Source of the DNA: Minisyncoccota bacterium
GTDB lineage: Bacteria > Patescibacteriota > Minisyncoccia > Phycocordibacterales > CAIZLB01
NCBI GenBank assembly: GCA_036405975.1
Contig: DASWWM010000013.1
Span: forward strand, 40,649-104,648
Direction of reading: 5' to 3'
Length of the DNA stretch: 64,000 nucleotides
The notes beneath the pieces were generated by a model. The model made no database searches. It was not told the origin of the DNA and worked only from the letters and a program-made list of their open reading frames with translations. Both the position numbers and the translations under genes were made by a program. Shown here in pieces: positions 1 to 64,000 of the stretch. Numbering within the stretch: the stretch's first letter is position 1; each line of letters opens with the position of its first letter.

Positions 1-3000
1 CAAGCAGCAGCGCATCAACACAGGTAGGTCTCGGCGCCGGAGCATCGTTCAATTCTGGCAGCTACTACAATACCGCGATTGGCTATTATGCGATGACCAA
101 TACAACGTCATCCAGAAACACAGCTGTCGGATCGGGCGCGCTTCGATTCAATGTCTCTGGAATCTCGAACGTCGCATTCGGTAATGATGCCGCTGGCAGT
201 TCGCTTGCCAGCTACAATGTCGCAATCGGTGATTCTGCCTTGTACAGCGCTACGAGCAGCGGAAGCAATACCGCTGTCGGTCATTCGGCCTTGCTTTATG
301 CTATCGGGTCAGGCAATACGGCTCTCGGATATCTCGCTGGGCAAAACATCACTTCGGGCTCGAACAATATCATCATCGGCAATAACATATATGCGCAAAG
401 TGCCACAGCTTCAAACCAGCTCAGCATCGGCAATATCATCTTCGGTACGGGCGTCGACGGTTCCGGCACAAGCGTATCGTCTGGAAACATAGGAATCGGA
501 ACGACGACTCCCGGCTACAGGCTCGTAGTGTCAGGCGATCTTAATCTCACTGGTGCATTCAGGGCCAACGGTTCGGCTGGTACCGCAGGCATGGTTCTCC
601 AGACGACAGGCACAGGAGCGCAGTGGGTCGCCACTTCGACTCTTGGCATCAGCGGTGGATCGAGTCTTTCGGGAGGCGCCAATGGCTATCTTGCGCGATG
701 GACTTCTGCGACTACGCTTGCGACAAGCTCGGTTCTCGACAGCGGTACGAGAGCGGGAATCAATGCGACATCATCCTCTTATACATTTAACATACAGGGT
801 ACTGCAGGTATCAGTGCCTTCAATGTTGCATCATCCACCGGAACATCGCTGCTCATGGTCGGCGCGGATGGAAATATCGGTATCGGTACGACAACCGCTG
901 CGTCAAAGTTGGTGGTGGTGGGTGATGCATACGTGACAGGATCACTTCGAGTTTCAAACGGTACTTTACCCGTTGTAATTGGCGCGACTGACGGAAATAC
1001 GCGAGCGACAAATGCACTTGATCTTCAGTCATATCGAACGTGGTCATCTCAGGTTGCAAGTGGGGTAAGATCTACAGCTATAGGAAACAGAAACACAGCG
1101 TCTGGTGTAGATTCAATTGCAATCGGACAACTTAACACTCCGTCTGCGCTAGTATCTATCGCTCTCGGTAATAGTAACAGCGCATTCGGAGATTACGCTG
1201 TTGCCATAGGAGCAAGCAATTCTGCCGCAAGCAACTCGCAGGTTATAGGAAAGTTGAATACGGCATTGTACTTAAATTCGTCCGTGGTGGGAATTTCAAA
1301 CACGCTGTACGCGGGTTACTCGCAGGCATTTGGAAATTCGAACAGTCTGTTTGGCCTTACAGGATCAGTCGGTATCGGTACTTCGAACACGGCATATGGC
1401 GGCAACGCGACGATAATCGGGCAGGACAACACCAGTTCCGACGACTACAATGTCACTCTCGGATACAATAACTATGCATTTTCTGGAACGAGCGTGACGA
1501 TCGGCCACAATAATTCGGTTGATAATGGCGTGGGAGGAGGCTCTGATGTCATCACTGTAGGATCCTATAACACTGTTTCGGGCACTTCTTTTTACACATC
1601 AGCATTCGGTTCTTACAATACGATATCAGGCAGTACGTACTACAACGGAGCGTTCGGGTACCAGAACTCCGTCTCTGGAAACAGCTCGTATGCGATCGGA
1701 AGAAGCAATGCTGTGAGCGGCGAAAACTCTTACGTATTCGGTAATGGAATAACAAATGGTATCGGGGGGTCAGTAATGATCGGTACGAGCAATACGAACA
1801 AGATGACCCTTACGACAAATGGTTCGCTTGGCATCGGCACGACGACTCCTGCCTCGAAGCTCACGGTTGTCGGCAATGCCGGCACCTCTCCGATGTTCAC
1901 TGTCGCCTCATCGACTGGTCGAACGGCATTTGTCGTTCGTGCTGATGGCAATGTCGGCATTGGTACATCTACTCCGAATACGAATCTGTATATCGATGCA
2001 AGCTCGGGTACGGGCAATATCGGAGGGTATCAAATGGTGATTGAGGGCTCGCCGACCAATACCGCCCTTCTCGGTTTTAAAGTCGCAAACAATGAATGGT
2101 CGATCGGGGCAAGCAGTCTCGATGAGGATAAGTTCATGATCACATCAAGTCTTGGCTATACTCAGGACGCACTCGTCATTAACAGGAGCACTGGCAATGT
2201 CGGCATAGGATCGTCTACTCCATCTGCCAAACTATCCATCTTTAATCTGAGCGGAAACCAAGACTTGATCAATGTCTCTTCTTCAACTGGAGCGTCGATG
2301 TTCACTGTGAAGGCTTCAGGCAATGTCGGCATCGGAACGACTACTCCGTTCGCTCGTCTGCAGGTCGCGGGAGTAACCACGTCATCGGGAATTCCGTTGC
2401 TCGTCACGGACTCAGCGGGTGCTTCAGTGATTGCTGCTCGAGACAGTGGAACGGTTTCAATAGGAGCCCTATCTGCAGGATTATCAGGTTCGCAGCTCTC
2501 AAAAACCGGCAGCTTGAATGTTTACGGAACCAGCGCAACAATAAACATCGGACATGATTCATTCGATTACGGATACAAAATGGTAATCGGTCCAAGGTCC
2601 ATCACTACTACTGAGACTTCCGAAGATTCAAACGCCACGCTCTTCCTGAATTCAGCTTCGGGGGGACGCGTGAGCATCGGGACTACGACTGATGCCTCCC
2701 CTTATACGCTTCGAGTCGGAGGCGACATCAACTTCGGCGGCAATCTCTATCAGGACGGAGTCCTCTTTACGGGCGGTGGCGGTGCGAGCCCTTGGACCGT
2801 TTCCGGCTCTAAGCTGTATGCCACAAGTACGTCTGTCGGTGTCGGAACAACCAATCCGTTGGCAGCATTTGATATCGGCACTTCGACAAACGGAGTTGGA
2901 ACCATGCAGCCGATGCTTCGGTTCAGCTACACTCCGGATGTCACGTACTCAAGTGCCATCAAGACAAGCACAGGCGGATCGATCGGCCAGAATCAGATGG

Positions 3001-5072
3001 GCTTCTTCATCACGCGTAACGGCACCGAGCTCAACCCGCTTCTCCTGTCAGACAGCGGTATTACGCTTACGGGAACGACTACCGTTGCAGGCATCTTGAA
3101 TCTCAACAGCGCAAATGCCGATACGGGCAAGGCTCTTACGGTGAGGAGCGTGACCAACGATGCACGAGACGGAGGTATCAAGATTGTCGCGCAGAACCAG
3201 AGCCAGTGGATGACGCTCGGTTGGGGCGGGTTGGGAAGCACGTATACGCTGGATTTCTCATCAGGGTCCGGTTCTGACATCACATTTGTCTCAGGCAACA
3301 ATACAGTCTTTTCGACTGGCAATGTGGGCGTAGGGACTACAGCTCCCGATGCGAAGCTCTCCATCATCGGAGGGACAAGCACTCCCGCTTTGAGCATCGC
3401 GACGAGCACAACCGGCATCAAGTTGCTTCACGTTACATCGACGACTACGGGTGTTATGGACTATGCGCGAGTCGGTATCGGAACGACTGGAAACTGGAGC
3501 GGTCCCGACCTTCTCGACCAGCTCACCGTCTCTGGTCGAGTGTACACTACATGGAGATACGCATCGTGTGACCTTGCGGGAATGAGCGTTATCGCGACAC
3601 TTCTTGCGAACACGGCAAACATATGTGGACAGTTCTCATTTGTGGAGGATGCTGACGGAGCGCTCGAGGTAATGACTACGGCGAATCCAAACTATATGAG
3701 GCTTCGAGCCTCAACCGCCGGAAGCCTTGCCGTCGGTGAAGGCGCTTCGCTGCGATCATGGGTCAATTTTGTGTCGACGAATGAGAACCCTATCCTTGAA
3801 GCATGGGTAAGGCCGCAAAGCGGAGTTACGAATGCAAGATACATGGTAGGGTTTATGGATTCCGCTACGGATGTTGCTGCTGACCCTACGAACGGGGTGT
3901 ATTTCAATGCGATTTCTAGCGGAGGAGGGAATTGGTTCGCGGTCAACAGGTCTGGCGGAGTCATGACATTCGTCGACACGGGCGTTGCGATATCGACTAC
4001 CGCATTCCAGAAGCTCCGAGTGGAAACGACGCCGGTCGCCTCGTACTTCTACATTGACGGGGTCCGCGTGGCTACCATAACTGCCGATATTCCAACGGCA
4101 AACATGTCACCGAATGCATCCGTCGCGCTTATTACCACTGCTGATGCGGTCAAGTATTTGGACATATCGCTTATCCGACTTTGGGTTGATGACCCTCTCG
4201 GCGGCTATCTAGCAGGCAACGAAGCGGACACGAACTTGATGAGGATGGCGGCCGGAGCATCGACGACGCTCGAATCTGTTCTCGACAGCGCGTCGACGAC
4301 GGCTGCGGCGAAAGGCCTCGTGACTGAAGCGGTGACGTCACTGTATGACTATGTCATCTCAGGCATCGAGTTCACTGCAGATGTCATTACGCGAAACGTT
4401 GTGGCGCTCAATGCGACAATAAAGAATGTCTTCGCAAGCGTCCTGTCGATCATGCCTGGAGGTTCGATCATCGTGCCGCAAGGAGAGAATCAGATTTCAG
4501 GATCAGCAACGCTTCCGCTCGGAATGACGTCGGTCACGGTCTTAAATTCTTCAGTGCTCGATACGAGCAAGATTCTCGTGACGCCGACGTCGCTCATGTC
4601 GACTCCGCTCATTGTGACGCAGAAGATTCCCGGCGTCGGATTCGTGGTGCAGACCATGAATGCGCAGTCGACGGACGCGACATTCGACTGGGTTATCATC
4701 CAGACATACAAGACCGGCAACGACACCAAGACGACTGGCGGCGCGGTATCGGGCAGCAGCAATGCCGGTTCTGGTGGCGACAACGCGGAGGTTCCGCCAG
4801 GCGGAGACACCCTGGGAGGGGGATCTGGCCAGTCGCCGGCATCGTCGACGCCGGACGGTACGAATCCCCCTGAAGGCGAAGGGTCTGACAGCTCAGGCGG
4901 TACGGGGACAGGCGGGGAAGCAGAGAATCCCGTGACTCCTCCTGCTGAAAATCCATCGGCAGGTGACCAGGATCCCCCTGCGATAGACCCTGCCCCTCTG
5001 CCTGAAATTTCAATGCCTGCTCCAGAGCCGACGGCTCCAAGTGACGGAGACGCGCCTGCTGGACAGTCATAA
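1..5072 (+). CDS. Giant fibre-like surface protein, 5' end outside window (reading frame open from nt 3). More than 20 repeats of a G-N-[IV]-G-I-G-T-[TS]-x-P...KL-x-V consensus, a central jelly-roll/LamG-like segment, and a Pro/Gly/Ser/Glu-rich low-complexity C-terminus.
   Basis: ORF 93..5072 is 1659 aa, and the frame has no stop back to nt 3. Repeated NIGIGTTTP/NVGIGTTNP motifs are visible throughout the translation. Stop codon is TAA. Confidence 0.7.
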   Translation, partial: SSSASTQVGLGAGASFNSGSYYNTAIGYYAMTNTTSSRNTAVGSGALRFNVSGISNVAFGNDAAGSSLASYNVAIGDSALYSATSSGSNTAVGHSALLYAIGSGNTALGYLAGQNITSGSNNIIIGNNIYAQSATASNQLSIGNIIFGTGVDGSGTSVSSGNIGIGTTTPGYRLVVSGDLNLTGAFRANGSAGTAGMVLQTTGTGAQWVATSTLGISGGSSLSGGANGYLARWTSATTLATSSVLDSGTRAGINATSSSYTFNIQGTAGISAFNVASSTGTSLLMVGADGNIGIGTTTAASKLVVVGDAYVTGSLRVSNGTLPVVIGATDGNTRATNALDLQSYRTWSSQVASGVRSTAIGNRNTASGVDSIAIGQLNTPSALVSIALGNSNSAFGDYAVAIGASNSAASNSQVIGKLNTALYLNSSVVGISNTLYAGYSQAFGNSNSLFGLTGSVGIGTSNTAYGGNATIIGQDNTSSDDYNVTLGYNNYAFSGTSVTIGHNNSVDNGVGGGSDVITVGSYNTVSGTSFYTSAFGSYNTISGSTYYNGAFGYQNSVSGNSSYAIGRSNAVSGENSYVFGNGITNGIGGSVMIGTSNTNKMTLTTNGSLGIGTTTPASKLTVVGNAGTSPMFTVASSTGRTAFVVRADGNVGIGTSTPNTNLYIDASSGTGNIGGYQMVIEGSPTNTALLGFKVANNEWSIGASSLDEDKFMITSSLGYTQDALVINRSTGNVGIGSSTPSAKLSIFNLSGNQDLINVSSSTGASMFTVKASGNVGIGTTTPFARLQVAGVTTSSGIPLLVTDSAGASVIAARDSGTVSIGALSAGLSGSQLSKTGSLNVYGTSATINIGHDSFDYGYKMVIGPRSITTTETSEDSNATLFLNSASGGRVSIGTTTDASPYTLRVGGDINFGGNLYQDGVLFTGGGGASPWTVSGSKLYATSTSVGVGTTNPLAAFDIGTSTNGVGTMQPMLRFSYTPDVTYSSAIKTSTGGSIGQNQMGFFITRNGTELNPLLLSDSGITLTGTTTVAGILNLNSANADTGKALTVRSVTNDARDGGIKIVAQNQSQWMTLGWGGLGSTYTLDFSSGSGSDITFVSGNNTVFSTGNVGVGTTAPDAKLSIIGGTSTPALSIATSTTGIKLLHVTSTTTGVMDYARVGIGTTGNWSGPDLLDQLTVSGRVYTTWRYASCDLAGMSVIATLLANTANICGQFSFVEDADGALEVMTTANPNYMRLRASTAGSLAVGEGASLRSWVNFVSTNENPILEAWVRPQSGVTNARYMVGFMDSATDVAADPTNGVYFNAISSGGGNWFAVNRSGGVMTFVDTGVAISTTAFQKLRVETTPVASYFYIDGVRVATITADIPTANMSPNASVALITTADAVKYLDISLIRLWVDDPLGGYLAGNEADTNLMRMAAGASTTLESVLDSASTTAAAKGLVTEAVTSLYDYVISGIEFTADVITRNVVALNATIKNVFASVLSIMPGGSIIVPQGENQISGSATLPLGMTSVTVLNSSVLDTSKILVTPTSLMSTPLIVTQKIPGVGFVVQTMNAQSTDATFDWVIIQTYKTGNDTKTTGGAVSGSSNAGSGGDNAEVPPGGDTLGGGSGQSPASSTPDGTNPPEGEGSDSSGGTGTGGEAENPVTPPAENPSAGDQDPPAIDPAPLPEISMPAPEPTAPSDGDAPAGQS

Positions 5073-5110
5073 AACGCAGCCTCAGAACGAAGCTGCGTTT
5101 TACTTTTTCT
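5073..5110 (+). terminator. Rho-independent terminator after the giant fibre gene
   Basis: Hairpin aacgcagc...gctgcgtt followed by ttactttttc. Confidence 0.5.
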
Positions 5111-5164
5111 TCATAACTAATCAACACGTACTCTCAAGGCTAACGAATGTCCGTGATATAATCA

Positions 5165-5773
5165 GTGGCATATTCATTAGCATGTAACAAAAGAACCATG
5201 ATGTCACCAAAAGAAAAGGAAGCATACAGCGATTCGGTCCAGGCTACGATGGAAGGAACGCCTATTACCATTACAAAAAAAAGAAAGCCTCGGCGATTGC
5301 TCTCGAATCTCCTCACCGTCATCCTTCTTCTTGCCGTAGTCGCCCTCGGATACGGGTATTATCAGAAGCAGAATGAGCTAAAGATGCTCAAGGATCCTGC
5401 CGCTCAGGCAGAAGTGGCCCGAAAGGATGCCATTGCCGTCGCTGCTCAGGCATCAAGCATCGTTCTTCTTCCTGAAGGCGAGGAGGTTCCAGAAGTTCTT
5501 ACCATCAATGATGCGGAGCTTGCAATCAAGGAGCAGCCCAACCTTGCAGGAGTTGTCACGGGAGACAAGATTCTTCTCTACGTAACAAGCGGGAAGGCCA
5601 TCGTGTACAGTCCTTCCAGAAACAAGATCGTGAACATTCTCCCGGTCGTACTTCAGCGACCTCAGGGGCAGGGAACGACAAATACGCAGACAAATACGAG
5701 CGCCAATACGCAGAGCAGCTCAAACGGCACGACGTCTCGAAGCGCGAATACGTCTGCAAACGACGAAGAATAA
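5165..5773 (+). CDS. Hypothetical membrane-anchored protein: basic N-terminus, one TM helix, Thr/Ser/Asn-rich C-terminus.
   Basis: 202-aa ORF with a hydrophobic segment LLSNLLTVILLLAVVALGYGYY. No family recognised. Confidence 0.4.
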   Translation: MAYSLACNKRTMMSPKEKEAYSDSVQATMEGTPITITKKRKPRRLLSNLLTVILLLAVVALGYGYYQKQNELKMLKDPAAQAEVARKDAIAVAAQASSIVLLPEGEEVPEVLTINDAELAIKEQPNLAGVVTGDKILLYVTSGKAIVYSPSRNKIVNILPVVLQRPQGQGTTNTQTNTSANTQSSSNGTTSRSANTSANDEE

Positions 5774-5800
5774 GAGCCGAAAGGCTGATAGGAATGAGAA

Positions 5801-5828
5801 TGCTGCCCCAACCAGGGCAGCATTTTTC
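5801..5828 (+). terminator. Rho-independent terminator
   Basis: Hairpin tgctgccc-caacca-gggcagca followed by tttttc. A TATAAT hexamer follows at about 5841. Confidence 0.5.
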
Positions 5829-5881
5829 TGTTGCATATACTATAATGGGTGCATACCAGTTTAAACCAGTAAAGAAGAACC

Positions 5882-6910
5882 ATGACCCAGAAAAAAGTTG
5901 CCATTAACGGAGCGGGACGAATCGGAAGAGCATTCCTCAAGCTTGCAGTCGAGAATCCTGAACTTCAGGTAGTTGCCATCAATGACCTCGCGGACATTGA
6001 GAACATTGCATACCTCATGAAATACGACAGCGCATACGGAAGAAGCAATCTCGACATCAAGGCCGATAAGGCAAAAGGAGAGCTTGTTATCAATGGCAAT
6101 GTGGTCAAGTATGTAAGCGAAAAGGATCCCGCCTTGCTTCCATGGAAAGACTTGGGCGTGGACATCGTTCTCGAGTCTACGGGACTCTTCACCTCATACG
6201 AGAAGGCGAGCTCACATATGACCGCTGGCGCAAAGCGAGTGGTCATCTCGGCCCCTGCAAAAGACGATGCCGGAGCGCAGCAGGCCGCAACGGTCCTCAT
6301 GGGAATCAATGCCGATGACATGAAGACATGCCCTGTCACTTCGAATGCATCATGCACGACGAATGCGGCGAGCCCGCTCATCTCCATTCTTCATGAGAAG
6401 ATCGGAATCGAGAAGGCGATCCTCAATACGACTCATGCATACACTGCAAGCCAGGCACTTGTCGATGCTCCAAACAAGAAGGACTGGAGGGAAGGAAGGG
6501 CAGCTGCCATGAATATGGCGCCTTCTTCTACTGGTGCGGCTGTGGCAACCACGAAAGTGATAACTGATCTCAAGGGCAAGTTTGATGGAATCGCAGTCCG
6601 CGTTCCGGTGATCACGGGGTCACTTGTGGATGTGACGTTCATTTCGAAGCGACCGACTACGGTCGAAGAGGTAAATGACCTTCTTCGAGCCGCGGCAAAA
6701 GAGTCGCGATGGCAGGGAATCTTCGATGCGACTGATGAGGAGCTCGTATCGCGAGACATTATCGGAAATCCGCACGCATCCATTGCTGACCTTAAAATGA
6801 CTCGAGTTGTTGATGGAAACCTCGTAAAGGTCCTTGCGTGGTATGACAATGAAGGCGGGTACACTCACGCACTTGTCCGACATGTCGTCGATGCGGCAAA
6901 GCTTATTTAA
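5882..6910 (+). CDS. gap: Glyceraldehyde-3-phosphate dehydrogenase (type I)
   Basis: N-terminal Rossmann motif INGAGRIGR and active-site motif SNASCTTN. Confidence 0.9.
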   Translation: MTQKKVAINGAGRIGRAFLKLAVENPELQVVAINDLADIENIAYLMKYDSAYGRSNLDIKADKAKGELVINGNVVKYVSEKDPALLPWKDLGVDIVLESTGLFTSYEKASSHMTAGAKRVVISAPAKDDAGAQQAATVLMGINADDMKTCPVTSNASCTTNAASPLISILHEKIGIEKAILNTTHAYTASQALVDAPNKKDWREGRAAAMNMAPSSTGAAVATTKVITDLKGKFDGIAVRVPVITGSLVDVTFISKRPTTVEEVNDLLRAAAKESRWQGIFDATDEELVSRDIIGNPHASIADLKMTRVVDGNLVKVLAWYDNEGGYTHALVRHVVDAAKLI

Positions 6911-6933
6911 TCTGGATAATTCATCTCAAAAGC

Positions 6934-7251
6934 ATGATTAAACTTGAAGGTCCGGGAATGGATGCTAACAAGATAGAGGAAGAACGAGCGGGCATGTTTC
7001 AGGACATGGAAGGTCCTTTGGCTGAACGGTGGAAAAAGTTCAGCGTCGAGGATCAGGACACAATAGCAAATGCCCTTGCAGAAATAACCGGTGACGGACC
7101 AGGCATAGTCGGTGTGATTTCGGAAGAGAAGGCTGGTCGATTCATTGAGCACCTCAGGACCTATCTCTCCCCGAATTCGTCTGGCGACTTGAAAGAGGCT
7201 GCAGCTGATGCGATCAGGAGAGCTGTCTCGGATGAGGGCATTACAGAGTAG
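6934..7251 (+). CDS. Hypothetical small acidic protein
   Basis: 105-aa ORF between gap and rpiB on the same strand. No recognisable family. Confidence 0.35.
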   Translation: MIKLEGPGMDANKIEEERAGMFQDMEGPLAERWKKFSVEDQDTIANALAEITGDGPGIVGVISEEKAGRFIEHLRTYLSPNSSGDLKEAAADAIRRAVSDEGITE

Positions 7252-7273
7252 TTTCGAGCGTATACACACAATC

Positions 7274-7807
7274 ATGAATGTTTTCATTGGATCAGATCAT
7301 GCAGGGTTCGAGCTCAAGGAGTCTCTGAGGAAGGCGCTTGGGGAAATAGGGTACAGGGTCATAGACTGTGGAGCATTCGCGTATCATCCTGAGGACGACT
7401 ATCCGTTCTTCATTTCGAAGGTGGCGCGAGCCGTCTCAGAGGCTGAAGCTGTCAGGGATTCTGAAGAGAATCTGCCGCATATCGTGGCCGGCGAGCGCGG
7501 AGCAGAAAGCGTGACTCGTGGGATTGTCATCGGTGGCTCAGGTCAGGGGGAGGCGATAGTCGCCAATAAGTTCCCTCACGTTCGCGCCGCTCTCTGTTAC
7601 GGCGGAGAAAGTGCCGGGAAGATCGTCGAGCTTTCAAGGGAGCATAATGATGCAAATGTCCTTTCTCTCGGTGCTCGATTCATCTCGGAGGACCAGGCGC
7701 TTGAGCTTGTCATCAAGTGGCTCAACGCTCCGTTTTCCGGAGATTCGAGACATGTCCGAAGGATCCATGAGATAGAAGAAATAAAGCATAGGCCTCTCTA
7801 CGAATAA
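7274..7807 (+). CDS. rpiB: Ribose-5-phosphate isomerase B (RpiB/LacA/LacB family)
   Basis: N-terminus MNVFIGSDHAGFELKE is typical of RpiB. Start taken at the internal Met at 7274 of ORF 7208..7807. Confidence 0.85.
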   Translation: MNVFIGSDHAGFELKESLRKALGEIGYRVIDCGAFAYHPEDDYPFFISKVARAVSEAEAVRDSEENLPHIVAGERGAESVTRGIVIGGSGQGEAIVANKFPHVRAALCYGGESAGKIVELSREHNDANVLSLGARFISEDQALELVIKWLNAPFSGDSRHVRRIHEIEEIKHRPLYE

Positions 7808-7831
7808 AAAATCAAAGAATCATTTAGCTAC

Positions 7832-8554
7832 ATGAACAAAGAACAAATCACCCACATTATTCCCGCTGTATTTGCAGTCGATTACAACGATTTCGTTGAT
7901 CAGCTCGACTCCATATACGATATCGTCTCGAGAGTTCAGATTGACGTCGTCGACGGATCCTTTGCCACGAAGAAGACGTGGCCTTTTGATGGCGATGCCG
8001 GCCAGGAATTTCCAAAGATCGTCCGGCAGGAACAGGGCTTGCCTCATTGGGAAGAGGTCGAGTTCGAGGTGGACATCATGTCCCAGAATACGGCATTTGT
8101 AGTCGACCAATGGATCGCAGCCGGTGCCTCGAGAGTCATCGTTCACAAAAGGAATGTCACTGACAGCGAATCGCTCTTGAAGATAGCCGAGGCTGTCCGC
8201 GAGAAAGGGGTAGAGTTCATGGTTGCTTTTGAGCCGAAAGAGACGCTTGAATTGATCAAGGATTTTGCCGGCCTCGTCATCGATGGAGGATTTCTCGATG
8301 GGATTCAGGTCATGGGAATCGACAAGGTCGGATTCCAGAATCAGGATTTTAACCCTAAGGCTCTTCAGCTTATTGCAAGCATCAGGAAGGAATGGCCGGA
8401 CATGCCTCTCTCGGTTGACGGAGGGGTGAGCTTCGACAATGCACGGGCGCTGATCGATGCCGGCGCTACTCGACTTGTTTCAGGATCAGCGATCATGCAT
8501 TCCGAGATGCCTCGCGATGCGATCGAGCGGTTTGAGGAGATTTGTCAGGATTAG
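7832..8554 (+). CDS. Ribulose-phosphate 3-epimerase family protein (divergent)
   Basis: Rpe-like blocks: IIPAVFAVDY, IDVVDGSF, WIAAGASRVIVH, SVDGGVS...AGATRLVSGSAI. Sits between rpiB and the transketolase genes. Confidence 0.65.
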   Translation: MNKEQITHIIPAVFAVDYNDFVDQLDSIYDIVSRVQIDVVDGSFATKKTWPFDGDAGQEFPKIVRQEQGLPHWEEVEFEVDIMSQNTAFVVDQWIAAGASRVIVHKRNVTDSESLLKIAEAVREKGVEFMVAFEPKETLELIKDFAGLVIDGGFLDGIQVMGIDKVGFQNQDFNPKALQLIASIRKEWPDMPLSVDGGVSFDNARALIDAGATRLVSGSAIMHSEMPRDAIERFEEICQD

Positions 8555-8593
8555 TCTTTTCGATAATACAGGGTCGGTCTAAGTGAATAAGAT

Positions 8594-8639
8594 GGCCGGC
8601 CGAAGAGACAGAAGTTTTCCACCGTCTCTTCGGCCGGCC
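8594..8639 (+). terminator. Perfect GC-rich hairpin between the Rpe-family gene and transketolase
   Basis: ggccggccgaagagac...gtctcttcggccggcc followed by tttgctat. Confidence 0.4.
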
Positions 8640-8641
8640 AT

Positions 8642-9535
8642 TTGCTATACTGTATTCGTATGTTTCTTACCGACGAACAAGTTCAGGAACTCGAGGCAAA
8701 GGCGAAATCCATTCGCGTAAGCATCATCGAGATGCTGGCCGAAGCAAAGTCAGGCCATCCGGGCGGTCCGCTCGGCATGGCTGACATCTTTGCGGCTCTC
8801 TATTTCAATATACTCAAGCATGATCCGAAGAATCCTGCATGGCCTGAACGCGACCGATTCATCCTCTCAAACGGCCATATCTGTCCCGTACTGTATGCCG
8901 CAATGGCTCACTCTGGATATTTCCCAGTAGAAGAGTTGAAGACACTTCGCAAGTTCGGCTCAAGGCTCCAGGGCCATCCCCACAGGGAATTTCTTCCCGC
9001 ATTGGAAAACAGCTCGGGTCCTCTCGGATCCGGTCTTTCTCAGGCTGTCGGCATGGCCATAGCTGACAAGATCGATCATGGAAAATTGTCGCCTCGCTTC
9101 GTCTATTGCTCGCTCGGCGACGGAGAGCTCAACGAGGGCCAGAACTGGGAGGCCATCATGCTTGCGTCAAAGGAGAAGCTTGGAAACCTTATCGCCATCA
9201 TTGACCGAAACAATATCCAGATTGACGGGTACACGGAAGATGTAATGCCCCTTGCCCCTGTCTATGACAAATGGAAAGCGTTCGGTTGGCATGTGCAGGA
9301 AATCGACGGTCATGACATGCGGGCTATCGTGGGTGCCGTAAGCGAAGCCAAGGCGTCATTCGACAGGCCATCGGTCATCATTGCCCATACCATACCGGGC
9401 AGGGGTGTCTCATACATGGAGAAGCGGTACGAATGGCATGGAACGCCGCCGGGAATATCAGAAGTTTCAGGGGCTCCTGAGAAGGCAAAGCAGGTCGAGG
9501 TTGCACTGGCTGAATTGAAAAATAATAACATCTAA
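8642..9535 (+). CDS. Transketolase, N-terminal subunit (split transketolase, TPP-binding part)
   Basis: GHPGGPLGMADI and GDGELNEGQNWEA motifs. 297 aa. An alternative start exists at 8660. Confidence 0.85.
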   Translation: MLYCIRMFLTDEQVQELEAKAKSIRVSIIEMLAEAKSGHPGGPLGMADIFAALYFNILKHDPKNPAWPERDRFILSNGHICPVLYAAMAHSGYFPVEELKTLRKFGSRLQGHPHREFLPALENSSGPLGSGLSQAVGMAIADKIDHGKLSPRFVYCSLGDGELNEGQNWEAIMLASKEKLGNLIAIIDRNNIQIDGYTEDVMPLAPVYDKWKAFGWHVQEIDGHDMRAIVGAVSEAKASFDRPSVIIAHTIPGRGVSYMEKRYEWHGTPPGISEVSGAPEKAKQVEVALAELKNNNI

Positions 9536-9536
9536 C

Positions 9537-10628
9537 ATGGCGAATCCTAATCAATTTCTCAATCCGAAAATATTCGACGCTGACGTGGATCAGGTTCCCA
9601 TCCGAAAAGGGTTCGGAGAAGGGCTTTTGCTTGCTGCGGAGAGTAACAAGAACATCGTAGGCCTCTGTGCGGACCTTACTGAGTCGACCCAGATGCTTCC
9701 GTTTAAGAAGAAATTTCCGGAGAGGTTTGTCGAAATTGGCATTGCTGAGCAAAACTTGGCATCGGTTGCTTCGGGAATGGCTGCTATGGGAAAAGTGCCA
9801 TTCATCACTTCGTACGCAATGTTCAGCCCTGGAAGAAACTGGGAGCAGATCAGGACGACTGTCGCATACAATGATCGGAAAGTGATCATTGCCGGTTCTC
9901 ATGCCGGCGTATCCGTCGGGCCTGACGGAGGAACGCATCAGGCAATCGAAGATATCGCCATCACTCGAGTCATTCCGAATATGGCAGTTATTGTCCCGTG
10001 CGACGCTCTTGAGGCCAGAAAGGCGACTATCGCGCTCGCTCTCTCAAAGGATGAGGGCGGAATCTCAAGCCCTGCATATCTGCGCCTTGCACGAGAGAAG
10101 ACACCTGTCATTACGACTGAGGATGCCCCTTTTGAGATCGGAAAGGCAAGAGTCGTATACTCGCTGACGGAAGATGAGTTCATGGAGGCGAAATCGGTCA
10201 GGTCTAGCGGCTCACTCACGCTGAAGCTCGACGGAGAGAATAATATCCGTCACGACGTCGGAGTGATCGCATGCGGAGCGCTTCTTCATAAGGCACTGAA
10301 AGTTGCAGAAGCGCTCAAGAAAGAAGGGCTTGCTGTTACTGTTATGAATCTTGCAACTATCAAGCCACTCGACGGTGCCGCCGTACTTCAGCTTGCAGCC
10401 GAGACTGGTGCCATCGTAACTGTCGAGGAACACCAGATTGCAGGAGGAATGGGAAGTGCCGTTGCGGAACTTCTTGCTCAAAACGAACCTGTGCCTATCG
10501 AGTTCGTGGGAGTGCATGACGAGTTTGGCCAATCAGGAACTCCTGACGAGCTCATTGAGAGATACGGCATGGGCGAATCGCATATAAAGGAAGCCATCCA
10601 GAAGGTTCTTGCTCGGAAAAATAAATAG
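9537..10628 (+). CDS. Transketolase, C-terminal subunit
   Basis: Pyrimidine-binding and C-terminal transketolase blocks. Starts 1 nt after the N-terminal subunit's stop codon. Confidence 0.85.
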   Translation: MANPNQFLNPKIFDADVDQVPIRKGFGEGLLLAAESNKNIVGLCADLTESTQMLPFKKKFPERFVEIGIAEQNLASVASGMAAMGKVPFITSYAMFSPGRNWEQIRTTVAYNDRKVIIAGSHAGVSVGPDGGTHQAIEDIAITRVIPNMAVIVPCDALEARKATIALALSKDEGGISSPAYLRLAREKTPVITTEDAPFEIGKARVVYSLTEDEFMEAKSVRSSGSLTLKLDGENNIRHDVGVIACGALLHKALKVAEALKKEGLAVTVMNLATIKPLDGAAVLQLAAETGAIVTVEEHQIAGGMGSAVAELLAQNEPVPIEFVGVHDEFGQSGTPDELIERYGMGESHIKEAIQKVLARKNK

Positions 10629-10632
10629 CATA

Positions 10633-10666
10633 AAAAGGCCCGTCGAGCATTCTCGGCGGGCCTTTT
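10633..10666. terminator. Bidirectional rho-independent terminator between convergent genes
   Basis: aaaaggcccg...cgggcctttt, flanked by a T-run on the + strand and an A-run on the - strand. Confidence 0.5.
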
Positions 10667-10672
10667 CCTGTC

Positions 10673-12376
10673 TTATTTTCGTATGATGTACTTTTCTATC
10701 TCGGCAATGCTGCCGCCAACTTTCTTGTTCGGATTCCAGATGTTCAAGGGGTCGAAGGCGTTCTTGATCTCGACGAACATCTGATATGTCCTGGGTCCAT
10801 AGAAGCCTTTCAGGAAAGGGGACCGGATGATTCCATCGCTGTGGTCCGCACTCATATTTCCTCCGAGCTTGTGCACGAGCTTGAATACAGCTTTGCATAA
10901 TTCCGAAATTTGCCTGACGATGTCCGGCCTGCTGACATCGAAGATCGGAATTACGCGAAGGGCGCCGTCACCGATATGTCCATGGAATCCGTATTTGATA
11001 TTTCTGTTCTTGAGGATTGAGATGAGTTCCGGAATGAATACGTCGAATTTGCGGATCGGAACGATAATGTCCTCGATGCAGGGGATAGCATGGTTGGTTC
11101 CTTGCACGTCATCTCGCATGACGCCGAAGCTTGATCTGCGGATGGTCCAAAGTGCCTGGTATAGGAGCATGTCGGTCACATGCACGGGCGATACCATGCA
11201 GTCGGCCTGCATCCTTACTCGCACTGTCTCGGCGACATCGTGCACTTCTTCTATCGTGTCACCCGCAAACTCTGCGAGAATCATCAGCTCTGTCTCGGCG
11301 CTGAACAGCGTTCGCACCAGGCCGGCCTCAGCCGGCTTGAACTTCTGGGCGCTGTTCAGCGTATTCACGTCAAACGTCTCGACGGACTCGGGCTTATGAG
11401 CCATGATGATTTGCAAAATGCCCGGGAGCTTCGAGAGGGAAGCAACCGGCATGGCGAGAAGGGCATGCGCTTTTCTTGACTCGTTGAGTCTGAGTCGTGC
11501 TTTCGTGATGATCCCGAGAGTCGATTGGCTGCCTACGAAAAGCGGCGCGAGGTTGAGCATTCCTGTCTCCTTGTCGTATACCCGTTCTATTCTGTAGCCT
11601 GAGGCACATTTCGGAACCGGCCGCCTCATGGCCTGGATTTCTCTAGAATATTGCTGGATTATTTTGCCGATCTTTCTGTATATCTGTCCCTCCGCATCAT
11701 CCTTGCTCCTTTTCGATACGAATTCCTCCGGTGAGAGAGGGCCAAATGTGTAGATCTCGCCGTCTGAAAGCACGACATCAACGGATTCAACGTTGTCGAT
11801 CGTTGCGCCGTACAAAATGCTCTTCTCTCCCGACGAGTTGTTTCCGATCATGCCTCCGACGCCGCAGATATCTTTCGATGACGTGTATCCAGAGAAGAAT
11901 AGGTTTCTGGTAAGCATTTCGGCCTCAAGGTCGCGGTACATGACGCCCATCTCGACTTCGGCCATCTTTGCTTCGAAGTCCACCTCGAATGCATTCATGT
12001 ACTTCGTCAGGTTGATGATGATTCCCGTGCTGAGCGAGCCTCCGGACATGCACGTTCCACCCGCTCGCGTCGAGAGGGTAACGGCTGCTTGGTTCAGTTT
12101 CGGTGATCCGATCCTGAGAGACTGGCTAATGGAGTCGACGAGTCTTTTGATGCTGCCGATCGCGCCTTGCCTTTTCATTTCCAATTCATTCACTTTCTTT
12201 GCCAGGATGCGAATCTCGATATTGTTTCTCGGATACACGACGACTTTCGGACGAACGACAAAGGCGCTGGCGTCTCGCGAGTGGAGATCGAGAACTGACT
12301 GGTCCGAAGTGAAGTCGTACTTTTTCTCAGTGAGAAATGCGAGCATTGTCTGAAGTGAATCGGTTGGTATGTTCAT
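10673..12376 (-). CDS. FAD-linked oxidase (GlcD/D-lactate dehydrogenase-like FAD-binding PCMH family)
   Basis: GVGGMIGNNSSGEKSILYGATIDNVESVDVVLSDGEIY FAD-binding block and a C-terminal FAD-oxidase domain. TAA stop. Confidence 0.75.
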   Translation of the reverse strand: MNIPTDSLQTMLAFLTEKKYDFTSDQSVLDLHSRDASAFVVRPKVVVYPRNNIEIRILAKKVNELEMKRQGAIGSIKRLVDSISQSLRIGSPKLNQAAVTLSTRAGGTCMSGGSLSTGIIINLTKYMNAFEVDFEAKMAEVEMGVMYRDLEAEMLTRNLFFSGYTSSKDICGVGGMIGNNSSGEKSILYGATIDNVESVDVVLSDGEIYTFGPLSPEEFVSKRSKDDAEGQIYRKIGKIIQQYSREIQAMRRPVPKCASGYRIERVYDKETGMLNLAPLFVGSQSTLGIITKARLRLNESRKAHALLAMPVASLSKLPGILQIIMAHKPESVETFDVNTLNSAQKFKPAEAGLVRTLFSAETELMILAEFAGDTIEEVHDVAETVRVRMQADCMVSPVHVTDMLLYQALWTIRRSSFGVMRDDVQGTNHAIPCIEDIIVPIRKFDVFIPELISILKNRNIKYGFHGHIGDGALRVIPIFDVSRPDIVRQISELCKAVFKLVHKLGGNMSADHSDGIIRSPFLKGFYGPRTYQMFVEIKNAFDPLNIWNPNKKVGGSIAEIEKYIIRK

Positions 12377-12465
12377 TTTTTATTTTGAAGTGCTATAAGG
12401 TGAATCGTATGAGTCGAAAGCGAGTCCGGAAAAAAGTCGGTCCGGATCCAGTTGGCGCCTTCGCG

Positions 12466-13470
12466 TTAGAGAATCTCCGCTGTCCAAGTGGCCGGTGCTG
12501 CCGCGATGTACTTTTCGATCTGCTGGAGAGGGAGGAGTCCGGCCTGTGCACCGACATGCTGGCAGACGCTCATTGAGTTGATAGATCCCCATTTCATGGC
12601 CTCTTCTCTCGTTTTTCCGAGAGCGATGGCCGTGCTGAACGTCGAAGCGAATGCATCTCCTGCCCCTGTTCGGTCTACTGGCGGAGCGATGTCTGGATAG
12701 ATCGGGACTCGAATGAGCTGGTCAGCCTCGTTAATGACATACGAGCCGTTCGGTCCGTCAGTGATGACGGGCAGTTTCGGTCCGAGCGCCTTAAGTCCTT
12801 CAAGGAGCGCTCGGACATCAGAGGTATTGTTATTGAGAATGATCTGCGCTTCCTCAAGGTTGCAGAAGAAGAGCTCCGATCGTTCATAGATCATTTTCAA
12901 TTTCTCAGTACCGAACTTGATCTGATACGTGCCTGGCTGGAAGACGAGCTTTATGCCGGGGTTCTTGTCGAGGTAATCGGCAAGGTGCTGATGGAAATCG
13001 AGCGACTTCTCGCTGAGCGAGCTGAGATAGAGCCATTTTGATCCTGAGATGTCAGGAAGCGTGAGAGGGAAGTCCTCATGCTTGATGAGGATGGTCCGCT
13101 CGCTGCCAAACCAGAGAACGTAGTGGTAGTTGGTCTTCAAGCCTTTATGGATCTCTATGTATCGAGTGTCCACTCCGTCACTCTTGAGCTTGGCGAGGCA
13201 TTTCCTGCCGTTCTCATCGTCCCCGAGATGCGAAATGAGTCCGGAGCTAAGACCAAGCCTTGATGCTGAAACGGCAGCATTTGCGCTGTTTCCGACCGCA
13301 ACCACTTCCTCGGCTGACTCAAACGGGAGCTTCGTTCCGAAGATCATGCAAAGCTCATTCTTCTGTGTTTCCTTATTGACGGTCTCATGCGCGTCCTTGA
13401 GTCGAATAAATGCGTCGATGACGGTATCGCCGATGGCGACGAATTCAGGCTTTTTCTTGAAGATGTTCAT
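12466..13470 (-). CDS. PfkB-family carbohydrate/nucleoside kinase (ribokinase-like)
   Basis: C-terminal GAGDAFASTF anion-hole motif and an N-terminal GG dipeptide region (AIGDTVID). Confidence 0.75.
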   Translation of the reverse strand: MNIFKKKPEFVAIGDTVIDAFIRLKDAHETVNKETQKNELCMIFGTKLPFESAEEVVAVGNSANAAVSASRLGLSSGLISHLGDDENGRKCLAKLKSDGVDTRYIEIHKGLKTNYHYVLWFGSERTILIKHEDFPLTLPDISGSKWLYLSSLSEKSLDFHQHLADYLDKNPGIKLVFQPGTYQIKFGTEKLKMIYERSELFFCNLEEAQIILNNNTSDVRALLEGLKALGPKLPVITDGPNGSYVINEADQLIRVPIYPDIAPPVDRTGAGDAFASTFSTAIALGKTREEAMKWGSINSMSVCQHVGAQAGLLPLQQIEKYIAAAPATWTAEIL

Positions 13471-13576
13471 ATGTGGTCAAGTATATCACGCAGGTGACGG
13501 CCCGCCCCTGTTGAAAAAGGCCTGTGGCGGGCCGTACATTTGCCTTTTTGAGAAATATATATATAATCAGGGGACC

Positions 13577-14209
13577 ATGAAATTGACTATTGAAAAGCGA
13601 AGCGGTGATGCGGCATCGGTCCGAGCTCAGGGAAAAGTACCTGGCGTATTTTACGGTCCAAAGGCTACCCCTACTTCTATCGCTGCAAACTCATCAGAAT
13701 TTAACAGGATTTGGAGAGAGGCGGGTGAATCCACAGTCATCACTCTTACCGGAGTAGACGAGGATCACGATGCTCTCATTCACGACATCCAGAAAGACGC
13801 GGTCAGCGGCGAAATCAAGCACGTAGACTTTTACATCATCGAAAAGGGCAAGAAGGTAGAAGTTGCCATCCCTCTCGAGTTCGTCGGAGAGGCTCCAGCC
13901 GTAAAGGCATTCGGAGGTACTCTTATTAAGGTTATGCATGAGCTTGAGATCGAAGCGCTTCCAAAGGATCTCCCTCACGCCATCGAAGTCGACATCTCAT
14001 CTCTTGTTGATCTCGACGCCCAGATCAAGGTATCAGACATCAAGCTTCCAAAGGGAGTTGAGGCTAAGGTTGATGCAGAGGAGGTTGTCGCTCTCGTAAA
14101 CGCTGCCAAGGAAGAGACAGAAGAGGCTCCTACGTCTATCGACATGTCAGCCATCGGTCTTTCAGACCAGAAGGGCAAGAAGGATGACGAAGAGGCAGCA
14201 GCCGAGTAA
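13577..14209 (+). CDS. rplY: 50S ribosomal protein L25 (Ctc form)
   Basis: MKLTIEKRSGDA...GKVPGVFYG...HVDFYII. ORF 13130..14209 has a spurious N-terminal extension; real start is the ATG at 13577. Confidence 0.85.
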   Translation: MKLTIEKRSGDAASVRAQGKVPGVFYGPKATPTSIAANSSEFNRIWREAGESTVITLTGVDEDHDALIHDIQKDAVSGEIKHVDFYIIEKGKKVEVAIPLEFVGEAPAVKAFGGTLIKVMHELEIEALPKDLPHAIEVDISSLVDLDAQIKVSDIKLPKGVEAKVDAEEVVALVNAAKEETEEAPTSIDMSAIGLSDQKGKKDDEEAAAE

Positions 14210-14257
14210 TCCACAGATTCCCGCAGAATCTTCACAGAAACCCACTATTTTTTCAGG

Positions 14258-14293
14258 AAAGGGCCCGATTCTTCATAATCGGGCCCTTTTTAT
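14258..14293 (+). terminator. Rho-independent terminator after rplY
   Basis: gggcccgatt-cttcat-aatcgggccc followed by tttttat. Confidence 0.5.
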
Positions 14294-14322
14294 ATGCATG
14301 CCCATGTCATATAATAAAACTC

Positions 14323-15675
14323 ATGTTTGGAACAATTCGAAAGTCTCATATTTTTATTGCGGCAATTCTCGCAATCGGTTTTTTTACAGCATCGGTCACT
14401 TCAAGCTTTGCACAGGACCTGACACCTGAGCAGGAGGCCAAGCTCCGGGCAGATCTGGCGGCCATCGAAGCTGAAATCAAGCAGCAGGAAGCCATCCTGA
14501 CCCAGAAGAGGACGGAAGGCGTATCCATCGAGCGAGATGTGAGCATTCTCAATGCCAAGATCAAAAGCGCACAGCTTAAGATCAGGCAGCATGAGCTTGT
14601 CATAAGCAATCTCGGAAAGGATATCTCCGTCAAGAACAACACTATTACCGCGCTCGGGACGCGTATCGACAATAGCCGGGAATCCCTCGCGCAGGTTATC
14701 GAGCGGACGCGGGAAATCGACAACTACAGCATAGCTGAAGCCATCCTCAGCAATCAGGACATCTCGAAGTTCTTCATCGACCTCGACTCATTCGCATCGA
14801 TCCAGCAGTCGCTCAAGACGCATCTGGACGGCATCAAGGATGCAAAGTCTCAGAATGAGACAGTCAAGAAAGACCTGGACGTGAAGCGAAACAAGGAAAT
14901 CGACGTAAAGGTAAATGTCGAAAGGGAGACGAACATCATCAAGCAGGCGGAGGCCGAGAAGAAGAGGCTCCTGAATCTCAATAAGAACGAGCAGAAGAAT
15001 TATCAGACGAACATCGCTAGCAATAATGCAAAGGCAACTGCTATCCGAAACCAGCTCTTCAAGCTTCGAGATGCAGGGCCGATCAAGTTCGGAGATGCGG
15101 TTACGTATGCCAAGGCTGCAGAAGCCAGAACAGGGGTTCGGGCAGCATTCGTCCTTGCGATCATCCAGCAAGAAAGTAACCTTGGTGCGAATGTGGGACG
15201 GTGCTACCTGACTGATGCGGCAACAGGGGCCGGCGTAGCTGCCTCTACCGGGAAAGCCTTCCCGAACCTCATGAAGGCCAGCCGAGACGTCCAGCCATTC
15301 ATGAAGATCACGGCTGACCTTGGTCGGGATCCATACAAGACTCTCGTATCTTGTCCGCTCAGCGTCGGGTACGGAGGTGCCATGGGTCCTGCGCAGTTCA
15401 TTCCGTCTACATGGCAGATCTTCGCGGCTCGAATCGCCACGGCTCTGGGAAAGCCTGCCTCTGACCCGTGGAATCCTCAGGACGCGTTCATGGCTTCGTC
15501 CATGTACCTCGGGGACCTTGGGGCTGGTGCCAAAACTCACACCACCGAGCGAAATGCTGCCTGCAGGTATTATTCAGGACGGTCTTGCAGCGGTTCGAAT
15601 ACCTTCTACGGAGACCAGGTTATGGCCCGAGTGAACAATATCCAGAACAATATCGATATCCTGCAGGGAATCTAG
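14323..15675 (+). CDS. Secreted coiled-coil protein with a C-terminal lytic-transglycosylase-like (SLT) domain
   Basis: Signal peptide, then about 250 aa of heptad-rich sequence, then [15 protein letters not shown]...[10 protein letters not shown], an SLT-like catalytic Glu-Ser motif. Confidence 0.6.
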
Positions 15676-15718
15676 CCCTCATTTGCCTAAAAAACCCAAA
15701 TACTGTATAGTAGCCCCC

Positions 15719-15937
15719 ATGAAAGCAGACATCCATCCTACATATAACTCAAATGCAACATTTACATGCGCATGCGGATCTTCTTTTAAGATCGGCTCCG
15801 TAAAGGAAAATGTGAGCGTCGAAATCTGCTCAAAGTGCCATCCTTTTTACACTGGTACTGAGAAGGTTCTCGATGCTGCCGGCCGAGTAGACAAGTTCAA
15901 TACTCGACGAGCTGCAGCTGCAAAAAAGACGAAGTAG
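15719..15937 (+). CDS. rpmE: 50S ribosomal protein L31
   Basis: MKADIHPTY...[10 protein letters not shown]. Confidence 0.85.
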
Positions 15938-15992
15938 CTTCGCTGGAAAAGACTGCTCATGCGAATGGGCGGTTTTTTCTTTTGCCGCACGG

Positions 15993-17036
15993 ATGCGTGA
16001 TATCATTTACACAAACATGACTGACAACAATACAAACCCGACATACTCAAAGGAAGAACTCGATGAGCTGAAGCAGAATCATAAGACGAGCTTTTTCGCC
16101 TATGAGTACGACAGGCTCATTGCTCAGAGGGGCGAAGTGGAACAGATGATGTCCGATGAATCAATGGCCGACCTCGCTGCCGAAGAGCTCAAGGTCGTTG
16201 ACGAGCAGATCAAGGGCATTGTTGAGAAGATCGAACTCATTACGAAAGAGGACGAAGATGCGGACCAGTATCCATCCGAGATCATCCTCGAGGTCCGAGC
16301 GGGAACGGGAGGGGAAGAGGCCGCCCTCTTTGCCGAGCAGCTCGCTGGCATGTATCAAAAGTATGCCCTCATGAAAGGCTGGTCATCAAAGCTTGTCGAC
16401 TCTTCGGAAAGCCCGCTCGGAGGATTCAAGCAGGCGTCGTACGAAATGCGAGGTCCTGAAATCTACAAATATTTCAGATACGAGACCGGCGTTCACCGGG
16501 TACAGCGAGTTCCAGCTACTGAAAAGTCAGGACGTATTCATACATCTACGGCATCGGTTGCCATCCTTCCGATCAGAAAGAAGGTCAAGCTCGAAATTAA
16601 TCCGGCGGACATTGAAATGGAACTTTCACGATCCGGAGGGGCGGGAGGTCAGAACGTAAACAAAGTGGAGACTGCCGTACGACTCATCCATAAGCCGACC
16701 GGCATCGACGTTCGGTGTACATCCGAGCGAAGCCAGCTCAAGAACCGAGAGCGAGCCATGCAGATTCTCATGGCCAAGCTCCAGGTCCTCAAGGAAGAGG
16801 AAGAAGCGAAGAAATTCTCAAAGGACCGAAAGGACCAGATCGGAACGGGCGATAGGTCAGAAAAGATCAGGACCTATAACTTCCTTCAGGATCGAATCAC
16901 CGATCACCGAATCAAGCAGTCATGGCACAATATGGAAAATGTCATGCTCGGAAATATCGACATGATGGTTCAGGCCGTCCTGGATGCTGAGGCCAACGGA
17001 GGCGTTGATGCGGCTGGGGAATCTGACGATGAATAA
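15993..17036 (+). CDS. prfA: Peptide chain release factor 1
   Basis: GGQ motif ([17 protein letters not shown]) and PAT tripeptide (RVPATE), characteristic of RF1. Alternative start at 16017. Confidence 0.85.
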
Positions 17037-17063
17037 TGTTCTCCGACATGATACGATTTTCAT

Positions 17064-17366
17064 ATGGCAATCGTATTTGAGGAAGAGCAGCATGAGATAG
17101 AAAAGGACCAGGAAATTGCAGAGGCAAGGGAGGCCGTATCGGCATCCTTGGGAAAGGTGAAACAGTCAGTATGGGAGAAGGTCGCACTGGTTCTGTTTGC
17201 TGTGGCATGCCTCGCAGGAGCTGTCGCGATTCAGCTCTATTACAATCCGGAAGCAGCTGCCGGACTGAATAGGGTTTACAGGGAGGATGTCTCAGAGCAG
17301 GATCTGCGGCTCATTCCGCCTGCTGACCGGGAAGCGTACCTTAACTCGCTTCCGACAAGAAAATAA
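17064..17366 (+). CDS. Hypothetical small membrane protein
   Basis: 100 aa with one TM segment (VALVLFAVACLAGAVAIQLYY). Confidence 0.35.
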   Translation: MAIVFEEEQHEIEKDQEIAEAREAVSASLGKVKQSVWEKVALVLFAVACLAGAVAIQLYYNPEAAAGLNRVYREDVSEQDLRLIPPADREAYLNSLPTRK

Positions 17367-17370
17367 AACC

Positions 17371-17904
17371 ATGAGCACTTTTTCATATTCTCGTCTCAGC
17401 AAGACTCACAAAGGCGGCTTTACGCTCATTGAGCTCATCGTGGTGATCGCCATAGTTGGCCTTCTTGCCTCTGTCGGAGTCGCTTCGCTTGGACAGTCGC
17501 GGGAAAAGGCAAAGGTTGCCAAGGTTCAGGGCGAGTTCGGAGCCCTTGCTCAGGCTTTGGAGATGTTCCGGCAGGATCACAAGATGCTCCCTTCTTCCGG
17601 GATCGACGGGCAGGGACTGGCGGTCTCACAGCTTGTGGCGGACTATCTCACCCCGTACATAAGGGCAACGCCCGTCATGCCGTCTTCCTTGCTTGCGTCC
17701 CCGAACGTGTATTACCACTTGAATCCCATTGATGGCCAGGAATATGACTGCGGCCCAGTTACTGGCCGGGAGGAGTACATCCTGTACTTTATGGGCACCG
17801 CAGTTGCCAATGCCTCCGGCCAGTTTCCTCAAGTTTATGAGCGGGGAGGGGGCGTGGCGGCAGCTTTTTCAGCCGGCCGGTGCATTATCGTAACCCAGAA
17901 ATAG
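17371..17904 (+). CDS. Type IV pilin / pseudopilin (prepilin-type N-terminal cleavage/methylation domain)
   Basis: KGGFTLIELIVVIAIVGLLASV is the class III signal peptide with Gly at -1 and Glu at +5. Start at the internal Met of ORF 17287..17904. Confidence 0.7.
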   Translation: MSTFSYSRLSKTHKGGFTLIELIVVIAIVGLLASVGVASLGQSREKAKVAKVQGEFGALAQALEMFRQDHKMLPSSGIDGQGLAVSQLVADYLTPYIRATPVMPSSLLASPNVYYHLNPIDGQEYDCGPVTGREEYILYFMGTAVANASGQFPQVYERGGGVAAAFSAGRCIIVTQK

Positions 17905-17959
17905 GGCCTAGCCAGGCGGTTGCACGAGCTCAAGCCCTGTGGTAGACTCCTATTTACAT

Positions 17960-18682
17960 ATGTCAGCACATACAGAACAAAAGAACCCTGTGATCGAGGC
18001 CATGTACAAGATTGGCGCTCATTACGGATTTATCAAATCACGACGGCATCCAACCGTTAAGCCTTTTATCTTTGGCGCTAAAAATAAGATTGAAATCTTC
18101 GACCTCGAAAAGACTGAAGCTCAGCTCGAGGCGGCGATCGAATTTATCAAGAAGATTGCGGCAAGCGGCAAGCAAGTTGTATTCATCGGAAGCAAGAGCG
18201 AGGCTCGACAGGCCATCAAGGAGGCAGCTGACCGAATCGCACAGCCATACGTTGCAAGCCGATGGATCGGAGGATCATTCACGAACTTCGAAGTCATCCG
18301 AAAGCGAGTAGAGAAGCTTCTTGACCTTACAAGCCAGAAGGAGAAGGGCGAGCTCAACAAGTACACAAAGAAGGAGCGAGTCATGATCGACCGAGAAATC
18401 GAGCGACTTAACAACCTCTTCGGAGGCATCACAAGCATGACGACTCTTCCTGGTGCCATCTTCGTAGTAGATGCAAAGAAGGAGCACATCGCTGTTGCTG
18501 AAGCCATTGAGAAGAAGATCCCTGTGGTTGCTCTTGCTGGTTCTGACAATGACATTTCTGTAGTGACATACCCTCTTATCGCGAACGATGCATCCATCGA
18601 CAGCGTCAAATACTTTACTGACAAGATCTCTGAGGCATATGCCGAAGGAAAGAAGCTTGCAGGAAAGCCTGAAGTAAAATAA
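17960..18682 (+). CDS. rpsB: 30S ribosomal protein S2
   Basis: PFIFGAKNKIEIFDLEKT...VVFIGSKS... Confidence 0.9.
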   Translation: MSAHTEQKNPVIEAMYKIGAHYGFIKSRRHPTVKPFIFGAKNKIEIFDLEKTEAQLEAAIEFIKKIAASGKQVVFIGSKSEARQAIKEAADRIAQPYVASRWIGGSFTNFEVIRKRVEKLLDLTSQKEKGELNKYTKKERVMIDREIERLNNLFGGITSMTTLPGAIFVVDAKKEHIAVAEAIEKKIPVVALAGSDNDISVVTYPLIANDASIDSVKYFTDKISEAYAEGKKLAGKPEVK

Positions 18683-18684
18683 GC

Positions 18685-18719
18685 AAAAGCAGGCATGTCA
18701 CGGATATGCCTGCTTTTCT
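18685..18719 (+). terminator. Rho-independent terminator after rpsB
   Basis: agcaggcat-gtcacggat-atgcctgct followed by tttt. Confidence 0.45.
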
Positions 18720-18764
18720 ATTTCTTCACTTACTAATCTGATATAATACATTCAACAAAAAAAC

Positions 18765-19355
18765 ATGGCAGACGTATCAATGGAACAGATCAAGGCACTC
18801 CGAGACAAGACAGGCATCTCTGTCATGCAGTGCAAAAAGGCTCTTGAGGAGGCCGGAGGCGACGAAGAAAAGGCCCTCGTTCTCCTTCGAAAGAAGGGAG
18901 CTGAAATCGCAGCAAAGAAGTCGGACCGAGAGTTCGGCGCCGGAGCTGTAGCTGCATACATCCATTCAAATGGAATGGTGGGAGCCATGATCGAGCTCGT
19001 ATCAGAGACCGACTTCGTATCAAACAATGCCGAGTTCAAGACTCTTGCATACGACATTGCTATGCATATCTCTGCGACAAATCCTGAATTCACTCGAAAG
19101 GATGAGATCAAAGAAGAGGACAAGGCTAAGGCCATCGAGGTGTTCCAGGCGGAGGTGGAAGGAAAGCCTGAGAATCTCAAGGAGCAGATCCTTGCGGGAA
19201 AGCTTGATGCATACTTCAAGGAAAGGATCCTTCTTGAACAGCCGTTCATCAAGAATCCTGATCTTACGATCCAGCAGCTCCTGGACAATGCGATCCAGAA
19301 GTTCGGAGAGCGGATCGAGGTAGCTCGATTCACGCGAATGAAGATCGGCAAGTAG
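18765..19355 (+). CDS. tsf: Elongation factor Ts (short form)
   Basis: N-terminal UBA-like MEQIKALRDKTGISVMQCKKALEEAGGD and a dimerisation core. Confidence 0.85.
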   Translation: MADVSMEQIKALRDKTGISVMQCKKALEEAGGDEEKALVLLRKKGAEIAAKKSDREFGAGAVAAYIHSNGMVGAMIELVSETDFVSNNAEFKTLAYDIAMHISATNPEFTRKDEIKEEDKAKAIEVFQAEVEGKPENLKEQILAGKLDAYFKERILLEQPFIKNPDLTIQQLLDNAIQKFGERIEVARFTRMKIGK

Positions 19356-19379
19356 TCAGTACGCCCAGAGGGCAAACCT

Positions 19380-19760
19380 ATGAATTTAGCTTTGACAATA
19401 TTTGCGGTCGCCTTCGTTCTCGGTGCAGTAATCCTGCTTAACAAGAGAAGGGAAATGAGCCGCGGCAAGCCATGGTTCTTCATCGGAGGATCCGAGCTTG
19501 ATCAGGCGGTATATGACGCAGTTGAGTTCTTCATCTATGTCACGACGCATGCAAGCGTTAAGAGGACGAAGATGCTCTTTCGAAAGGCCCTCCTTTCGGC
19601 CGAGAAATTCTTCCTTGGAGCCTTCGAACGAATCGGCCACCGGTTCGGAATCGTGAGCGACATCATCACGGGGAAGGATCTTCCCAAGAACCGGGGCTCA
19701 GTGTCGTTCTTCCTTAAGAACATAGAAGTCAGCAAGCGGAACCGTTGCAAAAAAATATAG
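19380..19760 (+). CDS. Hypothetical membrane protein
   Basis: 126 aa with an N-terminal TM helix. Confidence 0.35.
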   Translation: MNLALTIFAVAFVLGAVILLNKRREMSRGKPWFFIGGSELDQAVYDAVEFFIYVTTHASVKRTKMLFRKALLSAEKFFLGAFERIGHRFGIVSDIITGKDLPKNRGSVSFFLKNIEVSKRNRCKKI

Positions 19761-19798
19761 TTCTGCTAGAATCATCAAGTACCAAATATTTGGTATCT

Positions 19799-19874
19799 GC
19801 CGCCTTAGCTCAGTTGGTAGAGCAACTGTTTTGTAAACAGTCGGTCCCCAGTTCGAATCTGGGAGGCGGCTCCA
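19799..19874 (+). tRNA. tRNA-Thr (anticodon TGT)
   Basis: Cloverleaf: acceptor GCCGCCT/AGGCGGC, D-stem GCTC/GAGC, anticodon stem ACTGT/ACAGT with loop TTTGTAA, T-arm CCCAG-TTCGAAT-CTGGG. CCA is encoded. Confidence 0.9.
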
Positions 19875-19891
19875 AAAAAAGAAAGATAATA

Positions 19892-19919
19892 AAAATCCCG
19901 AATCTCATTCGGGATTTTT
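19892..19919. terminator. Bidirectional terminator hairpin between tRNA-Thr and the convergent minus-strand gene
   Basis: aaaatcccgaat-ctc-attcgggatttt with A/T runs on both sides. Confidence 0.5.
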
Positions 19920-19939
19920 ATTATGAAGTCTTCTGCATA

Positions 19940-21841
19940 CTATACGCCTCCGCCTGCACCACCTCCACCTCCGCCGCCACCTGACGTCATTCCGGTGCCG
20001 ACTCCTCGAATGGTATCGATGGTGTACTGTGCCGTTCCTTCAGTCGTACATGACGTACCGCTGATGACTTGGCACTGGCTTCCGCTCTGCGTCGTGCCTC
20101 CGATCACATTGATGCCCGACTGGAAGATGTTGTAGTTCGCGTGGAGCGTTGACTGGCCGTATTGGAACATCACCTGCATCGTCTGGTTCGTGGCAATGTC
20201 CTGGATTCCCAGAAGGATTGATCCGCTGCAGGTACAATATGTGACTTGGGTGATCTGGCCGCCAAAGTGGCTCGAGGCTCCGCTTCCTGTCGTTCCTCCG
20301 CCTGCACCACCTCCACCTCCGCCGCCAGAGCCACCACCGCCCCCTCCAAGAGCGCCACCGCCTCCTCCGAGCATGCTTGTAGGTCCGCCCATGCCGGTAA
20401 GCTGTTCAGAAATGGATTCGCTGCTGACGTAATCATCCGTAAGGAGCTTTACAATAGGGTTAAGCCGCCGTTTGAGATCGAGGATGGGGTCTGCCATGGG
20501 CTTGTCGTCCTCTTCAGTTCCGCTGCCGCTTGAGCTTCCTCCCGAGCTTCCGCCAGATGTTGTCGACTGTCGCTGGGTACTTGTCGAAGTGGTTGCAGCA
20601 ATGTATGCGTCGGGGTTGAGGAATCTGTTGATCCGGTCAGGGTCCTGGTTTACGAGAGGAGAAGCCGCATTCGGCAAATTGATTACATGCGTCAGCTGAT
20701 CCGTGCTCGTTCCGACATTGTTCCTGACCTTAATGAGCAGGTTAATGGCCATGCCCTTGTACTGGTTGAAGGCCCTCATATAGCTCGGAAGCGATCCCGG
20801 GATGAATCTGAGCGTCTCTCCGTCCGGAGAAGGCAGGTCATACAGCGTCCCGAGATTCGTGATTATGTTGTTTCCGAATAAGCTGAAATTCTTTCCTGTC
20901 AGAGTTATGGGGTCATTCATGTATATGGAGCTGGTCGGGTACACTTTCGAAAGTGTTGGAACCGGATTTGTCAGCGTAGCGCCTACAATGGTCCTGTCGA
21001 TCGTGAGGACATTCGTGCCTGATGTGACCATGCCATATGCGCTTGAGACGGCGAGGTGGTAATAGCCGTTTGGAAGCACTGGCGGAACAGTAAGCTGGAT
21101 CTCATTTCGGTTTGCATTTGCCTTTAGGCCGGTGACGGGGAATTGTCCAAAATACACCGTATTCGAAGTCGGATGGAATCCTCGGCCATAGATGCTTATA
21201 GTCTGTCCCGGAACGGCTTTGTACACGGAGAACCCTACTATGCCAGTCTCGCTTGATCCCACGGTTGCGAGCTGGGCGGGCGTCAGGGTGAAGATCTTGT
21301 CGCCATTGTCAGTGACGATCGAGTACAGGAGGGACGGATCGATGGTGTTGTATGTCTGATTCGGGAACTGGTAGATCGGGTCATTGACGTTCTGTGCCGT
21401 CCCTGTCTGTTGGTTTCCTGGGGTTCCTGAAGGCGTGCCTCCTGCCGCAGAAATGAGCGCATTGAGCTTGGTTCTTGTGAACGAGCCCACATTGCCCGTA
21501 GGCTGTGTCAGGCCTGCAGGAGCCAGCACTTCGGCCGAATAGAGGGTCTGGAAGCGCATCACGGCATCCCTGGTCTTCTGTCCAAAGTACGATGTCAGGT
21601 TTGAGTTCGACCCTGCTCCTGTTGCTGCTACCTGCGTCTGCGGGTGAGAGTTCAGGATCGTCTGGAGGTACTTCACGTCCGGGTCAACCGTCCTTCCGAA
21701 TGTCAGATTCTGATTGAATCTGAAGCTTGTCGGAACGGTTTGTGCGATGAGCACTGCAGGTGATATCAGGGCGACTGCAAGCGTCGCAGCCAGTAATTTT
21801 GATGCGTAATTCATAGAAAAAAGTATAGCATATGAGGCCAT
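19940..21841 (-). CDS. Secreted Gly-rich surface protein with an N-terminal peptidoglycan-binding-like domain and IPT/TIG-like beta-sandwich repeats
   Basis: Signal peptide, then a PG_binding_1-like block (DVKYLQTILNSHP...SYFGQKTRDAVMRFQ), Ig-fold repeats, and long poly-Gly tracts (GGGGGGAGGG). Confidence 0.5.
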   Translation of the reverse strand: MASYAILFSMNYASKLLAATLAVALISPAVLIAQTVPTSFRFNQNLTFGRTVDPDVKYLQTILNSHPQTQVAATGAGSNSNLTSYFGQKTRDAVMRFQTLYSAEVLAPAGLTQPTGNVGSFTRTKLNALISAAGGTPSGTPGNQQTGTAQNVNDPIYQFPNQTYNTIDPSLLYSIVTDNGDKIFTLTPAQLATVGSSETGIVGFSVYKAVPGQTISIYGRGFHPTSNTVYFGQFPVTGLKANANRNEIQLTVPPVLPNGYYHLAVSSAYGMVTSGTNVLTIDRTIVGATLTNPVPTLSKVYPTSSIYMNDPITLTGKNFSLFGNNIITNLGTLYDLPSPDGETLRFIPGSLPSYMRAFNQYKGMAINLLIKVRNNVGTSTDQLTHVINLPNAASPLVNQDPDRINRFLNPDAYIAATTSTSTQRQSTTSGGSSGGSSSGSGTEEDDKPMADPILDLKRRLNPIVKLLTDDYVSSESISEQLTGMGGPTSMLGGGGGALGGGGGGSGGGGGGGAGGGTTGSGASSHFGGQITQVTYCTCSGSILLGIQDIATNQTMQVMFQYGQSTLHANYNIFQSGINVIGGTTQSGSQCQVISGTSCTTEGTAQYTIDTIRGVGTGMTSGGGGGGGGAGGGV

Positions 21842-21891
21842 ACTTTTTTCTGACTATCTTCATATTTTCAGCCGCAGATGCAGCCTTTCTC

Positions 21892-22695
21892 TTACCGGCG
21901 TGTCGTCGTCGCTGCGGTCGCAGTGGCCTTCTCAGTTTCAAGCCGTTCTGCCGCTGCCTTCGCTCGGTCTTCGTCTATCTTTTTGATCTCTGGAATCATC
22001 TCTCTGACTTCTTCAATCGTCTTGAATCCTACGAATGCCTCGTCGTTGTATACGAGAGCCGGAAGCTCGGTCGGCTTGATGCCGTAGATCGACTTGAGCG
22101 TCTCAAGGGCACTGAGCTCGAGGTTCGTATCGAATGAGTAGATCCGCAGTTCCGGATATTGCTGTCGGAGATATGTGAGGACATATGACATCTTTTCGCA
22201 TTCAGAACAGTCGCTTTTGTTTCCGTAGAAATACAGAATCGAGATGGGTTTCGTGCCCGTGCACTTCTGGCCAAGCTGCTGCATGAGGATCGAGTCCTTG
22301 ATCTGGAGGAGCGAGTAGTACTTCTTTACATATGTGAGCTCCTCGAGGTTGTTGGCGCTATTGTTCGACTCAAGGTACGAGAGCTTCGTCGCAAGGGAAT
22401 TGAGTTCCTGCGAAAGGATCGAATCGCTCAGGTTCCTGCATGATGTTTCCTTGAGAAGGCTGAACTGCGTCTCTGAAGAGAGGAGGTCGAGTGAAATCTG
22501 ATCCTGGACCGACTTCACGTCGGCGATCCTCCTGCTGTCGAGCATGCTGTTCACATAGAGCATCGATCCGAAGATGATAGCCGTGATCAGGAAGGTCAGT
22601 AGGTACTTGCTCTTGTCCAATGTTTTTCTAGTGTTCATGTTTTTGTATTTATTAAATGCGATTCGATTCTTCTGATAATTACCTCCAGGCAGCAT
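21892..22695 (-). CDS. Membrane-anchored coiled-coil protein with a thioredoxin-fold CxxC domain
   Basis: N-terminal TM helix, a heptad-rich region, then ILYFYGNKSDCSECEKM (CxxC) and a glutaredoxin-like C-terminus. Alternative start at 22638, which would avoid the 17-nt overlap with the upstream GT2 gene. Confidence 0.45.
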   Translation of the reverse strand: MLPGGNYQKNRIAFNKYKNMNTRKTLDKSKYLLTFLITAIIFGSMLYVNSMLDSRRIADVKSVQDQISLDLLSSETQFSLLKETSCRNLSDSILSQELNSLATKLSYLESNNSANNLEELTYVKKYYSLLQIKDSILMQQLGQKCTGTKPISILYFYGNKSDCSECEKMSYVLTYLRQQYPELRIYSFDTNLELSALETLKSIYGIKPTELPALVYNDEAFVGFKTIEEVREMIPEIKKIDEDRAKAAAERLETEKATATAATTTRR

Positions 22696-24040
22696 CCCTG
22701 TTCCTGATCGTATTATATACGGATGTGATCAGCCAGAGTGGGGAAATCAGGCTGTACAGGAGGAGGAAATAGACGATGTCCAGTATTCCGCTTTCCTTGA
22801 TTCCCGCTATCCGCTTTCCGTACCAGATGGCGAAGACGATAGTGCCGACTGCCAGCACGCCCAGGAAGAGCGATGACTGGATATTGTAGAGTACCCATTC
22901 GCTGGTAAATGACGGGAAACCTGCTGTCCAGTCGAATCCTACCACCCGAGCCTTTTCTATAGAGCTGGCTGCATTCTTTACAAAGCCGTACGCGTTCATG
23001 GCAAGGAAGATGAGTGATCCGATAATGCTGTACATGGCAAGGGGAAGCACAAGAAGGCCCAGGTTTCCGTACTTCGGATTAAGGATCATCTTTCGGTAGT
23101 CGATCGTATTCTGGATGAATCCTCCAGTCCATCGAACACGCTGCTTATACAGCTTATAGAGCGTTCGGGGGGCAACTGTATGCACGAGCGCCTTATGGGC
23201 ATTCTTGATCTTGTAGTTATGATCTTGAAGTCGGAGTGCCATTTCAAGGTCCTCTGTATTGTGGGCATGCCGGTACGGTCCAACCTTGGCGAAGACTTCC
23301 TTTTTGAAAATAGAGAATGGTCCTGGCGTCACGTACTGCGCATCAAGCATTCCGAGAACTTTCCGGGTGAAGATTCCGAGGTGATATTCGGCGTTCTGGA
23401 TCATGCCGAGCACGGAGTCCGAGTTCTTGATCTTGAGGGACGGAGTGACGGCCATGACGCCCTCTTCCTCGAAGTAGGGAAGAATATGGTTGAGGGCGTC
23501 GGGGTCGACGAATGAGTCGGCGTCAAGGCATCCAACGTACTCGCTTGTCGAATGCTCGATCGCATAGTTGAGGGCCGTGTACTTTCCGCCGTTCTCCTTC
23601 CGGTGAAGAAGGACTCGGGAGTTGTCCTTGAACTGCTGGACGATCTCCCATGTATTGTCCTTCGAACCGTCGTCAACGACCATGACTGAGAGCTTGTCCT
23701 GGGGGTAGTTCATGGCAAGAAGTGAAAGGACGGTTTTCGCAACGGTCTTCTCCTCATTGAAGATGGGGACAATGATGGTGACCGTCGGGTAGTCTTTGAG
23801 GGTCCGTTCTTCCTCAATGTCCATTTCTGACCGGTTCTCCAGAAGGGTCAAGATTAAAAAGACCTGGAAGTAGAGGACCAGGAACATGAAGGTATAGAGG
23901 AATCCCGTTAGAAATATATCCATGGATTGTGATGTTGGGCGTGGCACGGGCGGTAGGCCCTGGGCGAGCCCTGGAGAAAGGGTTGCCCCTTGGCCTGGCT
24001 GCTGTTCTATAGAATATACAATATTTTGGGTTTTTTTCAA
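22679..24040 (-). CDS. Family-2 processive glycosyltransferase (cellulose/chitin/PNAG-synthase-like)
   Basis: IVPIFNEE...VVDDGS (DxD), GCLDADSF, and Q-R-V-R-W (the QxxRW motif of processive GT2 enzymes), flanked by TM helices. Confidence 0.75.
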   Translation of the reverse strand: MKKTQNIVYSIEQQPGQGATLSPGLAQGLPPVPRPTSQSMDIFLTGFLYTFMFLVLYFQVFLILTLLENRSEMDIEEERTLKDYPTVTIIVPIFNEEKTVAKTVLSLLAMNYPQDKLSVMVVDDGSKDNTWEIVQQFKDNSRVLLHRKENGGKYTALNYAIEHSTSEYVGCLDADSFVDPDALNHILPYFEEEGVMAVTPSLKIKNSDSVLGMIQNAEYHLGIFTRKVLGMLDAQYVTPGPFSIFKKEVFAKVGPYRHAHNTEDLEMALRLQDHNYKIKNAHKALVHTVAPRTLYKLYKQRVRWTGGFIQNTIDYRKMILNPKYGNLGLLVLPLAMYSIIGSLIFLAMNAYGFVKNAASSIEKARVVGFDWTAGFPSFTSEWVLYNIQSSLFLGVLAVGTIVFAIWYGKRIAGIKESGILDIVYFLLLYSLISPLWLITSVYNTIRNRDAAWR

Positions 24041-24062
24041 GCATTTCGCCTCTTAAATTCAT

Positions 24063-24806
24063 ATGGCTTTCTGCTATACTGTCCCCATGAATACTTCCGA
24101 AACAGGCCAGCCGAAAGGGCATTTGCACCCTATTTCCCAGGTGATAAACGAGATAAACCGCATCTTCTCAGAGATGGGTTTCGAGGTTGCTGAGGGTCCT
24201 GAGATCGAAACCGAGTTCTATAACTTCGACGCGCTCGGTACGGCCAAGAATCATCCGTCTCGGGACATGCAGGACACCTTCTGGCTTAAGGCGGCCGGTG
24301 CCAATGGCGAGAAGCTCCTTCCTCGAACTCACACTTCGGGCGTGCAGGTCCGGTTCTCAGAAACTCATAAGCCTCCGTTCAGGATAATTGCCCCTGGAAA
24401 GGTATTTCGAAATGAGGCAACGGACGCTACTCATGAAGCCGACTTCTATCAGGTCGAAGGAATGGTCGTCGCGGAAAAAGTATCGATGGCCGACCTTAAG
24501 GGGACGCTTCAGCGTTTCGCTCGGGAGTTCTTCGGTGCAGATACTGAAATCCGTTTCCGACCGAGCTATTTCCCATTCGTCGAGCCGGGCATCGAAGTCG
24601 ATGTGAAGTTCAAAGGAAAGTGGCTTGAGGTTCTCGGCGCCGGCCTCACTCATCCGAACGTATTGAAGGCCGGCGGCCTCGATCCGGAAGTATGGCAAGG
24701 CTTCGCATTCGGAATGGGCCTCGACCGTCTCGTCATGCTCAAGTACGGCATTACCGATATCAGAAACCTTTACTCAGGAGACCTTAGATTCGTAAACCAA
24801 TTTTAA
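24063..24806 (+). CDS. pheS: Phenylalanine--tRNA ligase alpha subunit (short form without the N-terminal helical arm)
   Basis: Class II synthetase motifs: FRPSYFPFVEPGIEVDV and GAGLTHPNVL. Only 247 aa (alternative start at 24087). Confidence 0.85.
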   Translation: MAFCYTVPMNTSETGQPKGHLHPISQVINEINRIFSEMGFEVAEGPEIETEFYNFDALGTAKNHPSRDMQDTFWLKAAGANGEKLLPRTHTSGVQVRFSETHKPPFRIIAPGKVFRNEATDATHEADFYQVEGMVVAEKVSMADLKGTLQRFAREFFGADTEIRFRPSYFPFVEPGIEVDVKFKGKWLEVLGAGLTHPNVLKAGGLDPEVWQGFAFGMGLDRLVMLKYGITDIRNLYSGDLRFVNQF

Positions 24807-24809
24807 ATC

Positions 24810-26879
24810 ATGCTCGTATCCTATAACTGGCTTCAGAAATATTTCAAAGAACCGCTTCCTGAACCGGAAGCCCTTGCTGACATCATCACGATGGGCGTTT
24901 TCGAAGTTGAATCAGTCGAGAAGAAGAATGCTATTGTCGAAGGTAAAAATGAAGATACGGTCATTGACGTAAAGGTTCTTCCTGACCGAAATCCATACTG
25001 CTTGTCGCATCGCTACGTTGCACAAGAGATCGCGGCTCTTCTTGATACTGAAATCGATCTTCCTGATATCGAGCATGTTCCTGTTCAGGAAACCGGACGC
25101 ATTCTCGACGTACAGGTCGGCCCTGATGTTCAGGCGAAGAATCTGTGCAAGCGATACGTTGGACGGGTTATTGAAGGTGTAACGGTTACTGATTCTCCAC
25201 TCTGGCTCAAGTCTCAGCTTGAAGTTCTTGGCCAGCGGTCCATCAATTCGGTAGTAGACCTTACAAACTATGTGATGCTGGAAACAGGGCAGCCGCTCCA
25301 TGCATTCGATGCCGATTTGGTTGAGGGTGCAGTCACGGTCAGATTCGCTGCGGAAGGGGAGAAGATCGTCATTCTTGATGGAACAGAGGTGAGCCTTACG
25401 GCTCAGGATATGGTCATTGCGGACGGTCTCGGCCCTCTTGCCATTGCAGGAGTCAAAGGCGGAAAGAGGGCCGAGGTTACAAAAGCCACTACGAACATCA
25501 TCCTTGAGGCTGCATGCTTCGACGGCTCATCGGTCCGAAAGACATCGCAGCGAACGGGTATCCGAAACGATTCGTCAAAGCGATTCGAAAACTCCATTAC
25601 TTCAGAGCGAGCAGGACTCGGCATGGCTTCGGTTACGTCTCAGATATTCCAGCTCAATCCGAACGCAGTAGTCGGTGCCGCAGTCGATGTGCACCTTGTG
25701 CCTGATACTGATACCATTCTTCATGCGAGCATTTCAAGAATAAATCAGCGACTCGGTCTCGATATTCCGAAAGATGCTATTTCTCATATCCTTACGCGAT
25801 GCGGTCTCACTGTTTCGTACCATGAGGAAGACGAAGATGCGCTTCTTCTCTCTGTGCCTCCATATCGGTCTGATATCAGGATTCTCGAAGATGTCGCTGA
25901 CGAAGTCGGACGAATCTACGGCTACAATAAAGTTATTGGCGTCGAGCTTGCGGCGGGCGAGGGAAGGAGTATCAATGCCAATTTTTACAATCACAATCTG
26001 ATCAGGAAGACGCTTCAGGAAAAAGGCTTCTCCGAAATCTGCACGTATACGCTCATGGATGTCGGAAGCGTTGCCATCCTGAATCCGCTCACTATCGAGA
26101 AAGGATTCATGCGAGAAGGGCTTTCGGATACGATGGCAAAAAAGCTTCTTACCAATCTGAAGAATGCGGACTTGCTCGGCCTTAAGGAAATCAAGCTCTT
26201 CGAAATTGGAAAGATTTTCAGCATGGCTGATGGTTTACCGGCTTCAGGCAATGACGCTTCCGCCGCACAGGCACCGATCAATGAGCGATATTCGCTTGCG
26301 GTTGGAATCGCCCGATCAAAGAATCCTAAGGGCAATGATGCTGAGGCGGAGATAAAGTCGGTTGTCTCATCTGTGCTTCAGACGCTCGGTGTTGCTCCAG
26401 AAGAGGCGGCACGCGCATCAGCATCTGCACGAGTCCGAACAGCTGAAGGCGATGCCCAGACTCCATGCGCCGGCATCGTCGCCGAGATCGATCTCGATGA
26501 CATCATCAAGGCTCTTCCAGAGCCTAAGTCTGACATCGAGATGCCCGCACTCTCGGATGCCTCATTCAAGATTATTTCAACGTATCCTTTCTCCGCGCGA
26601 GATGTTGCCGTGTTTGTGCCCGGGGAAGAAGGCTCCGCGACAGATGTCATAAACGTAATCGTAAATGCGCTGAATGAGGACCAGAGAAAACTTCTTGCGA
26701 ATGCGACGCTTTTTGATACGTTCACAAAGAGAAAAGAGGATGAGCCTGTAAAAACTTCATATGCATACCGACTCGTATTTCAGTCTGACTCTCGGACCCT
26801 TACTGAGGATGAGGTGGTCGCGGCCATGAAGGCCATTACAGACGCTCTTGCTGCACAAGTCGGTTGGGAAGTGAGGTAA
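24810..26879 (+). CDS. pheT: Phenylalanine--tRNA ligase beta subunit
   Basis: Canonical N-terminus MLVSYNWLQKYF, B3/4 and B5 region blocks, and a C-terminal anticodon-binding-like domain. 689 aa. Confidence 0.85.
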   Translation: MLVSYNWLQKYFKEPLPEPEALADIITMGVFEVESVEKKNAIVEGKNEDTVIDVKVLPDRNPYCLSHRYVAQEIAALLDTEIDLPDIEHVPVQETGRILDVQVGPDVQAKNLCKRYVGRVIEGVTVTDSPLWLKSQLEVLGQRSINSVVDLTNYVMLETGQPLHAFDADLVEGAVTVRFAAEGEKIVILDGTEVSLTAQDMVIADGLGPLAIAGVKGGKRAEVTKATTNIILEAACFDGSSVRKTSQRTGIRNDSSKRFENSITSERAGLGMASVTSQIFQLNPNAVVGAAVDVHLVPDTDTILHASISRINQRLGLDIPKDAISHILTRCGLTVSYHEEDEDALLLSVPPYRSDIRILEDVADEVGRIYGYNKVIGVELAAGEGRSINANFYNHNLIRKTLQEKGFSEICTYTLMDVGSVAILNPLTIEKGFMREGLSDTMAKKLLTNLKNADLLGLKEIKLFEIGKIFSMADGLPASGNDASAAQAPINERYSLAVGIARSKNPKGNDAEAEIKSVVSSVLQTLGVAPEEAARASASARVRTAEGDAQTPCAGIVAEIDLDDIIKALPEPKSDIEMPALSDASFKIISTYPFSARDVAVFVPGEEGSATDVINVIVNALNEDQRKLLANATLFDTFTKRKEDEPVKTSYAYRLVFQSDSRTLTEDEVVAAMKAITDALAAQVGWEVR

Positions 26880-26930
26880 ATTTCACAATCTCGATTTCGA
26901 AATTGAGGATTAATGAGGTAATATAAAGGT

Positions 26931-29900
26931 ATGTTGTTCTCGGAGGACGAGGTATTTTTTATGCACCCAAAAAAGCGCAAGCCGAATCTGGCCAAAAGGA
27001 TCGCATCTGCGGTCTTGATTGTTGCACTGGCTCTGCCTGCATTGTTTGTAAGCCCTCAGGATGCGAAGGCTGCCGTGCTTGAAGGGTCGGCAAATGCCGC
27101 ATATACGCTTGCGATGGGCCGGGATAAGGGCTTTGACGGTGTCGTTTCCAAGGTGATCTCGCTGTCAGATGGCAGTTTCATCGCAGGGGGATCTTTTGCT
27201 GCATACAATGGCCAGACCGCTCGGAGGCTTGCGAAAATATCCGCTTCCGGCACGCTTGATACTGATTTCAATATAAATTTAGGGACCGGTTTGCCAACGT
27301 CAAATAACGTATCTGACATAGCATTGCAGCCGGACGGCAAGCTGGTCATCATAGGAGGCTTCACCACATTCAATGGCGTAACGACGAACAGGATCATGAG
27401 GCTGAATGCTGATGGAACGAGGGATGCCACATTCTCGATTGGCACGGGGTTGAATGAATTTCCAAGAGAGGTGTCCGTCAGGTCCGACGGAAAGATTGTC
27501 GTTGCGGGAGATTTCACTTCATATAATGGAACGAGCATAAATAGAATAGCTCTCCTGAACGCTGACGGGTCTCTCGATATGGCATTCAGGACCGCGCTTG
27601 GAACTGGTCCGAACGCGCTGCTTACTGCTGCGCATGTGCAGCCTGACCGAAAGATCGTAATAAGCGGAAATTTCACGTCAGTCGCCAGCACCTCTGTCAA
27701 TAGAATTGCCCGGCTTAACGAGGACGGAAGCATCGACTCGGCATTCGTCGCCAATGTCGGTGCCGGAATTCCCTCGAATGCCGGTGCCGTGATCACCCTC
27801 TCTGACGGTCGGATCTTGTTGGGAGGAAGCTTCACGACATTCAATGGGTCCAGTACCGCGAGAGCTGTCAGGCTGAATTCGGACGGCACGATAAATGCGC
27901 TCTTCGCTTCCGGCTTCAACGGTTCGGTGTATGACTTCTTGGAGCTTTCAAACGGGCAGGTGATGGCAGCCGGAGTATTCTCCACTTATAGGGGTGTAAC
28001 AAGAAGGGCGCTTGTGCTCATGAACGAAGACCTCACTGCCGATACTGCTTTTTCTGCAAATATCGGGAGCGGGTTTGTCGGTTCTGATTCTGTGAGCAGC
28101 GTGATTCGCCTGACGGACGGATCATTGGTATTCGCGGGAGGATTCAGCGAGGTATCTGCTCGGCAAATGGGAAACATTCTCAAGACTGATTCGGCCGGAG
28201 TAGTAGACAGGGATTTCGACCCGAACTTCGGATTCGGATTCAATGACCATGTCAGGTCCGCAATCCAGAGGCCGGATGGAAAAATCATATACATGGGAGC
28301 CTTTACTCGATTCTCAGACGAATCCACGAGGCTGAACTCTGCCGTAGAGATGCTCGCACAGTTCGATTCTGCAAATGTACTCGATACGTCATTCGATACG
28401 AATATCGGCACGGGGTTCGAAGGGTCATCGCCTCTCGGGGGTGCATTGCAGCCGGACGGCAAGCTGGTCATCATGGGAGGCTTCACCACATTCAATGGCG
28501 TAACGACGAACAGGATCATTCGCCTCAATGAAGACGGAACAAGGGACGGATCGTTCATCATCGGAACGGGCTTCAACGGCTCGGTTTCCGCCGTCGCTCT
28601 TCAGCCTGACGGAAAAATTATTGCGGGCGGAAATTTCACCACATACCAGGGATCGAGCACTGCCCGTATCGCTCGGTTGAACAGCGATGGCAGCATAGAC
28701 CAGACATTCAGGCAGAATGTCGGAACCGGCGCACCCGGAACGGTCAGCGCAATAGCCGTCCAGTCCGACGGAAAGATCGTGCTTGCCGGAACGTTCACCA
28801 CTTTCAACGGAGTTACTGTGAATAGGGTTGTCAGGCTTGAGTCTGACGGAACCGTCGATGCGACGTTTACCTCGAATGCCGGAACCGCTTTCAGCTCTGG
28901 CGGAGTGGCTGCTCTTGCCCTTCAGTCTGACGGAAAGATCCTTGCTGTCGGTAGTTTCACCTCATACAAAGGTACCTCGGTAGGAGGGGTGGTTCGGATA
29001 AACTCAGACGGAACTTCTGATGCGGACTTCAATCAGAACGTCGGTTCTGGCGCAACGGGCAGCGGTTCTGCAAGTACCGTGCTCGTTCAGCGTGACGGGA
29101 AAGTGGTCGTTGGCGGAGATTTCACGGTTTACAAGTCCGTGATCAGGAATAGGGTGGTGCGGTTGGAAGCAAATGGAACCGTAGATTCCACATTTTCGAC
29201 AAATAACGGCAGCGGTTTTAACTATGCTGCGTACTCGCTCACTCTCCTGAACGATAACAATATATTGGCTGGAGGGAATTTCACGAGATCGGCAGGTACG
29301 TATGCGAACCGCGCATCTCTTCTGTTGGGCCCCGAAATGCCACCGCCGGATGTCCCTCCGCCAACCGACCTGGATGTTTCTTCTGATACGGGAAGGTCGA
29401 GCGTGGACAATATAACTTCTGATACCACCCCGACATTCTCTGGAACGGCATCCACCTCGGCGTCTGTTTATTTGTACGGCGTCGCCACTACGACTGGACT
29501 GATCGGCACTGCCACTGCCGATGGTTCTGGAAATTACTCGGTGACATCCTCTCCTCTGGCCGATGGGACATATTCCATGGTTGTCGTGCAGGAACTATAT
29601 GGCGTGCGTTCCGCAACATCTTCGCCGATCAATGTAACCATTGACGCCACGGCCCCGTCGCTCTTCTCGCTGACTCCGTCAAATGGAGCGACGGGAGTGT
29701 CCGTATCTTCGTCCTTGCGAATCCGGTTGGATGAGAGCATCGCAACGACGTCTGGAACGGCCCGTCTGTACAGGGCTTCTGACGATTTCCTCGTCCAGTC
29801 AGCGTCCACTGCATCAAGCAGCGTATCCATTCAAAGCGGGCACAGTCTCGTATTCCAGCCTTCGCAGAATCTTTCGTATAACACTTCGTACTACGTGCTC

Positions 29901-32156
29901 ATGGATGCCGGAGTCATCGGAGACATTGCCGGAAATCAGTACTCAGGACTGGCCGCCTCATCATCGTGGGCGTTTACAACATCTGCTACGCCGACGCCTG
30001 CCACTCCAGGTTTGCCTGACCTGTCTGTGTCATCGGATACGGGAACATCAAGCACTGACAATATAACTTCTGATGCCACCCCGACATTCACAGGCTCTGT
30101 CTCTGCAAATGCACTCGTATACTTCTATCACGATACGAGCGTCCTGCTTGGCACGACTACCGCAAATGGATCAGGAAGCTATGCATTCACCGCAGGAGGT
30201 CTTGCTGACGGAACCTACGGTATAACCGCAGTGCAGGAGGTGCTTGGCATGAAGTCTGCGACTTCCTCGAGCCTTTCCGTGACTATCGATACGGCGGCAC
30301 CTGTGCTCGCCTTTGCTTCTCCTGTCGACGGCTCCACTTCCAATTCATGGAATCCATCAGTGAATTGGGGAGGATCGAACTCCTGTGCGTACTCAATCGA
30401 CGGGTCTGCTTTCATGCATTCGGCATGCGGTCAAAACGGATCGGACATTCCGTCTCCTGGAATCGGAAATCACGTGCTCGTAAGCAGGGGGACGGACACT
30501 GCCGGCAACAACGGATATGCGACATCGAGCTTTGCCCTTGCCGGCACTCCTCCCGCGATCTCCCAGGTCGCATCGACGACGGCTGTCACGACTGCGACAG
30601 TTTCCTGGACAACCGACATCCCTGCGACTTCGATTGTCCAGTATGGACTGACGACTGCATACGGGTCGACGACGAGTCTCGGCATCTCTACTTCCACCTC
30701 GCATTCAGTGGGCTTATCAGGATTGAGCCCTCTGACGCTCTATCATTTCCGAGTTCTTTCGGCTGATGAGTACGGACAGACATCGACTTCCTCAGGCTTC
30801 ACGTTTAGGACGGCCTCTATCGCCGTTCCTTCAACTCCGGACAGGCCGGATCTCGATACTGCTTCTGATACGGGCGTATCGAATACCGATAATGTAACGT
30901 CCGTAGTGACTCCGACATTCAACGGAACGTCGACTCCCGGAGCCCTCATTTACTTGTACGAGGCGATCGGAGGAACTTTGCTTGGCACGACTACGTCTGA
31001 CGGATCAGGGATATATTCGATTGTGTCCGCTCCGATGTCGAATGGCGTCAAGGGGATCGCCATTGTTCAGGAGTTGCTTGGGGTAAGGTCAGCTACCTCG
31101 ACCAGGCTTTCGGTGACCATTGATGCCGATATTCCAGCGCCATCAGTGAGCTCTCCCGCTGACGGATCAACCGTCAGCGCATGGAATCCTTCAATAGATT
31201 GGGGCGATGCAACAATCTGCGAATACTCTTTCGCGAGCTCGTCTTTCATGGCCGTGGACTGTTCGCTAAACGGGGCAGATATTCCGGATCCGGGAGAAGG
31301 GAGTCATTCATTCATCGTCAAGGCGACTGATCAGGCCGGAAACGAATTTCAGATTTACTTCATAGTGACGCTTCAGTTGCCGCCGATTGCAATACATGCG
31401 ATTGCCTCAAGTACCGCGACGACGTCGGCGCTCATTACGTGGTCGACAAACAACCTCTCCACTTCGGTCGTGCATTACGGAACGTCCTCCTCGTACGGGT
31501 CAACGACAAGTCTGGGCGCTACGGCTAGGAATTCACATTCTGTCGGTATTGGAGGATTGTTGCCGTCGACGCTATATTATTTCCAAATCCAATCAACCGA
31601 TCAGCACGGTCATTCAACGAGCACTGTCGGGCTTTCATTTATTACCAAGGACATCGCTTCTTCGTCGGGTCCTGGTCCGGAACCTGACCCAGGATCAGAC
31701 TCCGGTCTTAGTTCGACAAGGCCTTCTGGCATGCAGGATGGCGTCGGATACAATTTAGGATTCAGGTCGTATCCGACGCTGACTCCGGAAGAAATTCAGC
31801 GAATATTCGGCCTATATCTCTCTGCACAGGCGACATCAGCGATACCTGTGTCTGCCGCTCCGGCTGCCGCAGGCACTTCGTCGTCTGCTCCGTTGATTTA
31901 CGAGTTTAAAAGGGATTTGCGCGTTGGCCTTACGGGCAATGATGTAAAGGCTCTTCAGGTATTCCTTAACTCAAACGGATATTCCGTGTCTGCAAGCGGA
32001 GTGGGTTCAGCCGGAAATGAGACTTCATACTTCGGCCAGGCGACAAGAGCGGCACTTGCTCGGCTGCAGTCATCAAATGGCATACGGCCTGCAGTCGGCT
32101 ACTTCGGCCAGGTTACGCGTGCATTCGTCAACGGGCTCATGGGTATCGGCCGTTAG
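26931..32156 (+). CDS. Giant secreted surface protein: delta-60-type beta-propeller repeats, Ig-like domains, FN3 domains, C-terminal peptidoglycan-binding domain
   Basis: Signal peptide; about 12 repeats of G-x-F-T-x-[FY]-N-G-x(6-8)-[IV]-x-R-L-N-x-D-G-[ST]-x-D; repeated ...SSDTG.S..DNITSD.TPTF.G... Ig-like units; FN3-like ...VSWTTD.PATS.VQYG.T..YGS...; C-terminal LRVGLTGNDVKALQVFLNSNGY...YFGQATRAALARLQ. Confidence 0.7.
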   Translation: MLFSEDEVFFMHPKKRKPNLAKRIASAVLIVALALPALFVSPQDAKAAVLEGSANAAYTLAMGRDKGFDGVVSKVISLSDGSFIAGGSFAAYNGQTARRLAKISASGTLDTDFNINLGTGLPTSNNVSDIALQPDGKLVIIGGFTTFNGVTTNRIMRLNADGTRDATFSIGTGLNEFPREVSVRSDGKIVVAGDFTSYNGTSINRIALLNADGSLDMAFRTALGTGPNALLTAAHVQPDRKIVISGNFTSVASTSVNRIARLNEDGSIDSAFVANVGAGIPSNAGAVITLSDGRILLGGSFTTFNGSSTARAVRLNSDGTINALFASGFNGSVYDFLELSNGQVMAAGVFSTYRGVTRRALVLMNEDLTADTAFSANIGSGFVGSDSVSSVIRLTDGSLVFAGGFSEVSARQMGNILKTDSAGVVDRDFDPNFGFGFNDHVRSAIQRPDGKIIYMGAFTRFSDESTRLNSAVEMLAQFDSANVLDTSFDTNIGTGFEGSSPLGGALQPDGKLVIMGGFTTFNGVTTNRIIRLNEDGTRDGSFIIGTGFNGSVSAVALQPDGKIIAGGNFTTYQGSSTARIARLNSDGSIDQTFRQNVGTGAPGTVSAIAVQSDGKIVLAGTFTTFNGVTVNRVVRLESDGTVDATFTSNAGTAFSSGGVAALALQSDGKILAVGSFTSYKGTSVGGVVRINSDGTSDADFNQNVGSGATGSGSASTVLVQRDGKVVVGGDFTVYKSVIRNRVVRLEANGTVDSTFSTNNGSGFNYAAYSLTLLNDNNILAGGNFTRSAGTYANRASLLLGPEMPPPDVPPPTDLDVSSDTGRSSVDNITSDTTPTFSGTASTSASVYLYGVATTTGLIGTATADGSGNYSVTSSPLADGTYSMVVVQELYGVRSATSSPINVTIDATAPSLFSLTPSNGATGVSVSSSLRIRLDESIATTSGTARLYRASDDFLVQSASTASSSVSIQSGHSLVFQPSQNLSYNTSYYVLMDAGVIGDIAGNQYSGLAASSSWAFTTSATPTPATPGLPDLSVSSDTGTSSTDNITSDATPTFTGSVSANALVYFYHDTSVLLGTTTANGSGSYAFTAGGLADGTYGITAVQEVLGMKSATSSSLSVTIDTAAPVLAFASPVDGSTSNSWNPSVNWGGSNSCAYSIDGSAFMHSACGQNGSDIPSPGIGNHVLVSRGTDTAGNNGYATSSFALAGTPPAISQVASTTAVTTATVSWTTDIPATSIVQYGLTTAYGSTTSLGISTSTSHSVGLSGLSPLTLYHFRVLSADEYGQTSTSSGFTFRTASIAVPSTPDRPDLDTASDTGVSNTDNVTSVVTPTFNGTSTPGALIYLYEAIGGTLLGTTTSDGSGIYSIVSAPMSNGVKGIAIVQELLGVRSATSTRLSVTIDADIPAPSVSSPADGSTVSAWNPSIDWGDATICEYSFASSSFMAVDCSLNGADIPDPGEGSHSFIVKATDQAGNEFQIYFIVTLQLPPIAIHAIASSTATTSALITWSTNNLSTSVVHYGTSSSYGSTTSLGATARNSHSVGIGGLLPSTLYYFQIQSTDQHGHSTSTVGLSFITKDIASSSGPGPEPDPGSDSGLSSTRPSGMQDGVGYNLGFRSYPTLTPEEIQRIFGLYLSAQATSAIPVSAAPAAAGTSSSAPLIYEFKRDLRVGLTGNDVKALQVFLNSNGYSVSASGVGSAGNETSYFGQATRAALARLQSSNGIRPAVGYFGQVTRAFVNGLMGIGR

Positions 32157-32159
32157 CTA

Positions 32160-33356
32160 TTATCTGAACTCAAGCCAGCTTCTTGTTCCTGAAGCTGATA
32201 TGTTCTCGATATTTTTCAATAGCCGAGCCCTGTTCGCTTCGGTTGGAATGCTCACTCTTGAGCCGATGCTTGAGAAGGGAATGACGGAATATCTGGGTGC
32301 AGCATAGGCACCTTTTTCCTTTTTGAACTCAATCGAGAGGGCGATGCCATGCGTAGTATCGAATGAGAAATACTGATCGAATATGAAATTTCCAAGAGAA
32401 TAGAATATTGGAACGGCCCGGCCATTCGTTGTTTGCTCTTCTGCCATCTGTCCGTTGGCGTCGGCGTTCATCGCTGCGTATTGTTCAATCCGCTGCACTG
32501 TATGTGCATGTCCGCCGATGACTGCATCTGCGCCTGCATCGGCCCATGCCTGTGCGAGGGATCGCTGCTTAGCTGTCGGTTGCGCTTTGTATTCGAGACC
32601 CCAGTGAGGATAGACCACGAGGTACTGGACGCTTGGGCGAAGCGCGCGGATTTCTTCGATAATTCTCTGATCGTTTGCAAAGCCGAACTCATTCCATCCT
32701 ACCAGTCCGATGCAGAAATCCGCGCGCGGACATGTAGTGGTCGAGACCATGACGCTGTTCATGTAGCTGCCGAAGAACTGAACGCCTGCCGCTGATAGAT
32801 TTGCCCGTGTCTGATTGAGCCCGTCCTGTCCGAAGTCGAGAGCGTGATTGTTTGCAAGGCTTACGACATCGATGCCGGCGTCTTTGAGCGCGGGACCCGT
32901 CTTGTCGCTGAATGTGAACTGAAAGCCCGGAATCGCCTTATTGTTCGGAAGGACAAGCTTGGAAGGGTATCGAGTGATTGACCCCTCAAGGTTTCCGATG
33001 ACAGTGTCGTGCTGGCTGAATGTGGTGGTCGCTGGCCCGAACACATAGTCGAAGCCTCTGGTATTAATGACAGACCGGACTCCTCGGTCAAGCATGATAT
33101 CTCCGACAAATAAGACCTTCACCGTATTTTCATCTGTGCCGGTGTATCCTGAGGGCGCAGTTGATGAGCCGGTAGCATTTCCGGCCGGCTTATTCGCAAC
33201 GGCCGACCGGGCGCTAGCAGCCTGTTCAGCGGGCATAAGCAGGGAGGGAAGATGGCTGTGCAGGCCATAGGACAAAAGGCCGGCAAGGGCCAGCAGGCCT
33301 AGAGCTTGCGCGGTATGGTATAATGCACGGGTATTAGCAGGATTGTTTAACTTCAT
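32160..33356 (-). CDS. CapA/PGA_cap-family metallophosphoesterase, membrane-anchored
   Basis: SLANNHALDFG and GDIMLDRG blocks typical of CapA (YwtB-like). N-terminal TM segment. Confidence 0.7.
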   Translation of the reverse strand: MKLNNPANTRALYHTAQALGLLALAGLLSYGLHSHLPSLLMPAEQAASARSAVANKPAGNATGSSTAPSGYTGTDENTVKVLFVGDIMLDRGVRSVINTRGFDYVFGPATTTFSQHDTVIGNLEGSITRYPSKLVLPNNKAIPGFQFTFSDKTGPALKDAGIDVVSLANNHALDFGQDGLNQTRANLSAAGVQFFGSYMNSVMVSTTTCPRADFCIGLVGWNEFGFANDQRIIEEIRALRPSVQYLVVYPHWGLEYKAQPTAKQRSLAQAWADAGADAVIGGHAHTVQRIEQYAAMNADANGQMAEEQTTNGRAVPIFYSLGNFIFDQYFSFDTTHGIALSIEFKKEKGAYAAPRYSVIPFSSIGSRVSIPTEANRARLLKNIENISASGTRSWLEFR

Positions 33357-33362
33357 AAAACT

Positions 33363-33920
33363 ATGTCTCCAGTATACATTTTATTGATAATAGCGGCGGT
33401 TCTCGTCCTCTGGGTTGTATTCAGTTATAACTCTTTCGTCCGATTAGTAAATAGGACGAAAGAGGCATGGGCGGACATCGAGGTCCAGCTCAAGAGGCGA
33501 TACGATCTCATTCCGAACCTCGTGAATACGGTAAAGGGGTATGCGTCTCATGAAAGCGGCACCTTCGAGAAGGTTACTGCAGCCCGAGTCTCTGCCATGT
33601 CCGCAAACACTCCTGCGGAACACTCTAAGGCTGAAGGGGAGCTTACCGGAGCCCTTAAGTCGCTTTTTGCGGTATCCGAGGCATATCCTGACCTCAAGGC
33701 CAATGTGAACTTCCTCGAACTCCAGCGAGAGCTATCTGACACTGAGAATAAGATTCAGGCCGCTCGACGATTCTACAATGCGAATGTGCGAGACCTTGCG
33801 ATCGCAATCGAGTCATTCCCTGGAAATGTCATCGCCTCAATCTTCAAATTCAAGAAGATGGATCTCTTTGACCTTGCCGACAATGATGTCGCGCAGCAGA
33901 ACGTGGAAGTTAAGTTCTAG
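33363..33920 (+). CDS. lemA: LemA family protein
   Basis: N-terminal TM followed by SYNSFVRLVNRTKEAWADIEVQLKRRYDLIPNLV (LemA signature). Confidence 0.8.
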   Translation: MSPVYILLIIAAVLVLWVVFSYNSFVRLVNRTKEAWADIEVQLKRRYDLIPNLVNTVKGYASHESGTFEKVTAARVSAMSANTPAEHSKAEGELTGALKSLFAVSEAYPDLKANVNFLELQRELSDTENKIQAARRFYNANVRDLAIAIESFPGNVIASIFKFKKMDLFDLADNDVAQQNVEVKF

Positions 33921-33974
33921 CGCTTGCTCAGCAAGTTGTGACATCGCTCCTGTCGGACTGCGAGCGCCGTATCT

Positions 33975-34274
33975 CTAATCTTTCGAAAAGTAAAACCTTC
34001 GGCTGTAAATGAGTGTGAGTCCGAGAGTGATGAGCGTGGAAATGACTGAAAGGCCGCCGAGCTTCTCGCTGATGATCTGCTGGTCTGCGACTCCTGTCGA
34101 GGACATGATCACGAGTCCGACTATCATCACGAGAATGCTGACGATGTTGTTGTAGAAGAAGAACAGGCCGATATTGATAGGCCAGACGCCGAATCTGCTG
34201 ACGAAATCAGGGTAATGAATTCCGTTCTTATCTGTTCCGTTTGCCTGATCATCCTGTCTGTTTTCTTGTTGCAT
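33975..34274 (-). CDS. Hypothetical small membrane protein, antisense between lemA and htpX
   Basis: 99 aa with two predicted TM helices. No family. May not be expressed. Confidence 0.25.
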   Translation of the reverse strand: MQQENRQDDQANGTDKNGIHYPDFVSRFGVWPINIGLFFFYNNIVSILVMIVGLVIMSSTGVADQQIISEKLGGLSVISTLITLGLTLIYSRRFYFSKD

Positions 34275-34304
34275 ACACGTATTATATAATCAATTCTGAA
34301 CCAT

Positions 34305-35228
34305 ATGGCAACTCTATACACCCATCAATCCAAAAATGTTACGAAGACCTGGCTTCTCATGGGAGTCTTTCTGGCTCTCATTGCAGCTGTCGGATATTTC
34401 GGAAGCTACTACTATGGCAATCCAGGAATCTTCTACATTGCAATTTTCATCAGCGTCGCGATGAATATCACGGGCTACTGGTTCTCAGACAAGATCGCCT
34501 TGAGCATGTCAGGTGCAAAGCCTGTTGATCCCGAAAAGAGTTCCGATCCTGCACGAGACAGGGAGCTTGTCCGCATGGTCGAGAATCTCTCCATTACGGC
34601 AGGGTTGCCGGTGCCGGCCATTTATATAATAGAAGACCCGGCACCGAATGCCTTTGCGACCGGCAGAAACAAGGAGCATGCGGCGGTTGCCGTGACCACC
34701 GGCCTTCTCGCACTCCTCGACAAGTCGGAGCTCGAAGGCGTCATCGCTCACGAGCTTGCCCATATCGGAAACAGGGACACTCTCATTGCCACGGTTGTTG
34801 TCATTCTCGTCGGTATCGTCAGCATCCTCTCTGACATCATGCTTCGCTCGACAATCTACGGCAATAGGAGCGATGACAATAAGGCAGGGGGCGTCCTTGC
34901 GATCATCGGCATCGTCCTGCTCATCCTTTCTCCGCTCTTTGCTACCATGCTTCAGCTTGCCATCTCGCGAAGAAGGGAATATGTGGCTGATGCCACCGGG
35001 GCGCTCCTTACGAGGTATCCGGAAGGGCTTGCGTCCGCACTTCAGAAGATCACTGGCTATGCAGAGCGCGGAGGACAACCGCTTGCCCGGGCATCAGACG
35101 CGACGGCTCATCTTTTCATCTCAAACCCGTTCGGAGCCAAAGCGTTAAACGGTCTGCATAAGCTTTTCATGACGCATCCGCCTGCTGAAAAGAGGATAGC
35201 TGCTCTTCGGGGGATGGACATCAAGTAG
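34305..35228 (+). CDS. htpX: Zn-dependent protease HtpX (peptidase M48)
   Basis: HELAHIGNRD (HExxH), 4 TM segments, and a C-terminal FMTHPPAEKRI motif. Confidence 0.85.
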   Translation: MATLYTHQSKNVTKTWLLMGVFLALIAAVGYFGSYYYGNPGIFYIAIFISVAMNITGYWFSDKIALSMSGAKPVDPEKSSDPARDRELVRMVENLSITAGLPVPAIYIIEDPAPNAFATGRNKEHAAVAVTTGLLALLDKSELEGVIAHELAHIGNRDTLIATVVVILVGIVSILSDIMLRSTIYGNRSDDNKAGGVLAIIGIVLLILSPLFATMLQLAISRRREYVADATGALLTRYPEGLASALQKITGYAERGGQPLARASDATAHLFISNPFGAKALNGLHKLFMTHPPAEKRIAALRGMDIK

Positions 35229-35303
35229 TTCGAGTCAGCAAAGGCTCGTCACTCTCGTTCATATTCTCCTTGGCAGGGCTTCATGTCGCTGTGATATAAT
35301 TTC

Positions 35304-35966
35304 ATGGTCATGAATATCAAACAACACGCAATAGAATTCTTTGCAACTTTCTTACTCACTCTGGCAATTTTCGCATCCTTGCTGGTCGCAGGAGGCATTA
35401 CCACTCCTTTGTCCGCCGGCATCATGCTGGGCCTCCTGGCATTCATGCTCGGATCCCTCACATGCCTGCATGTGAATCCTGCAGTCACCGTCGCGCTTCT
35501 GGCATTCAAGAAGATCGCACCAAAAGATGCCGCTTTCCATATCCTTGCACAGTTTGCAGGTGCCGCTTTCGCGATGCTCCTTGTCCGGACATCGGGCTCG
35601 GTCTCAGCCTTTGTGGAGCAGCCTGTATTCGACTGGCACACGGCACTTGCTGAGTTCGTCGGAACGTTCTTCTTTGCCTTCGGAATCGCATCGGTGGTAT
35701 TCAAGCCTGCACCGGCTGCTGACCAGGTTTCAGAGCCGGCAACCGACCTTACATTCCCATTCGTCATTGGCTCATCTCTTGCCATGGGCATCATGATTGC
35801 GAGCGGTCTCGGATCGACAGCGATGCTTAATCCTGCGGTGGCATTCGGTCTCGGTTCATTTACCCTTTCTTATGTACTTACGCCTATTGCAGGAGCCATC
35901 CTCGGCATGTGGCTTTACACGTATTTTGCGAAGCCTGCAAAAGCAGAAGTTCCAGTACAGAACTAG
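35304..35966 (+). CDS. Aquaporin / MIP-family channel
   Basis: Two NPA boxes (HVNPAVT and MLNPAVAF) in a 6-TM protein of 220 aa. Confidence 0.75.
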   Translation: MVMNIKQHAIEFFATFLLTLAIFASLLVAGGITTPLSAGIMLGLLAFMLGSLTCLHVNPAVTVALLAFKKIAPKDAAFHILAQFAGAAFAMLLVRTSGSVSAFVEQPVFDWHTALAEFVGTFFFAFGIASVVFKPAPAADQVSEPATDLTFPFVIGSSLAMGIMIASGLGSTAMLNPAVAFGLGSFTLSYVLTPIAGAILGMWLYTYFAKPAKAEVPVQN

Positions 35967-35969
35967 CCC

Positions 35970-36545
35970 ATGAAGAAAACTCTCATCGTCACTGCCCATC
36001 CAAGCTCCAAAGGATTCACTCATAGGATCGCTGAGGCATACAAAAAAGGAAAGGAGTCAAAAGGCGACAGCGTCGAGATCCTGGACCTTTACAAGACCGA
36101 TCTCAAGCAAGACTTCCTTCGATACGAGGAACGAGCGGATATGGGCAATCCCGATCCGGTGCGAGATGCCATGCATGAGAAAATCACCGCAGCTGACAAC
36201 CTGGTCCTCATCCATCCTTTGTGGTGGATCGGAGCCCCGGCGATTCTCAAGAATTGGGTCGATGTAAATATCTCTGCGCGCTATGCATTTCATTATGAAA
36301 AAGGCCGGCCTGTAGGGCATATGAAGGGAAAGACAGCCAGCGTCTTTATTACATGCGATGGCGCATTCTGGCTCTACGGACTCATCGCATTCCCGTTCAT
36401 CACCATCTGGCGGTTCGGCATCCTAGGTCTTTGCGGATTCAAGGTCCAGAACATAAAAGTGCTCTTCCAGAAGTTCAAGGCGACTGAGGCTAAGCAGGAT
36501 GCATTCTTGAGAAAAGTCGAGTCGCTTGCCCGAAGAAAGTCATAG
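35970..36545 (+). CDS. Flavodoxin-like NAD(P)H-dependent oxidoreductase (quinone reductase family)
   Basis: MKKTLIVTAHPSSKGFTH...LVLIHPLWW matches the Flavodoxin_2/NQR fold. Confidence 0.65.
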   Translation: MKKTLIVTAHPSSKGFTHRIAEAYKKGKESKGDSVEILDLYKTDLKQDFLRYEERADMGNPDPVRDAMHEKITAADNLVLIHPLWWIGAPAILKNWVDVNISARYAFHYEKGRPVGHMKGKTASVFITCDGAFWLYGLIAFPFITIWRFGILGLCGFKVQNIKVLFQKFKATEAKQDAFLRKVESLARRKS

Positions 36546-36552
36546 CATCCAT

Positions 36553-37122
36553 ATGCCGAATTCTCCCAAGAAAATAATCCTGTTGTTGGCGGTCCTGGTG
36601 GCCATTGCTGCACTTGTGTATTTTGCATATGTGCAGTTTGTATCGAATCAGTCTGGCCAGATTGATCAGCGTGGTACAACGGGACAAGTTCTGGACCGGG
36701 AAAGGGACGCGAATGGCGAGCTTTCTTTGGCAACGCTCCTGCCTGCTGCCGATCGAAGCGCTGCAAGTCTCAGCATTCGGTCTGGGCAAGGAGTGACTGC
36801 ATTGGAAGTCGATGTCGTCAACACTGAGCAGTCACAGGCGCAAGGTCTCTCTGGAAAGGAAACCCTGGGCGGCAAAGGGATGCTCTTCGCATTCAGGCAG
36901 CCTGGCTCGTACTCTCTCTGGATGAAGGACATGCTTTTTCCGCTCGATATGATCTGGATCGACCGGTCAGGATACATCGTGCATATCGAGAAAGACGTTT
37001 CCCCTGAAAGCTATCCTAAGCCATTCTCACCCCCGGTTGAGTCACAGTTCATCATAGAGGTATCGGCGGGCTTCGCTCAGTTTTTCAACATATCAGTGGG
37101 CGACAAGGTCACCGTGAAATAA
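36553..37122 (+). CDS. DUF192 domain protein, secreted or membrane-anchored
   Basis: GMLFAF...LWMKDMLFPLDMIWID...G.IV matches the DUF192 (COG1430) core. Start at the internal Met of ORF 36526..37122. Confidence 0.55.
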   Translation: MPNSPKKIILLLAVLVAIAALVYFAYVQFVSNQSGQIDQRGTTGQVLDRERDANGELSLATLLPAADRSAASLSIRSGQGVTALEVDVVNTEQSQAQGLSGKETLGGKGMLFAFRQPGSYSLWMKDMLFPLDMIWIDRSGYIVHIEKDVSPESYPKPFSPPVESQFIIEVSAGFAQFFNISVGDKVTVK

Positions 37123-37173
37123 TGACAGCCCTCGAGCATTCTGTGCCGTGCCTTTCTCGGATAGCTTAAAAGA

Positions 37174-37206
37174 GAACGGGCCGCTCCGGTTAGGAGCGGC
37201 CCGTTC
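37174..37206 (-). terminator. Rho-independent terminator of rnpB (minus strand)
   Basis: Perfect hairpin gaacgggccgctcc-ggtt-aggagcggcccgttc. On the minus strand it is followed by TCTTTT. Confidence 0.5.
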
Positions 37207-37680
37207 ATGTTTGGTTGTGCCTATAAGCCGAATTCTGTGCCCGCGTCGCGTGCCGGCCGAAACCGGACCTTCGCGGGCGATAGCAATTTATCTGGGCCTC
37301 ATGTTGCCATGGGGCTCGAGCGACTCTCCATGTCTCGCATGAGCGGGACTAGGCGCGGTCTTGCACTCGGATAAGGATTTTGCCGTTTCACCACGCGCTT
37401 GCTTGTACATGTATACGCATGTTCATCTGATGTACCAGATGCGCATGCCCTTGCGGGGATGCGCGTCACTGCTCGCACCTCTTGGCTTGCGCCAGACGGG
37501 AATTACCCGCTACCTGCTTCTCATGCTTTGCATTCTCGATCGGAGATGTCCCGATGCCTTGCGGCTTTGGACATGTGATCGAAAAGAGGGAATATGAGAG
37601 AGTGTTCGGACTTTCCTCCGCTTCCGTTCGTACTCCATACGGAGCCGTTTCCGGCAAGCAGTAGCTATCCGACACAACAT
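37207..37680 (-). ncRNA. rnpB: RNase P RNA, bacterial type A
   Basis: The minus strand carries GGAGGAAAGTCCGAACAC (P4 5' strand, universal GGAAAGUCCG) near 37601-37618 and ACAGAATTCGGCTTATAGGC (P4 3' strand, ACAGAAnCCGGCUUA) near 37218-37238. It also has GGGUAAUUCCCG and AGAUAAAU-like internal motifs. The 5' GUUGUGUC pairs with the 3' GGCACAAC to form P1. No long ORF spans this GC-rich segment. Confidence 0.8.
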
Positions 37681-37684
37681 ATAT

Positions 37685-37713
37685 ATTATACCATGATTTT
37701 TATTTTATAACAA
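37685..37713 (-). promoter_or_regulatory. Sigma-70-type promoter for rnpB
   Basis: On the minus strand: TTGTTA, a 17-nt spacer, then TATAAT, about 7 nt upstream of the inferred RNase P RNA 5' end. Confidence 0.45.
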
Positions 37714-37766
37714 ATTACTGTAGAATAGGCATATATTTCAAGGCAAAACGGGAATATCAACCAAAC

Positions 37767-39446
37767 GTGAACCGAATCCTCAGCATCTTCCATAAGGAAA
37801 TCGCAGGCATCCATCAGGCTGCCATACTTCTCGGCGCCTTCACGCTTATGTCCCAGATTCTCGCCCTTGTTCGAGACCGAATGCTTGCTCGCTTTTTCGG
37901 GGCAGACCAGGCGCTCGATTTGTATTATACGGCCTTCCGTATTCCGGACCTCATGTATGCCTCAATCGCATCGCTTGTATCAGTATCGGTGCTGATTCCT
38001 TTCTTGAGCCATATCATCGACTCGAAGAAAGGCGAGGCAAAGGCACTCCTTAGCTCCATTTTCACGGTCTTCGTCGCGACCATGGTCCTGGTCTCTGCGG
38101 GCGTATTCGTCGCGATGCCCTGGATCGTCAAAGTCTTCTTCAGCGGACTGGGCGATGCGGCAGCACTCAGCGAGCTGACGGTTCTTGCGCGGATATTGCT
38201 CCTGCAGCCGATCTGCCTCGGCATTTCGAACTTGCTCGGAGCGGTCACGCAGATTGGCAAGAGATTCTTCATCTATGCCCTCAGTCCGATCTTCTACAAC
38301 CTTTCCATCATCTTTGGTCTTGTCGCGCTGTATCCGTCATTTGGCATCAGGGGCGTCATGTACGGCGTAGTGATCGGCGGACTCCTTCATTTCCTGATCC
38401 AGGTTCCGTATATTGCAAAGGAAGGCCTTCTCCCTGGGCTTACGCTTGCTGTAGACTTCAAGAAAGTATTCGAGGTCATCAAGGTCTCTATCCCGCGAAC
38501 CATCGCGCTTTCGGCTAACATGCTCGAGCTTATCGCCATTACGGCATTCGCATCATGGCTCACGGTCGGCTCCGTTTCCATATTCAATCTCGCATTGAAC
38601 CTTCAGTCCGTCCCGTTCGCCATCATCGGCGTCAGCTATGCTCTTGCTGCATTTCCAACGCTCTCAGCATGCTTCGCGAGAGGGGAAAAGGAACAGTTCA
38701 TGACGCATATCGCAACAGCCGCACGGCATATCATTTTCTGGTCAATCCCGATCACTGCGCTGTTCATTGTCCTCCGGGCGCAGATCGTGCGAACCATTCT
38801 TGGCTCGGGATACTTCAACTGGGAAGACACCCGACTTACTGCTGCCTGCTTGGCACTCTTTGTTATCTCGCTTGTTGCACAGGGACTGGAGCTTCTCTTC
38901 ATCCGAAGCTACTATGCAGCAGGAAAGACTTCGAAGCCTCTGGCTATCAATATCATCTCGTCAGCTCTCACCATCTTGCTGCCGTTCTTGCTTCTTAAGG
39001 CCTTCGCTGCATTTCCTGAATTCAGGTATTTCATGGAAAGCCTCTTCAAGGTGGAAGGCATCGCGGGAAGCGAGGTGCTCATGCTGCCTCTCGGCTATAC
39101 CGTCGGAACGCTATTCAACGGCTTGGCCTTCTGGATCATGTTTGAGAAGGACTTTGGAAAGCTTCCGAATCTCACGAAGACGCTCTTCTCAAGCCTCCAG
39201 GCGGCGGTGGCCGGAGGTTTCGCGGCATATATCGGCTTGAACATATTCGACTCATTCTTTGATCTCAATACGCTTTCAGGGATCTTTTCTCAGGGATTCG
39301 TATCGGGCATCATCGGTATCGCCGTTGCCGTCGGCGTATTCAAGCTCTTGGGCAATAGGGAAATAGAGGAGGTTTGGGCCGCAATGAAGCAGAAGGTCAC
39401 TCGAAACAAGATGATCGTTTCTGAGCCGGACAAGATCGAGGTATAG
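37767..39446 (+). CDS. murJ: Lipid II flippase MurJ (MviN)
   Basis: 559 aa, about 14 TM helices. N-terminal block AAILLGAFTLMSQILALVRDRMLARFFGA is typical of MurJ. Confidence 0.8.
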   Translation: MNRILSIFHKEIAGIHQAAILLGAFTLMSQILALVRDRMLARFFGADQALDLYYTAFRIPDLMYASIASLVSVSVLIPFLSHIIDSKKGEAKALLSSIFTVFVATMVLVSAGVFVAMPWIVKVFFSGLGDAAALSELTVLARILLLQPICLGISNLLGAVTQIGKRFFIYALSPIFYNLSIIFGLVALYPSFGIRGVMYGVVIGGLLHFLIQVPYIAKEGLLPGLTLAVDFKKVFEVIKVSIPRTIALSANMLELIAITAFASWLTVGSVSIFNLALNLQSVPFAIIGVSYALAAFPTLSACFARGEKEQFMTHIATAARHIIFWSIPITALFIVLRAQIVRTILGSGYFNWEDTRLTAACLALFVISLVAQGLELLFIRSYYAAGKTSKPLAINIISSALTILLPFLLLKAFAAFPEFRYFMESLFKVEGIAGSEVLMLPLGYTVGTLFNGLAFWIMFEKDFGKLPNLTKTLFSSLQAAVAGGFAAYIGLNIFDSFFDLNTLSGIFSQGFVSGIIGIAVAVGVFKLLGNREIEEVWAAMKQKVTRNKMIVSEPDKIEV

Positions 39447-39501
39447 AAAAACCGCCTAGGGATTCCGGGCGGTTTTTTATTTGAGATTTTTGCCTCGTTT
39501 C

Positions 39502-39858
39502 TTACTGTTTTGCAGCTTCCTTCGGCTCGCCAAGCTTGGTCTTGAACAGCTTGTTCATCGCCCTGATGGCCACGAAGACCGAAAGGCCTACGATGATGAA
39601 GTTCATCAGGCTATTGATGAAGTTTCCGTACTTGATGGCTCCATAGGCGAATGCGCTGAAGTCCGGCTTTCCGAATGCCGTCGCGATAGCTCCGAGAATC
39701 ACGTCCTTCACGAGAGAGTCGACGATGGCATTGAATGCCGTACCGATGACGACACCGACTGCAAGCTCGATAGCATTTCCCTTGATGGCAAAGGTCTTGA
39801 AATCCTCGAAGAAATCCTTCACTCCGTCCTTTGCTGGTGTCAGGTTGATTGGTGTCAT
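39502..39858 (-). CDS. mscL: Large-conductance mechanosensitive channel
   Basis: FKTFAIKGNAIELAVGVVIGTAFNAIVDSLVKDVI is the conserved MscL TM1 region. 118 aa. Confidence 0.8.
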   Translation of the reverse strand: MTPINLTPAKDGVKDFFEDFKTFAIKGNAIELAVGVVIGTAFNAIVDSLVKDVILGAIATAFGKPDFSAFAYGAIKYGNFINSLMNFIIVGLSVFVAIRAMNKLFKTKLGEPKEAAKQ

Positions 39859-39862
39859 TGCT

Positions 39863-40576
39863 TTAGAGGGCTAGGCTTGATGAGTCGGCCGCTTCCGAAG
39901 TTGTAGCGCCTGACTGGCTCGTTACTTCCTCGAAGATTGCCTTGAGCGTCTCGTATCGCTGTGCTCCTCGGATAGCCGTCTTTCCATCGATGATAAGAGT
40001 GGGAGTCGACTGGATGTTCATGGCCTGTGCGTCCTTCGCATCCTGGTCTACAATTGCGTCGTACTTGCTCCTGTTTGCCGTGAAGTCAGCCTTGTACTTT
40101 GAGACATCGAGTCCGATGCTTGCTGCGTACTTGTCATAGAGGGCGATTCTCTCCGGCTGCGAGATTCCGTACTTGGTCCATTCTGCCTGCTGCTCGAAGA
40201 GCATGTCGTGCATTTCCTTGAACTTGCCCTGTTCTCCGGCTGCGAATGCGACTGCTGCCGCTTCCTTTGAGTTCGCATGGATAGGGATGATTCGGAAAGC
40301 GAAGTCTACCTGGTCGCCGTATTCTGCAAGGAACTTCTTGAGTTCCGGCTGAAGTGCTGCACATGCAGGGCATTCGAAGTCTCCGAACTCCACGATCTGG
40401 AGCTTCGGGTCAGCTCCCGTGATTCGAACTGTTTCCGGCCTGATAAGGTTTTCGGCGGTGATAGCCGTGGGTGCCGCGCTTTGCTGCGAGGCCTTTCCTG
40501 CCATTACCATTCCGAAAATGATGACCGCGACGGTGATGACGCCGATGATCGATATGATTTTTGTTTCTGAGTTCAT
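39863..40576 (-). CDS. DsbA/BdbD-like thiol:disulfide oxidoreductase, membrane-anchored
   Basis: Thioredoxin fold with CPAC active site (FGDFECPACAAL). N-terminal TM helix. Confidence 0.7.
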   Translation of the reverse strand: MNSETKIISIIGVITVAVIIFGMVMAGKASQQSAAPTAITAENLIRPETVRITGADPKLQIVEFGDFECPACAALQPELKKFLAEYGDQVDFAFRIIPIHANSKEAAAVAFAAGEQGKFKEMHDMLFEQQAEWTKYGISQPERIALYDKYAASIGLDVSKYKADFTANRSKYDAIVDQDAKDAQAMNIQSTPTLIIDGKTAIRGAQRYETLKAIFEEVTSQSGATTSEAADSSSLAL

Positions 40577-40661
40577 GTGAAGATTATATCAAAAAACCGG
40601 GCCCTAGAAATGGCCCGGTTTATGAAGATTCATGGCCTGGAGCGGCCGGAAAATCCAGAGA

Positions 40662-41117
40662 TTATGCCTGGATTCCTTTCGCCGCTTCTCGCTCGATGAA
40701 CTTCTTTCGCTCAAGCATCAATACGATGATGACTGAGAATGCAGTAAAGGCCAGGAAGGGGATGGTGATGAATCCGAAGATCTCGAAATACCGAGTGGTG
40801 CATGAGACTCCTGCCTCGCATGGAGCGAGCGTATCCGGAATGATCTTGTAATAGAGAAGCACGTGGAATGCCGAGATGCACCATCCGATAAGGGCTGGCC
40901 AGAGCACGAAGTAATGCGTATTCTTGTCTCTCAGCACGATTCCTGTTGCAAGCCCTATCGCCAGAGGGAACATGGCGATTCGCTGATACCAGCAGAGGAC
41001 GCAAGGCTTGAGAAGCATGACGTCGCTGAAGTACATGCTGCCGAGGAATGCCACGATTGCCTGGACTAGGGCAAGATAGAGGGCGTTTTTTCCGATAAAG
41101 TTTCTGAACGTTTGCAT
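40662..41117 (-). CDS. Disulfide bond formation protein B (DsbB/BdbC-like)
   Basis: 4-TM protein with CVLCWYQR (first Cys pair) and a second pair in APCEAGVSC. Start taken at the internal Met. Confidence 0.7.
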   Translation of the reverse strand: MQTFRNFIGKNALYLALVQAIVAFLGSMYFSDVMLLKPCVLCWYQRIAMFPLAIGLATGIVLRDKNTHYFVLWPALIGWCISAFHVLLYYKIIPDTLAPCEAGVSCTTRYFEIFGFITIPFLAFTAFSVIIVLMLERKKFIEREAAKGIQA

Positions 41118-41256
41118 TGGGTTATGATGTTCGTGATAAACTAAGTTGCACGAATACAGTATATATCCGGCGGCCCTTGTTTGTGAAATATGAAGAAATC
41201 CCCGCACCCTGTTGAAAGGGGCGGGGATGGATTGTGACGACTTGCGAGGTTTTGGC

Positions 41257-41634
41257 CTATCGGTTGTCCTGGACCATGATTTTGATCACCCACCCGGCTT
41301 CCACTTGGAAGACGGGATAGAATTGAGTCTGGGTTGTCCCGCTGTGCGCCTCCAGACTTGGCAGGTGCGCCAAGCCTCCTTCTATCAATCTTCTTGTTGA
41401 GGTCATTGAAAGCAGTTCGTAGGCCCTGCGCTGGACCTCATTTCCACATTCGACTTTGATCTGAGCGGGCTCTTTCTGTGGATATTGGCCGATGCTACGA
41501 ATCCACATGATCTCTTGTACAAAAAGCGAGTGGAAGTGGTTCCATGGAATGTTTTCTGCCGTAAATCCGGCATTGGTAATGGCCCGTGTAACTGGGCCGT
41601 GGTCTTGAACTAAGTCTTCTGGTTTATCTGACAT
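41257..41634 (-). CDS. Hypothetical protein, 125 aa
   Basis: ORF with its own downstream hairpin plus T-run terminator at about 41170-41205 on the minus strand. No family recognised. Confidence 0.35.
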   Translation of the reverse strand: MSDKPEDLVQDHGPVTRAITNAGFTAENIPWNHFHSLFVQEIMWIRSIGQYPQKEPAQIKVECGNEVQRRAYELLSMTSTRRLIEGGLAHLPSLEAHSGTTQTQFYPVFQVEAGWVIKIMVQDNR

Positions 41635-41758
41635 GCAATGGATTCAGTGCTGTGTTGGTTGAATGTGCTGGTCTGATCGTGTTCTTGCTGAGAATCAGCG
41701 AGTCGAAATCAGGAAATAATTATAACATATTTAAACGTATATGTAAATATAACTGGAA

Positions 41759-42640
41759 CTACCGCTCTTCTCGGTACTTTTTATTTTTAGTGAACTTGGC
41801 AATTGTCCTCTCTTTTCTAGTCTGAGCGTTTCCTTCAAATATTTGGGACCTGAGCGCTTCAAGTTCGCTTGTTATTTTTGAGAATGCGTCATTTTCTTCG
41901 TTGGCGACGAGCTCAGGATTTGCATAAGCCGGGTCAAATGAGAGCGATGTCGTGACGCTGCGGCCGACTCCTTTTTCAATGGAGTCGGTGTCGGCCGCTG
42001 ACTTTACCTTCGTAGCAATGAATCCGTAAGGGGTGCTGAGCTCGTCCAAAAGTCCTGCAATGAGCTTCGCGGTCTTGATGCTGTGAGGGGTGTTCTCAAC
42101 GCAGATGTAAGCCATGTCGAAGCCACTCGGAATTCCTGTGCCCACGCTATCTGAACTTGCTTTTTCATCAACTACTACGAACTCATTTTCTTCAAGCTCT
42201 ACGAGTGGCAGATATACTTTCATGGATGTTGCAAGCTGATGGCTGCAGCCGCCGCCTTGGACAAGCTGTTCGGGATGCGGGCCCATTGCCATAAGCTTCA
42301 GATTCGGTTTTATTTCTTGCGAATACTTTTCGCTGAATGGATCGGTGTTTCCGAATGGCTTGAAAGTTGGAATCGAGTATGAATCTTTTGTAAAAAGATC
42401 ATCGTAAAAATCTCCGGGAAGGATTGCCGATTGCTCATAGATATCTGGACGAGCATTAAGCCCAAGGTATTGAAAATCGGGATGGCTTTCTCCGGAAATG
42501 CCAAAATTGAACATCATGTCCATATTATGGTCGAGATCCAGTGCCATGACCTTGTTTCCTTGGTCGTGCAGAAAACGCGTAAACCTATGGCTTGCTGTGG
42601 ACTTTCCTGAACCTCCTTTTCCCAGAAATCCGATGATCAT
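41759..42640 (-). CDS. MinD/ParA-superfamily P-loop ATPase, CooC-like
   Basis: Deviant Walker A GKGGSGKST at the extreme N-terminus, followed by VMALDLDHNMDM. This resembles the CooC/CbiA-type LAIDADPD block. Confidence 0.6.
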   Translation of the reverse strand: MIIGFLGKGGSGKSTASHRFTRFLHDQGNKVMALDLDHNMDMMFNFGISGESHPDFQYLGLNARPDIYEQSAILPGDFYDDLFTKDSYSIPTFKPFGNTDPFSEKYSQEIKPNLKLMAMGPHPEQLVQGGGCSHQLATSMKVYLPLVELEENEFVVVDEKASSDSVGTGIPSGFDMAYICVENTPHSIKTAKLIAGLLDELSTPYGFIATKVKSAADTDSIEKGVGRSVTTSLSFDPAYANPELVANEENDAFSKITSELEALRSQIFEGNAQTRKERTIAKFTKNKKYREER

Positions 42641-42768
42641 TTTTGTTTGGGATTATTTATAAAAATTCTTGTATATAAAAACCCTGCACTGCCGGTTGGC
42701 AGGGCAGGGGAAGGCATTTCATCCTTCAGTTAACGGCACGTATGGACGCGCTGCTGGTGCTGCTGCAA

Positions 42769-42936
42769 TTAGCAGCCTGGGCAGCTCGAGTCGCCGCAGC
42801 TGCATGGTGCCATGCTGCCGCCGTCGAGGCGCGGGCCGTGACGGAGCAGGCGGGGCAGCTTGGACAGGGCGGCTTTGAGCGTAGCTGGAAGCACAGAGCG
42901 GTTTGCTGTCGGGGGTGGAGTCGGCTGAGTTTTCAT
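42769..42936 (-). CDS. Candidate small ORF (55 aa, Cys-rich C-terminus) inside an anomalously GC-rich segment. Coding status uncertain.
   Basis: MKTQPTPPPTANRSVLPATLKAALSKLPRLLRHGPRLDGGSMAPCSCGDSSCPGC, with a TAA stop. It is followed on the minus strand by hairpin 42682-42710 plus TTTTT. Overlapping ORFs exist in other frames. Confidence 0.3.
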   Translation of the reverse strand: MKTQPTPPPTANRSVLPATLKAALSKLPRLLRHGPRLDGGSMAPCSCGDSSCPGC

Positions 42937-43035
42937 GGGTGCTGAGTTTCGATTTGTACAATGCCATTCATTTCGCAAGTCAGGGTGACCCGGAGATTCA
43001 TGGGTGCATTCAAGATAGCATATGATAATTTCAAA

Positions 43036-43050
43036 TGCAACTATATTGCA
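43036..43050 (+). promoter_or_regulatory. Inverted repeat TGCAA-N5-TTGCA upstream of the Fur-family gene (candidate operator)
   Basis: tgcaactatattgca, 41-55 nt upstream of the ATG at 43091, in an AT-rich stretch containing GATAAT. Confidence 0.25.
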
Positions 43051-43090
43051 ATGGAGACATTGGACGGGCATTGTGATAGGCTTATTGCAT

Positions 43091-43609
43091 ATGGTAAAGG
43101 CATTAGACAAAACCGGGATAAGGCCAGAACATGAGCAGATTCTGGTCAAGGCTGGATACAAGCTTACGAAGCCGAGGAGGCTTATATTGAATGCGCTTTA
43201 TGAAAGCGAAGGCCTCGCTTCGGCTGATGATATTTGGGAAGCTCTCAAACGAGACGCCGTTGACCGAGTTACGGCATACCGAACGCTTGGCCTATTTGAG
43301 CAGCTTGGCATAGTGAGACATGCGATGTCTCGAAGCGGAATCAAAGTATACGAAGTGGCTCATCATCATGAGCACGCTGATCACTGCCACCATGCCGTAT
43401 GCGAAGGCTGCGGTGTTACTGAACATATTGATGATCCTGAAATCGAAAAGGCTTTGGAACTGCTCGCGCGAAAACTTAAAAAGGTCAAATTCGTCAAAGA
43501 CCATACCCTTGAATTCTTCGGCGAATGCACGTCATGTCATCCGAAGCGCTCAGTTAAAGTCGCGAATCGGGCTAAGGTTGCTAAGAAGCCGATAGTTAAG
43601 AAGAAGTAA
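43091..43609 (+). CDS. Fur-family metalloregulator (Zur/Fur-like) with a Lys-rich C-terminal tail
   Basis: N-terminal winged-helix RLILNALYES...; metal-site cluster HHHEHADHCHH...CEGCG...C..CH. Start at the internal Met. Confidence 0.75.
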   Translation: MVKALDKTGIRPEHEQILVKAGYKLTKPRRLILNALYESEGLASADDIWEALKRDAVDRVTAYRTLGLFEQLGIVRHAMSRSGIKVYEVAHHHEHADHCHHAVCEGCGVTEHIDDPEIEKALELLARKLKKVKFVKDHTLEFFGECTSCHPKRSVKVANRAKVAKKPIVKKK

Positions 43610-43616
43610 AATCTGC

Positions 43617-44840
43617 ATGAAGAGAATTCTTGTAACAGCCTTTATAGCGCTCGCTTCATTTGCCATTCAGGCGAAGCCTGTTTCTGCCGCAGAATTGATG
43701 CTCGATACACATGAGCTCGTAAAGTCACGAGTTGAAGAAGTATTGTCTCGCGAGGAAAAGGTCATTCCTGGAACTGAAATCGATGCCGTTCACCAGACGC
43801 TTCGCGTAAAAGTTCTCGAGGGTGCCAGCGAAGGCAAGACATTCGATGTTGAAAATGACCGATTCGATTTGCAGCCAGGCGATACGTTCTATCTTCAGAT
43901 TACATCCTATCCTGACGGCCAAACGACATATGCTGTGGCAGAGCCCTATAGAATGACGCCCATCTTTATCTTCGCTGCACTCTTTATCGTCCTGGTACTG
44001 GTATTTGGCGGCATGCAGGGTATCCGCGGACTCCTGAGCCTGTTTGGAAGCCTTTTCGTACTCTTTTATATATTCCTTCCTGAGCTCCTCGCTGGACGCT
44101 CTCCCATACTTCTCAGCCTTGCTGTCTCGTCGCTCATCATTATCCTGGGCTCATACATTACTCACGGATTCAACAAAACTACTACGTCGGCCGTGCTGGG
44201 AATGCTTGCAACCGTTCTCTTCACGGGATTCTTGGCCGTATACGCAGTAAATGTCACAAAGCTTACGGGTTTCTTCTCAGAAGACGTCGTCTATCTGCAT
44301 TTCAATACTGATGGAAAGATAAATATGCAGGGACTTCTTTTGGGTGGAATTCTCATTGGTCTTCTCGGTGTGCTCTATGATGCTGCAATCAGTCAGGCTG
44401 TGGCGATCGAAGAGCTTGCCGTTCATGCTCCGCATCTTTCTAGGAGAAAGCTCTTCGAGCGCGCGATGCGAATCGGCCGGGAGCATATCGGCGCTCTCAT
44501 TGATACGCTGGCGCTTGCATATGTGGGCGCCTCGCTACCGCTCCTGTTGCTGTTCTATTCTTCTGCATCGACTTCGCTCATGAGCATTCTGAATCGAGAA
44601 GACTTTGCCACTGAAATCATGCGAACAATCATCGGAAGCATCGGACTCATTCTGGCCGTCCCGATAACTTCGTTTGTCGCTGTGCTCATGCTTAAGAAGA
44701 AGGATGGTGCCGGAACAAGCGGTCCGCATTCGCATGGAGCTCATAGGCATGATACGAACGACGATGCCGACTGCGACGATCCGATCGGCCATTCTCACGG
44801 CCATGTTTGCGGACATATCAGGAAAGAGCTTGGGAAATAG
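43617..44840 (+). CDS. YibE/F-family membrane protein with a His-rich C-terminal tail
   Basis: Signal peptide, extracytoplasmic domain, then polytopic TM region (YibE/F-like architecture). C-terminus HSHGAHRHD...HSHGHVCGH. Confidence 0.6.
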   Translation: MKRILVTAFIALASFAIQAKPVSAAELMLDTHELVKSRVEEVLSREEKVIPGTEIDAVHQTLRVKVLEGASEGKTFDVENDRFDLQPGDTFYLQITSYPDGQTTYAVAEPYRMTPIFIFAALFIVLVLVFGGMQGIRGLLSLFGSLFVLFYIFLPELLAGRSPILLSLAVSSLIIILGSYITHGFNKTTTSAVLGMLATVLFTGFLAVYAVNVTKLTGFFSEDVVYLHFNTDGKINMQGLLLGGILIGLLGVLYDAAISQAVAIEELAVHAPHLSRRKLFERAMRIGREHIGALIDTLALAYVGASLPLLLLFYSSASTSLMSILNREDFATEIMRTIIGSIGLILAVPITSFVAVLMLKKKDGAGTSGPHSHGAHRHDTNDDADCDDPIGHSHGHVCGHIRKELGK

Positions 44841-45073
44841 AAAAAAGCTGAGGCCTCTCAAGCGCACCCTCTTTCTTTACAAGAATCGTGAGCTGTTGTA
44901 GCTTATCGGCAGAAACAGGTCTCTAAAAAGGGCAGGTTTGTGTAAGTCGGCACTAGCGTTTTGATCGTCTCGTTGAGGTGGACCGGACGCTATTGCCGAC
45001 TCTTTGAGCTTGGTATGGAAGTCCTGGGCAATTCCGGGCAATCAACGAACCGAACTCAAACTGAAATCAGCCT

Positions 45074-45703
45074 ATGCCACACGAATCATTGAAAACAGCC
45101 ACCGGGGCTCCATTCACGGTCCTTGTCTCGGTAACGGACAAATCCGGCCTCTGTCTCCTGAAGCCTCTTGCCGAACGCGGTGCTCGCTTCGTTTCAACCG
45201 GCGGCACTGCCAGGGCGCTGCGTGAGACCCACGGCATCGATTGCATCGATGTCTCCGTGGTCACTGGCTTCCCGGAAATTCTGGACGGTCGAGTCAAGGT
45301 GCTTCATCCGAATATATTTGGCGGCTTGCTCGCTGATCAGAGGAATCCGACACACATGCAGACGTTGAAGGAATTGGGCATCGGCTTGTTCGATGCAGTC
45401 TTTGTCAATCTGTATGACTTCGCTGGTAACCCCCGCGTTTCCGAAATTGATGTTGGCGGTCCGTCAGCTCTCCGTGCGGCAGCGAAAGCCGGTTTGACCG
45501 TCGTTACGGATGTTAGCGATTACGAAGAGGTCGTCGCTGAAATCTGCGATCGCGGCGGCTGGGTCTCGTCCGGCAAGCGTCTTCAGCTGATTGCGAAGGT
45601 ATTCGACTATACTTCGAAGTATGATGCTGCGATTTGCGAATGGGTCGAAGGCCAAATCATCGAAGGTAAAGATCCTTTCGCTGAGATGGTTTCGCCTCAT
45701 TGA
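45074..45703 (+). CDS. PurH N-terminal (MGS-like IMP cyclohydrolase) domain only, with no AICAR transformylase domain. Either a standalone domain protein or a gene remnant.
   Basis: VSVTDKSGL, STGGTARAL, VTGFPEILDGRVKVLHPNIFGGLL, VFVNLYDFA and IDVGGPSALRAAAK all match the PurH N-domain. The ORF stops after 209 aa. Confidence 0.6.
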   Translation: MPHESLKTATGAPFTVLVSVTDKSGLCLLKPLAERGARFVSTGGTARALRETHGIDCIDVSVVTGFPEILDGRVKVLHPNIFGGLLADQRNPTHMQTLKELGIGLFDAVFVNLYDFAGNPRVSEIDVGGPSALRAAAKAGLTVVTDVSDYEEVVAEICDRGGWVSSGKRLQLIAKVFDYTSKYDAAICEWVEGQIIEGKDPFAEMVSPH

Positions 45704-45732
45704 TACCAGGCAAAAGCTGTATCGTCATTACA

Positions 45733-45762
45733 AAAACCCAGGAACTTTGGTTCCTGGGTTTT
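45733..45762. terminator. Bidirectional terminator hairpin
   Basis: aaaacccaggaac-ttt-ggttcctgggtttt. Confidence 0.5.
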
Positions 45763-45780
45763 CTTATTTATATAAACGAA

Positions 45781-45876
45781 AACAGGGTGGTGGTTACGGA
45801 CTAGCGAGGCTCGACGGAGCGAGCTCAAGGAATTTTCCAGCAGGAAAATATCCGTGTCCGTAACTACCACCCTGTT
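45781..45876. repeat. 21-bp inverted repeat (1 mismatch) with about 54 nt between the arms
   Basis: aacagggtggtggttacggac ... gtccgtaactaccaccctgtt. The spacer contains the palindrome gagcgagctc. Confidence 0.5.
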
Positions 45877-45882
45877 TGAGTT

Positions 45883-47691
45883 TTACTTCTTGGCTGCCGC
45901 CTTTGCCTTCGCTCGATCCGTATTCGTCAAATACTTCTTTCGAAGTCGTGCTGAAGTCGGAGTGATTTCGAGATATTCGTCTTCGTTGATGAGTTCGAGT
46001 CCTCGCTCGATGGTGATTTCAAGAGGGGGAGTGAGGTATACCGTATCGTCAGTTCCAGAAGCTCGCATGTTCGTGAGCTGCTTTCCCTTTGTTGGGTTAA
46101 CTTCCATTTCCTCACCCTTTGAAGTGTTTCCGACGATCATGCCGGCATATACTTCAGTTCCGTGTCCGATGTAGAGGACGCCTCGCGTCTGAAGATTTCC
46201 AAGTGCGAATGTAACGGCCTTTCCGTTCTCCATTGAGATCATTGATCCCACGTCTCGCTTCTCGATCTCTCCGGCGTAAGGTCGGAACTCAGTGAATCGT
46301 GATGACATGATTCCTTCTCCCTTCGTGTCCACTACAAACTGGCTTCGGTAGCCGAGAAGTCCTCGAGTCGGAATGTCGAAGGTCATTCGAGTCGTTCCGC
46401 CATCCTGCTTCATTGAAGTCATGATTCCTTTTCGCTTTCCAAGCTTCTCGATAATGGCCCCAGAGAATTCGTCCGGAGTGTCGATCACGAGCTCTTCATA
46501 CGGCTCCTGCTTGATGCCGTCGATCTGCTTGATGATAACTTCAGGCTGGGATACCTGGATTTCGTATCCTTCTCGTCGCATCTGCTCGAGGAGGATGGCG
46601 ACGTGGAGCTCGCCTCGGCCGTATACCTTCATGGTATCGCCTCCGGCAAAGTCTACCTTAAGTCCGACGTTCACTTCGAGTTCCTTTTCGAGTCGGTCTC
46701 GGATCTGTCGGCTTGTCACGAACTTTCCTTCTCGTCCTGCGAACGGAGAGTCGTTTACGAGGAAGTTGAGGGAGATAGTCGGCTCGTCGATAGAGATGGT
46801 CGGAAGGGAAGGTGTATCTGCGCTGTCAGTGATGGTGTCGCCGATGTAAATGTTTGTGAGTCCGGCGATCATTGCTACGTCGCCTGAGATGGCTTCAGCG
46901 GCATCCACTTTGCCCATACCTGCGAATGTGAAGAGCTTTACTACTCGGCCCTGCTCAACAGAACCGTCAGGCTTCTTGATGAATACGTTCTGGTTTGTCT
47001 TAATCTTTCCTTTCCAGATTCGCGCTACGGCGAGTCGTCCAAGGAAGTTATCGTATGCGAGGTTGAATGGCTGCGCTACGAGAGGTTCACTGCTCTCGTC
47101 CTTTGCGGGTGCAACCTTTTCGATAATCATCTCAAAGAGGGGGTCGAAGTCAGTGAACTCGTCCGTAAGCTCTCGCTTGGCAACTCCGTCTCGTCCGATG
47201 GCGTAGATCATAGGGAAATCGAGCTGCTCGTCGTTCGCTCCAAGCTCCATGAAGAGCTCGAGCACTTCGTCGTGCACTCGTCCCGGGTTTGCTGCGGGCT
47301 TGTCGAGCTTGTTGAGGACCACGATAGGCTTGAGTCCGAGCTCGATTGACTTTTTGAGTACGAATCGAGTCTGGGGCATGGGGCCTTCCTGGGCATCAAC
47401 GACGAGGAGTACGCAGTCGATCGATCGGAGGATTCGCTCTACTTCAGAACCGAAGTCGGCGTGACCCGGTGTATCGATGATGTTGATCTTGTGCGTAAGT
47501 CCAGTCTTCTTGCTCGTATAGTTGAGCGAAGCGTTCTTGGCGTAGATGGTGATGCCTCGTTCCTGCTCAAGCGTGTTCGAGTCCATCGAAGACGCATCCT
47601 TGACCATGCCGGTATATCGCATCATCGAGTCTACGATTGTCGTCTTTCCGTGGTCTACGTGGGCGATGATTGCTATGTTTCGAATATCCAT
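45883..47691 (-). CDS. typA: Translational GTPase TypA/BipA
   Basis: MDIRNIAIIAHVDHGKTTIVD (G1), DTPGHADF (G3), NKLD (G4). Length and domain order match BipA. Start at the internal Met. Confidence 0.85.
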   Translation of the reverse strand: MDIRNIAIIAHVDHGKTTIVDSMMRYTGMVKDASSMDSNTLEQERGITIYAKNASLNYTSKKTGLTHKINIIDTPGHADFGSEVERILRSIDCVLLVVDAQEGPMPQTRFVLKKSIELGLKPIVVLNKLDKPAANPGRVHDEVLELFMELGANDEQLDFPMIYAIGRDGVAKRELTDEFTDFDPLFEMIIEKVAPAKDESSEPLVAQPFNLAYDNFLGRLAVARIWKGKIKTNQNVFIKKPDGSVEQGRVVKLFTFAGMGKVDAAEAISGDVAMIAGLTNIYIGDTITDSADTPSLPTISIDEPTISLNFLVNDSPFAGREGKFVTSRQIRDRLEKELEVNVGLKVDFAGGDTMKVYGRGELHVAILLEQMRREGYEIQVSQPEVIIKQIDGIKQEPYEELVIDTPDEFSGAIIEKLGKRKGIMTSMKQDGGTTRMTFDIPTRGLLGYRSQFVVDTKGEGIMSSRFTEFRPYAGEIEKRDVGSMISMENGKAVTFALGNLQTRGVLYIGHGTEVYAGMIVGNTSKGEEMEVNPTKGKQLTNMRASGTDDTVYLTPPLEITIERGLELINEDEYLEITPTSARLRKKYLTNTDRAKAKAAAKK

Positions 47692-47903
47692 TGTTTTTGT
47701 AATTTTGTTAAAAGCCCGCAAAGGCTGCCTTTGGTTAAAATGAAGCCTGATTAAAGCATTATTTAGGCCGCACTGCAAGTTTTAGCATTGACAGTAATCC
47801 TGGGAATATTGCCTTATTTTTCACTTCTTCATATAGATGAATGAATAGGCCGTATGTGGTATAGTGTTGGGTACAAATATTAGACATTATTCAGCATTCA
47901 TAC

Positions 47904-49466
47904 ATGAAAAGCCGCATCCAATCTCTTACCAAGCATCTTAAAAAGAAGAAGATCTACATTCCCTTGGCACTTTTGCTCATCTTCGGAGCGTTCTCTGTCT
48001 TCGGAGGCAAAGGGGATGTGGCTGAGGAAATATACGCGGTAGAGCCAGCGACATTCGTTCAGGAGGTCGCGGTGACTGGCCAGGTGGTGGCAGCAAAGGA
48101 TGCGAATATGACATTCGAATCAACCGGCAGGGTTGCCCGAATCAATGTGAAGGTCGGCGACGAGGTTCGAGCAGGACAGGTTCTTGCTTCTCTTTCGAAC
48201 GGGGACGCGGCAGCTGCGGTTGCTCAGAGGCAGGCACGGGCCGACTCTCAGGCCGCACGCCTCGCTGAAGTTCGGACAGGGTCCAGAACCGAAGACGTGA
48301 ATATCGCTCAGGCAGAATTTGACGGAGCGGTCATTGCCTATGGCCAGAGCCTCCAGTCGCTCGTAGACGAGATCAAGGATACCTATTCGAAGTCGGATGA
48401 TGCGATCCGGTCTAAAGTCGATCAGCTCTACAGGAATCCGCGAACGGTAACTCCTGAAATTATCTCATTCGACAATTACACTCTTGCGGTATCGCTCAAT
48501 GCGAAGCGGCTTAGGGCAGGAGAAATCCTTGCCGAATGGAGCAAGTCGGTCATGCCTCTCACGGTCGACACGTATTCCGCTTCGTATCTCAATGAAGCGC
48601 GAACGAATCTCGCATTCATGCGTGATTTCATGAATGACCTGTCGACCGCAGTCTCGGCCATCGAGGCGAGCTCGGCCATTCCTCAATCTACGATCGACAA
48701 GTATCGGTCTGACATTTCATCGGCACGATCGACAATCGGGGCTTCGTTCTCTGCGCTGACAGCTGCAGAGCAGTCATACAAGTCTGCCCTTACGACGAAG
48801 CAGACGAAAGAGCAGCAGCTCGCGCTCAAGAAGTCTGGATCGACATCGCAGCAGATCGCACAGCAGCAGGCGGAGTACAGGAGCGCTCTCGCTGACGTTC
48901 AGGCGGCACAAGCGGCTTTGGCCAAGACGCTCATTGTCGCTCCGTTTGACGGAGTCATCACCAAGGTGGATATCAAGGTTGGCGAAAGCTCTCCTGTCGG
49001 ATCAAGCGCGCTTTCGCTTATCAGCTCGTCCGGATTCGAGATCGAAAGCTTCATCTCGGAGAATGATATTTCAAAGGTCATGATTGGACAGCCTGCCCGA
49101 GTCACGCTTGATGCATATGGAAGCGATGTCGTATTCTCTGCCGCGGTCAGCCAGGTTGATCCGAGCGAGACTATCAAGGACGGGGTCTCAACATACAAGA
49201 CAAAGCTCCAGTTTACCCAGAACGATGATCGGATCAGATCGGGAATGACGGCAAATACGGTCATTCAGACAGCTGAAAAGCCGGCATCAGTCATCATCCC
49301 TCAGGAAGCCCTTTTCCTTGAAGGTGGCGAGAAGGTCGTAACGGTCGACGAGGCGGGCAAGCGCGTCAACAGAAAGGTCGTGACGGGAGGGATCAATACC
49401 CAGGGCAAGATCGAGGTGCTCGAAGGTCTCCTTGTCGGCGACAGGGTTGTAATCAAGAAGAAATAG
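47904..49466 (+). CDS. HlyD-family periplasmic adaptor (membrane fusion protein) of an ABC efflux system
   Basis: N-terminal TM, biotinyl/lipoyl-like hairpin blocks (VKVGDEVRAGQVLASL), and a long coiled coil. Confidence 0.7.
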   Translation: MKSRIQSLTKHLKKKKIYIPLALLLIFGAFSVFGGKGDVAEEIYAVEPATFVQEVAVTGQVVAAKDANMTFESTGRVARINVKVGDEVRAGQVLASLSNGDAAAAVAQRQARADSQAARLAEVRTGSRTEDVNIAQAEFDGAVIAYGQSLQSLVDEIKDTYSKSDDAIRSKVDQLYRNPRTVTPEIISFDNYTLAVSLNAKRLRAGEILAEWSKSVMPLTVDTYSASYLNEARTNLAFMRDFMNDLSTAVSAIEASSAIPQSTIDKYRSDISSARSTIGASFSALTAAEQSYKSALTTKQTKEQQLALKKSGSTSQQIAQQQAEYRSALADVQAAQAALAKTLIVAPFDGVITKVDIKVGESSPVGSSALSLISSSGFEIESFISENDISKVMIGQPARVTLDAYGSDVVFSAAVSQVDPSETIKDGVSTYKTKLQFTQNDDRIRSGMTANTVIQTAEKPASVIIPQEALFLEGGEKVVTVDEAGKRVNRKVVTGGINTQGKIEVLEGLLVGDRVVIKKK

Positions 49467-49467
49467 G

Positions 49468-50739
49468 ATGGCAGCCAAGAAAAAAGCGCATGTCTGGAGA
49501 GTCGGGTTCTTTCTCGCGTACCGGCAGGTCAAGCGGGCAAGCCTTTGGACTACCGCACTCATCATCGCGGTGATGACGCTGACATTCCTCAACCTCGTCG
49601 TGGTAAACGGCGTTCTCGTGGGGCTTATTGAAAGCTCGGTCGAGGCGACGCGAGACAGGGGGACGGGCGATGTCGTCATAACGACACTTCAGCAGAAGAA
49701 TCAGGTTGAAAGAAGCCAGGACATTCAGAATGTGCTCAGGAGCCTTCCTGAGGTTAAGTCTTTCTCTGCGCGGTATCTCGGGAACGGAGTGCTCAACGCT
49801 GACTACCGACGGTTGCTGAGGCAGGACGAAAGCGCCAATAGCGTAGGGGTGACAATTGCCGGCATTGATCCGCTCAAGGAAAATGCGATCAGTCGAATGT
49901 CGGAGTATGTCGTTGAGGGATCGTACCTTCAGCCAAATGATCCTGATGGCATTCTTATCGGTTCAAACTTCCTTTTTAAGTACACTCCGATCGAAGTGTC
50001 GGGATTCCAGACGCTCAAGGACGTGGAGATAGGGAAGAAGCTCAAGCTCACCGTCGGAAGCAGCTCAAAGGAGGTGATCGTCAGGGGATTCGTCAAGTCA
50101 AAGGTTGACTCGACTGACTTCAGGGTGTTCATGATAGAAAGCGAAGTAAGGAAGATGATCGGCAGAAGCGAGCTGAACGTGAATGAGATTTCGATCAAGC
50201 TTGCGAGCGGTGCAACAGAGCAGGACGCCCTCCGGCTCAAGCAGATCCTTCTCAACAACGGCTTCGATGTGGGTGCGCGAATCCAGACATACGTTGAGGC
50301 GCAGCCGAAGTTCCTCAAGGATATGTCCGACACCTTCGGACTGCTCGGAAACATGATCGGAAGTATCGGTCTTGCCGTCGCATCCATCACGATTTTCATT
50401 GTGATCTTCGTTAACGCTATCACGAGAAGAAAGTTCATCGGAATCCTCAAGGGGATCGGCATCAGCCCGAAGGCGATCGAGGTCTCATATATCATCCAGT
50501 CCATCTTCTATGCCGTGACCGGATCGCTTCTCGGACTCCTCGTGCTTTACGGATTCCTGGTTCCGTATATCTATGCAAATCCGATCGACTTCCCGTTCAG
50601 CGACGGATACCTGTATGCGCCGCTTAGCGGGACAATGATCAGGGTCGTCCTTCTTATCACCGTCACTGTCATTGCCGGATACATTCCTGCGCGAATGATC
50701 GTCAAGAAGAATACCCTTGATGCGATTCTCGGACGATAG
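49468..50739 (+). CDS. ABC transporter permease, FtsX/MacB-like
   Basis: N-terminal TM, large periplasmic domain, and a C-terminal 3-TM FtsX fold. Confidence 0.75.
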   Translation: MAAKKKAHVWRVGFFLAYRQVKRASLWTTALIIAVMTLTFLNLVVVNGVLVGLIESSVEATRDRGTGDVVITTLQQKNQVERSQDIQNVLRSLPEVKSFSARYLGNGVLNADYRRLLRQDESANSVGVTIAGIDPLKENAISRMSEYVVEGSYLQPNDPDGILIGSNFLFKYTPIEVSGFQTLKDVEIGKKLKLTVGSSSKEVIVRGFVKSKVDSTDFRVFMIESEVRKMIGRSELNVNEISIKLASGATEQDALRLKQILLNNGFDVGARIQTYVEAQPKFLKDMSDTFGLLGNMIGSIGLAVASITIFIVIFVNAITRRKFIGILKGIGISPKAIEVSYIIQSIFYAVTGSLLGLLVLYGFLVPYIYANPIDFPFSDGYLYAPLSGTMIRVVLLITVTVIAGYIPARMIVKKNTLDAILGR

Positions 50740-50781
50740 GAACTTTACTCATTTCAACCATTAACGAACAATCAAACCTGT

Positions 50782-51474
50782 ATGAAGCCTGACCTGAAAG
50801 AAAACATAATCGCGACGCGAGGACTCAAGAAGTCATTCGTCGACGGAGACAAGGTGACGGAAGTGCTCAAGGGGATCGACCTTGAAATCAAGCGGGGCGA
50901 GTTCGTGGCGATCATGGGACGATCCGGAGCTGGAAAGTCTACGTTGCTGTACCAGATCAGCCTCCTTGATCATTCGACTTCGGGCCAGATTTATGTCGAT
51001 GGCGTTCAGGTCACTGGCATGCATGAAGATGAGCGAGTCGATTTCCGGCTTAAGGAGCTCGGGTACGTATTCCAGGACTATGCGCTTCTCCCGGACCTCA
51101 CTGCCAAGGAGAATGTGGCTCTGCCTCTCATCATGCAGGGCATGGAAATTCCCGATGCCTATGCGGTTGCCGAGCAGACTCTTGCCAGGGTGAGCCTGAG
51201 CCACAGGATAAACAATCTTCCGTCGAAGCTCTCGGGAGGAGAGCAGCAGCGAGTGAGCATCGCCAGGGCCATCGCCCATAAGCCGAAGATCCTCTTTGCC
51301 GATGAGCCGACCGCGAACCTTGATACCGAGTCATCGGCGCTCATCTTGAAAATTTTCCTCGAGCTCAATGCCGAGGGACAGACTATCGTCATGGTAACGC
51401 ATGAGGACGAGTACGGGGATGCGACGGACCGGGTCATCTTCCTCAAGGATGGACAACTTTCAGAAGAGCGGTAG
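50782..51474 (+). CDS. ABC transporter ATP-binding protein (MacB/LolD type)
   Basis: Walker A GRSGAGKST, signature LSGGEQQRV, Walker B ILFADEPT. Confidence 0.85.
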   Translation: MKPDLKENIIATRGLKKSFVDGDKVTEVLKGIDLEIKRGEFVAIMGRSGAGKSTLLYQISLLDHSTSGQIYVDGVQVTGMHEDERVDFRLKELGYVFQDYALLPDLTAKENVALPLIMQGMEIPDAYAVAEQTLARVSLSHRINNLPSKLSGGEQQRVSIARAIAHKPKILFADEPTANLDTESSALILKIFLELNAEGQTIVMVTHEDEYGDATDRVIFLKDGQLSEER

Positions 51475-51588
51475 ACTGGTCAGCAGGACAGTGAACTTAG
51501 AAAATAAAGCGGGCTCGGGCCTGCGATACGGGATGCCAAAAGCATCTCATTTTCTTTGCATTTGAAATCAAAATAGAAGGAGGACGGA

Positions 51589-52650
51589 ATGAGGAGAATA
51601 CATGAATTGTTGGTGAATGCTGTATCCGGAGAGAATCCGTTATTCGGGAAAGGGATCTTTGCCTTTCAAAATATTGATGGCAAACGGGCATATTTTCCGA
51701 TCGACGTATCGGGCAAGGGCAATGAATGCCAAGTCAGCGACTTTTCGCAGTTCGACATCGCATCCATTACCAAATTTTTCCTTACTATCCTGTATCACAT
51801 TCTCAGGGAACGATTTGGAAAATTCGATAACAATACGTTGGTCGCGCCTGTTCTCGGCATGTCGGGTGCTTTTACCGAGCATCTGACTGTCGGGCATCTG
51901 CTTCAGTTCTGTGCCCAATTCACTGCAAAAGGGTATCCTACAAAGGATATCGTTGCGCGCAGCAAAAACGGAGTGGTGAATGGCCTGACGGAAACCTTGA
52001 CCTCATGCGGTCTTGAGAAGATGCCGGGCGAGTCATGGACATACGGGAATCCGCATTCGATTCTGCTTGGGTTTTTCCTTGAGCGGGCAATGGGCGAGTC
52101 GCTGGAATCATTGATGCAGAAGCATCTGCTGGATCCGCTTGATATGCACAGGACTACCGTGAGGCCTGTGCCTGACGGAAGTGTCATTCAGTCAGGCAAA
52201 GAGACTTCTGGCGGAACGATTCATGATCCGACCGCGAGAGCCGCCTTGAGTGAAGGGAGGGTGATTGGGTCGGCGGGATATTTCTCGACGGCCTCTGATC
52301 TTCTGAATCTCCTTGGGATGATTCACCAGGGAGGAATGCATGGCGAGAATCGGATCATCTCTGGGGAAACCGCTCGAACATTGCATGCCGGAATGCTGCC
52401 GATATTCGGAAATGGGGCGGGCAAATGGAATGTGTACCGAAAAGGTCTCGTTCCTGAAGCGTTCATGGACGATCTTGCCATATTCAAGCTTGGCCATACG
52501 GGCTGCATAGTCTTTGTCTCAAAAAGGCACGGTATATGCGGAACGGTACTGACTGACTACCTTATGTATCATTCTGAGTCAGAAAAAAGGACGCCTCTGT
52601 ATGGGTTGTTCGCTCAGCTCGGTACGGCAGCAGGCCTTTGTCTGCTGTAA
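51589..52650 (+). CDS. Serine hydrolase of the beta-lactamase/PBP-like family
   Basis: SITK (SxxK) active-site motif near the N-terminus and overall beta-lactamase-fold length. Confidence 0.6.
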   Translation: MRRIHELLVNAVSGENPLFGKGIFAFQNIDGKRAYFPIDVSGKGNECQVSDFSQFDIASITKFFLTILYHILRERFGKFDNNTLVAPVLGMSGAFTEHLTVGHLLQFCAQFTAKGYPTKDIVARSKNGVVNGLTETLTSCGLEKMPGESWTYGNPHSILLGFFLERAMGESLESLMQKHLLDPLDMHRTTVRPVPDGSVIQSGKETSGGTIHDPTARAALSEGRVIGSAGYFSTASDLLNLLGMIHQGGMHGENRIISGETARTLHAGMLPIFGNGAGKWNVYRKGLVPEAFMDDLAIFKLGHTGCIVFVSKRHGICGTVLTDYLMYHSESEKRTPLYGLFAQLGTAAGLCLL

Positions 52651-52818
52651 TTCGGCTGGCGTTTCATTACAGGCCCGGCATCGCAGTTGTATGCGATGCC
52701 GGGCTATCTTGTTTTCTTAATCAGCAATCCGTGGTATGAATGCATTTGGTAAAAAAAAGATCTTTGGGCCAGAACCGTTTCTGGCTTTGATTTGGCTGAA
52801 CATAAACAAGGAGGGAAT

Positions 52819-53202
52819 ATGCAAAAAGGAGGAATAAATTCACTGGTAACGCCAATCGACGTACCGCCAGATGCTGAGTTTCTGATTAAGAATGTGCACT
52901 CTGGTAAAGGCTGCGATAATGGTCACTATCAAGGCAGCATTTCTGTGATCAGGACAGTGGGTGAGCATCTGAAGGTGGAGGAACGAGAACGGCATTTCAC
53001 GTTCATTGTCTCCACTCTCAATGGCTGCAGAATCCAGTGCAATGTCTACTCTTCAAGCGGCGACACGGTGGGCCATGCGGAAAAACTGGGGGAATCGTTC
53101 ATCGATGCTCCTGAACCCGGTACGGGAAACAGCAGGCTGTGTGAGCACCTGATCAATGCATTGGAGGAGATCAAAAAACAGGCAGAGGAGAACAGGGGGT
53201 GA
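52819..53202 (+). CDS. Hypothetical protein (127 aa) with a strong Shine-Dalgarno and a TGA stop
   Basis: AAGGAGGG lies 4 nt before the ATG at 52819. ORF ends in TGA. Followed by a terminator. Confidence 0.4.
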   Translation: MQKGGINSLVTPIDVPPDAEFLIKNVHSGKGCDNGHYQGSISVIRTVGEHLKVEERERHFTFIVSTLNGCRIQCNVYSSSGDTVGHAEKLGESFIDAPEPGTGNSRLCEHLINALEEIKKQAEENRG

Positions 53203-53224
53203 GGCTCAGTAGCCTGATGGGCTG

Positions 53225-53262
53225 CCCCGGAACGAATGTTGATTTCGTTCCGGGGCTTTTAT
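53225..53262 (+). terminator. Rho-independent terminator
   Basis: ccccggaacgaa-tgttgat-ttcgttccgggg followed by cttttattt. Confidence 0.5.
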
Positions 53263-53311
53263 TTATGCTAAAATCGAATGACAGTAATAATCAGCTAACT
53301 AAGTTAAAAAA

Positions 53312-53671
53312 ATGGAATCAAATCCCGAGAACAGGGCTCCGTGGCAGAAGGTAGCAGAAGAAGAGGCGGCGGTCGAATATCCTTCTGGCCATGTCGAGGT
53401 TGTAAGGGAGGTCGAGACGGGACATGCTCGTGAGCTGGCTAAAATTAGAGAAGATAAGATGAAGAATTTCAGCGATCCCACTGAACTGTTCACCAAGATG
53501 GAGAAGGTCACGGCTTTCGTCAATCGACTCAGAGATCGGGTTGGTGATGCTGAGCTTGAAAGATACAGGGCGTACCACGCTCTTGTTGGAAGCACGCCGA
53601 TGGCTGACGTCTCCGATCTTATGGATCTGCCAGGAGGCGAAATCGAAAAATTCATCCGGCACGAGCTTTGA
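53312..53671 (+). CDS. Hypothetical acidic protein (119 aa) with a TGA stop
   Basis: ORF only. No family recognised. Confidence 0.35.
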   Translation: MESNPENRAPWQKVAEEEAAVEYPSGHVEVVREVETGHARELAKIREDKMKNFSDPTELFTKMEKVTAFVNRLRDRVGDAELERYRAYHALVGSTPMADVSDLMDLPGGEIEKFIRHEL

Positions 53672-53755
53672 TTTTCGCTTTTTCCCGCATTTCTGCTATA
53701 TTTTGACTCACGCATATAAGCCGCACGCCCAGGGCGCCTTTGCCTATACATATAT

Positions 53756-55672
53756 ATGAATCTAAAGAATATCAGGAACTTCAGCATCATCGCCCATATC
53801 GACCACGGAAAGTCCACGCTTGCCGACCGAATGCTTGAGCTTACGAATACCATCGAGAAGCGAAAGATGATGAATCAGGTTCTCGACAATATGGAACTCG
53901 AGCGAGAGAAGGGTATCACGATCAAGATGCGGCCCGTTCAGATGCACTATACGGTCAAAGCGGACATTGCTGCGACGAAAGGCGTCGAGGCTGGACAGTA
54001 CCAGCTGAACCTCATCGATACTCCGGGGCATATCGACTTCTCGTATGAAGTGTCCCGAGCTCTCAAAGCCGTTGAGGGTTCTATTCTTCTCGTGGACGCG
54101 ACGCAGGGTGTTCAGGCACAGACGCTGACGACGCTTCGAATGGCACAGGATGTGGGACTGAAGATTATCCCAGTTCTCTCAAAGGTGGATTCTCCTTTGG
54201 CACGACTTGATGATATCAAGGAGGAAATGATCACGCTTCTTGGCTGCGAGTTCGATGACATTATTGAGACGTCGGGAAAGACAGGTCAGGGTGTAGAGGG
54301 GCTTCTTCAGGAAATCATCAAGAAGATCCCTGCGCCTGTCGAGGAAATGCCTCAGTCAGGAAGCTTCCGAGGTCTCGTATTCGATTTTCAATATTCAAAT
54401 CATAAAGGCGTAATCGTATTCGTCCGAGCAATGGACGGAACGGTCAAGAAAGGCGATGAGCTTCAGTTCAAGATTGCTGGGGAAAAATTCTATGCGCTCG
54501 AAGTCGGAATTTTCACTCCTGAAGAAGTCTCTACGGGAACTCTCGAGCCGGGACAAATCGGCTATATCGTAACTGGAATTAAGCAGCCGGGTATTGCATC
54601 AGTGGGAGATACCATCACTTTGAATAAGAAGCCTCTTCCGGAGCTTGCCGGTTATATGAGCCCTTCTCCGGTGGTATGGGCTTCGGTATACCCAGAAGAT
54701 GCCGACGACTTTGAGCTTCTCAAGCAGGCGCTGGGAAGGCTTCGACTTTCAGACTCAGCCTTCTCTCATGAAGAGGAGTCCTCGGGCTCCCTCGGGCGAG
54801 GATTCCGGTGCGGGTTCCTCGGACTCCTTCATCTCGAAATCATCACCGAGCGACTTAAGCGAGAGTTCAATCTGAACCTTGTCATCGCGACGCCGAGCAT
54901 TACTTATGAAGTTACGCTCAAGTCCGGATCAAGCGGCGCGGCAGTTCAGAACAGCCTTGGAAATATTTACTCGGGCCAGATCAAGACTGACGAAGTTACG
55001 GGCGAGCGAACGGTCATGGTGTATTCGCCGTCGCTTTTCCCAGACCATGGTCAGTATGAGCGCGTGCGAGAGCCTTGGGTTAAGCTTTCGATCATCACCC
55101 CTGACACATATACCGGTCCAATCTATCAGCTTCTCTATGATCATGAAGCGGAGCTCAAAGACACCGTGTCTTTCGGAGATGGACGAGCACAGCTCATTAT
55201 CGATATGCCGCTTCGAGAGCTCATGCGAAACTTCTTTGACGAGCTCAAGAGCATCTCTTCAGGATACGCATCTCTTTCGTATGAGTTCGAAGGCTTGCGA
55301 GAAGCGGACGTGACACGAATGGACATTCTCGTTGCTGACGAGCCTGTTGAGGCATTTACAAAAGTGGTCGCAAATAGAAGGACGGACGAAGAAGGAAACA
55401 AGTCTGTTGACCGACTTGAAGCAGTGCTCCCGCGGCAGCTCTTCACTACGAAGATTCAGGCAAAGGTCAATGGACGAATTATCGCGTCGCGAACTCTTTC
55501 TGCGCTCCGAAAGGACGTAACCGGCTATCTGTACGGAGGCGATATTACGCGAAAGATGAAGCTCCTCGAAAAGCAGAAGAAAGGAAAGAAGAAGATGCTT
55601 GAGCGAGGGAAGGGTCAGGTGAACATTCCGCATGATGTGTTCCTGAAGATGATGAAGTCGGGAGATAACTAA
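53756..55672 (+). CDS. lepA: Elongation factor 4
   Basis: IRNFSIIAHIDHGKSTLADR, DTPGHIDF, and a LepA-specific C-terminal domain. Confidence 0.9.
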   Translation: MNLKNIRNFSIIAHIDHGKSTLADRMLELTNTIEKRKMMNQVLDNMELEREKGITIKMRPVQMHYTVKADIAATKGVEAGQYQLNLIDTPGHIDFSYEVSRALKAVEGSILLVDATQGVQAQTLTTLRMAQDVGLKIIPVLSKVDSPLARLDDIKEEMITLLGCEFDDIIETSGKTGQGVEGLLQEIIKKIPAPVEEMPQSGSFRGLVFDFQYSNHKGVIVFVRAMDGTVKKGDELQFKIAGEKFYALEVGIFTPEEVSTGTLEPGQIGYIVTGIKQPGIASVGDTITLNKKPLPELAGYMSPSPVVWASVYPEDADDFELLKQALGRLRLSDSAFSHEEESSGSLGRGFRCGFLGLLHLEIITERLKREFNLNLVIATPSITYEVTLKSGSSGAAVQNSLGNIYSGQIKTDEVTGERTVMVYSPSLFPDHGQYERVREPWVKLSIITPDTYTGPIYQLLYDHEAELKDTVSFGDGRAQLIIDMPLRELMRNFFDELKSISSGYASLSYEFEGLREADVTRMDILVADEPVEAFTKVVANRRTDEEGNKSVDRLEAVLPRQLFTTKIQAKVNGRIIASRTLSALRKDVTGYLYGGDITRKMKLLEKQKKGKKKMLERGKGQVNIPHDVFLKMMKSGDN

Positions 55673-55803
55673 AAAAGCCCTTCCGCACAGGAGGGGCATT
55701 TTTGAGTGATGAGTGCGTTGGTTGTGCCTACTGAAACAGGGCGGGAAGGTACATAAGCACCATTGATACGATAAGCACGATTCCGAGGGCTGACCATGCG
55801 AAC

Positions 55804-56280
55804 TTGATGGCCTTCTGGTATTTTGGGTTGAACATGATGTCGTATATACTAGCAGCATTCATGAGGGAATTCCAGCAGAGAAATAGGACCAGGAAAAGAC
55901 TCTATTCAAAGACGGTATTGCTCGTACTGTTCATTTTCGTCCTCCTTGTTGCTCGAGGCGTCGTAAGCGTGTATTTCAAGGAGCGAGAAAGCCGGGTGGA
56001 AATGGAACGGGCAAATGAGCAGAGGGCCGAGCTTCAGGCACGGTATGACAGGATCAAGGATCGGTCAGACCACCTCCAAAGCGATGCCGGAATCGAGGCA
56101 GAAATCCGAAGCAAGTTCGACGTCATCAAGGAAGGCGAGGGGGTTATCGTGATTGTCGACAAGGAGCTTCCTGTCGTCGAAGAAGACAAGCGGGGTGTCC
56201 TCAAGAAGTTCTGGGATTCGGTCGTCGGCGTCTTTAAAAAGGACGAGGCGACGACGACCGAAGACGGCTCTTCGGAATAA
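55804..56280 (+). CDS. FtsB/DivIC-like septum-formation protein (TM plus coiled coil)
   Basis: Single TM, then coiled coil (RANEQRAELQARYDRIKDRSDHLQSD), then ...AEIRSKFDVIKEGEGVIVI. Confidence 0.45.
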   Translation: MMAFWYFGLNMMSYILAAFMREFQQRNRTRKRLYSKTVLLVLFIFVLLVARGVVSVYFKERESRVEMERANEQRAELQARYDRIKDRSDHLQSDAGIEAEIRSKFDVIKEGEGVIVIVDKELPVVEEDKRGVLKKFWDSVVGVFKKDEATTTEDGSSE

Positions 56281-56358
56281 TCATTTGAGCCTTGTGCAGC
56301 AAGGCTCATGCGCTATTTTGTGGCCTAAGAATGCAGGCCGATGTATAATGGGGAAGCT

Positions 56359-56637
56359 ATGACAATAAAAATATACAGCACGCCATCATGCGGTTACTGC
56401 AAGGTCGCGAAGGAATTTCTTACCAGCCACGGAGTCGAATACACTGAAGTTGATGTCGCCGCAGACGTCAATGCCCGGGAAGAAATGGTAGACAAGAGCG
56501 GGCAGCTCGGAGTGCCGGTCTTCGACATCAACGGCCAGATTATTGTCGGATACAATGAGCAGCTTCTTTCGAAGGTTGTCGGAATTGGAGGACAGTCTGC
56601 GGACGCTGCAGCTGGCTCTCAGGCTTCGGCAGAGTAG
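56359..56637 (+). CDS. Glutaredoxin-like protein (NrdH/YruB type)
   Basis: IKIYSTPSCGYCKVAKEFL (CxxC) ... GVPVF. Confidence 0.7.
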   Translation: MTIKIYSTPSCGYCKVAKEFLTSHGVEYTEVDVAADVNAREEMVDKSGQLGVPVFDINGQIIVGYNEQLLSKVVGIGGQSADAAAGSQASAE

Positions 56638-56664
56638 TTCCTCATTCTCGGTTCAGCACATCAC

Positions 56665-57069
56665 ATGAAGAAATCAACAACGGTCATCGTCATCATTCTC
56701 GCTCTGCTTTTCGGAGCGTTCGCAACGTACTACGTGTACATGTCCAGGTCTGGAGATCCGAGTACGTGGAATGTCAGGGCTGGCGATCAGGTATACGTTC
56801 ATTTCACATGGACGCTTCCGGATGGGACGGTGGCAGATACAAGCCGTGATGAAAAGGGTCCGTACGGATTCACATCGGGAGTTGGCATGGTCGTTCCCGG
56901 TTTCGACGAAGCCGTGGTTGGAATGAAGATCGGAGAAAGGAAGAGCGTCAAGGTTCCTCCTCAGAAGGCCTTCGATTCTCAGGGCGTCTCAAACGGCCGA
57001 AATGGCTATGCGGTTCCGCCCAATACCACTTTGACTTTGGACGTAGAAGTGCTAAACATAGAGAGGTAA
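56665..57069 (+). CDS. FKBP-type peptidyl-prolyl cis-trans isomerase, membrane-anchored
   Basis: N-terminal TM, then GDQVYVHFTWTLPDGTV...GMVVPGFDEAVVGMKIGERK...LDVEVLNI. Confidence 0.75.
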   Translation: MKKSTTVIVIILALLFGAFATYYVYMSRSGDPSTWNVRAGDQVYVHFTWTLPDGTVADTSRDEKGPYGFTSGVGMVVPGFDEAVVGMKIGERKSVKVPPQKAFDSQGVSNGRNGYAVPPNTTLTLDVEVLNIER

Positions 57070-57102
57070 GTCTCAGTCCATCCTGCGCGTGCGCAGGAAT
57101 AT

Positions 57103-57174
57103 GCCCCCGTAGTTCAATGGATAGAACAGTCCCGTCCTAAGGGGTAGATGTAGGTTCGATTCCTGCCGAGGGCA
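57103..57174 (+). tRNA. tRNA-Arg (anticodon CCT). No encoded CCA, one C-A mismatch in the acceptor stem, 4-nt variable loop.
   Basis: Acceptor GCCCCCG/CGAGGGC, D-arm GTTC-AATGGATA-GAAC, anticodon stem GTCCC/GGGGT with loop GTCCTAA, T-arm GTAGG-TTCGATT-CCTGC. Confidence 0.75.
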
Positions 57175-57182
57175 CAAGACGA

Positions 57183-57216
57183 AAAAGAGACAGCTAATAA
57201 TGCTGTCTCTTTTTCT
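57183..57216 (+). terminator. Rho-independent terminator after tRNA-Arg
   Basis: aaagagacagc-taataat-gctgtctcttt followed by ttctg. Confidence 0.5.
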
Positions 57217-57425
57217 GTCTCTGCGCACCGAAGGAGCAAGCAAACTGCTTTGCTTGCGTCAGGAATCGAAGCTGTTTTGAGATATTTTTGAGCCGGCGGA
57301 GCTCGGCGAAATAAAATATCCAAAACGGGTACTGGTCCTGTAAGGACCGATATCCTGCCGAGCCGGTGGCCTTTACTTTGCAACTAGTTTGCCTTACTGT
57401 AGGCGGCAGAAAGGATAATCAAATA

Positions 57426-57647
57426 ATGAGTGAAAACAGTAAGTTCCCAAAATACTTGATGCAGATTGATGACAGGCTCGAATTCCTTCCCATCGAGCAA
57501 GCGTGCATCGCATACAATTCAGGATGGCAAAAGGTCGACTTCGGTTCTTGCGTCATTCTCGGCCCAGATTTTTCTGTCAGAAAAATGACTGACGAAGACA
57601 GACATAAGATCTCGAGGGCCGCTGAAGATCACGATGCGAGCAAGTGA
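57426..57647 (+). CDS. Hypothetical small protein (73 aa), TGA stop
   Basis: MSENSKFPKYLMQ..., AAAGGA upstream. No family recognised. Confidence 0.3.
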   Translation: MSENSKFPKYLMQIDDRLEFLPIEQACIAYNSGWQKVDFGSCVILGPDFSVRKMTDEDRHKISRAAEDHDASK

Positions 57648-57788
57648 GAGTCCCGCTTGGAAAACTCGGTCAAACAAAAGCCCCGGTACACAGATGTTGT
57701 ACCGGGGCGAATTTTATTCGGGCTTCAGGACGCCGAAGATTAAGAAGTTGAGCTATTCTCGTATCCACTTGTCATATATAATGCGCAT

Positions 57789-58730
57789 ATGAACAACTCG
57801 AAGAATCAGCGTCACCAGCCAATCATCATTTCTCCGGAACAGGCGGACTATGCCCTTTTGGATTCCGGCGAGGGCATGAAGCTTGAGCGATACGGCAATG
57901 TGGTGCTTTCTCGACCTGACCCCCAGGCACTTTGGAAGAGGCGTTTGCCTGCAAGTGAATGGAATAAGGCAAACGCCTCATTCGCACGGACTAAAAATGA
58001 CGAGCGCGGCGTCTGGGTGTACCAGCATAAAGACATTGAGAATGGATGGAAGATCAATTACGACAGCCTGACATTCAAGGTCAAGCCGACTCCGTTCAAG
58101 CATACGGGGCTTTTCCAGGAACAGATTTCAAACTGGCAGTGGGCGAGAGAAGTCATCGAAGCCAGAATCAAAGAGCAGGGCGGCCGTTCTGCCGATAAGC
58201 CCATTCGAGTACTGAACCTTTTCGGCTATACCGGTGGCGCGACTATCTCAGCTGCCAAAGCCGGAGCTGAAGTCACTCATGTCGATGCGTCAAAGTCGTC
58301 AATCACATGGGCAAAAGAAAATTCGGAACTCTCCGGACTTTCTGAACGACCCATCCGATGGATTCTCGACGATGCACACGGATTCGTAAAGCGAGAGCTT
58401 CGACGGGGTGCGACATATGATGCAATCATTATGGACCCGCCCGCTTTCGGACGAGGTGCGAAAGGCGAGGTATGGAGAATCGAAGATGATTTCCTGCCAT
58501 TCCTCGAGAATACCTTGAAGCTGCTTTCCGATAAGCCTCTCTTCCTGATCCTTAACGGATATTCAGCTGGCTACTCTCCTCTGACGTATGAAAATAACTT
58601 GATCGAAGTCCAGAGAAAGCACGGTGGGACAGTTGAGAGCGGGGAGCTTGTCATTGAGGAAGAGGCTCAGTCAAACCTTGCCAGGAGGCTTCTTGCCTGC
58701 GGTATGGTCAGCCGGTGGAAGAAGTACTAG
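57789..58730 (+). CDS. Class I SAM-dependent methyltransferase (RlmI/YccW-like rRNA methyltransferase family)
   Basis: VLNLFGYTGGATISAAKAGA (motif I) and IIMDPPAF (motif IV, DPPxF). Confidence 0.7.
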   Translation: MNNSKNQRHQPIIISPEQADYALLDSGEGMKLERYGNVVLSRPDPQALWKRRLPASEWNKANASFARTKNDERGVWVYQHKDIENGWKINYDSLTFKVKPTPFKHTGLFQEQISNWQWAREVIEARIKEQGGRSADKPIRVLNLFGYTGGATISAAKAGAEVTHVDASKSSITWAKENSELSGLSERPIRWILDDAHGFVKRELRRGATYDAIIMDPPAFGRGAKGEVWRIEDDFLPFLENTLKLLSDKPLFLILNGYSAGYSPLTYENNLIEVQRKHGGTVESGELVIEEEAQSNLARRLLACGMVSRWKKY

Positions 58731-58766
58731 TCTGGCGAACTTCCACACCAGTGCCCTCTTCAGGTC

Positions 58767-59096
58767 ATGGCCGTTTTGCTGGCCAATATGCAGGGCTGGA
58801 AAAGATGCGTCGGATATGCTAAAGTGCTCGGCATGGACGAACAGATCCAGGAGCTCAATGAGAAGATCGATGAGTTGAGGGAAATTGTCGAAGACAATGC
58901 CCGAATGACCGCAAGCCTTTACAAGCGAGCGAAGTTTGCCATGTATGGAATCATCCTGAAATGGTTCATCATCATCGGTATCACCATTGGGGCCTTCTAC
59001 TACGTCCAGCCGCTCATCGACGGCATCGTCCAGACATATTCTGGATTGACTGGAGGAAGCGGAACTGATTTGTTCAATCTGATCAAGTCGTTCTAA
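58767..59096 (+). CDS. Hypothetical small membrane protein with a coiled-coil N-terminus
   Basis: Likely start at MDEQIQELNEK (58833). One TM helix. Confidence 0.3.
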   Translation: MAVLLANMQGWKRCVGYAKVLGMDEQIQELNEKIDELREIVEDNARMTASLYKRAKFAMYGIILKWFIIIGITIGAFYYVQPLIDGIVQTYSGLTGGSGTDLFNLIKSF

Positions 59097-59112
59097 AAAA
59101 GAAAAATAGCAT

Positions 59113-59188
59113 GCCGAGATAGCTCAGTTGGTAGAGCATTTCCCTGAAGAGGAAGGGGTCGCCGGTTCGAATCCGGCTCTCGGCACCA
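59113..59188 (+). tRNA. tRNA-Phe (anticodon GAA)
   Basis: Acceptor GCCGAGA/TCTCGGC, D-arm GCTC-AGTTGGTA-GAGC, anticodon loop CTGAAGA, T-arm GCCGG-TTCGAAT-CCGGC, encoded CCA. Confidence 0.9.
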
Positions 59189-59198
59189 GATACAAAAG

Positions 59199-59240
59199 AA
59201 AAACCGCCACGCAAAAAAACAGGGGCGGTTTTTCTTTTTG
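59199..59240 (+). terminator. Rho-independent terminator after tRNA-Phe
   Basis: aaaaaccgcc...ggcggttttt followed by cttttt. Confidence 0.5.
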
Positions 59241-59315
59241 AGGGTATCGCTATTGCTGCACCTTTTAATCGCGTGGTATGATTAGCCTGCACATTACAAA
59301 TTTCAGAAAAAATCC

Positions 59316-59627
59316 ATGCAAGACAAAGATACAGAGTTTCTCGAATTTATTGTTAAGTCTCTCGTCGAAAACGCAGATGCCGTGAAGACGAGCAGGCGAG
59401 TTGACGATATGGGAGTCTTCGTTGAATTGACTGTAGACCCGGCAGATATGGGAAAGATCATCGGCCGAAACGGTCACACTGCCCAGGCCATCCGAACCAT
59501 CATGAAGGCATTCGGAAAGAAGCATCAGGCAAACATCAGCATCCAGATCAAGGAGCCTGCGGGCGGGACTCGGGACTTCGGATCTCTCAAGACTGTAGAC
59601 AATGCGATTGCGGATTTGAATATGTAG
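59316..59627 (+). CDS. khpA: KH-domain RNA-binding protein (KhpA/YlqC family)
   Basis: VDPADMGKIIGRNGHTAQAIRTI (GxxG KH motif). 103 aa. Confidence 0.7.
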   Translation: MQDKDTEFLEFIVKSLVENADAVKTSRRVDDMGVFVELTVDPADMGKIIGRNGHTAQAIRTIMKAFGKKHQANISIQIKEPAGGTRDFGSLKTVDNAIADLNM

Positions 59628-59636
59628 ACCTAAGCA

Positions 59637-59665
59637 AAAGCCCCGGCATATTGCCGGGGCTTTTG
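59637..59665 (+). terminator. Rho-independent terminator after khpA
   Basis: aaaagccccggca-tat-tgccggggctttt. Confidence 0.5.
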
Positions 59666-59672
59666 CATTTCT

Positions 59673-59954
59673 ATGACGCATACTATACTTATTTGCATGA
59701 AGCTCTTCCTGGTCATCATCATGAACGTCCTTGCCGTGGCACCTATCGTCTATCTTGCGATGTCGCCCGAAGCTATATCCACTCTTTTCTCCGTATCGAC
59801 CGCATCTGTTATTCCGGAAGCGGTCCGGCGCGCATTGCTGCTCGCAATTCCTGCAGTGCTCGCGGTCATTCTCAGTTTTTCCGTGCGCAAGCGTTCGGTC
59901 TCGATCGCTCTTGTCGGTTGGGCGGTCGTCGCCGGCGCCTTCCTGTTTCTGTAG
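59673..59954 (+). CDS. Hypothetical small membrane protein
   Basis: 93 aa, three hydrophobic helices. No family. Confidence 0.25.
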   Translation: MTHTILICMKLFLVIIMNVLAVAPIVYLAMSPEAISTLFSVSTASVIPEAVRRALLLAIPAVLAVILSFSVRKRSVSIALVGWAVVAGAFLFL

Positions 59955-60002
59955 GCATGCAGGCTGTGCATGAAGTCATTCCCGTGCTATATTCGCAAAA
60001 AA

Positions 60003-60812
60003 ATGAATTTCCATATCATCACTCTTTTCCCAGAATCGCTCAGCTCATATCTCAATGAGTCTATTGTCGCGCGGGCCCAGAAGCAGAGGCTGATAAAGGT
60101 AAGCACGTACAACCCGCGCGACTTCGTGAAGCCGACGAAGACGCAGGCCAAGAATGAGAAGCCGTATCTTCGAGTTGATGACCGGCCATACGGCGGCGGA
60201 CCTGGAATGGTAATGCTAGTAGAGCCTGTGACGAAGTCGATTCAGAAGGCACTCGCTGCCGCTCAGAAAAGAAAGAGCTTCAAGAGGTCTCTCATCGTAT
60301 TCTTGAGTCCCACAGGTACGCAGTTCACAAATGAACTGGCGAGCGAATATGTGTCTGAATATTCAGACATTGTTATCGTCTGCGGAAGATATGAAGGCAT
60401 CGATGCTCGGATCAAGCAGATTTTCCCGATGGTAGACATCACGGTTGGACCGTTCGTGACGACAGGAGGCGAGCTTCCGGCCATGCTCATGATCGACGTC
60501 ATGGCTCGGCAGATTCCAGGAGTTCTCGGAAAGTTCGAAAGCAGGGAAGAATCACGTATATCATCGAGCGATGTGTATACGCGGCCGGAAGTTTTTAAAT
60601 ACAAGGGCAAGGAGTATGCCGTACCTGAGGTTTTGCTTTCAGGGGATCACAAGAAAATAGACCTCTGGAGGGCTGAGACGGGAGGGGTCAAAAGCGCCGC
60701 CGGCATCGAGCCCGGGCAGCGTGCCGCTGCCCTCGGGAAGCCGGCGGCGCCAGCCAAACCGACCAAAAAGACCCCTGGGTCAAGTGGACAAGTATCCAAG
60801 CCACAGAAATAG
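60003..60812 (+). CDS. trmD: tRNA (guanine37-N1)-methyltransferase with a Lys/Pro-rich C-terminal extension
   Basis: MNFHIITLFPE...RVDDRPYGGGPGMV (SPOUT knot motifs). Start at the internal Met. Confidence 0.85.
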   Translation: MNFHIITLFPESLSSYLNESIVARAQKQRLIKVSTYNPRDFVKPTKTQAKNEKPYLRVDDRPYGGGPGMVMLVEPVTKSIQKALAAAQKRKSFKRSLIVFLSPTGTQFTNELASEYVSEYSDIVIVCGRYEGIDARIKQIFPMVDITVGPFVTTGGELPAMLMIDVMARQIPGVLGKFESREESRISSSDVYTRPEVFKYKGKEYAVPEVLLSGDHKKIDLWRAETGGVKSAAGIEPGQRAAALGKPAAPAKPTKKTPGSSGQVSKPQK

Positions 60813-60858
60813 CCATCCGTACCCCCTAAGTTACCCCTCGGATGTCAACAGTTTTGCG

Positions 60859-60887
60859 TTGACACCTGTGGATAAATCCTTTAATAT
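60859..60887 (+). promoter_or_regulatory. Near-consensus sigma-70 promoter upstream of rpoB
   Basis: TTGACA (60859-60864), 17-nt spacer, TAATAT (60882-60887). The rpoB ATG is about 170 nt downstream. Confidence 0.45.
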
Positions 60888-61057
60888 TAAGTTCCTGCGT
60901 TAGACGATTGAGTTATACGGGCAGCTCTTTCGCGGACATTCATTTTTTCTTCAGAGAATCGCCCGACTTTCTGAAGAGGAATTGAATTCAAACTCCTGCT
61001 ATTACTGGGAAACTAATAGCATTTTTTACATATCCCACTTAACCCAGACGCTTGCAT

Positions 61058-64000
61058 ATGCGCCAGAAAAAGTATTTTTCTAGGTTCAAGGAGCCGCTAG
61101 CACCGCTCCCTAACCTGGTGGAAGGTCAGATCGAATCTTATAAATGGTTATTGGACAAGGGACTCAAGGAGGTATTCAGCGAGTTCGTGAATATCAAGGA
61201 CTACTCGGACAAGAAGTTCGAGTTGGACTTCACAGGCTTTGAGATCGTAGCTCCCAAGTATGACGAGTTTCATGCGAAGGAAAACAAGATGAACTTCGAA
61301 GGGGGCCTCAAGGTCATGGTAAAGCTCAAGAACAAGATCCTCGGCTCAACTAAGGAACAGGAGATCTTCATGGCCGACTTCCCGATGATGACGGACCACG
61401 GTACGTTCATCATTAACGGTATTGAGCGACTCATCGTTCCGCAGATCATCCGATCATACGGAGCCTTTTTCACGTCCCAGGAAGTGAAAGGCAAGAATTA
61501 CTTTGGAGCGAAAATCATCCCTGCGCGAGGCGCATGGATCGAGATCGAGAGCGATGCCGACGGAGCTGTCTACGTTCGAATCGACAGAAAGCGAAAGTTC
61601 CCAGTGACTTCGCTTCTTCGATCGTTCGGAGTAGAGACTGACTCTGACATCAAGGATCTTTTCAAGGATAGCCAGTACGGAAAGCAGTATATCGAGGCGA
61701 CTCTTGCGAAGGATCATGCAAAGACAAAAGAAGAAGCGTACATCGAAATCCACAAGCGACTTCGAGACGGAGACCTCGCTACGGCTGAAAATGCCCGAGA
61801 CTTCTTCAACTCTCTCATGAGCGCGGAGCGATACGACCTTTCAAAGGTCGGACGATTCCGATTCAACCAGCGATTCGGCAAGGACATGGGTGAGAAGGCC
61901 CTCTCACAGATGACCCTTACAGTCGATGACCTCGTATCTACGATCAAGATGCTCATCGAGCTCAACCATAACCCTCTTGCGGTTAAGGACGATATCGACC
62001 ACCTCGGTTCCCGACGAGTGCGATTCGTAGGAGAGCTCCTCCAGCAGAAGATCCGAGTCGGTATGACTCAGATCAAGCGAAACATTCAGAACCGAATGTC
62101 TACTATTGATACGGATGCGAACCTTCCGGTTCAGTTCATCTCTCCTCGACCTCTCCAGGCTCGAATCAAGGAATTCTTCACGACGAACCAGCTATCGCAG
62201 TTCATGTCACAGGAAAATATCCTTGCGGAAATCGAACATCTCCGAAGAATCTCTGCCCTAGGACAGGGAGGTCTTACGCGAGAGCGAGCAGGTATCGAAG
62301 TTCGAGACGTACACCCTTCGCATTACGGACGAATCTGCCCGATTCATACGCCTGAAGGTCAGAACATCGGTCTCGTACTCCAGCTTGCGACATATGCGCG
62401 GGTAAACCACTTCGGTATGATCGAGACTCCGTACGCAAAGGTTAAGGACGGAAAGATCACTAAGGAAATCGTATACCTCAATGCGCTTGAGGAAGAGGGG
62501 CATAAGATCGCCCATGCCGCTACTAAGTATGACGAAAAAGGCAATATCGAAGAGGAAATCGTGGAAGTTCGAATCAAGGGCGAGCCGGTTCTCATCAGCC
62601 GAGACGAAGTTGACTTCATCGACGTTGCTCCTGAGCAGGCATTCTCTATCTCGACTTCAATGATTCCATTCTTGAACCACGACGATGCCAACCGAGCGCT
62701 CATGGGTTCAAACATGCAGAAGCAGGCCACTCCTTGCATCGTTCCTGAGGCACCATTGGTTGCGACAGGTATCGAGGAGAAGGCTGCGCAGGATACGGGC
62801 CGAGTCATTCTTGCTCCTGAGGAAGGAACCATCATTGCGGTAGACGCAAAGAAGATTGTTCTTAAGGGCGCAAAGAAGGAGCACGAGTTCCGACTTGCGA
62901 CATACAGCCGAACGAACCAGTTCACGGCTTCTCATCAGCGACCAACGGTTTCTCTCAACCAGAAAGTCAAGCGAGGCGATGTCCTTGCTGACACATCTAC
63001 GTCTGTAGACGGACAGATGGCTCTCGGGCAGAACTGCCTCATCGCCTTCATGGCATGGTCTGGAGCAAACTACGAAGATGCCATCATCCTTTCAGAGCGA
63101 CTCGTTAAGGACTCTAAGTTCACAACGGTTCATATCGAGGAATTCGTCATCAATGTACGAGACACGAAGCTTGGTCCCGAAGTCACGACTCACGACATTC
63201 CAAACGTTGGCGAGAACCGACTGAAGAATCTCGACGTAGACGGAGTCATCCGAGTGGGTGCCGAAGTTCGACCTGGCGATATCATCGTCGGAAAGATCAC
63301 GCCTAAGACTGAGACTCAGCTTACGCCTGAAGAGCGACTTCTCCGATCAATCTTCGGAGAGAAGTCACGAGACGTGAAGGACACATCAAAGCGACTCGAA
63401 AACGGAAAGAAGGGACGAGTCATCGGCGTGAAGGTCTTCTCACGAGAGAAGGGCGACAAGCTCGACTCAGGAATCATCAAGCGAATCCACGTTGAGGTTG
63501 CGGTCCTCCGAAACATCTCAGTGGGTGACAAGCTTGCCGGACGACACGGAAACAAGGGAGTTATCTCTCGAATCCTTCCTGTCGAAGACATGCCATTCAT
63601 GGAAGACGGAACTCCTGTGGACATGATCCTTACGCCGCTCGGTGTACCGTCTCGAATGAACCTCGGTCAGATCCTCGAGCTCCACCTCGGACTCGCGGCC
63701 AAGACTTTGAACTACCAGGCCGTAGTTCCTCCTTTTGCCGGAGCGACTGTAGACGAAGTTAAGAAGGAACTCGTAAATGCCGGTTTCAACGAAAGCGGCA
63801 AGATGAAGCTCTTCGACGGACGAACTGGAGAGAAGTTCGAGCAGGATATCGCGGTCGGATACATGTATATCCTCAAGCTTCACCACATGGTGGACGACAA
63901 GATCCACATGCGATCAATCGGTCCGTACTCTCTCATCACGCAGCAGCCTCTTGGAGGAAAGGCGCAGGGAGGAGGACAGCGATTCGGAGAAATGGAAGTG
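61058..64000 (+). CDS. rpoB: DNA-directed RNA polymerase subunit beta, 3' end outside window
   Basis: Frame is open from the ATG at 61058 to the window end. RpoB blocks FMADFPMMTDHGTFIINGIERLIV, HPSHYGRICPIHTPEG, and FGEMEV in the last codons. Confidence 0.95.
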   Translation, partial: MRQKKYFSRFKEPLAPLPNLVEGQIESYKWLLDKGLKEVFSEFVNIKDYSDKKFELDFTGFEIVAPKYDEFHAKENKMNFEGGLKVMVKLKNKILGSTKEQEIFMADFPMMTDHGTFIINGIERLIVPQIIRSYGAFFTSQEVKGKNYFGAKIIPARGAWIEIESDADGAVYVRIDRKRKFPVTSLLRSFGVETDSDIKDLFKDSQYGKQYIEATLAKDHAKTKEEAYIEIHKRLRDGDLATAENARDFFNSLMSAERYDLSKVGRFRFNQRFGKDMGEKALSQMTLTVDDLVSTIKMLIELNHNPLAVKDDIDHLGSRRVRFVGELLQQKIRVGMTQIKRNIQNRMSTIDTDANLPVQFISPRPLQARIKEFFTTNQLSQFMSQENILAEIEHLRRISALGQGGLTRERAGIEVRDVHPSHYGRICPIHTPEGQNIGLVLQLATYARVNHFGMIETPYAKVKDGKITKEIVYLNALEEEGHKIAHAATKYDEKGNIEEEIVEVRIKGEPVLISRDEVDFIDVAPEQAFSISTSMIPFLNHDDANRALMGSNMQKQATPCIVPEAPLVATGIEEKAAQDTGRVILAPEEGTIIAVDAKKIVLKGAKKEHEFRLATYSRTNQFTASHQRPTVSLNQKVKRGDVLADTSTSVDGQMALGQNCLIAFMAWSGANYEDAIILSERLVKDSKFTTVHIEEFVINVRDTKLGPEVTTHDIPNVGENRLKNLDVDGVIRVGAEVRPGDIIVGKITPKTETQLTPEERLLRSIFGEKSRDVKDTSKRLENGKKGRVIGVKVFSREKGDKLDSGIIKRIHVEVAVLRNISVGDKLAGRHGNKGVISRILPVEDMPFMEDGTPVDMILTPLGVPSRMNLGQILELHLGLAAKTLNYQAVVPPFAGATVDEVKKELVNAGFNESGKMKLFDGRTGEKFEQDIAVGYMYILKLHHMVDDKIHMRSIGPYSLITQQPLGGKAQGGGQRFGEMEV

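Follow-up and report, generated by a model that had tools for sequence, protein, structure and literature searches.

A giant protein of Candidatus Paceibacterota is probably a secreted trimeric surface fibre of the Bdellovibrio MAT type

How ultrasmall CPR/Patescibacteria find and hold their hosts is largely obscure outside the Saccharibacteria, for whose host attachment type IV pili and unnamed "adhesins" have been implicated (PMC10633639, PMC12206443). The stretch of DNA analysed here (64,000 nucleotides, referred to as the window) begins with part of a very large repeat-bearing gene, which a preliminary description had read as coding for a surface fibre and likely mediator of host or partner attachment. 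The question was what kind of fibre, if any, this protein forms, where it is held and what it may bind.

A single frame on the + strand extended from window base 3 to the stop codon at 5070-5072 (1689 codons), in line with the giant size (more than 1650 aa) first claimed. No stop was present back to the 5' edge of the window, so the gene extends beyond it, as had been described. The upstream sequence was recovered: the complete fibre protein, P0001 (NCBI VGE62_01255, Candidatus Paceibacterota), has 2182 aa and is matched exactly by the window ORF. Two independent Logan assemblies and one NCBI MAG contain P0001, which is encoded in full at L001 (1212-7760) and L002 (5415-11963). The first 493 aa, missing from the window, comprise the signal peptide, the N-terminal domain, a neck and two GIGT modules. 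The genomic setting is chromosomal and non-phage, with gatB and surface-protein genes upstream of the fibre gene. Directly downstream lies the gene of a 191-aa membrane protein, followed by GAPDH, rpiB, rpe and a split transketolase; the pentose-phosphate cluster is thus found downstream as described, but not directly, the membrane protein and GAPDH coming first. A second giant protein of the cell surface is encoded in the window as well; it has a peptidoglycan-binding domain. The features of the fibre gene within the window are as follows.

3..5072, + strand: fibre gene, C-terminal 1689 codons and stop (open frame; exact match to P0001)
6..443, + strand: 'head1', NTAxGxxAL-type repeats, window aa 2-147 (PHROGs matches; periodicity)
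462..992, + strand: shaft segment A, GIGT capping loops at window aa 164 and 293, nt 492 and 879 (motif scan, HMM count)
981..1808, + strand: 'head2', YadA-head-like left-handed beta-roll with 14-residue repeats, window aa 327-602 (Pfam, PDB, periodicity)
1809..3533, + strand: shaft segment B, beta-helix modules bounded by GIGT capping loops at window aa 610, 652, 734, 776, 891, 946, 964, 1109 and 1158, nt 1830, 1956, 2202, 2328, 2673, 2838, 2892, 3327 and 3474 (profile against PDB, PHROGs, tblastn)
3534..4208, + strand: ConA-like (SO2946-like_C / LamG-type) beta-sandwich, window aa 1178-1402 (Pfam, Foldseek)
4209..4448, + strand: predicted helical linker, possible trimeric coiled coil (AF2; alignment)
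4449..4718, + strand: C-terminal beta-sandwich, K1-lyase_C-like (Pfam, AF2)
4719..5069, + strand: low-complexity Gly/Pro/Ser/Ala/Asp/Thr/Glu tail, 117 aa (composition)

The motif G[IV]G[TS] occurred 11 times in the window part of the protein versus 1.07 times expected (2000 shuffles, maximum 6), and the extended motif [GN]x[IVL]G[IV]G[TS]xx[PAT] 8 times versus 0.004. By motif scan and HMM count, the part of the protein inside the window has 11 strict and 12-13 relaxed copies, and P0001 as a whole about 14. The GIGTTTP-type repeats noticed earlier are therefore real and non-random, but they number 11-13 and not at least 20. A tandem unit of roughly 20 residues was not borne out either, the motifs being spaced 18-164 aa apart, with two pairs 42 aa apart. 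Diversity-generating retroelement and contingency-repeat explanations were rejected because no long near-identical DNA repeats occur within the window and the motif copies are just 67-73% identical at the DNA level.

Judged by homology, the GIGT motifs are the capping loops of beta-helix modules. The capping loops published for the mosaic adhesive trimeric (MAT) fibres of Bdellovibrio bacteriovorus (Caulton et al. 2024, PMC10769870; motifs in Suppl. Fig. 18), such as NVGIGATAPTAKLE in Bd2133 and NVGIGATSPSAKLQ in Bd0884, and those found here, such as NVGIGTTTPFARLQ and NVGIGSSTPSAKLS, show the same motif. A shaft profile built from window aa 593-817 and 12 homologues matched the PDB entries of Bd2133 (8ond, E 6.6e-20), Bd3182 (8ojn, 5e-12), Bd1334 (8oml, 2.8e-10) and Bd2439 (8ol4, 1.5e-7), as well as, weakly, MyRF (7dc3, 0.61). 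The motif region is thus homologous to solved trimeric beta-helix fibres, which agrees with the fibre fold first proposed. Shaft segment B also matched the tail-fibre family phrog_9942 (E 2.1e-12), and tblastn revealed tail fibres of the cyanophages S-TIM5 and S-PRM1 (about 27% identity) as well as of Pelagibacter phages.

The motif-bearing shaft is interrupted by two YadA-head-like stretches (window aa 2-147 and 327-602). The second, 'head2', matched Pfam YadA_head (PF05658) over window aa 327-607 (E 4.1e-12, 46.6 bits, cut-off 25), and its PDB sequence matches were heads of trimeric autotransporters, namely 9gh4, 9u93 (CbpF) and 3wp8. Its autocorrelation peaked at lags 14 and 28. The first, 'head1', with a periodicity of about 16-17 and 33 aa, gave no Pfam or PDB sequence match and matched two PHROGs families, one of virion structural proteins (phrog_6002, E 7.6e-21) and one of tail spikes (phrog_4636, E 6.4e-15); from its repeat pattern it is assumed to form a YadA-head-like beta-roll as well. 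The relation to phage tail fibres and bacterial surface fibres suggested in the preliminary description was confirmed by these PHROGs, tblastn and YadA_head matches.

Behind the last motif (window aa 1158) the protein continues with a ConA-like domain. It matched Pfam SO2946-like_C (PF22237, 31.9 bits, cut-off 27) and Laminin_G_3 (E 5e-4). The AF2 model (core pLDDT 65-91) predicted a ConA-like fold, and the 50 matches listed by Foldseek for this model contained only ConA-like lectin/glucanase folds, those in the PDB at probability 1.0 including SO2946 (2a5z), GH16 glucanases, calreticulin, BoNT Hc and galectins. The lectin-like domain of the preliminary description is therefore real, but it does not interrupt the repeat array. 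It holds the only two cysteines of mature P0001, C1682 and C1701, a conserved pair kept in 59/72 and 64/72 homologous ConA-like domains, respectively. Profile searches of the PDB retrieved nothing by sequence for this domain or for the terminal sandwich. We regard the ConA-like domain as a putative glycan-binding module. It is not the extreme tip, as helices, a beta-sandwich and a tail come after it.

The helices of the linker (model residues 246-268 and 273-319) were predicted by AF2 with low confidence (pLDDT 32-55); the linker segment aligns with the helical linkers of P0059, P0066, P0036 and P0009. The beta-sandwich that follows matched Pfam K1-lyase_C (PF24146, E 3.3e-7, 31.1 bits, cut-off 27) and was modelled with six strands at pLDDT 81-92, the C-terminal model as a whole having a mean pLDDT of 60 with an alignment of 9 sequences. 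The models thus show ConA-like and K1-lyase_C-like predicted folds at the distal end. Among the clusters that the representative search listed, at least 85 contained the sandwich, and an exhaustive HMMER search with the C-terminal 416 aa found 1268 clusters. The low-complexity acidic/Pro-rich tail was found as described, with 117 aa (G 23, P 20, S 15, A 13, D 10, T 10, E 8), and is probably disordered. No sequence homologue of it was found among 119 homologues of P0001; however, of 85 homologues inspected, nearly all have a tail of similar composition behind the sandwich.

These distal domains raise the possibility that the fibre carries an enzymatic head, i.e., that it acts like a tailspike depolymerase cutting host capsule or wall polysaccharide. 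Foldseek matched the model to GH16 beta-glucanases, kappa-carrageenases and PL7 alginate lyases, among others, the family of the C-terminal sandwich comes from a phage capsule depolymerase, and 3keto-disac_hyd weakly matched three homologous domains. However, a GH16-type catalytic site was rejected because the ConA-like domain has no GH16 ExDx(x)E motif. Moreover, the best-matching family, SO2946-like_C/LamG-type, is non-catalytic as far as known, lectins match equally well, K1-lyase_C is the non-catalytic terminal domain of its enzyme, and Pfam scans revealed no beta-helix lyase domain. An enzymatic head is therefore considered unlikely.

The relationship of P0001 to its 119 homologues differs strongly between segments. 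The N-domain was common to P0001 and 26 homologues, 'head1' to 97, the GIGT region to 93, the C-terminal sandwich to 8 and the ConA-like domain to 2. At L003, the syntenic locus of a related genome, the flanks and the first ~960 nt of the gene align at 72-78%, whereas the remaining ~6.9 kb cannot be aligned, and only the first ~320 aa are in common. The product of that gene, P0011, ends in Peptidase_S74 (E 2.8e-17), followed by a tail similar to that of P0001. Alignment of this one syntenic genome pair shows that shaft and tip were replaced while the N-terminal anchor stayed constant; the variation between strains expected in the length of the repeat array was not what was seen, whole shaft and tip segments being replaced instead. 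Many Patescibacteria homologues end in Peptidase_S74, and the 33 complete family members (221-2626 aa) end in S74 or S74-like modules (10), beta-sandwiches (9) or other termini (the rest). Database annotation of relatives already reads "tail fiber domain-containing": several homologues are named 'tail fiber domain-containing protein' by NCBI, and some 'trimeric autotransporter adhesin' by JGI.

This variation also bears on a structural role, in which the fibre would be no host adhesin and would serve in the envelope or in self-recognition, as spacer, glycocalyx, means of cell-cell cohesion or phage decoy. The second giant surface protein indicates an envelope rich in large proteins, and the disordered tail looks like a wall-spanning or bristle segment. 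However, of the characterised relatives the closest are receptor-binding fibres, those of phages and of a predator (PMC10769870), and a distal lectin fold together with the replacement of shaft and tip at a syntenic locus fits a diversifying recognition protein and not a structural one. A purely structural fibre thus appears rather improbable.

Export and anchoring were read from the N-terminal part. Residues 1-46 of P0001 form a Sec-type signal peptide with an A-E-A site, and the full protein has no further hydrophobic segment; in place of a signal for intracellular localisation, which would have weakened the surface reading, a signal for export was found. The signal peptide is followed by a conserved Ig-like domain (aa 47-~155) with a confident beta-sandwich model (pLDDT 84). 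This domain is read as the cell-proximal end of the fibre because it is conserved and because relatives carry a true TM anchor before the same domain: at L083, L085 and L086, it is immediately preceded by a cytoplasmic domain plus TM helix. A metagenome scan with a Bd2133 fragment, aimed at a Bdellovibrio MAT N-terminus, yielded only distant Patescibacteria-like giants (26-33% identity); these relatives inform the topology. No LPXTG motif, C-terminal TM segment or wall-binding domain was found in P0001, and sortase anchoring was rejected because the LPXTG motif is absent.

A phage, prophage or tailocin fibre gene residing in the chromosome was considered as well. The shaft modules do match phage tail-fibre and tail-spike families, and the NCBI names point the same way. 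However, P0001 has a Sec-type signal peptide, its gene has housekeeping flanks with conserved synteny in a related genome and no phage genes nearby, and the N-terminal domain occurred at 388 places in the GTDB species-representative genomes (the best 80 of the 388 nearly all in Patescibacteria) but, with the patterns used, in none of the 2.9 million viral contigs of IMG/VR. A phage origin of the gene in this sense is very improbable. The C-terminal cassette gave no tblastn match in 50,697 GenBank phage genomes, and a viral-contig scan with the short ConA-terminal protein P0215 gave no match. At L087, a locus of a short ConA-terminal protein, a tight one-strand gene array with glycosyltransferases and one virion-structural-like neighbour was observed.

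Patescibacteria are generally held to be without an outer membrane. A classical trimeric autotransporter adhesin with type Vc secretion is scarcely credible for P0001, since the significant YadA_head repeats, the autotransporter heads among the PDB matches and the JGI names are set against Pfam scans of P0001, in full and by segment, in which no YadA_anchor or stalk family was detected, a C-terminus of beta-sandwich and low-complexity tail with no beta-barrel anchor, and a conserved end that is the N-terminus.

P0001 is therefore best explained as a secreted, very long, homotrimeric non-S74 MAT-type surface fibre of a Candidatus Paceibacterota cell, a reading that we consider probable; the MAT fibres of Bdellovibrio gave their name to this class, which derives from phage tail fibres. 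Points against this reading are the mediocre C-terminal model, the missing motifs and domains for retention on the cell, the position of the ConA-like domain short of the extreme tip, and the lack of phage matches to the C-terminal cassette. The Sec signal peptide would export the chain, and the Ig-like N-terminal domain would stay beside the cell envelope. The chain is predicted to trimerise along the fibre. Its shaft would be a series of beta-helix modules, with an N-V-G-I-G-T-T-T-P-x-x-K-L loop capping every module and two YadA-like beta-rolls inserted. Scaling from Bd2133 and Bd3182 suggests a length of roughly 90-130 nm. The distal end would display three ConA-like lectin domains, followed by a helical stalk, the K1-lyase_C-like sandwich and the disordered tail. 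Binding of a surface glycan of a host or partner cell may then lead to recognition and attachment, and specificity would shift when shaft and tip are swapped behind the constant N-terminal anchor. The surface-fibre reading of the preliminary description is supported, its testable parts all having come out positive; the adhesive role is drawn from homology, and P0001 is a strong candidate for a means of host recognition and sticking.

Through homology to crystal structures, this gene ties a widespread Patescibacteria family both to phage receptor-binding proteins and to the fibres with which Bdellovibrio recognises its prey, and it offers a testable candidate for host specificity with a lectin-fold tip, swappable tips and a conserved anchor. 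This suggests one module pool of fibres on which predators, episymbionts and phages draw. In the literature searched, no paper linking Patescibacteria fibres to both Bdellovibrio and phage receptor-binding fibres was found. It is possible, though we put it forward only tentatively and with some doubt, that Patescibacteria have a very large family of N-terminally anchored fibres derived from phage receptor-binding proteins, and that these fibres, with their swapped cassettes, determine the host range of CPR episymbionts. If true, hundreds of species would possess the family, whose genes reach >2800 aa and whose shaft-and-tip cassettes are of S74-type, ConA-like, beta-sandwich, beta-propeller and other kinds. 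Its fibres would be the cellular counterpart of phage receptor-binding proteins and Bdellovibrio MATs, and the cassettes would be exchanged even at a syntenic locus between close relatives.

Compared with known systems, the ConA-like domain resembles SO2946-like_C/LamG ConA-like domains (2a5z) in sequence, above the Pfam cut-off, and in fold, but lies within a fibre, close to its end, and has a conserved disulphide-capable Cys pair. With the trimeric autotransporter adhesins YadA, Fusobacterium CbpF and Acinetobacter Ata, P0001 shares the 14-residue YadA-head repeats, the left-handed beta-roll and the concept of a trimeric adhesin, whereas it has neither their C-terminal membrane anchor nor type Vc secretion and its polarity is reversed, the conserved cell-proximal end being the N-terminus. 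The shaft modules and 'head1' match families of phage fibres, a group that includes the S74 fibres (K1F endosialidase, T5 pb1) and the fibres of S-TIM5 and S-PRM1. P0001 gave no match to Peptidase_S74 (PF13884) in Pfam scans and has no SDxxxK motif. Where phage fibres have a baseplate-attachment domain, P0001 has a cellular N-terminal domain and a signal peptide, and its gene lies among housekeeping genes with no virus, prophage, tail or baseplate neighbours. The MAT fibres include a non-S74 subgroup (Bd2133, Bd1334, Bd2439, Bd2740 and Bd3442), with tips such as the B30.2/SPRY domain of Bd3442 and the C-type lectin of Bd2740 (PMC10769870). P0001 differs from MATs in coming from Patescibacteria, which are absent from the published survey of MATs outside Bdellovibrio (PMC10769870), in its larger size (2182 aa versus 626-1959 aa), in the two YadA-like beta-roll inserts of its shaft, in the helices, K1-lyase_C-like sandwich and long disordered tail that come after its lectin domain, and in an N-terminal domain of a Patescibacteria-wide type. 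It shares with them a beta-helix shaft with the same capping-loop motif (NVGIGxTxPxxKL) and homology to four solved structures. The N-terminal layout may be comparable: MATs have a signal peptide and then a conserved ~130-aa beta-rich domain, and P0001 has a signal peptide and then the Ig-like domain. The C-terminus is interchangeable in both, being an S74 chaperone or lectin-type in MATs, and non-S74 in P0001 but S74 in its syntenic counterpart P0011.

The fibre gene has an open frame back to the 5′ edge of the window, and a protein search revealed an exact full-length match of this ORF to P0001, an NCBI-annotated protein of 2182 aa that the Logan assemblies L001 and L002 both encode in identical form; therefore 493 N-terminal residues are missing from the window. 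Window residues are numbered here over the 1689 C-terminal residues of P0001. The following features were assigned:

Window base 3 to the stop codon at 5070-5072, + strand, frame 3: fibre ORF, 1689 codons.
Window residues 2-147: second repeat stretch ("head1"), matching the phage protein families (PHROGs) virion structural (7.6e-21) and tail-spike (6.4e-15).
Window residues 327-602: YadA-head-like beta-roll, Pfam PF05658 (E 4.1e-12, 46.6 bits, stretch scanned alone).
Window 4719-5069, + strand: Gly/Pro/Ser/acidic tail of 117 aa, the C-terminal end of P0001.

P0001 starts with MPYGIFSKKITKF, with a hydrophobic stretch at residues 13-37, the only one among its 2182 residues, and the junction of PSLASVAEA with ATEINYQGKL; as judged from its sequence, this N-terminus reads as a Sec signal peptide. 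The preliminary description had named a signal for intracellular localisation as evidence against a surface fibre. With an N-terminus that reads as a Sec signal peptide, this objection does not apply. The conserved Ig-like domain that follows (N-domain) is preceded by a signal peptide in all 43 of the 43 fragments carrying it. It has 388 relatives in GTDB species genomes, nearly all of the best 80 of the 388 belonging to Patescibacteria, and the patterns used gave no match in 2.9 million viral contigs. In three distant giant relatives (>2775 aa), the N-domain comes directly after a transmembrane helix, which is itself preceded by a cytoplasmic domain:

L083 1436-9763: giant N-domain relative.
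L085 4183-12600: giant N-domain relative.
L086 2113-4368: giant N-domain relative.

Their topology supports the N-terminus of P0001 as the cell-proximal end and suggests that the same fibre base may be held at the membrane in two ways; P0001 would be retained on the cell surface. The cytoplasmic part of the three relatives is integrase-SAM-like, the helix replacing the signal peptide.

A shaft profile was built from P0001 residues 1086-1310 and 12 homologous segments from Patescibacteria. It matched crystal structures of four Bdellovibrio bacteriovorus fibre proteins, PDB entries being assigned to proteins according to the data statement of PMC10769870:

Bd2133: 8OND, E 6.6e-20.
Bd3182: 8OJN, 8ONB, 8ONC, E 5.1e-12.
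Bd1334: 8OML, E 2.8e-10; 8ON4, E 3.7e-5.
Bd2439: 8OL4, 8ONF, E 1.5e-7.
Myelin regulatory factor (weak match): 7DC3, E 0.61.

These four proteins are the mosaic adhesive trimeric (MAT) fibres of Caulton et al. 2024, trimers with an intertwined beta-helix on the predator surface, in which the signal peptide leads into a conserved N-terminal domain and the C-terminus is a Peptidase_S74 (S74) chaperone/protease or a swapped binding domain (PMC10769870). Their capping-loop motifs (NVGIGATAPTAKLE, NVGIGATSPSAKLQ, NVGIGTTTTTEKLN and, in MyRF, RVGINTDRPDEALV; Suppl. Fig. 18 of PMC10769870) are the same motif as the P0001 copies NVGIGTTTPFARLQ, NVGIGSSTPSAKLS and NIGIGTTTPGYRLV; thus the "repeat" of P0001 is the loop closing each beta-helix module. 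P0001 would likewise trimerise, and scaling from Bd2133 (150 Å per 370 residues) and Bd3182 (~550 Å; PMC10769870) gives a probable fibre length of about 90-130 nm. The same shaft region also matches phage tail-fibre PHROGs (phrog_9942, 2.1e-12; phrog_18345, 2.2e-9), and the shaft is ~27% identical to annotated tail fibres of the cyanophages S-TIM5 and S-PRM1 and to Pelagibacter phage proteins (tblastn, E down to 9e-7).

The GIGT motif proved to be genuine. In the window part, G[IV]G[TS] was counted 11 times where composition predicts 1.07 (2000 shuffles gave at most 6), and the longer [GN]x[IVL]G[IV]G[TS]xx[PAT] 8 times where 0.004 are predicted. However, instead of the at least 20 copies of a ~20-residue unit initially claimed, 11-13 were counted in the window and ~14 in the entire protein. 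They are spaced 18-164 aa apart (42 aa in two pairs) and their DNA copies are just 67-73% identical to each other. The copies are anciently diverged modules and not a tandem array. The motif-bearing shaft is interrupted by two stretches, window residues 2-147 and 327-602. The latter has a periodicity of 14 residues and matches the trimeric autotransporter heads 9gh4, 9u93 and 3wp8 in a PDB sequence search; for the former, Pfam and PDB searches gave no match.

The lectin-like domain lies after the last motif (window residue 1158). Its earlier recognition was borne out by Pfam SO2946-like_C (31.9 bits, cut-off 27), Laminin_G_3 (E 5e-4) and Foldseek against the PDB, where all 50 of the 50 matches listed had a ConA-like lectin/glucanase fold with probability 1.0 (among them SO2946 2a5z, GH16, calreticulin, BoNT Hc and galectins). 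In the AF2 model, mediocre as a whole (mean pLDDT 60), the core of this domain reached pLDDT 65-91. The only two cysteines of mature P0001 lie in it, conserved in 59/72 and 64/72 homologous domains, a pattern that an extracellular disulphide would give. Low-confidence helices follow, and then a small beta-sandwich (pLDDT 81-92) matching Pfam K1-lyase_C (31.1 bits, cut-off 27), the domain at the C-terminus of a capsule depolymerase from a Klebsiella phage. That P0001 is itself a depolymerase fibre is less likely; a motif check of the ConA-like domain found the GH16 catalytic motif absent. A purely structural or self-recognition fibre is also a less likely reading than one in which P0001, bearing this lectin fold, would bind glycans and take part in host or partner attachment.

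When the last 416 residues were searched exhaustively with HMMER, 1268 clusters were obtained at E <=1e-3; three of these, P0164, P0165 and P0166 (43-47% identity), repeat the whole cassette of ConA-like domain, helices, sandwich and low-complexity tail. In about 18/71 cases the ConA-like domain is C-terminal, with <=3 residues beyond it, and in most others it is followed by roughly 300-660 residues. A P/T/S/G/E/D-rich tail, typically ~50-200 aa, follows the sandwich in nearly all of 85 homologues examined. Pro/Gly/Ser/Thr/acidic tails of roughly 50-200 aa form the C-termini of P0001, P0011, P0022, P0023, P0059 and P0164-P0167, behind either an S74-type or a beta-sandwich domain, conserved in composition and not in sequence. 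In two family members, P0022 (L076) and one at L072, an S74-like module follows the ConA-like domain, in P0022 with AADRNL in place of the usual SDxxxK. Cleavage of this module, should it occur as it does in phage fibres, would leave the lectin domain as the mature tip; the same question arises for the terminal part of P0001 made up of helices, sandwich and tail. Short proteins of 271-278 aa (P0215, P0222/P0313; L087 10001-10837) combine a short helix-like N-terminal segment with a C-terminal ConA-like domain. One lies in a tight one-strand gene array, adjoining glycosyltransferases and a Laminin_G_3 protein of 665 aa with a match to a virion structural PHROG of phages.

Among 119 homologues, the N-domain was shared by 26, head1 by 97, the GIGT region by 93, the ConA-like domain by 2, the terminal sandwich by 8 and the tail by none. 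A related genome carries a fibre gene at the syntenic locus L003:

L003 7863-15486 (contig CAZKAF010000002.1): syntenic fibre gene, P0011, 2540 aa.

Between both loci, identity is ~69-73% over the upstream genes and the initial ~960 nt of the fibre gene and ~77-78% over the downstream 191-aa ORF and GAPDH; the ~6.9 kb between these flanks cannot be aligned. P0011 shares signal peptide, N-domain and neck with P0001 (85-93% identity); the remainder is replaced by LVIVD repeats, Peptidase_S74 (E 2.8e-17) and its own Pro/acidic tail. Among the fetched loci, 33 family genes are complete (221-2626 aa; genes >2800 aa run beyond the fetched sequence and are outside this set); 10/33 end in an S74 or S74-like domain, 9/33 in a sandwich and the rest otherwise. 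Given this synteny and the varied ends, relatives differ by the exchange of whole cassettes behind an anchor that stays constant and not by repeat number, contrary to the suggested length variation of a repeat array between strains; the two samples with the exact P0001 gene showed zero difference.

The neighbourhood of the gene comprises:

L002 1301-5359, just upstream of the window: secreted/transmembrane protein cluster, syntenic in L003.
Window 5165-5773, + strand: membrane protein of 191 aa with one transmembrane pass and a tail rich in Thr/Asn/Ser; its gene comes directly after the fibre gene.
Window 8642-10628, + strand: transketolase in two adjacent genes, N-terminal half and pyrimidine-binding/C-terminal half.
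Window 26931-32156, + strand: another giant secreted protein (1741 aa), with no relation to the fibre.

Upstream on L002 lie gatB, a trio of small secreted proteins rich in Thr, a transmembrane protein and an fn3 protein of 510 aa carrying a transmembrane segment at its C-terminus; downstream, the 191-aa protein is followed by GAPDH, rpiB, rpe and the split transketolase. No Pfam family except fn3 was found in the upstream cluster, which may be another surface assembly. The Thr-rich proteins have WNVKTNNxxGYxL in common, and the cluster includes a 318-aa protein with a C-terminal transmembrane segment. The gene of the 191-aa protein is 77.6% identical in L003 despite the differing fibre gene bodies. 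The 1741-aa protein combines a signal peptide with ten DUF5122 beta-propeller repeats (E 7e-138), three Big_13 domains, Big_5, fn3-like domains and, at its C-terminus, PG_binding_1. This last domain, absent from the fibre, suggests anchoring of the 1741-aa protein to the wall through a peptidoglycan-binding end. Databases label P0001 relatives "tail fiber domain-containing"; a prophage fibre is nevertheless less likely, no phage genes being found in the flanking context. GC content is even across the window.

Pfam, motif and hydrophobicity checks of P0001 detected no S74 domain, SDxxxK, LPXTG, YadA anchor or second hydrophobic segment. A classical trimeric autotransporter, for all the YadA-like inserts, is less likely, as the defining YadA anchor is absent. 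The evidence best supports P0001 as a secreted, trimeric fibre of the MAT type, anchored by its N-terminus and belonging to the non-S74 kind, with ConA-like lectin domains near its distal end. The kind is already known from MAT fibres and phage receptor-binding fibres. From phage S74 fibres P0001 differs in their defining feature, lacking both the S74 domain and SDxxxK. For MAT fibres outside Bdellovibrio, the survey in PMC10769870 lists Oligoflexia, PVC, Alpha- and Deltaproteobacteria, the FCB group and Omnitrophica, Patescibacteria not being among them, and no paper in the literature library searched links this lineage to MAT fibres. Compared with the known MAT fibres, P0001 differs in lineage (Patescibacteria), size, YadA-like inserts, C-terminal cassette and its Patescibacteria-wide N-domain.

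Follow-up and report, generated by a model that had tools for sequence, protein, structure and literature searches.

What Is Encoded Between the ATPase and the Regulator

Upstream of a CooC-like ATPase gene, and next to a divergent gene for a Fur-family regulator, a Candidatus Paceibacterota (CPR) genome carries a short island of GC-rich DNA. We asked what, if anything, this island encodes. The analysis covered the window, that is, the whole 64-kb stretch of DNA to which all positions below refer, together with related loci. A first-pass annotation, made from the letters of the window alone, had proposed a cysteine-rich mini-ORF in the island, with a structured RNA or foreign DNA as alternatives.

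The G+C content of the 200-nt segment at 42682-42881 is 0.67, compared with a 64-kb mean of 0.513 (sd 0.043). This peak ranks second in the 64 kb and is equalled by only 0.09% of 200-nt segments; the G+C content is 0.655 at 42700-42899 and 0.61 at 42800-42999, with surroundings of about 0.45-0.55. The stretch 42720-42960, previously described as roughly two-thirds G+C, is indeed GC-rich, with a slightly lower value of 0.627. Stop-free frames run in several registers on both strands, as had been noticed (minus 42719..42967, 82 aa, and 42769..43161; plus 42669..42878 and 42742..42945), and one minus-strand frame encodes, from its ATG to its TAA, the 55 aa that had been proposed, ending in CSCGDSSCPGC (Table 1).

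Four of the 55 residues of the window peptide are Cys (7%), and these four fall within the last 11. Its N-terminal 40 residues are unconserved low-complexity sequence; the N-terminal half had been called leader-like, which finds no backing in its length or sequence, neither of which is conserved, whereas the Cys tail is. GC1/2/3 of the mini-ORF are 0.64/0.67/0.73, compared with 0.54/0.43/0.585 for the long ORFs of the window. Since the G+C surplus peaks at codon position 2 (0.67 vs 0.43), we attribute the GC island to the amino-acid composition of the mini-ORF (Pro/Ala/Gly/Cys/Ser/Arg).

The start codon of the mini-ORF is uncertain. No Shine-Dalgarno (SD) sequence precedes the ATG in the window, which is uninformative because few genes of this genome have an SD-like motif (5 of the 44 long ORFs of the window). 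The overlap of a 22-aa upstream ORF with this ATG may reflect translational coupling or chance. Of the two nearest syntenic loci, L008 has a 28-aa upstream ORF (437..523) with the same ATGA overlap and the peptide ATG at 520, and L007 has no upstream ORF and a strong SD instead. An in-frame Met42 is common to the window and L008; depending on the start, a 55-aa or a 14-aa product is possible (peptide segment LDGGSMAPCSCGDSSCPGC).

A further ORF with a Cys-rich tail in the window, at 26927-27082, was rejected as a chance occurrence, overlapping out of frame the start of a 1741-aa gene.

Table 1 Features of the island and its neighbourhood in the window
Feature	Position	Strand	Remarks
MscL	39502-39858	-	downstream of ATPase
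DsbA-like thioredoxin	39863-40576	-	downstream of ATPase
DsbB	40662-41117	-	downstream of ATPase
Hypothetical protein, 125 aa	41257-41634	-	downstream of ATPase
CooC-like deviant-Walker-A ATPase, 293 aa	41759..42640	-	Pfam CbiA
ATPase leader	42641..42676	-	A/T- and A/C-rich, G-poor, without SD and without operator
Intrinsic terminator, 12-bp GC-rich hairpin + TTTTT	42677..42709	-	hairpin 42709..42682, T-run 42681..42677
Mini-ORF, 55 aa + stop	42769..42936	-	MKTQPTPPPTANRSVLPATLKAALSKLPRLLRHGPRLDGGSMAPCSCGDSSCPGC, then stop; frame kept in L008 and L007
Cys4 motif CSCGDSSCPGC (C-x-C-x4-C-x2-C)	42772..42804	-	proposed metal-binding site
Upstream ORF, 22 aa	42933..43001	-	MNLRVTLTCEMNGIVQIETQHP, then stop; TGA stop overlaps mini-ORF ATG (ATGA)
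Putative sigma-70-type promoter of mini-ORF	43012..43040	-	-35 TTGCAT 43040..43035, 17-nt spacer, -10 TATCTT 43017..43012
17-bp palindrome ATGCAACTATATTGCAA	43035..43051		consensus ATGCAA-N5-TTGCAT; presumed operator of adjacent Fur-family regulator
Divergent Fur-family metalloregulator, 172 aa as called on public contigs	43091..43609	+	Pfam FUR 2.6e-20
YibE/F-family membrane protein, His/Cys-rich C-terminal tail	43617..44840	+	Pfam YibE_F 8.4e-69; co-oriented with regulator

Conservation of the Peptide Frame

The nearest homologues of the ATPase share 57-59% identity with it, and both of their syntenic loci (L007 and L008) carry a mini-ORF in the same slot, on the same strand and with the same tail. 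The shared tail is seen there in MAPCSCGDPGCSGC and ACSNCGSSSCSGC, each followed by a stop, and the counterparts of the Cys4 tail are CSCGDPGCSGC in L008 and CSNCGSSSCSGC in L007. When the whole intergenic region was compared by tblastx, the best match was the peptide frame with its conserved Cys tail. Codon differences between the window and L008 comprise 5 synonymous and 3 non-synonymous ones, including an exchange between AGC and TCC for Ser; among the peptides of group B, 16 are synonymous and 4 non-synonymous, and of the 27 nucleotide changes there, 19 fall at position 3. Operator and terminator aside, conservation with the relatives is limited to the last ~15 codons of one frame and is codon-periodic. 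On the question raised in the first-pass annotation, whether the frame or only the nucleotides are conserved, the comparison favours the frame: it is kept in syntenic loci, with changes concentrated at third codon positions.

Beyond these relatives, nine further CPR loci from a second ATPase clade have Cys-rich mini-ORFs of 29-42 aa in the same position, and across the family the peptides span 27-55 aa. The group B peptides contain CGCSGAC and have 4-5 Cys in 30-32 aa, and the group C relatives (L019, L096 and L049, the last being the twelfth peptide locus, with 5 Cys) combine a CPxCG knuckle with a second Cys cluster in 32-40 aa. When mini-ORFs with at least 4 Cys in their last 25 residues were counted within 350 nt upstream of the ATPase, 11 of 105 loci had one on the sense strand, compared with 2 of the same 105 for the antisense strand. 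Two clades of the ATPase tree carry the mini-ORF in every member with enough upstream DNA (11 of 11). Its G+C content exceeds that of its own locus by 0.11-0.27 in 12/12 loci, regardless of genome GC.

The family is diverse. The exact motif of the window was found in two close relatives only. The two peptide clades cannot be shown to be homologous, with just 3 columns invariant in alignment A3 (the start Met and two Cys), and the trait may have arisen twice. About 90% of the loci with this ATPase have no peptide, so the peptide is not obligatory for ATPase function.

Database searches returned little. A word-indexed search of 5.8 billion clusters with the 55-aa peptide gave no candidate, the hits of phmmer against 1.84 billion representatives were limited to three long, repetitive proteins matched by the N-half, which is rich in P/T/A, and an exact-sequence look-up of ten peptides in a 15-billion-protein collection found none. 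Neither Pfam nor NCBIfam matched the peptide. A profile search built on the 12 peptides recovered no more than the L042 and L037 peptides, both of them unnamed calls whose N-termini are too long. The exact ATPase occurs in the sequencing runs SRR11449179-86. Apart from L007 and L008, metagenome and genome scans yielded no relatives above 43% ATPase identity, and four more locus contexts (P0056, P0071, P0040 and P0091) belong to other clades and lack the peptide. Our literature search on Cys-rich small proteins of Patescibacteria found nothing.

These comparisons indicate that the island is a protein-coding gene rather than a non-coding RNA or foreign DNA. We consider it very improbable that the island lacks a gene product and represents foreign DNA, compositional noise with frames open by chance or, ahead of the ATPase, a riboswitch or other structured non-coding RNA. 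It is true that in genomes of moderate GC, GC-rich islands often turn out to be structured RNAs, that several frames are open on both strands, and that folding gives slightly negative z-scores (-1.86 for the minus strand, -2.01 for the plus strand); on six public contigs, moreover, the mini-ORF is uncalled, and on one contig-end fragment the antisense frame is called. However, z-scores of about -2 are unremarkable for GC-rich sequence, and neither the codon-periodic conservation nor a G+C surplus that is highest at codon position 2, in a mini-ORF richer than its own locus throughout, fits this reading. A covariance search of the whole window with Rfam at gathering scores gave three tRNAs only, all outside the island, and at E<=10 the best hit in 42500-43200 had an E of 0.89, from eukaryotic snoRNA/miRNA models matching by chance; together with the divergence at third codon positions, this speaks against the structured RNA that had been considered. 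Foreign origin, also raised at first, was rejected in view of the presence of the same module in the same slot in distant relatives and by a GC excess that tracks amino-acid composition.

A Palindrome, the Presumed Operator, Precedes the Mini-ORF

The palindrome upstream of the mini-ORF is the sole match with at most 1 mismatch within the 64-kb window, and 104 matches occur in 620 kb of related loci, where about 1-2 would be estimated by chance. The 44 nt around it are 77% identical to L008. Judging by its position and recurrence, it is presumably the operator of the adjacent Fur-family regulator, serving both divergent promoters. In all 12 peptide loci the palindrome lies upstream of the mini-ORF, and none lies between peptide and ATPase; in the peptide-less loci it is found at -11..-70 from the ATPase ATG, and in some other loci the fur gene itself stands between operator and ATPase.

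The putative -35 element of the mini-ORF, TTGCAT, is the right half of the palindrome. A like layout is seen in L007 (TTGCAT-17-TAATAT) and L008 (TTGCAT-17-TAATCT), and a consensus scan offers TTGCAA-18-TATCAT (43051..43022) as an alternative promoter. The locus thus has the arrangement by which a Fur-family regulon is recognised, a conserved palindromic operator over a promoter beside a Fur-family gene, and the presumed 17-bp operator defines a regulon traceable across Patescibacteria genomes.

The Terminator and the Question of Attenuation

Between the mini-ORF and the ATPase, the minus strand forms the hairpin that had been noticed at first: CCCTGCCCTGCC-AACC-GGCAGTGCAGGG, with 12 pairs and one mismatch, at -20.4 kcal/mol, followed by TTTTT. 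Every one of the 12 peptide loci has a hairpin with a T-run in this place, with folding energies between -15.5 and -22 kcal/mol. The hairpin covaries over six loci, in which 95% of positions are paired and 4 pairs are changed on both sides, and the terminator arm CCCTGCCCTGC is identical in L008. The mini-ORF had been described as terminator-flanked, which does not hold, since its single terminator lies downstream. It had also been regarded as a self-contained transcription unit; it does have its own terminator, but it is not fully self-contained, since the locus has a single operator and promoter and the mini-ORF is the cistron that comes first after them.

The layout common to the 12 loci is palindrome, mini-ORF, strong intrinsic terminator, SD-less leader and CooC-like ATPase. 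Ahead of the ATPase of the window we found only a weak promoter-like match (TTTATA-16-AATAAT, 42679..42652). Because the terminator is strong and no obvious promoter lies behind it, expression of the ATPase would be unexplained without read-through, which is a point against the model proposed below.

Such a layout raises the main rival to a metal-binding micropeptide, namely that the mini-ORF is a cis regulatory leader peptide with no trans function: ribosome progress over the terminal Cys codons would set terminator formation and hence transcription of the ATPase operon, the signal being Cys-tRNA supply or metal on the nascent Cys tail. In all 12 loci, a regulated promoter is followed by a short ORF with 4-6 terminal Cys codons and, 12-59 nt after its stop, by the terminator, and the structural gene behind has no operator, clear promoter or SD of its own. 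Peptide-less loci have the same operator directly before the ATPase, so that mini-ORF and terminator together have the look of a regulatory cassette inserted there. Cys-responsive attenuators built on polycysteine upstream ORFs are already known from mycobacteria (bioRxiv 10.1101/834739). With these, as with trpL and hisL, the locus shares a short ORF with clustered codons near its end, an intrinsic terminator and regulated genes.

We nevertheless regard the leader-peptide reading as unlikely. With the 3' arm removed and a ribosome placed at the leading Cys of the cluster as if stalled, pairing of the terminator 5' arm with upstream RNA was no better than with shuffled upstream sequence in 12/12 loci (0.0 kcal/mol in the window), so there is no antiterminator; when stalling was applied as a mask in folding, the terminator persisted in the minimum-free-energy fold. 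Classical attenuation is thus unsupported by ribosome-mask folding and shuffles. Since the distance from the mini-ORF stop to the hairpin varies over the range given above, a fixed geometry of ribosome occlusion is also unlikely. Non-Cys residues and Cys spacing (CSCGD, CxGC, CGCSGAC, CPxCG) are kept under synonymous change, which a codon-counting attenuator does not need, and the Cys are spaced as in a metal site and not in runs, in contrast to the known leader peptides, which also differ in having an alternative antiterminator pairing. The genes downstream of the mini-ORF are not those of cysteine biosynthesis.

The ATPase, the Regulator and the Dsb Genes

The neighbours of the island are those first described: a CbiA/CooC-like ATPase on the minus strand, and a Fur-family regulator and a YibE/F protein with a His/Cys-rich tail on the plus strand. 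For the ATPase family profile, the best solved relative is CooC1 (3KJE, E=1.7e-15), and the ATPase is in turn the closest sequence relative of CooC1. The motif GKGGSGKS is invariant in the family, as is C132-S-H134 (codons 42239-42247), which aligns with C112-Y-C114 of CooC1 and has His, not Cys, at the second ligand position. In CooC1, the Cys-X-Cys motif chelates metal at the dimer interface (PMC3792862). No client CODH/ACS genes and no cooT or cooJ genes were found in the window locus or in the related loci examined.

The subtype of the regulator could not be read from its sequence, which scores below every NCBIfam cut-off and is equidistant from the solved Nur, Zur, Fur and PerR structures. 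YibE/F accompanies the ATPase in 35/114 loci, with His/Cys tails in related loci too, and a ZIP transporter adjoins the ATPase in six peptide loci. DsbB is found in 10/114 ATPase loci, 8 of these 10 being peptide loci, and a ninth peptide locus has DsbA. The Dsb genes lie downstream in the window, L007 and L033-type loci and divergently upstream in L019, L096 and L048.

This association is unaccounted for by a cytoplasmic metal carrier, and suits a different possibility, that the peptide is exported and disulfide-bonded or matured, as a bacteriocin- or RiPP-like product or an extracellular metal scavenger, with the variable N-terminal part as its leader and DsbB/DsbA oxidising the tail outside the cell. 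The association persists despite the changed gene order, and Gly-Gly stands immediately ahead of the Cys tail in the window peptide. A precursor gene, a hairpin and then processing genes form the typical ribosomal peptide cluster (nisA, sboA, pqqA), and sublancin has dedicated bdb genes; the gene order here resembles such clusters. We consider this reading improbable, however. Modification enzymes, peptidase-containing ABC exporters and radical-SAM genes are missing from every locus examined, and the lack of a modification enzyme nearby counts against the ribosomally made natural product that the first reading of the sequence had suggested. The N-termini of the mini-ORFs are not signal peptides, and Gly-Gly is missing in L008 and L007. 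Just two or three clades account for the Dsb association, which may therefore reflect shared ancestry, and the CooC-like ATPase, the Fur operator and the ZIP transporter indicate intracellular metal handling.

A Proposed Metal-Binding Partner of the ATPase

Given the conserved frame and a Fur-family-controlled metal locus, the comparative evidence favours the original suggestion of a gene for a small Cys-rich, possibly metal-binding peptide in a metal-regulatory context. We lean, with some caution, towards the reading that the island is a real unannotated protein-coding gene, that as first cistron it opens a metal-homeostasis operon repressed by a Fur-family protein in Candidatus Paceibacterota, and that it encodes a metal-binding micropeptide partnering the ATPase. 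Points that weigh against this reading are the start codon lacking an SD, the unconserved N-terminus, the small number of relatives with the exact motif and the many ATPase loci that have no peptide. As far as function can be judged from this context, a small metal-binding partner in a metal-homeostasis operon is the most likely role of the product.

In the mechanism we propose, transcription would start just downstream of the operator, whose right half would double as the -35 element, and the mRNA would be translated into a micropeptide of ~55 aa, conserved only in its C-terminal C-x-C-x4-C-x2-C tail. The strong terminator would make the short peptide transcript the main product, and a fraction of polymerases would read through into the ATPase and the genes behind it. 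The Cys4 tail would bind a thiophilic divalent metal, with Zn(II) as the leading candidate and Ni, Fe or Cu(I) also possible. The peptide might act as a small metal carrier or contact the ATPase as a partner, and ATP-dependent dimerisation of the ATPase could build a Cys2His2 site from two C-S-H motifs. Such a pairing of peptide and ATPase would parallel ArsD-ArsA, CooT/CooJ-CooC, HypA-HypB and UreE-UreG.

A bolder proposal, which we put forward as possible but rather doubtful, is that these loci constitute an unrecognised CPR metallochaperone system, in which a Cys-X-His CooC-like ATPase under Fur/Zur-type control has a dedicated Cys4 micropeptide of 27-55 aa delivering or accepting its metal. 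In function, the ATPase would correspond to the Zur-regulated COG0523 GTPases, though it belongs to a different NTPase family and has a gene-encoded micropeptide as partner, and the obligatory terminator of the micropeptide might gate ATPase expression by metal or thiol status.

A conserved micropeptide family has escaped nearly every gene call, in line with the systematic omission of small proteins, which is more pronounced in uncultured CPR/Patescibacteria. If the peptide is the metal partner of the ATPase, it would give a first handle on the allocation of zinc or other metals in minimal, host-dependent bacteria, a role for a family of CooC-like ATPases that is uncharacterised and occurs across Patescibacteria, and a very small, synthesisable model of metal transfer to a SIMIBI NTPase.

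Comparison With Known Metal-Handling Systems

In CooT/CooJ-CooC, ArsD-ArsA, HypA-HypB and UreE-UreG, as in the window, the gene of a small Cys- or His-rich protein lies upstream beside that of a deviant-Walker-A NTPase that dimerises around an interface metal site, both of which are predicted for the window ATPase from the position of its C-S-H on the Cys-X-Cys of CooC1. The accessory proteins of these SIMIBI systems (CooT, CooJ, ArsD, HypA and UreE) show no sequence similarity to the peptide and are far larger. The locus also differs from them in having no CODH, hydrogenase, urease or ars genes nearby, a Cys-X-His site and a Fur-family operator.

Comparative genomics has tied COG0523 to the Zur regulon (PMC2770081). 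The present case resembles COG0523 (G3E) proteins such as ZigA, ZagA, YeiR and Zng1 in that a candidate NTPase metallochaperone stands under a Fur-family metal-responsive operator, here together with ZIP and YibE/F importers, whereas the NTPase of the window is a CooC/MinD-like ATPase and not a G3E GTPase. We know of no micropeptide partner of COG0523.

Metallothioneins have roughly 15-30% Cys, in Cys-X-Cys and Cys-X-X-Cys arrangements that form metal-thiolate clusters; the sequence of the Neurospora Cu-metallothionein, for example, is GDCGCSGASSCNCGSGCSCSNCGSK. The mini-metallothioneins of Neurospora and mycobacteria (MymT) have a compositional likeness to the peptides, for instance to CGCSGAC of group B, which is not demonstrated homology, and the lower Cys content of the window peptide points to a single site and not to a metal-thiolate cluster. 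The derepression under metal scarcity that is expected of Fur/Zur-type control is the opposite of the induction of metallothioneins by metal, and is a point against our model.

A 14-residue fragment of CopY, with CxCxxxxCxC, suffices for binding of Zn(II) and Cu(I), and dimerises (PMC12648655). Compared with this C-terminal motif of CopY, the window tail reads CxCxxxxCxxC in a setting of Gly, Ser, Asp and Pro, and is free-standing rather than part of a repressor domain. The haloarchaeal CPxCG zinc-ribbon micro-proteins and the Cys4 ribosomal protein L36 recall the CPxCG knuckle of group C, and the window peptide ends in CPGC. In contrast to the zinc ribbons, the window peptide lacks two loop-separated CxxC knuckles and shows no detectable homology to them, and the fixed place before a CooC-like ATPase is specific to this peptide family.

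A GC-rich island encodes a cysteine-rich micropeptide

The sequence features reported in the first-pass annotation (GC island, open frames, Cys mini-ORF, hairpin and neighbouring genes) were borne out when re-measured in the window. The G+C content is 0.655 at 42700-42899, 0.61 at 42800-42999 and 0.627 over 42720-42960, against 0.45-0.55 in the surroundings; the richest 200-nt stretch reaches 0.67 (window mean 0.513, sd 0.043), a value matched by just 0.09% of all 200-nt stretches, and the island is peak no. 2 in 64 kb. Four stop-free frames cross it, both strands together. Within it, the mini-ORF stop lies 59 nt before the terminator hairpin, and 36 A/T-rich nt separate the T-run from the ATG of the downstream ATPase (293 aa, CbiA/CooC-like). 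A protein with exactly the sequence of this ATPase is encoded in a metagenome-assembled genome assigned to Candidatus Paceibacterota. Divergent from the mini-ORF and ATPase are the genes for a Fur-family regulator and for a YibE/F membrane protein whose tail is rich in His and Cys. No gene was called within the island on six public contigs, and the call on the antisense frame at the end of the short public contig L004 is probably an artefact of stop-poor GC-rich sequence.

The island is coding sequence and not RNA; comparison with related loci gives the decisive evidence. The ATPases of two public loci, L007 and L008, are the nearest homologues of the window ATPase (57-59% identity); both loci share the window's gene order (YibE/F, Fur, gap, ATPase), and each Fur-ATPase gap holds a mini-ORF on the ATPase strand with the same tail. 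The best match of the whole intergenic region in a six-frame comparison was the peptide frame (GSMAPCSCGDSSCPGC against GHMAPCSCGDPGCSGC, each followed by a stop). Across 15 aligned codons, the window and L008 show 5 synonymous differences (GCA/GCG, CCA/CCT, AGC/TCC for Ser, GGC/GGT, TAA/TAG) and 3 non-synonymous ones, every one of the latter located between cysteines; the Cys-peptide frame first proposed from the window alone is conserved in both relatives.

A structured ncRNA and a piece of foreign DNA had been offered as alternatives. In the proposed covariance search no Rfam family matched the island, whether the search was run at gathering thresholds or relaxed to E<=10, and the island's fold energies are only about 2 sd under shuffles on either strand; both results speak against the former. 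Foreign DNA could also be dismissed: the GC excess of the mini-ORF is greatest at codon position 2 (0.67 vs 0.43 in the window's long ORFs) and therefore reflects Pro/Ala/Gly/Cys/Ser/Arg content, and mini-ORF G+C exceeds its surroundings by 0.11-0.27 in every related locus, at any genome GC.

Features of the window and of the public loci (L numbers) compared with it
Feature	Locus	Coordinates	Strand	Remarks
Mini-ORF	window	ATG 42936 to TAA 42769	-	MKTQPTPPPTANRSVLPATLKAALSKLPRLLRHGPRLDGGSMAPCSCGDSSCPGC, then stop
Mini-ORF	L008			MKRILAFASSITAAFKGSPKPASKTTGHGHMAPCSCGDPGCSGC, then stop
Mini-ORF	L007			MRRFIKKAWTRLKKACSNCGSSSCSGC, then stop
Mini-ORF, group B	L033; L103; L121			MKTIVRLPSLSKPTVIKSAGCGCSGACTCGGG; MNPYTIVRLPAITIRSSSCGCSGACSCGQG; MKIVRIPVVGTPRPTSASSCCGCSGSCSCGAG
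Mini-ORF, group C	L096; L042			MWKLFASLRAALCPSCGKPKKGSAKPCDGDTCTCGR; MKYIRKIISSLIGRCLRCNKPVGNHSCAGGECDGSCGG
Terminator hairpin	window	42709..42682	-	12 bp, one mismatch, -20.4 kcal/mol
T-run after hairpin	window	42681..42677	-	TTTTT
Palindrome	window	43035-43051		one mismatch
Upstream ORF	window	42933-43001	-	22 aa
Upstream ORF	L008	437-523		28 aa
Shared 12-mer	window	42943-42954	-	AATCGAAACTCA
Shared 12-mer	L008	752-763		identical
Acidic ORF (called)	L007	4463-4672		69 aa, between fur gene and operator; without counterpart in window
ATPase Cys-Ser-His	window	42239-42247	-	
YibE/F tail	window	44720-44840	+	
DsbB/DsbA-like genes	window	39863-41117	-	
DsbB/DsbA-like genes	L007, L016, L019, L022, L033, L037, L042, L049, L096			
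125-aa protein	window	41257-41634	-	
125-aa protein counterpart	L022	4022-4369		
~243-aa protein	L016	2077-2808		
~243-aa protein	L022	2142-2870		
Listed with ~243-aa protein	L115	~1940-2398		
Antisense gene call	L004	2-121		window 42742-42861, + strand
Highest GC peak	window	4616-5039		0.685; Gly/Ser/Pro/Ala-rich C-terminal tail of the next
Repetitive protein	window	93-5072	+	1659 aa
Second giant protein	window	26931-32156	+	1741 aa

The mini-ORFs form a new small-protein family recognised by its position

We gathered 114 non-redundant loci encoding the window-type ATPase family, all from Patescibacteria-type assemblies, of which 105 could be scored for mini-ORFs with at least 4 Cys among the last 25 residues. 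The sense strand carries such a mini-ORF, with its end 70-170 nt before the ATPase, in 11/105 loci, compared with 2/105 in the antisense-strand control; L049, whose mini-ORF has 5 Cys, is the twelfth peptide locus. In the ATPase tree, the peptide loci form two separate clades, one of the window, L007 and L008 and one of eight loci (with L102, without upstream DNA, as ninth member), and the mini-ORF is present in every member of both clades having enough upstream DNA. Within the CGCSGAC.CG block of group B, third positions hold 19 of the 27 pairwise nucleotide differences, and codon differences are 16 synonymous vs 4 non-synonymous. A joint alignment of both clades' peptides has three invariant columns (start Met and two Cys); the two sets may be either homologous or convergent.

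None of ten peptides looked up by exact sequence turned up in a 15-billion-protein collection. A profile built from all twelve recovered just two unnamed entries, which were the peptides of L042 and L037 with miscalled, spurious starts upstream inside the operator. The window peptide alone gave no match in a word search and, in an exhaustive phmmer search, only three repetitive giant proteins matching its P/T/A-rich N-half. We conclude that the mini-ORF peptides make up a small-protein family that is new, real and coherent, located in a metal-homeostasis module of CPR bacteria. They are alike in kind to known metallochaperone accessory proteins and Cys4 motifs but are members of no described family. 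Their role in metal homeostasis is a putative one, and they should interest chiefly those who study small proteins, CPR bacteria or the trafficking of metals.

The mini-ORF lies between a presumed operator and a terminator

The window has a single match to the palindrome ATGCAA-N5-TTGCAT, the presumed target of the Fur-family protein encoded beside it; across 620 kb of sequence from related loci there are 104 matches (chance estimate about 1-2). In peptide-less loci the palindrome precedes the ATPase, 11-70 nt from the ATG, or else stands in front of a fur gene that the ATPase follows. It is upstream of the mini-ORF in 12/12 peptide loci, none of which has a copy between peptide and ATPase, an arrangement that makes the mini-ORF the first cistron downstream of the regulator's presumed operator. 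A -10-like hexamer follows its right half TTGCAT at a spacing of 17 nt (TATCTT in the window, TAATAT in L007, TAATCT in L008), and the window and L008 share 77% identity over the 44 nt around it. The palindrome is widespread (L009-L121) and operator-like in Patescibacteria loci encoding the window-type ATPase and a Fur-family regulator, often paired at a distance of 41-45 bp between divergent genes, and could serve to trace the whole regulon.

A GC-rich hairpin with a T-run separates mini-ORF and ATPase in all 12 peptide loci (-15.5 to -22 kcal/mol). In six of them it keeps to GGGG-UU-GGGNGC/GCNCCC-UU-CCCC, 95% of its positions are paired, and both sides have changed in four pairs. The leader after the T-run is G-poor and without SD, which is normal for this genome: SD-like motifs precede only 5/44 long ORFs of the window. 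This layout also fits a leader-peptide attenuator, in which mini-ORF and terminator would control ATPase transcription, and polycysteine attenuators are known elsewhere (bioRxiv 10.1101/834739). However, the terminator is still the minimum-free-energy structure under ribosome-stall masks, in none of the loci does upstream sequence pair with its 5' arm better than shuffled sequence does (the value for the window is 0.0 kcal/mol), the mini-ORF stop lies anywhere from 12 to 59 nt before the hairpin, and Cys spacing and non-Cys residues are conserved.

The terminal TGA of short upstream ORFs in the window and L008 overlaps the mini-ORF start (ATGA). Such an overlap may couple translation of the two frames in SD-poor genomes, or it may be chance; in L007 a strong SD (GGAAGGAG) takes its place. 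The 12-mer shared by the window and L008 (E=0.06) may also be chance: it closely precedes the mini-ORF ATG in the former, and lies after the terminator, before the ATPase, in the latter.

Metal-related context and proposed mechanism

Invariant in the ATPase family are a deviant Walker A motif (GKGGSGKS) and C132-S-H134, and among solved structures CooC1 (3KJE) is closest to the family (E=1.7e-15, full length). The Cys-X-Cys motif of CooC1 chelates metal at the dimer interface (PMC3792862). The ATPase C-S-H aligned exactly with this motif, C112-Y-C114, and takes its place throughout the ATPase family; the dimer would then carry a Cys2His2 site, which would be typical of zinc more than nickel. 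In six peptide loci, a gene for a ZIP-family transporter immediately follows the ATPase or lies next to it. None of the Nur, Zur, Fur and PerR structures is nearer than the others to the Fur-type regulator, and its sub-typing against NCBIfam gave scores under every cut-off. A 14-residue peptide with the CopY motif CxCxxxxCxC is enough on its own to bind Zn(II) and Cu(I) (PMC12648655); the window peptide tail reads CxCxxxxCxxC. The YibE/F proteins have His/Cys-rich C-terminal tails in the window, L019, L033, L037, L048 and L096 (e.g. GPHSHGAHRHDTNDDADCDDPIGHSHGHVCGH), which suggest a putative role in metal transport or metal sensing for a family so far uncharacterised.

Most likely, scarcity of the metal corepressor would release the Fur-family protein from the operator, and the freed promoter would yield mainly a short transcript encoding the micropeptide, a fraction of transcripts passing the terminator into the ATPase and following genes. 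The Cys4 tail would bind metal, and the peptide would give metal to, or take it from, the ATP-dependent ATPase dimer, its variable basic or amphipathic N-terminal part possibly being the docking element. The sequence-level parts of this mechanism were all seen in the present analysis; expression, metal binding, metal identity, read-through and ATPase interaction are what we infer.

The co-occurrence with DsbB/DsbA, the peptide being found in 8/10 DsbB-containing loci, suggests an exported, disulfide-bonded peptide. Against this reading, maturation genes, export genes and signal peptides are all absent, and the association collapses to two or three clades.

Near the ATPase, DsbB and a DsbA-like thioredoxin with a membrane anchor occur almost only with the Cys-rich peptide or with a ~243-aa protein. 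The latter, followed by a terminator, fills the slot between operator and ATPase in L016 and L022, the window's closest relatives by YibE/F, DsbB and MurJ identity; it has no Pfam match and contains an internal Cys cluster (HGCRCDCC in L016, HDHSCSCC in L022). L016 has a second operator copy before the ATPase. The 125-aa protein encoded between ATPase and DsbB in the window, without family match and absent from L007, corresponds at 31% identity to a protein that follows the ATPase in L022.

Follow-up and report, generated by a model that had tools for sequence, protein, structure and literature searches.

The locus lies in a window of 64 kb (the whole stretch of DNA that was analysed) from the genome of an uncultured Paceibacterota (CPR) bacterium and comprises a gene for a serine hydrolase of the beta-lactamase fold, two small open reading frames (ORF1 and ORF2) and the conserved anchor gene lepA, with an ABC transporter gene as the further neighbour (Table 1). 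The boundaries and TGA stop codons that a first-pass annotation had assigned to ORF1 and ORF2 were confirmed, as was the strong Shine-Dalgarno (SD) sequence that it had seen 4 nt ahead of the ATG of ORF1. Its description of a clean terminator after each of the two holds for ORF1, with a stem and a T-run, but not for ORF2, after which there is only a weak AU-rich hairpin formed in part by the T-run itself (z = +1.3).

Table 1. Features of the locus and other TGA-terminated reading frames of the window.
Feature	Position	Strand	Remarks
Stand-alone IMP cyclohydrolase (N-terminal purH domain)	45074..45703	+	NCBIfam purH, 1e-51; TGA, then terminator
SD of beta-lactamase-fold gene	51577..51583	+	AAGGAGG, 5 nt before ATG
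Beta-lactamase-fold serine hydrolase gene	51589..52650	+	SxxK motif ASITK; TAA stop; Pfam PF00144, 9e-28
Intrinsic terminator after beta-lactamase-fold gene	52672..52705	+	14-bp stem
SD of ORF1	52808..52815	+	AAGGAGGG (8 nt); GGAGG ends 4 nt before ATG
ORF1	52819..53202	+	127 aa; acidic, soluble, pI 5.6; ATG 52819, TGA 53200-53202
Intrinsic terminator of ORF1	53224..53266	+	13-bp stem (53224-53256), 9 GC pairs, T-run
Direct repeat, left copy	53255..53264	+	GCTTTTATTT (10 nt); flanks ORF2 segment
Extended -10-like box, candidate promoter	53266..53274	+	TGCTAAAAT; 37 nt upstream of ORF2
ORF2	53312..53671	+	119 aa; acidic, pI 5.0, predicted helical; TGA 53669-53671; no SD
Direct repeat, right copy	53665..53674	+	GCTTTGATTT; contains TGA stop of ORF2
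lepA upstream region	53672..53755	+	conserved with sister genome, 47 nt at 89% identity
Extended -10 box of lepA	53694-53702	+	TGCTATATT; within lepA upstream region
lepA	53756..55672	+	TAA stop; 93% amino-acid identity to sister genome (L088)
ORF3	57426..57647	+	73-aa orphan, status uncertain; TGA; variable slot after tRNA-Arg(CCT); codon score 0.057

The 51 confidently identified genes of the window end in TAA (25 genes) or TAG (26 genes) and never in TGA, which makes up 63% of all stop trinucleotides in the window and closes 67% of its spurious open frames. When TAA and TAG alone were taken as stops, no confident gene contained an in-frame TGA (approximately 17,000 codons of conserved genes). 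The statement that all stops are TAA or TAG thus holds for 51 of 51 confident genes but not for the IMP cyclohydrolase gene, which also means that ORF3 is not the only further TGA-terminated reading frame, as had been supposed. Ribosome-binding sites had been described as weak or absent, in agreement with the finding that an SD of at least 5 nt precedes just three of 50 genes; a correctly placed AAGGAGG is found at two genes only, that of the beta-lactamase-fold hydrolase and ORF1. In these respects the first-pass annotation was largely correct, being right in the main and wrong in three details. TGA has been purged from native gene ends despite a GC content of 51% and despite being the commonest stop triplet; in native genes TAG is about as frequent as TAA, SDs are nearly absent, and -10 boxes abut the start codons. 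Three tRNA genes lie within the window: Thr(TGT), Arg(CCT) and Phe(GAA).

The sister genome GCA_964550955.1 is 93% identical to the window genome in LepA, 91% in FtsX and 88% in the ABC transporter. The counts extend over 64 kb of the window genome and, in the sister genome, 20 kb; within these, TGA terminates none of 68 native genes, compared with seven of 39 long ORFs in six GC-matched relatives (Fisher P = 6e-4). Counted over conserved genes, the same six relatives have seven TGA stops in 49, and in related Paceibacteria TGA ends 5-14% of conserved genes. Literature searches returned nothing specific on TGA-stop avoidance, on loss of RF2 (prfB), or on Shine-Dalgarno or leaderless initiation in Patescibacteria or Paceibacteria.

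An exhaustive HMMER search of 1.84 billion representative proteins yielded a single homologue of the ORF1 product, P0003 (E 3.4e-14, 35% identity), which aligns with it end to end (residues 4-122 against 3-118) with matching N- and C-termini. The gene for P0003 adjoins lepA on its upstream side in the sister genome, at a spacing of 141 nt, and ends in TGA with a terminator after it; in both genomes the same aligned glycine is the last residue, then comes TGA, and then a terminator within approximately 25 nt. At the position homologous to the SD of ORF1, the sister genome has AAGAAAGGGAA, 11 nt from the ATG. The two genes match by tblastn (2e-20) without any DNA-level match. Their identity at the three codon positions is 0.53, 0.58 and 0.32, the third positions being at the random level, and pN/pS is 0.53. 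This protein-level conservation disposes of the earlier suggestion that ORF1 might not be a real gene. A plus-strand ATG ORF as long as ORF1 is also rare in shuffles of its gap (P = 0.008). The codon score of ORF1 is 0.115 against a native mean of 0.325 (SD 0.126). All seven Logan contigs, which are assembled from public sequencing runs, are 100% identical to the window, and therefore no dN/dS could be obtained from population variation. Judged by comparison of the two orthologues, ORF1 is a genuine gene and one of two known members of its family, and it is fast-evolving: 35% identity to the orthologue, while neighbouring genes are 76-93% identical. Because the orthologue is present in the sister genome with a TGA stop, ORF1 predates the split of the two lineages, and TGA works as its stop codon.

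The predicted product of ORF1 is a small acidic cytoplasmic protein. Of its Cys and His residues, some of which had been remarked on previously, only H27, H36, C74, H86 and C108 are kept in P0003, the single homologue; C32, C70, H50, H59 and H110 are not. The protein has no CxxC pair and no match to a zinc-finger family in Pfam, and its structure model (pLDDT 54) is too poor for judging Cys/His geometry; as a weak guess, it might be a small soluble alpha/beta protein that binds metal through the five kept residues. A profile of ORF1 and P0003 retrieved no further members. Two other matches were set aside: P0004, a eukaryote-like EF-hand repeat protein (E 6.6e-4), as a repeat-driven chance match to ORF1, and the sole marginal match of P0003 in PADLOC, a Type I specificity subunit (E 0.01), which was treated as chance.

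ORF2 left no trace in the sister genome (tblastn up to E 10). In a word-indexed search against 5.8 billion proteins, ORF2, like ORF1, matched nothing but itself, and no homologue of ORF2 was found in viral contigs, phage records, metagenome contigs or the PDB, where sequence searches gave E 1.2 or worse. An apparent match in a metagenome contig (L091) was rejected: the contig is GC-rich and unrelated, the 38 matching residues lie at its end, and the match arose from the search pattern itself, an exact 8-mer (GDAELERY), with an E-value that applies only to the candidate set. Relative to the sister genome, ORF2 lies on an indel of approximately 410 nt with a 10-nt direct repeat on both sides; the sister genome has the single junction GGCTTTTCTTTCGC in place of the two copies, and its conserved lepA leader begins exactly where the stop codon of ORF2 is. 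The repeat is T-rich and could be due to chance. The segment is single-copy by repeat and self-BLAST searches, which revealed neither inverted terminal repeats nor an integrase. Rfam models searched over positions 52600-53800 in E-value mode matched only the terminator hairpins, weakly and to sRNA models, and therefore no RNA gene is recognized there. The box TGCTAAAAT upstream of ORF2 matches in type the box TGCTATATT of lepA and the boxes TGATATAAT of native genes.

ORF2, and perhaps ORF3 with it, may instead be a frame without function, open by chance or in decay, within an indel that does not code, annotated for its length alone and ending in TGA as random sequence here does; we regard this as possible but doubtful. 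The sister genome and the databases, in which ORF2 is missing, are consistent with such an origin, but its length is not easily so explained, since dinucleotide shuffling of the 499-nt gap gives a plus-strand ATG ORF of at least 119 codons in only 0.2% of cases (P = 0.002). ORF2, with a codon score of 0.176, is intermediate between native and spurious frames, scoring below 90% of native chunks and overlapping the upper tail of spurious ORFs; just 1.5% of stop-free off-frame chunks score as high, and the value exceeds those of three validated genes (ORF1, the beta-lactamase-fold gene and the IMP cyclohydrolase gene). ORF2 has neither an SD nor a clean terminator, is overlapped by long antisense ORFs, has a low-confidence structure model (pLDDT 58), and ends in the codon that closes most spurious frames and none of the confident genes; nevertheless it is oriented like its neighbours, has an extended -10-like box upstream, and shows a coding-like order of GC content by codon position (GC1 0.64, GC3 0.54, GC2 0.37). 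ORF length and codon statistics suggest that ORF2 is coding, and it is probably a real gene, a genome-specific orphan, so that the earlier proposal that the ORFs are not real genes is, for ORF2, possible but less likely. ORF3 has no family match in Pfam, PHROGs, NCBIfam or PADLOC, and a DUF2330 gene occupies its slot in the sister genome.

The first-pass annotation had taken the beta-lactamase-fold gene as a housekeeping flank of the two ORFs. On the contrary, this gene has the AAGGAGG SD, of which the sister genome keeps part (AAGAGG), and its range is as restricted to the lineage as that of ORF1. Its orthologue in the sister genome (locus L088) is 61% identical, ends in TGA, and is 6.3 kb from the ORF1 orthologue, and the genes may not form one unit. 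Homologues of ORF1, ORF2 and the beta-lactamase-fold gene were found near lepA in none of approximately 80 related Paceibacteria loci; when the presence of the insertion in related genomes was examined, as had been proposed, the block was absent from these loci and the only ORF1 orthologue was that in the sister genome. ORF1 and ORF2 are both missing from relatives with approximately 70% identical LepA, and relatives that keep the gene order MFP-FtsX-ABC-lepA have unrelated orphans in the slot (L009, L011, L014 and L017).

TGA appears to be a working stop codon in this organism rather than a sense codon, and the standard code is assigned because conserved genes contain no in-frame TGA and because validated genes terminate with TGA at C-termini that are conserved. 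A sense reading of TGA (translation tables 4 and 25) was rejected on these grounds. The UGA-recoded CPR lineages (genetic code 25, Gracilibacteria/Absconditabacteria) belong to the same phylum and resemble the window genome in the near-absence of native TGA stops; they differ from it in just these two features. According to codon-capture theory, a codon must vanish from genes before it is reassigned. RF2 could have been lost or weakened and TGA be no stop, or barely one, as a step toward reassignment of the Gracilibacteria type, with TGA-terminated ORFs being read through or giving non-stop products; we consider this improbable. The scarcity of TGA at native gene ends in the window and the sister genome, with TAG as common as TAA, is what such a change would leave, and UGA-to-Gly recoding is known elsewhere in the phylum (PMC13293708), but a 2026 review confines UGA recoding to Gracilibacteria/JAEDAM01 (PMC13293708), and related Paceibacteria do use TGA in conserved genes. 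Moreover, ORF1 and its orthologue end at the same aligned residue, and read-through would enter terminator hairpins that are not conserved; the IMP cyclohydrolase gene is built like ORF1, and read-through from its TGA would likewise meet a terminator.

The codon-usage scores of ORF1, ORF2 and the beta-lactamase-fold gene rank low among native 120-codon chunks, within the bottom 6-10% (0.105 for the latter, at the 5.6th percentile), whereas the GC and GC3 of ORF1 and ORF2 are host-like (0.54-0.56 against 0.59), so that the proposed check of codon adaptation and GC3 gave an atypical result for the former only. The suggestion of recent acquisition fits ORF2, absent from the sister genome, but not ORF1, with its TGA-terminated orthologue upstream of lepA there. 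No donor lineage was identified for the block, and no integrase, tRNA or inverted repeat borders it. As had been noted, neither protein belongs to a recognized family: searches of Pfam, NCBIfam and PADLOC gave nothing at E below 0.07, and PHROGs gave E 0.05 or worse. IMG/VR viral contigs gave no match, and tblastn against GenBank phages gave nothing better than E 0.5.

That the two ORFs are a functional pair gained by horizontal transfer, of the toxin/immunity or the phage-derived kind that had been suggested, is very improbable, even though ORF1 and ORF2 are adjacent, small, acidic and on the same strand in a variable slot and have a stop codon, SD and codon usage atypical of the host, because the ORF1 orthologue occurs without ORF2, the two are separated by a terminator and a 109-nt spacer and so are not an operon, no toxin-antitoxin, defence or phage family was matched, there are no integrase or att-like repeats, and GC content is host-like. 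Like type II toxin-antitoxin or toxin-immunity pairs, these are two small neighbouring same-strand genes in an accessory region; unlike them, they have a terminator in between and do not co-occur. Genomic islands classically consist of acquired genes that have yet to adapt to host sequence patterns. ORF1 and ORF2 resemble island genes in their atypical codon usage, in a stop and SD off the host norm, and in their absence from most relatives, but differ in having host GC and GC3 and no integrase, flanking tRNA, long repeat or donor homologue, and in the vertical inheritance of ORF1, which goes back at least to the separation from the sister species. The closer likeness is to the orphans in variable slots of CPR/Patescibacteria: neither ORF has a family, the range is narrow (two genomes for ORF1, one for ORF2), ORF1 diverges fast, and unrelated orphans occupy the slot in related genomes. 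Departures from the usual CPR orphan are the TGA stops and the 8-nt SD of ORF1, which deviate from native genes, and the retention of the place and TGA stop of ORF1 across two species.

Sequence comparisons support ORF1 and ORF2 as accessory, lineage-restricted genes, and the interpretation offered by the first-pass annotation is partly supported. The reading that we favour, and consider probable as a whole, is that an accessory slot received an old ORF1 and a later orphan, ORF2, with the foreign-looking signals of accessory genes. The stretch from the ABC-transporter ATPase gene to lepA is a variable slot, occupied in this Paceibacterota lineage by the beta-lactamase-fold hydrolase gene, ORF1 and ORF2. 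The common ancestor of the window genome and GCA_964550955.1 already had ORF1 with its TGA stop, and ORF1 has an SD-led leader and an intrinsic terminator of its own. ORF2 would have arrived later, as a genome-specific orphan on the repeat-bounded indel, probably transcribed from the extended -10 promoter just past the ORF1 terminator, and its TGA may simply be the first stop reached in the T-rich flank, TGA being the commonest stop triplet there. The TGA stops, strong SDs and low codon adaptation may be the signature of accessory genes that are weakly selected or horizontally derived, and such signals are conspicuous because native genes are purged of TGA stops and, for the most part, start translation with no SD. 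The ORF1 family is seen in no other lineage; the birth of a new gene, or rapid divergence, would fit as well as horizontal transfer.

The locus is an ordinary accessory-gene slot, and the near-total avoidance of TGA stops in the genome is a side issue of modest interest. By themselves, a two-member ORF1 family and one orphan ORF add little of consequence to the many uncharacterized small genes of CPR. Their bearing is on how such metagenome-assembled genomes are annotated: a TGA stop together with an SD marks accessory genes here, and TGA alone is also a hallmark of spurious ORFs. It is unlikely that the lineage of the window genome and GCA_964550955.1 is close to losing the UGA stop, with RF2 weak or missing in a pre-reassignment state; as a lesser alternative to that reading, ORF2 may have arisen de novo as a gene on a segment recently inserted between genes. 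If UGA were near loss, ORF1, ORF2 and the IMP cyclohydrolase gene would terminate poorly or be read through, which would amount to an inherent brake on newly acquired genes, and if RF2 is impaired, the lineage would represent a naturally occurring intermediate in the reassignment of a stop codon.

The window comes from the metagenome-assembled genome of an uncultured member of Candidatus Paceibacterota (CPR/Patescibacteria), and its native genes end in TAA or TAG, as the first-pass annotation had claimed: a confident set of 51 genes (long ORFs without overlap, together with short ones whose codon scores are clearly positive) contains 25 TAA stops, 26 TAG stops and no TGA. Because TGA makes up 63% of the stop trinucleotides in the window (2634 of 4164) and closes 67% of the spurious open frames inside real genes, the missing TGA stops are not a compositional effect. 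When only TAA and TAG were counted as stops, no in-frame TGA was found in the confident genes, which indicates that the code is standard. Recoding of TGA, which is limited to Gracilibacteria/JAEDAM01 in its UGA-to-Gly form (2026 review, PMC13293708), is contradicted by this result together with the conserved TGA-terminated ends of ORF1 and its orthologue and with a TGA-terminated IMP-cyclohydrolase gene. Conserved genes of related Paceibacteria (loci L008-L088) end in TAG in 28-39% of cases and in TGA in 5-14%, the use of TGA climbing with GC. TAG is commoner than TGA across the whole class, so this preference belongs to the class as a whole and reaches an extreme in the lineage of the window. 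None of 68 native genes of the window and its sister genome ends in TGA, versus 7 of 39 long ORFs in six GC-matched relatives (Fisher P = 6e-4, for gene sets that differ); when only conserved genes of these relatives are considered, the count is 7 of 49. TGA is therefore a legitimate yet strongly disfavoured stop in this genome, where it survives only in accessory genes.

The genome is likewise poor in Shine-Dalgarno (SD) sites, as first observed, with a match of at least 5 nt in 3 of 50 genes. The heptamer AAGGAGG occurs 13 times in the window (8.3 expected), and only two copies precede a start codon in the correct position: those of ORF1, whose strong SD is present as reported, and of the adjoining upstream beta-lactamase-fold hydrolase gene. 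The corresponding regions of the sister genome are homologous and weaker (AAGAGG for the hydrolase, AAGAAAGGGAA for the ORF1 homologue). An additional AAGGAGG inside ORF1, at codons 3-5 (K-G-G), has no in-frame start codon downstream at suitable spacing and is probably coincidental. In several genes an extended -10 box lies 2-17 nt before the predicted start codon, a spacing that suggests leaderless or very short-leader mRNAs.

Features of the window discussed in the text
Feature	Position	Strand	Remarks
Extended -10 box TGATATAAT near gene starts	5154-5162, 18739-18747, 35292-35300, 40583-40591 (-), others
RNase P RNA (class A), divergent bacterial	37208-37680	-	in 650-nt gene-free gap
Stand-alone IMP-cyclohydrolase gene	45074-45703	+	NCBIfam purH 1e-51, model positions 8-196 of 510
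SD of ORF1, AAGGAGGG	52808-52815		GGAGG end to ATG, 4 nt
AAGGAGG inside ORF1	52826-52832
ORF1	ATG 52819 to TGA 53200-53202	+	127 aa
Repeat GCTTTTATTT	53255-53264		tail of ORF1 terminator
ORF2	ATG 53312 to TGA 53669-53671	+	119 aa
Repeat GCTTTGATTT	53665-53674		second copy, contains ORF2 TGA
ORF3	57426-57647	+	73-aa orphan, TGA stop, after tRNA-Arg(CCT)

Both small ORFs upstream of lepA were recovered with the ends and TGA stops originally assigned to them; the NCBI annotation lists them as hypothetical proteins VGE62_01490 (ORF1) and VGE62_01495 (ORF2). The DNA of the locus is 100% identical in seven short contigs of one study (SRR11449177-88), taken from the Logan assemblies of public sequencing runs, and so offers no population variation for analysis. 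ORF1 is a genuine gene. Nothing but ORF1 itself came up in curated libraries or in a word-indexed search of 5.8 billion proteins; when 1.84 billion representatives were scanned exhaustively with HMMER, a single true homologue emerged, P0003 (120 aa, E 3.4e-14), which is encoded in the sister genome GCA_964550955.1. The alignment spans ORF1 residues 4 to 122, and the N-terminus (M..GINS[LI]V) and C-terminal Gly are shared. ORF1 matches the sister in tblastn (2e-20) and has no match there at the DNA level; identity by codon position is 0.53/0.58/0.32 and pN/pS is 0.53 with synonymous sites saturated, values that indicate selection on the ORF1 protein in its frame. This conservation disposes, for ORF1, of the suggestion that the ORFs are not genes. 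The ORF1 model (helix, four-strand meander, C-terminal helix) is of low confidence (pLDDT 54), and a fold search with it gave scattered, meaningless matches. Five His/Cys residues (H27, H36, C74, H86 and C108) are conserved in P0003, a weak hint that ORF1 may bind metal. Both ORF1 and ORF2 encode acidic, hydrophilic proteins in whose sequences no secretion or membrane-insertion signals were seen.

The gene for P0003 lies directly upstream of lepA in the sister locus (L088, 48% GC), where the order is MFP-FtsX-ABC-beta-lactamase-[aminotransferase, 500-aa unknown, aldehyde dehydrogenase, ArgRS]-ORF1 homologue-lepA-DivIC-glutaredoxin-FKBP. Amino-acid identity to the window is 93% for lepA, 91% for FtsX, 88% for ABC and 85% for glutaredoxin, and lower for DivIC (76%), the beta-lactamase-fold protein (61%), FKBP (50%) and ORF1 (35%). 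Its position and its 35% identity indicate that ORF1 is a positional orthologue evolving much faster than its neighbours, and it is thus older than the recent acquisition first proposed. In the sister copy, too, the stop is TGA and a clean terminator follows; since read-through of either TGA would enter unrelated terminator sequence, TGA is the functional stop, and it has been retained ever since the two species separated. The bracketed genes, whose aminotransferase is of class III, make up a 6.3-kb block (L088 3682-10000) that separates the ORF1 orthologue from the beta-lactamase-fold gene; all four lack a match in the entire 64-kb window.

The lepA gene (46-76% identity) served to anchor 80 loci of related Paceibacteria, and no homologue of ORF1, ORF2 or the hydrolase was found near it in any of them. 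The order MFP-FtsX-ABC-lepA is kept in four relatives (L009, L011, L014 and L017), and in each the ABC-lepA gap holds a different ORF of 135-273 aa, some 100-1000 nt before lepA. These ORFs are unrelated to each other, to ORF1 or to ORF2; three are on the opposite strand and one has an N-terminal hydrophobic segment. The space before lepA is therefore a slot in which lineage-specific genes are gained and lost. The beta-lactamase-fold gene, formerly taken as a housekeeping flank, is part of the anomaly, given its correctly placed AAGGAGG and its absence from all 80 loci; its stop is TGA in the sister versus TAA in the window, within two residues.

ORF2 is probably a real gene, a reading held with reasonable rather than high confidence. 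Dinucleotide shuffling of the gap yields a plus-strand ATG ORF of its length in 0.2% of cases, and the codon score of ORF2 (0.176) is above the values for ORF1 (0.115), the hydrolase (0.105) and the IMP-cyclohydrolase (0.107) and is reached by only 1.5% of stop-free off-frame chunks. These values, its GC1/2/3 of 0.64/0.37/0.54 and an extended -10-like box (TGCTAAAAT) 37 nt before it, directly after the ORF1 terminator, are in favour of coding. No ORF2 homologue was found in any collection searched, the sole metagenome match having been rejected because it was seeded by the search pattern itself; the all-helical model (pLDDT 58) gave no match in a fold search. ORF2 is not followed by the clean terminator first described, only by a weak hairpin that consumes the T-run (z = +1.3). 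In the sister genome, which has no match to ORF2 even at E = 10, the gap between the ORF1 homologue and lepA is 141 nt, and the lepA upstream region common to both genomes (TTTCGCTTTTT..ATTTCTGCTATATTTTGACTCACG), with its extended -10 box TGCTATATT, starts exactly at the ORF2 stop codon. The ORF2 segment of about 410 nt, with its flanking repeats, may have been inserted with duplication of the target, or the sister lineage may have lost it by deletion between short repeats; the T-rich 10-mer could also be chance.

Contrary to what had been stated, ORF3 is not the only other TGA-terminated ORF: TGA is the stop of the IMP-cyclohydrolase gene as well, with a terminator behind it at about 45727-45765. 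This gene corresponds to the N-terminal 200 aa of purH without the AICAR-formyltransferase part and may represent a remnant left by truncation or a gene for one domain only; a stand-alone domain of this kind is unusual in a CPR genome. ORF3 scores low for codon usage (0.057) and is preceded at 10 nt by a weak AAGGA, and the sister has a 424-aa DUF2330 gene at its position, which marks a second variable slot. The RNase P RNA covers the whole model (1-367) with 60 bits (gathering score 100; E = 7e-18), is missed at default Rfam thresholds and is just preceded by a TGGTATAAT box at 37693 (-).

The atypical signals first noticed are real and statistically sound, and two explanations fit them. The accessory genes may derive from donors in which SDs and TGA are in use, and be only partly adapted, a reading favoured by the strong SDs; or they may be weakly expressed or young, so that selection against TGA is ineffective on them, as favoured by the lack of a donor homologue and by host-like GC. 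When codon scores are ranked against 120-codon chunks of native genes, the hydrolase, the IMP-cyclohydrolase and ORF1, ORF2 and ORF3 all lie in the lowest 3-10%; GC3 is host-like (0.54-0.56 versus 0.59). A toxin/immunity or toxin-antitoxin pair is unlikely, as a strong terminator lies between the ORFs, they do not co-occur, and neither matches a toxin-antitoxin or defence family; phage origin found no support, and no Rfam family explains the region. The signals mark an ordinary accessory-gene slot with one validated, fast-evolving, lineage-specific gene and one probable orphan. What remains of most interest is at the level of the genome: the near-complete avoidance of TGA stops and SDs in native genes.
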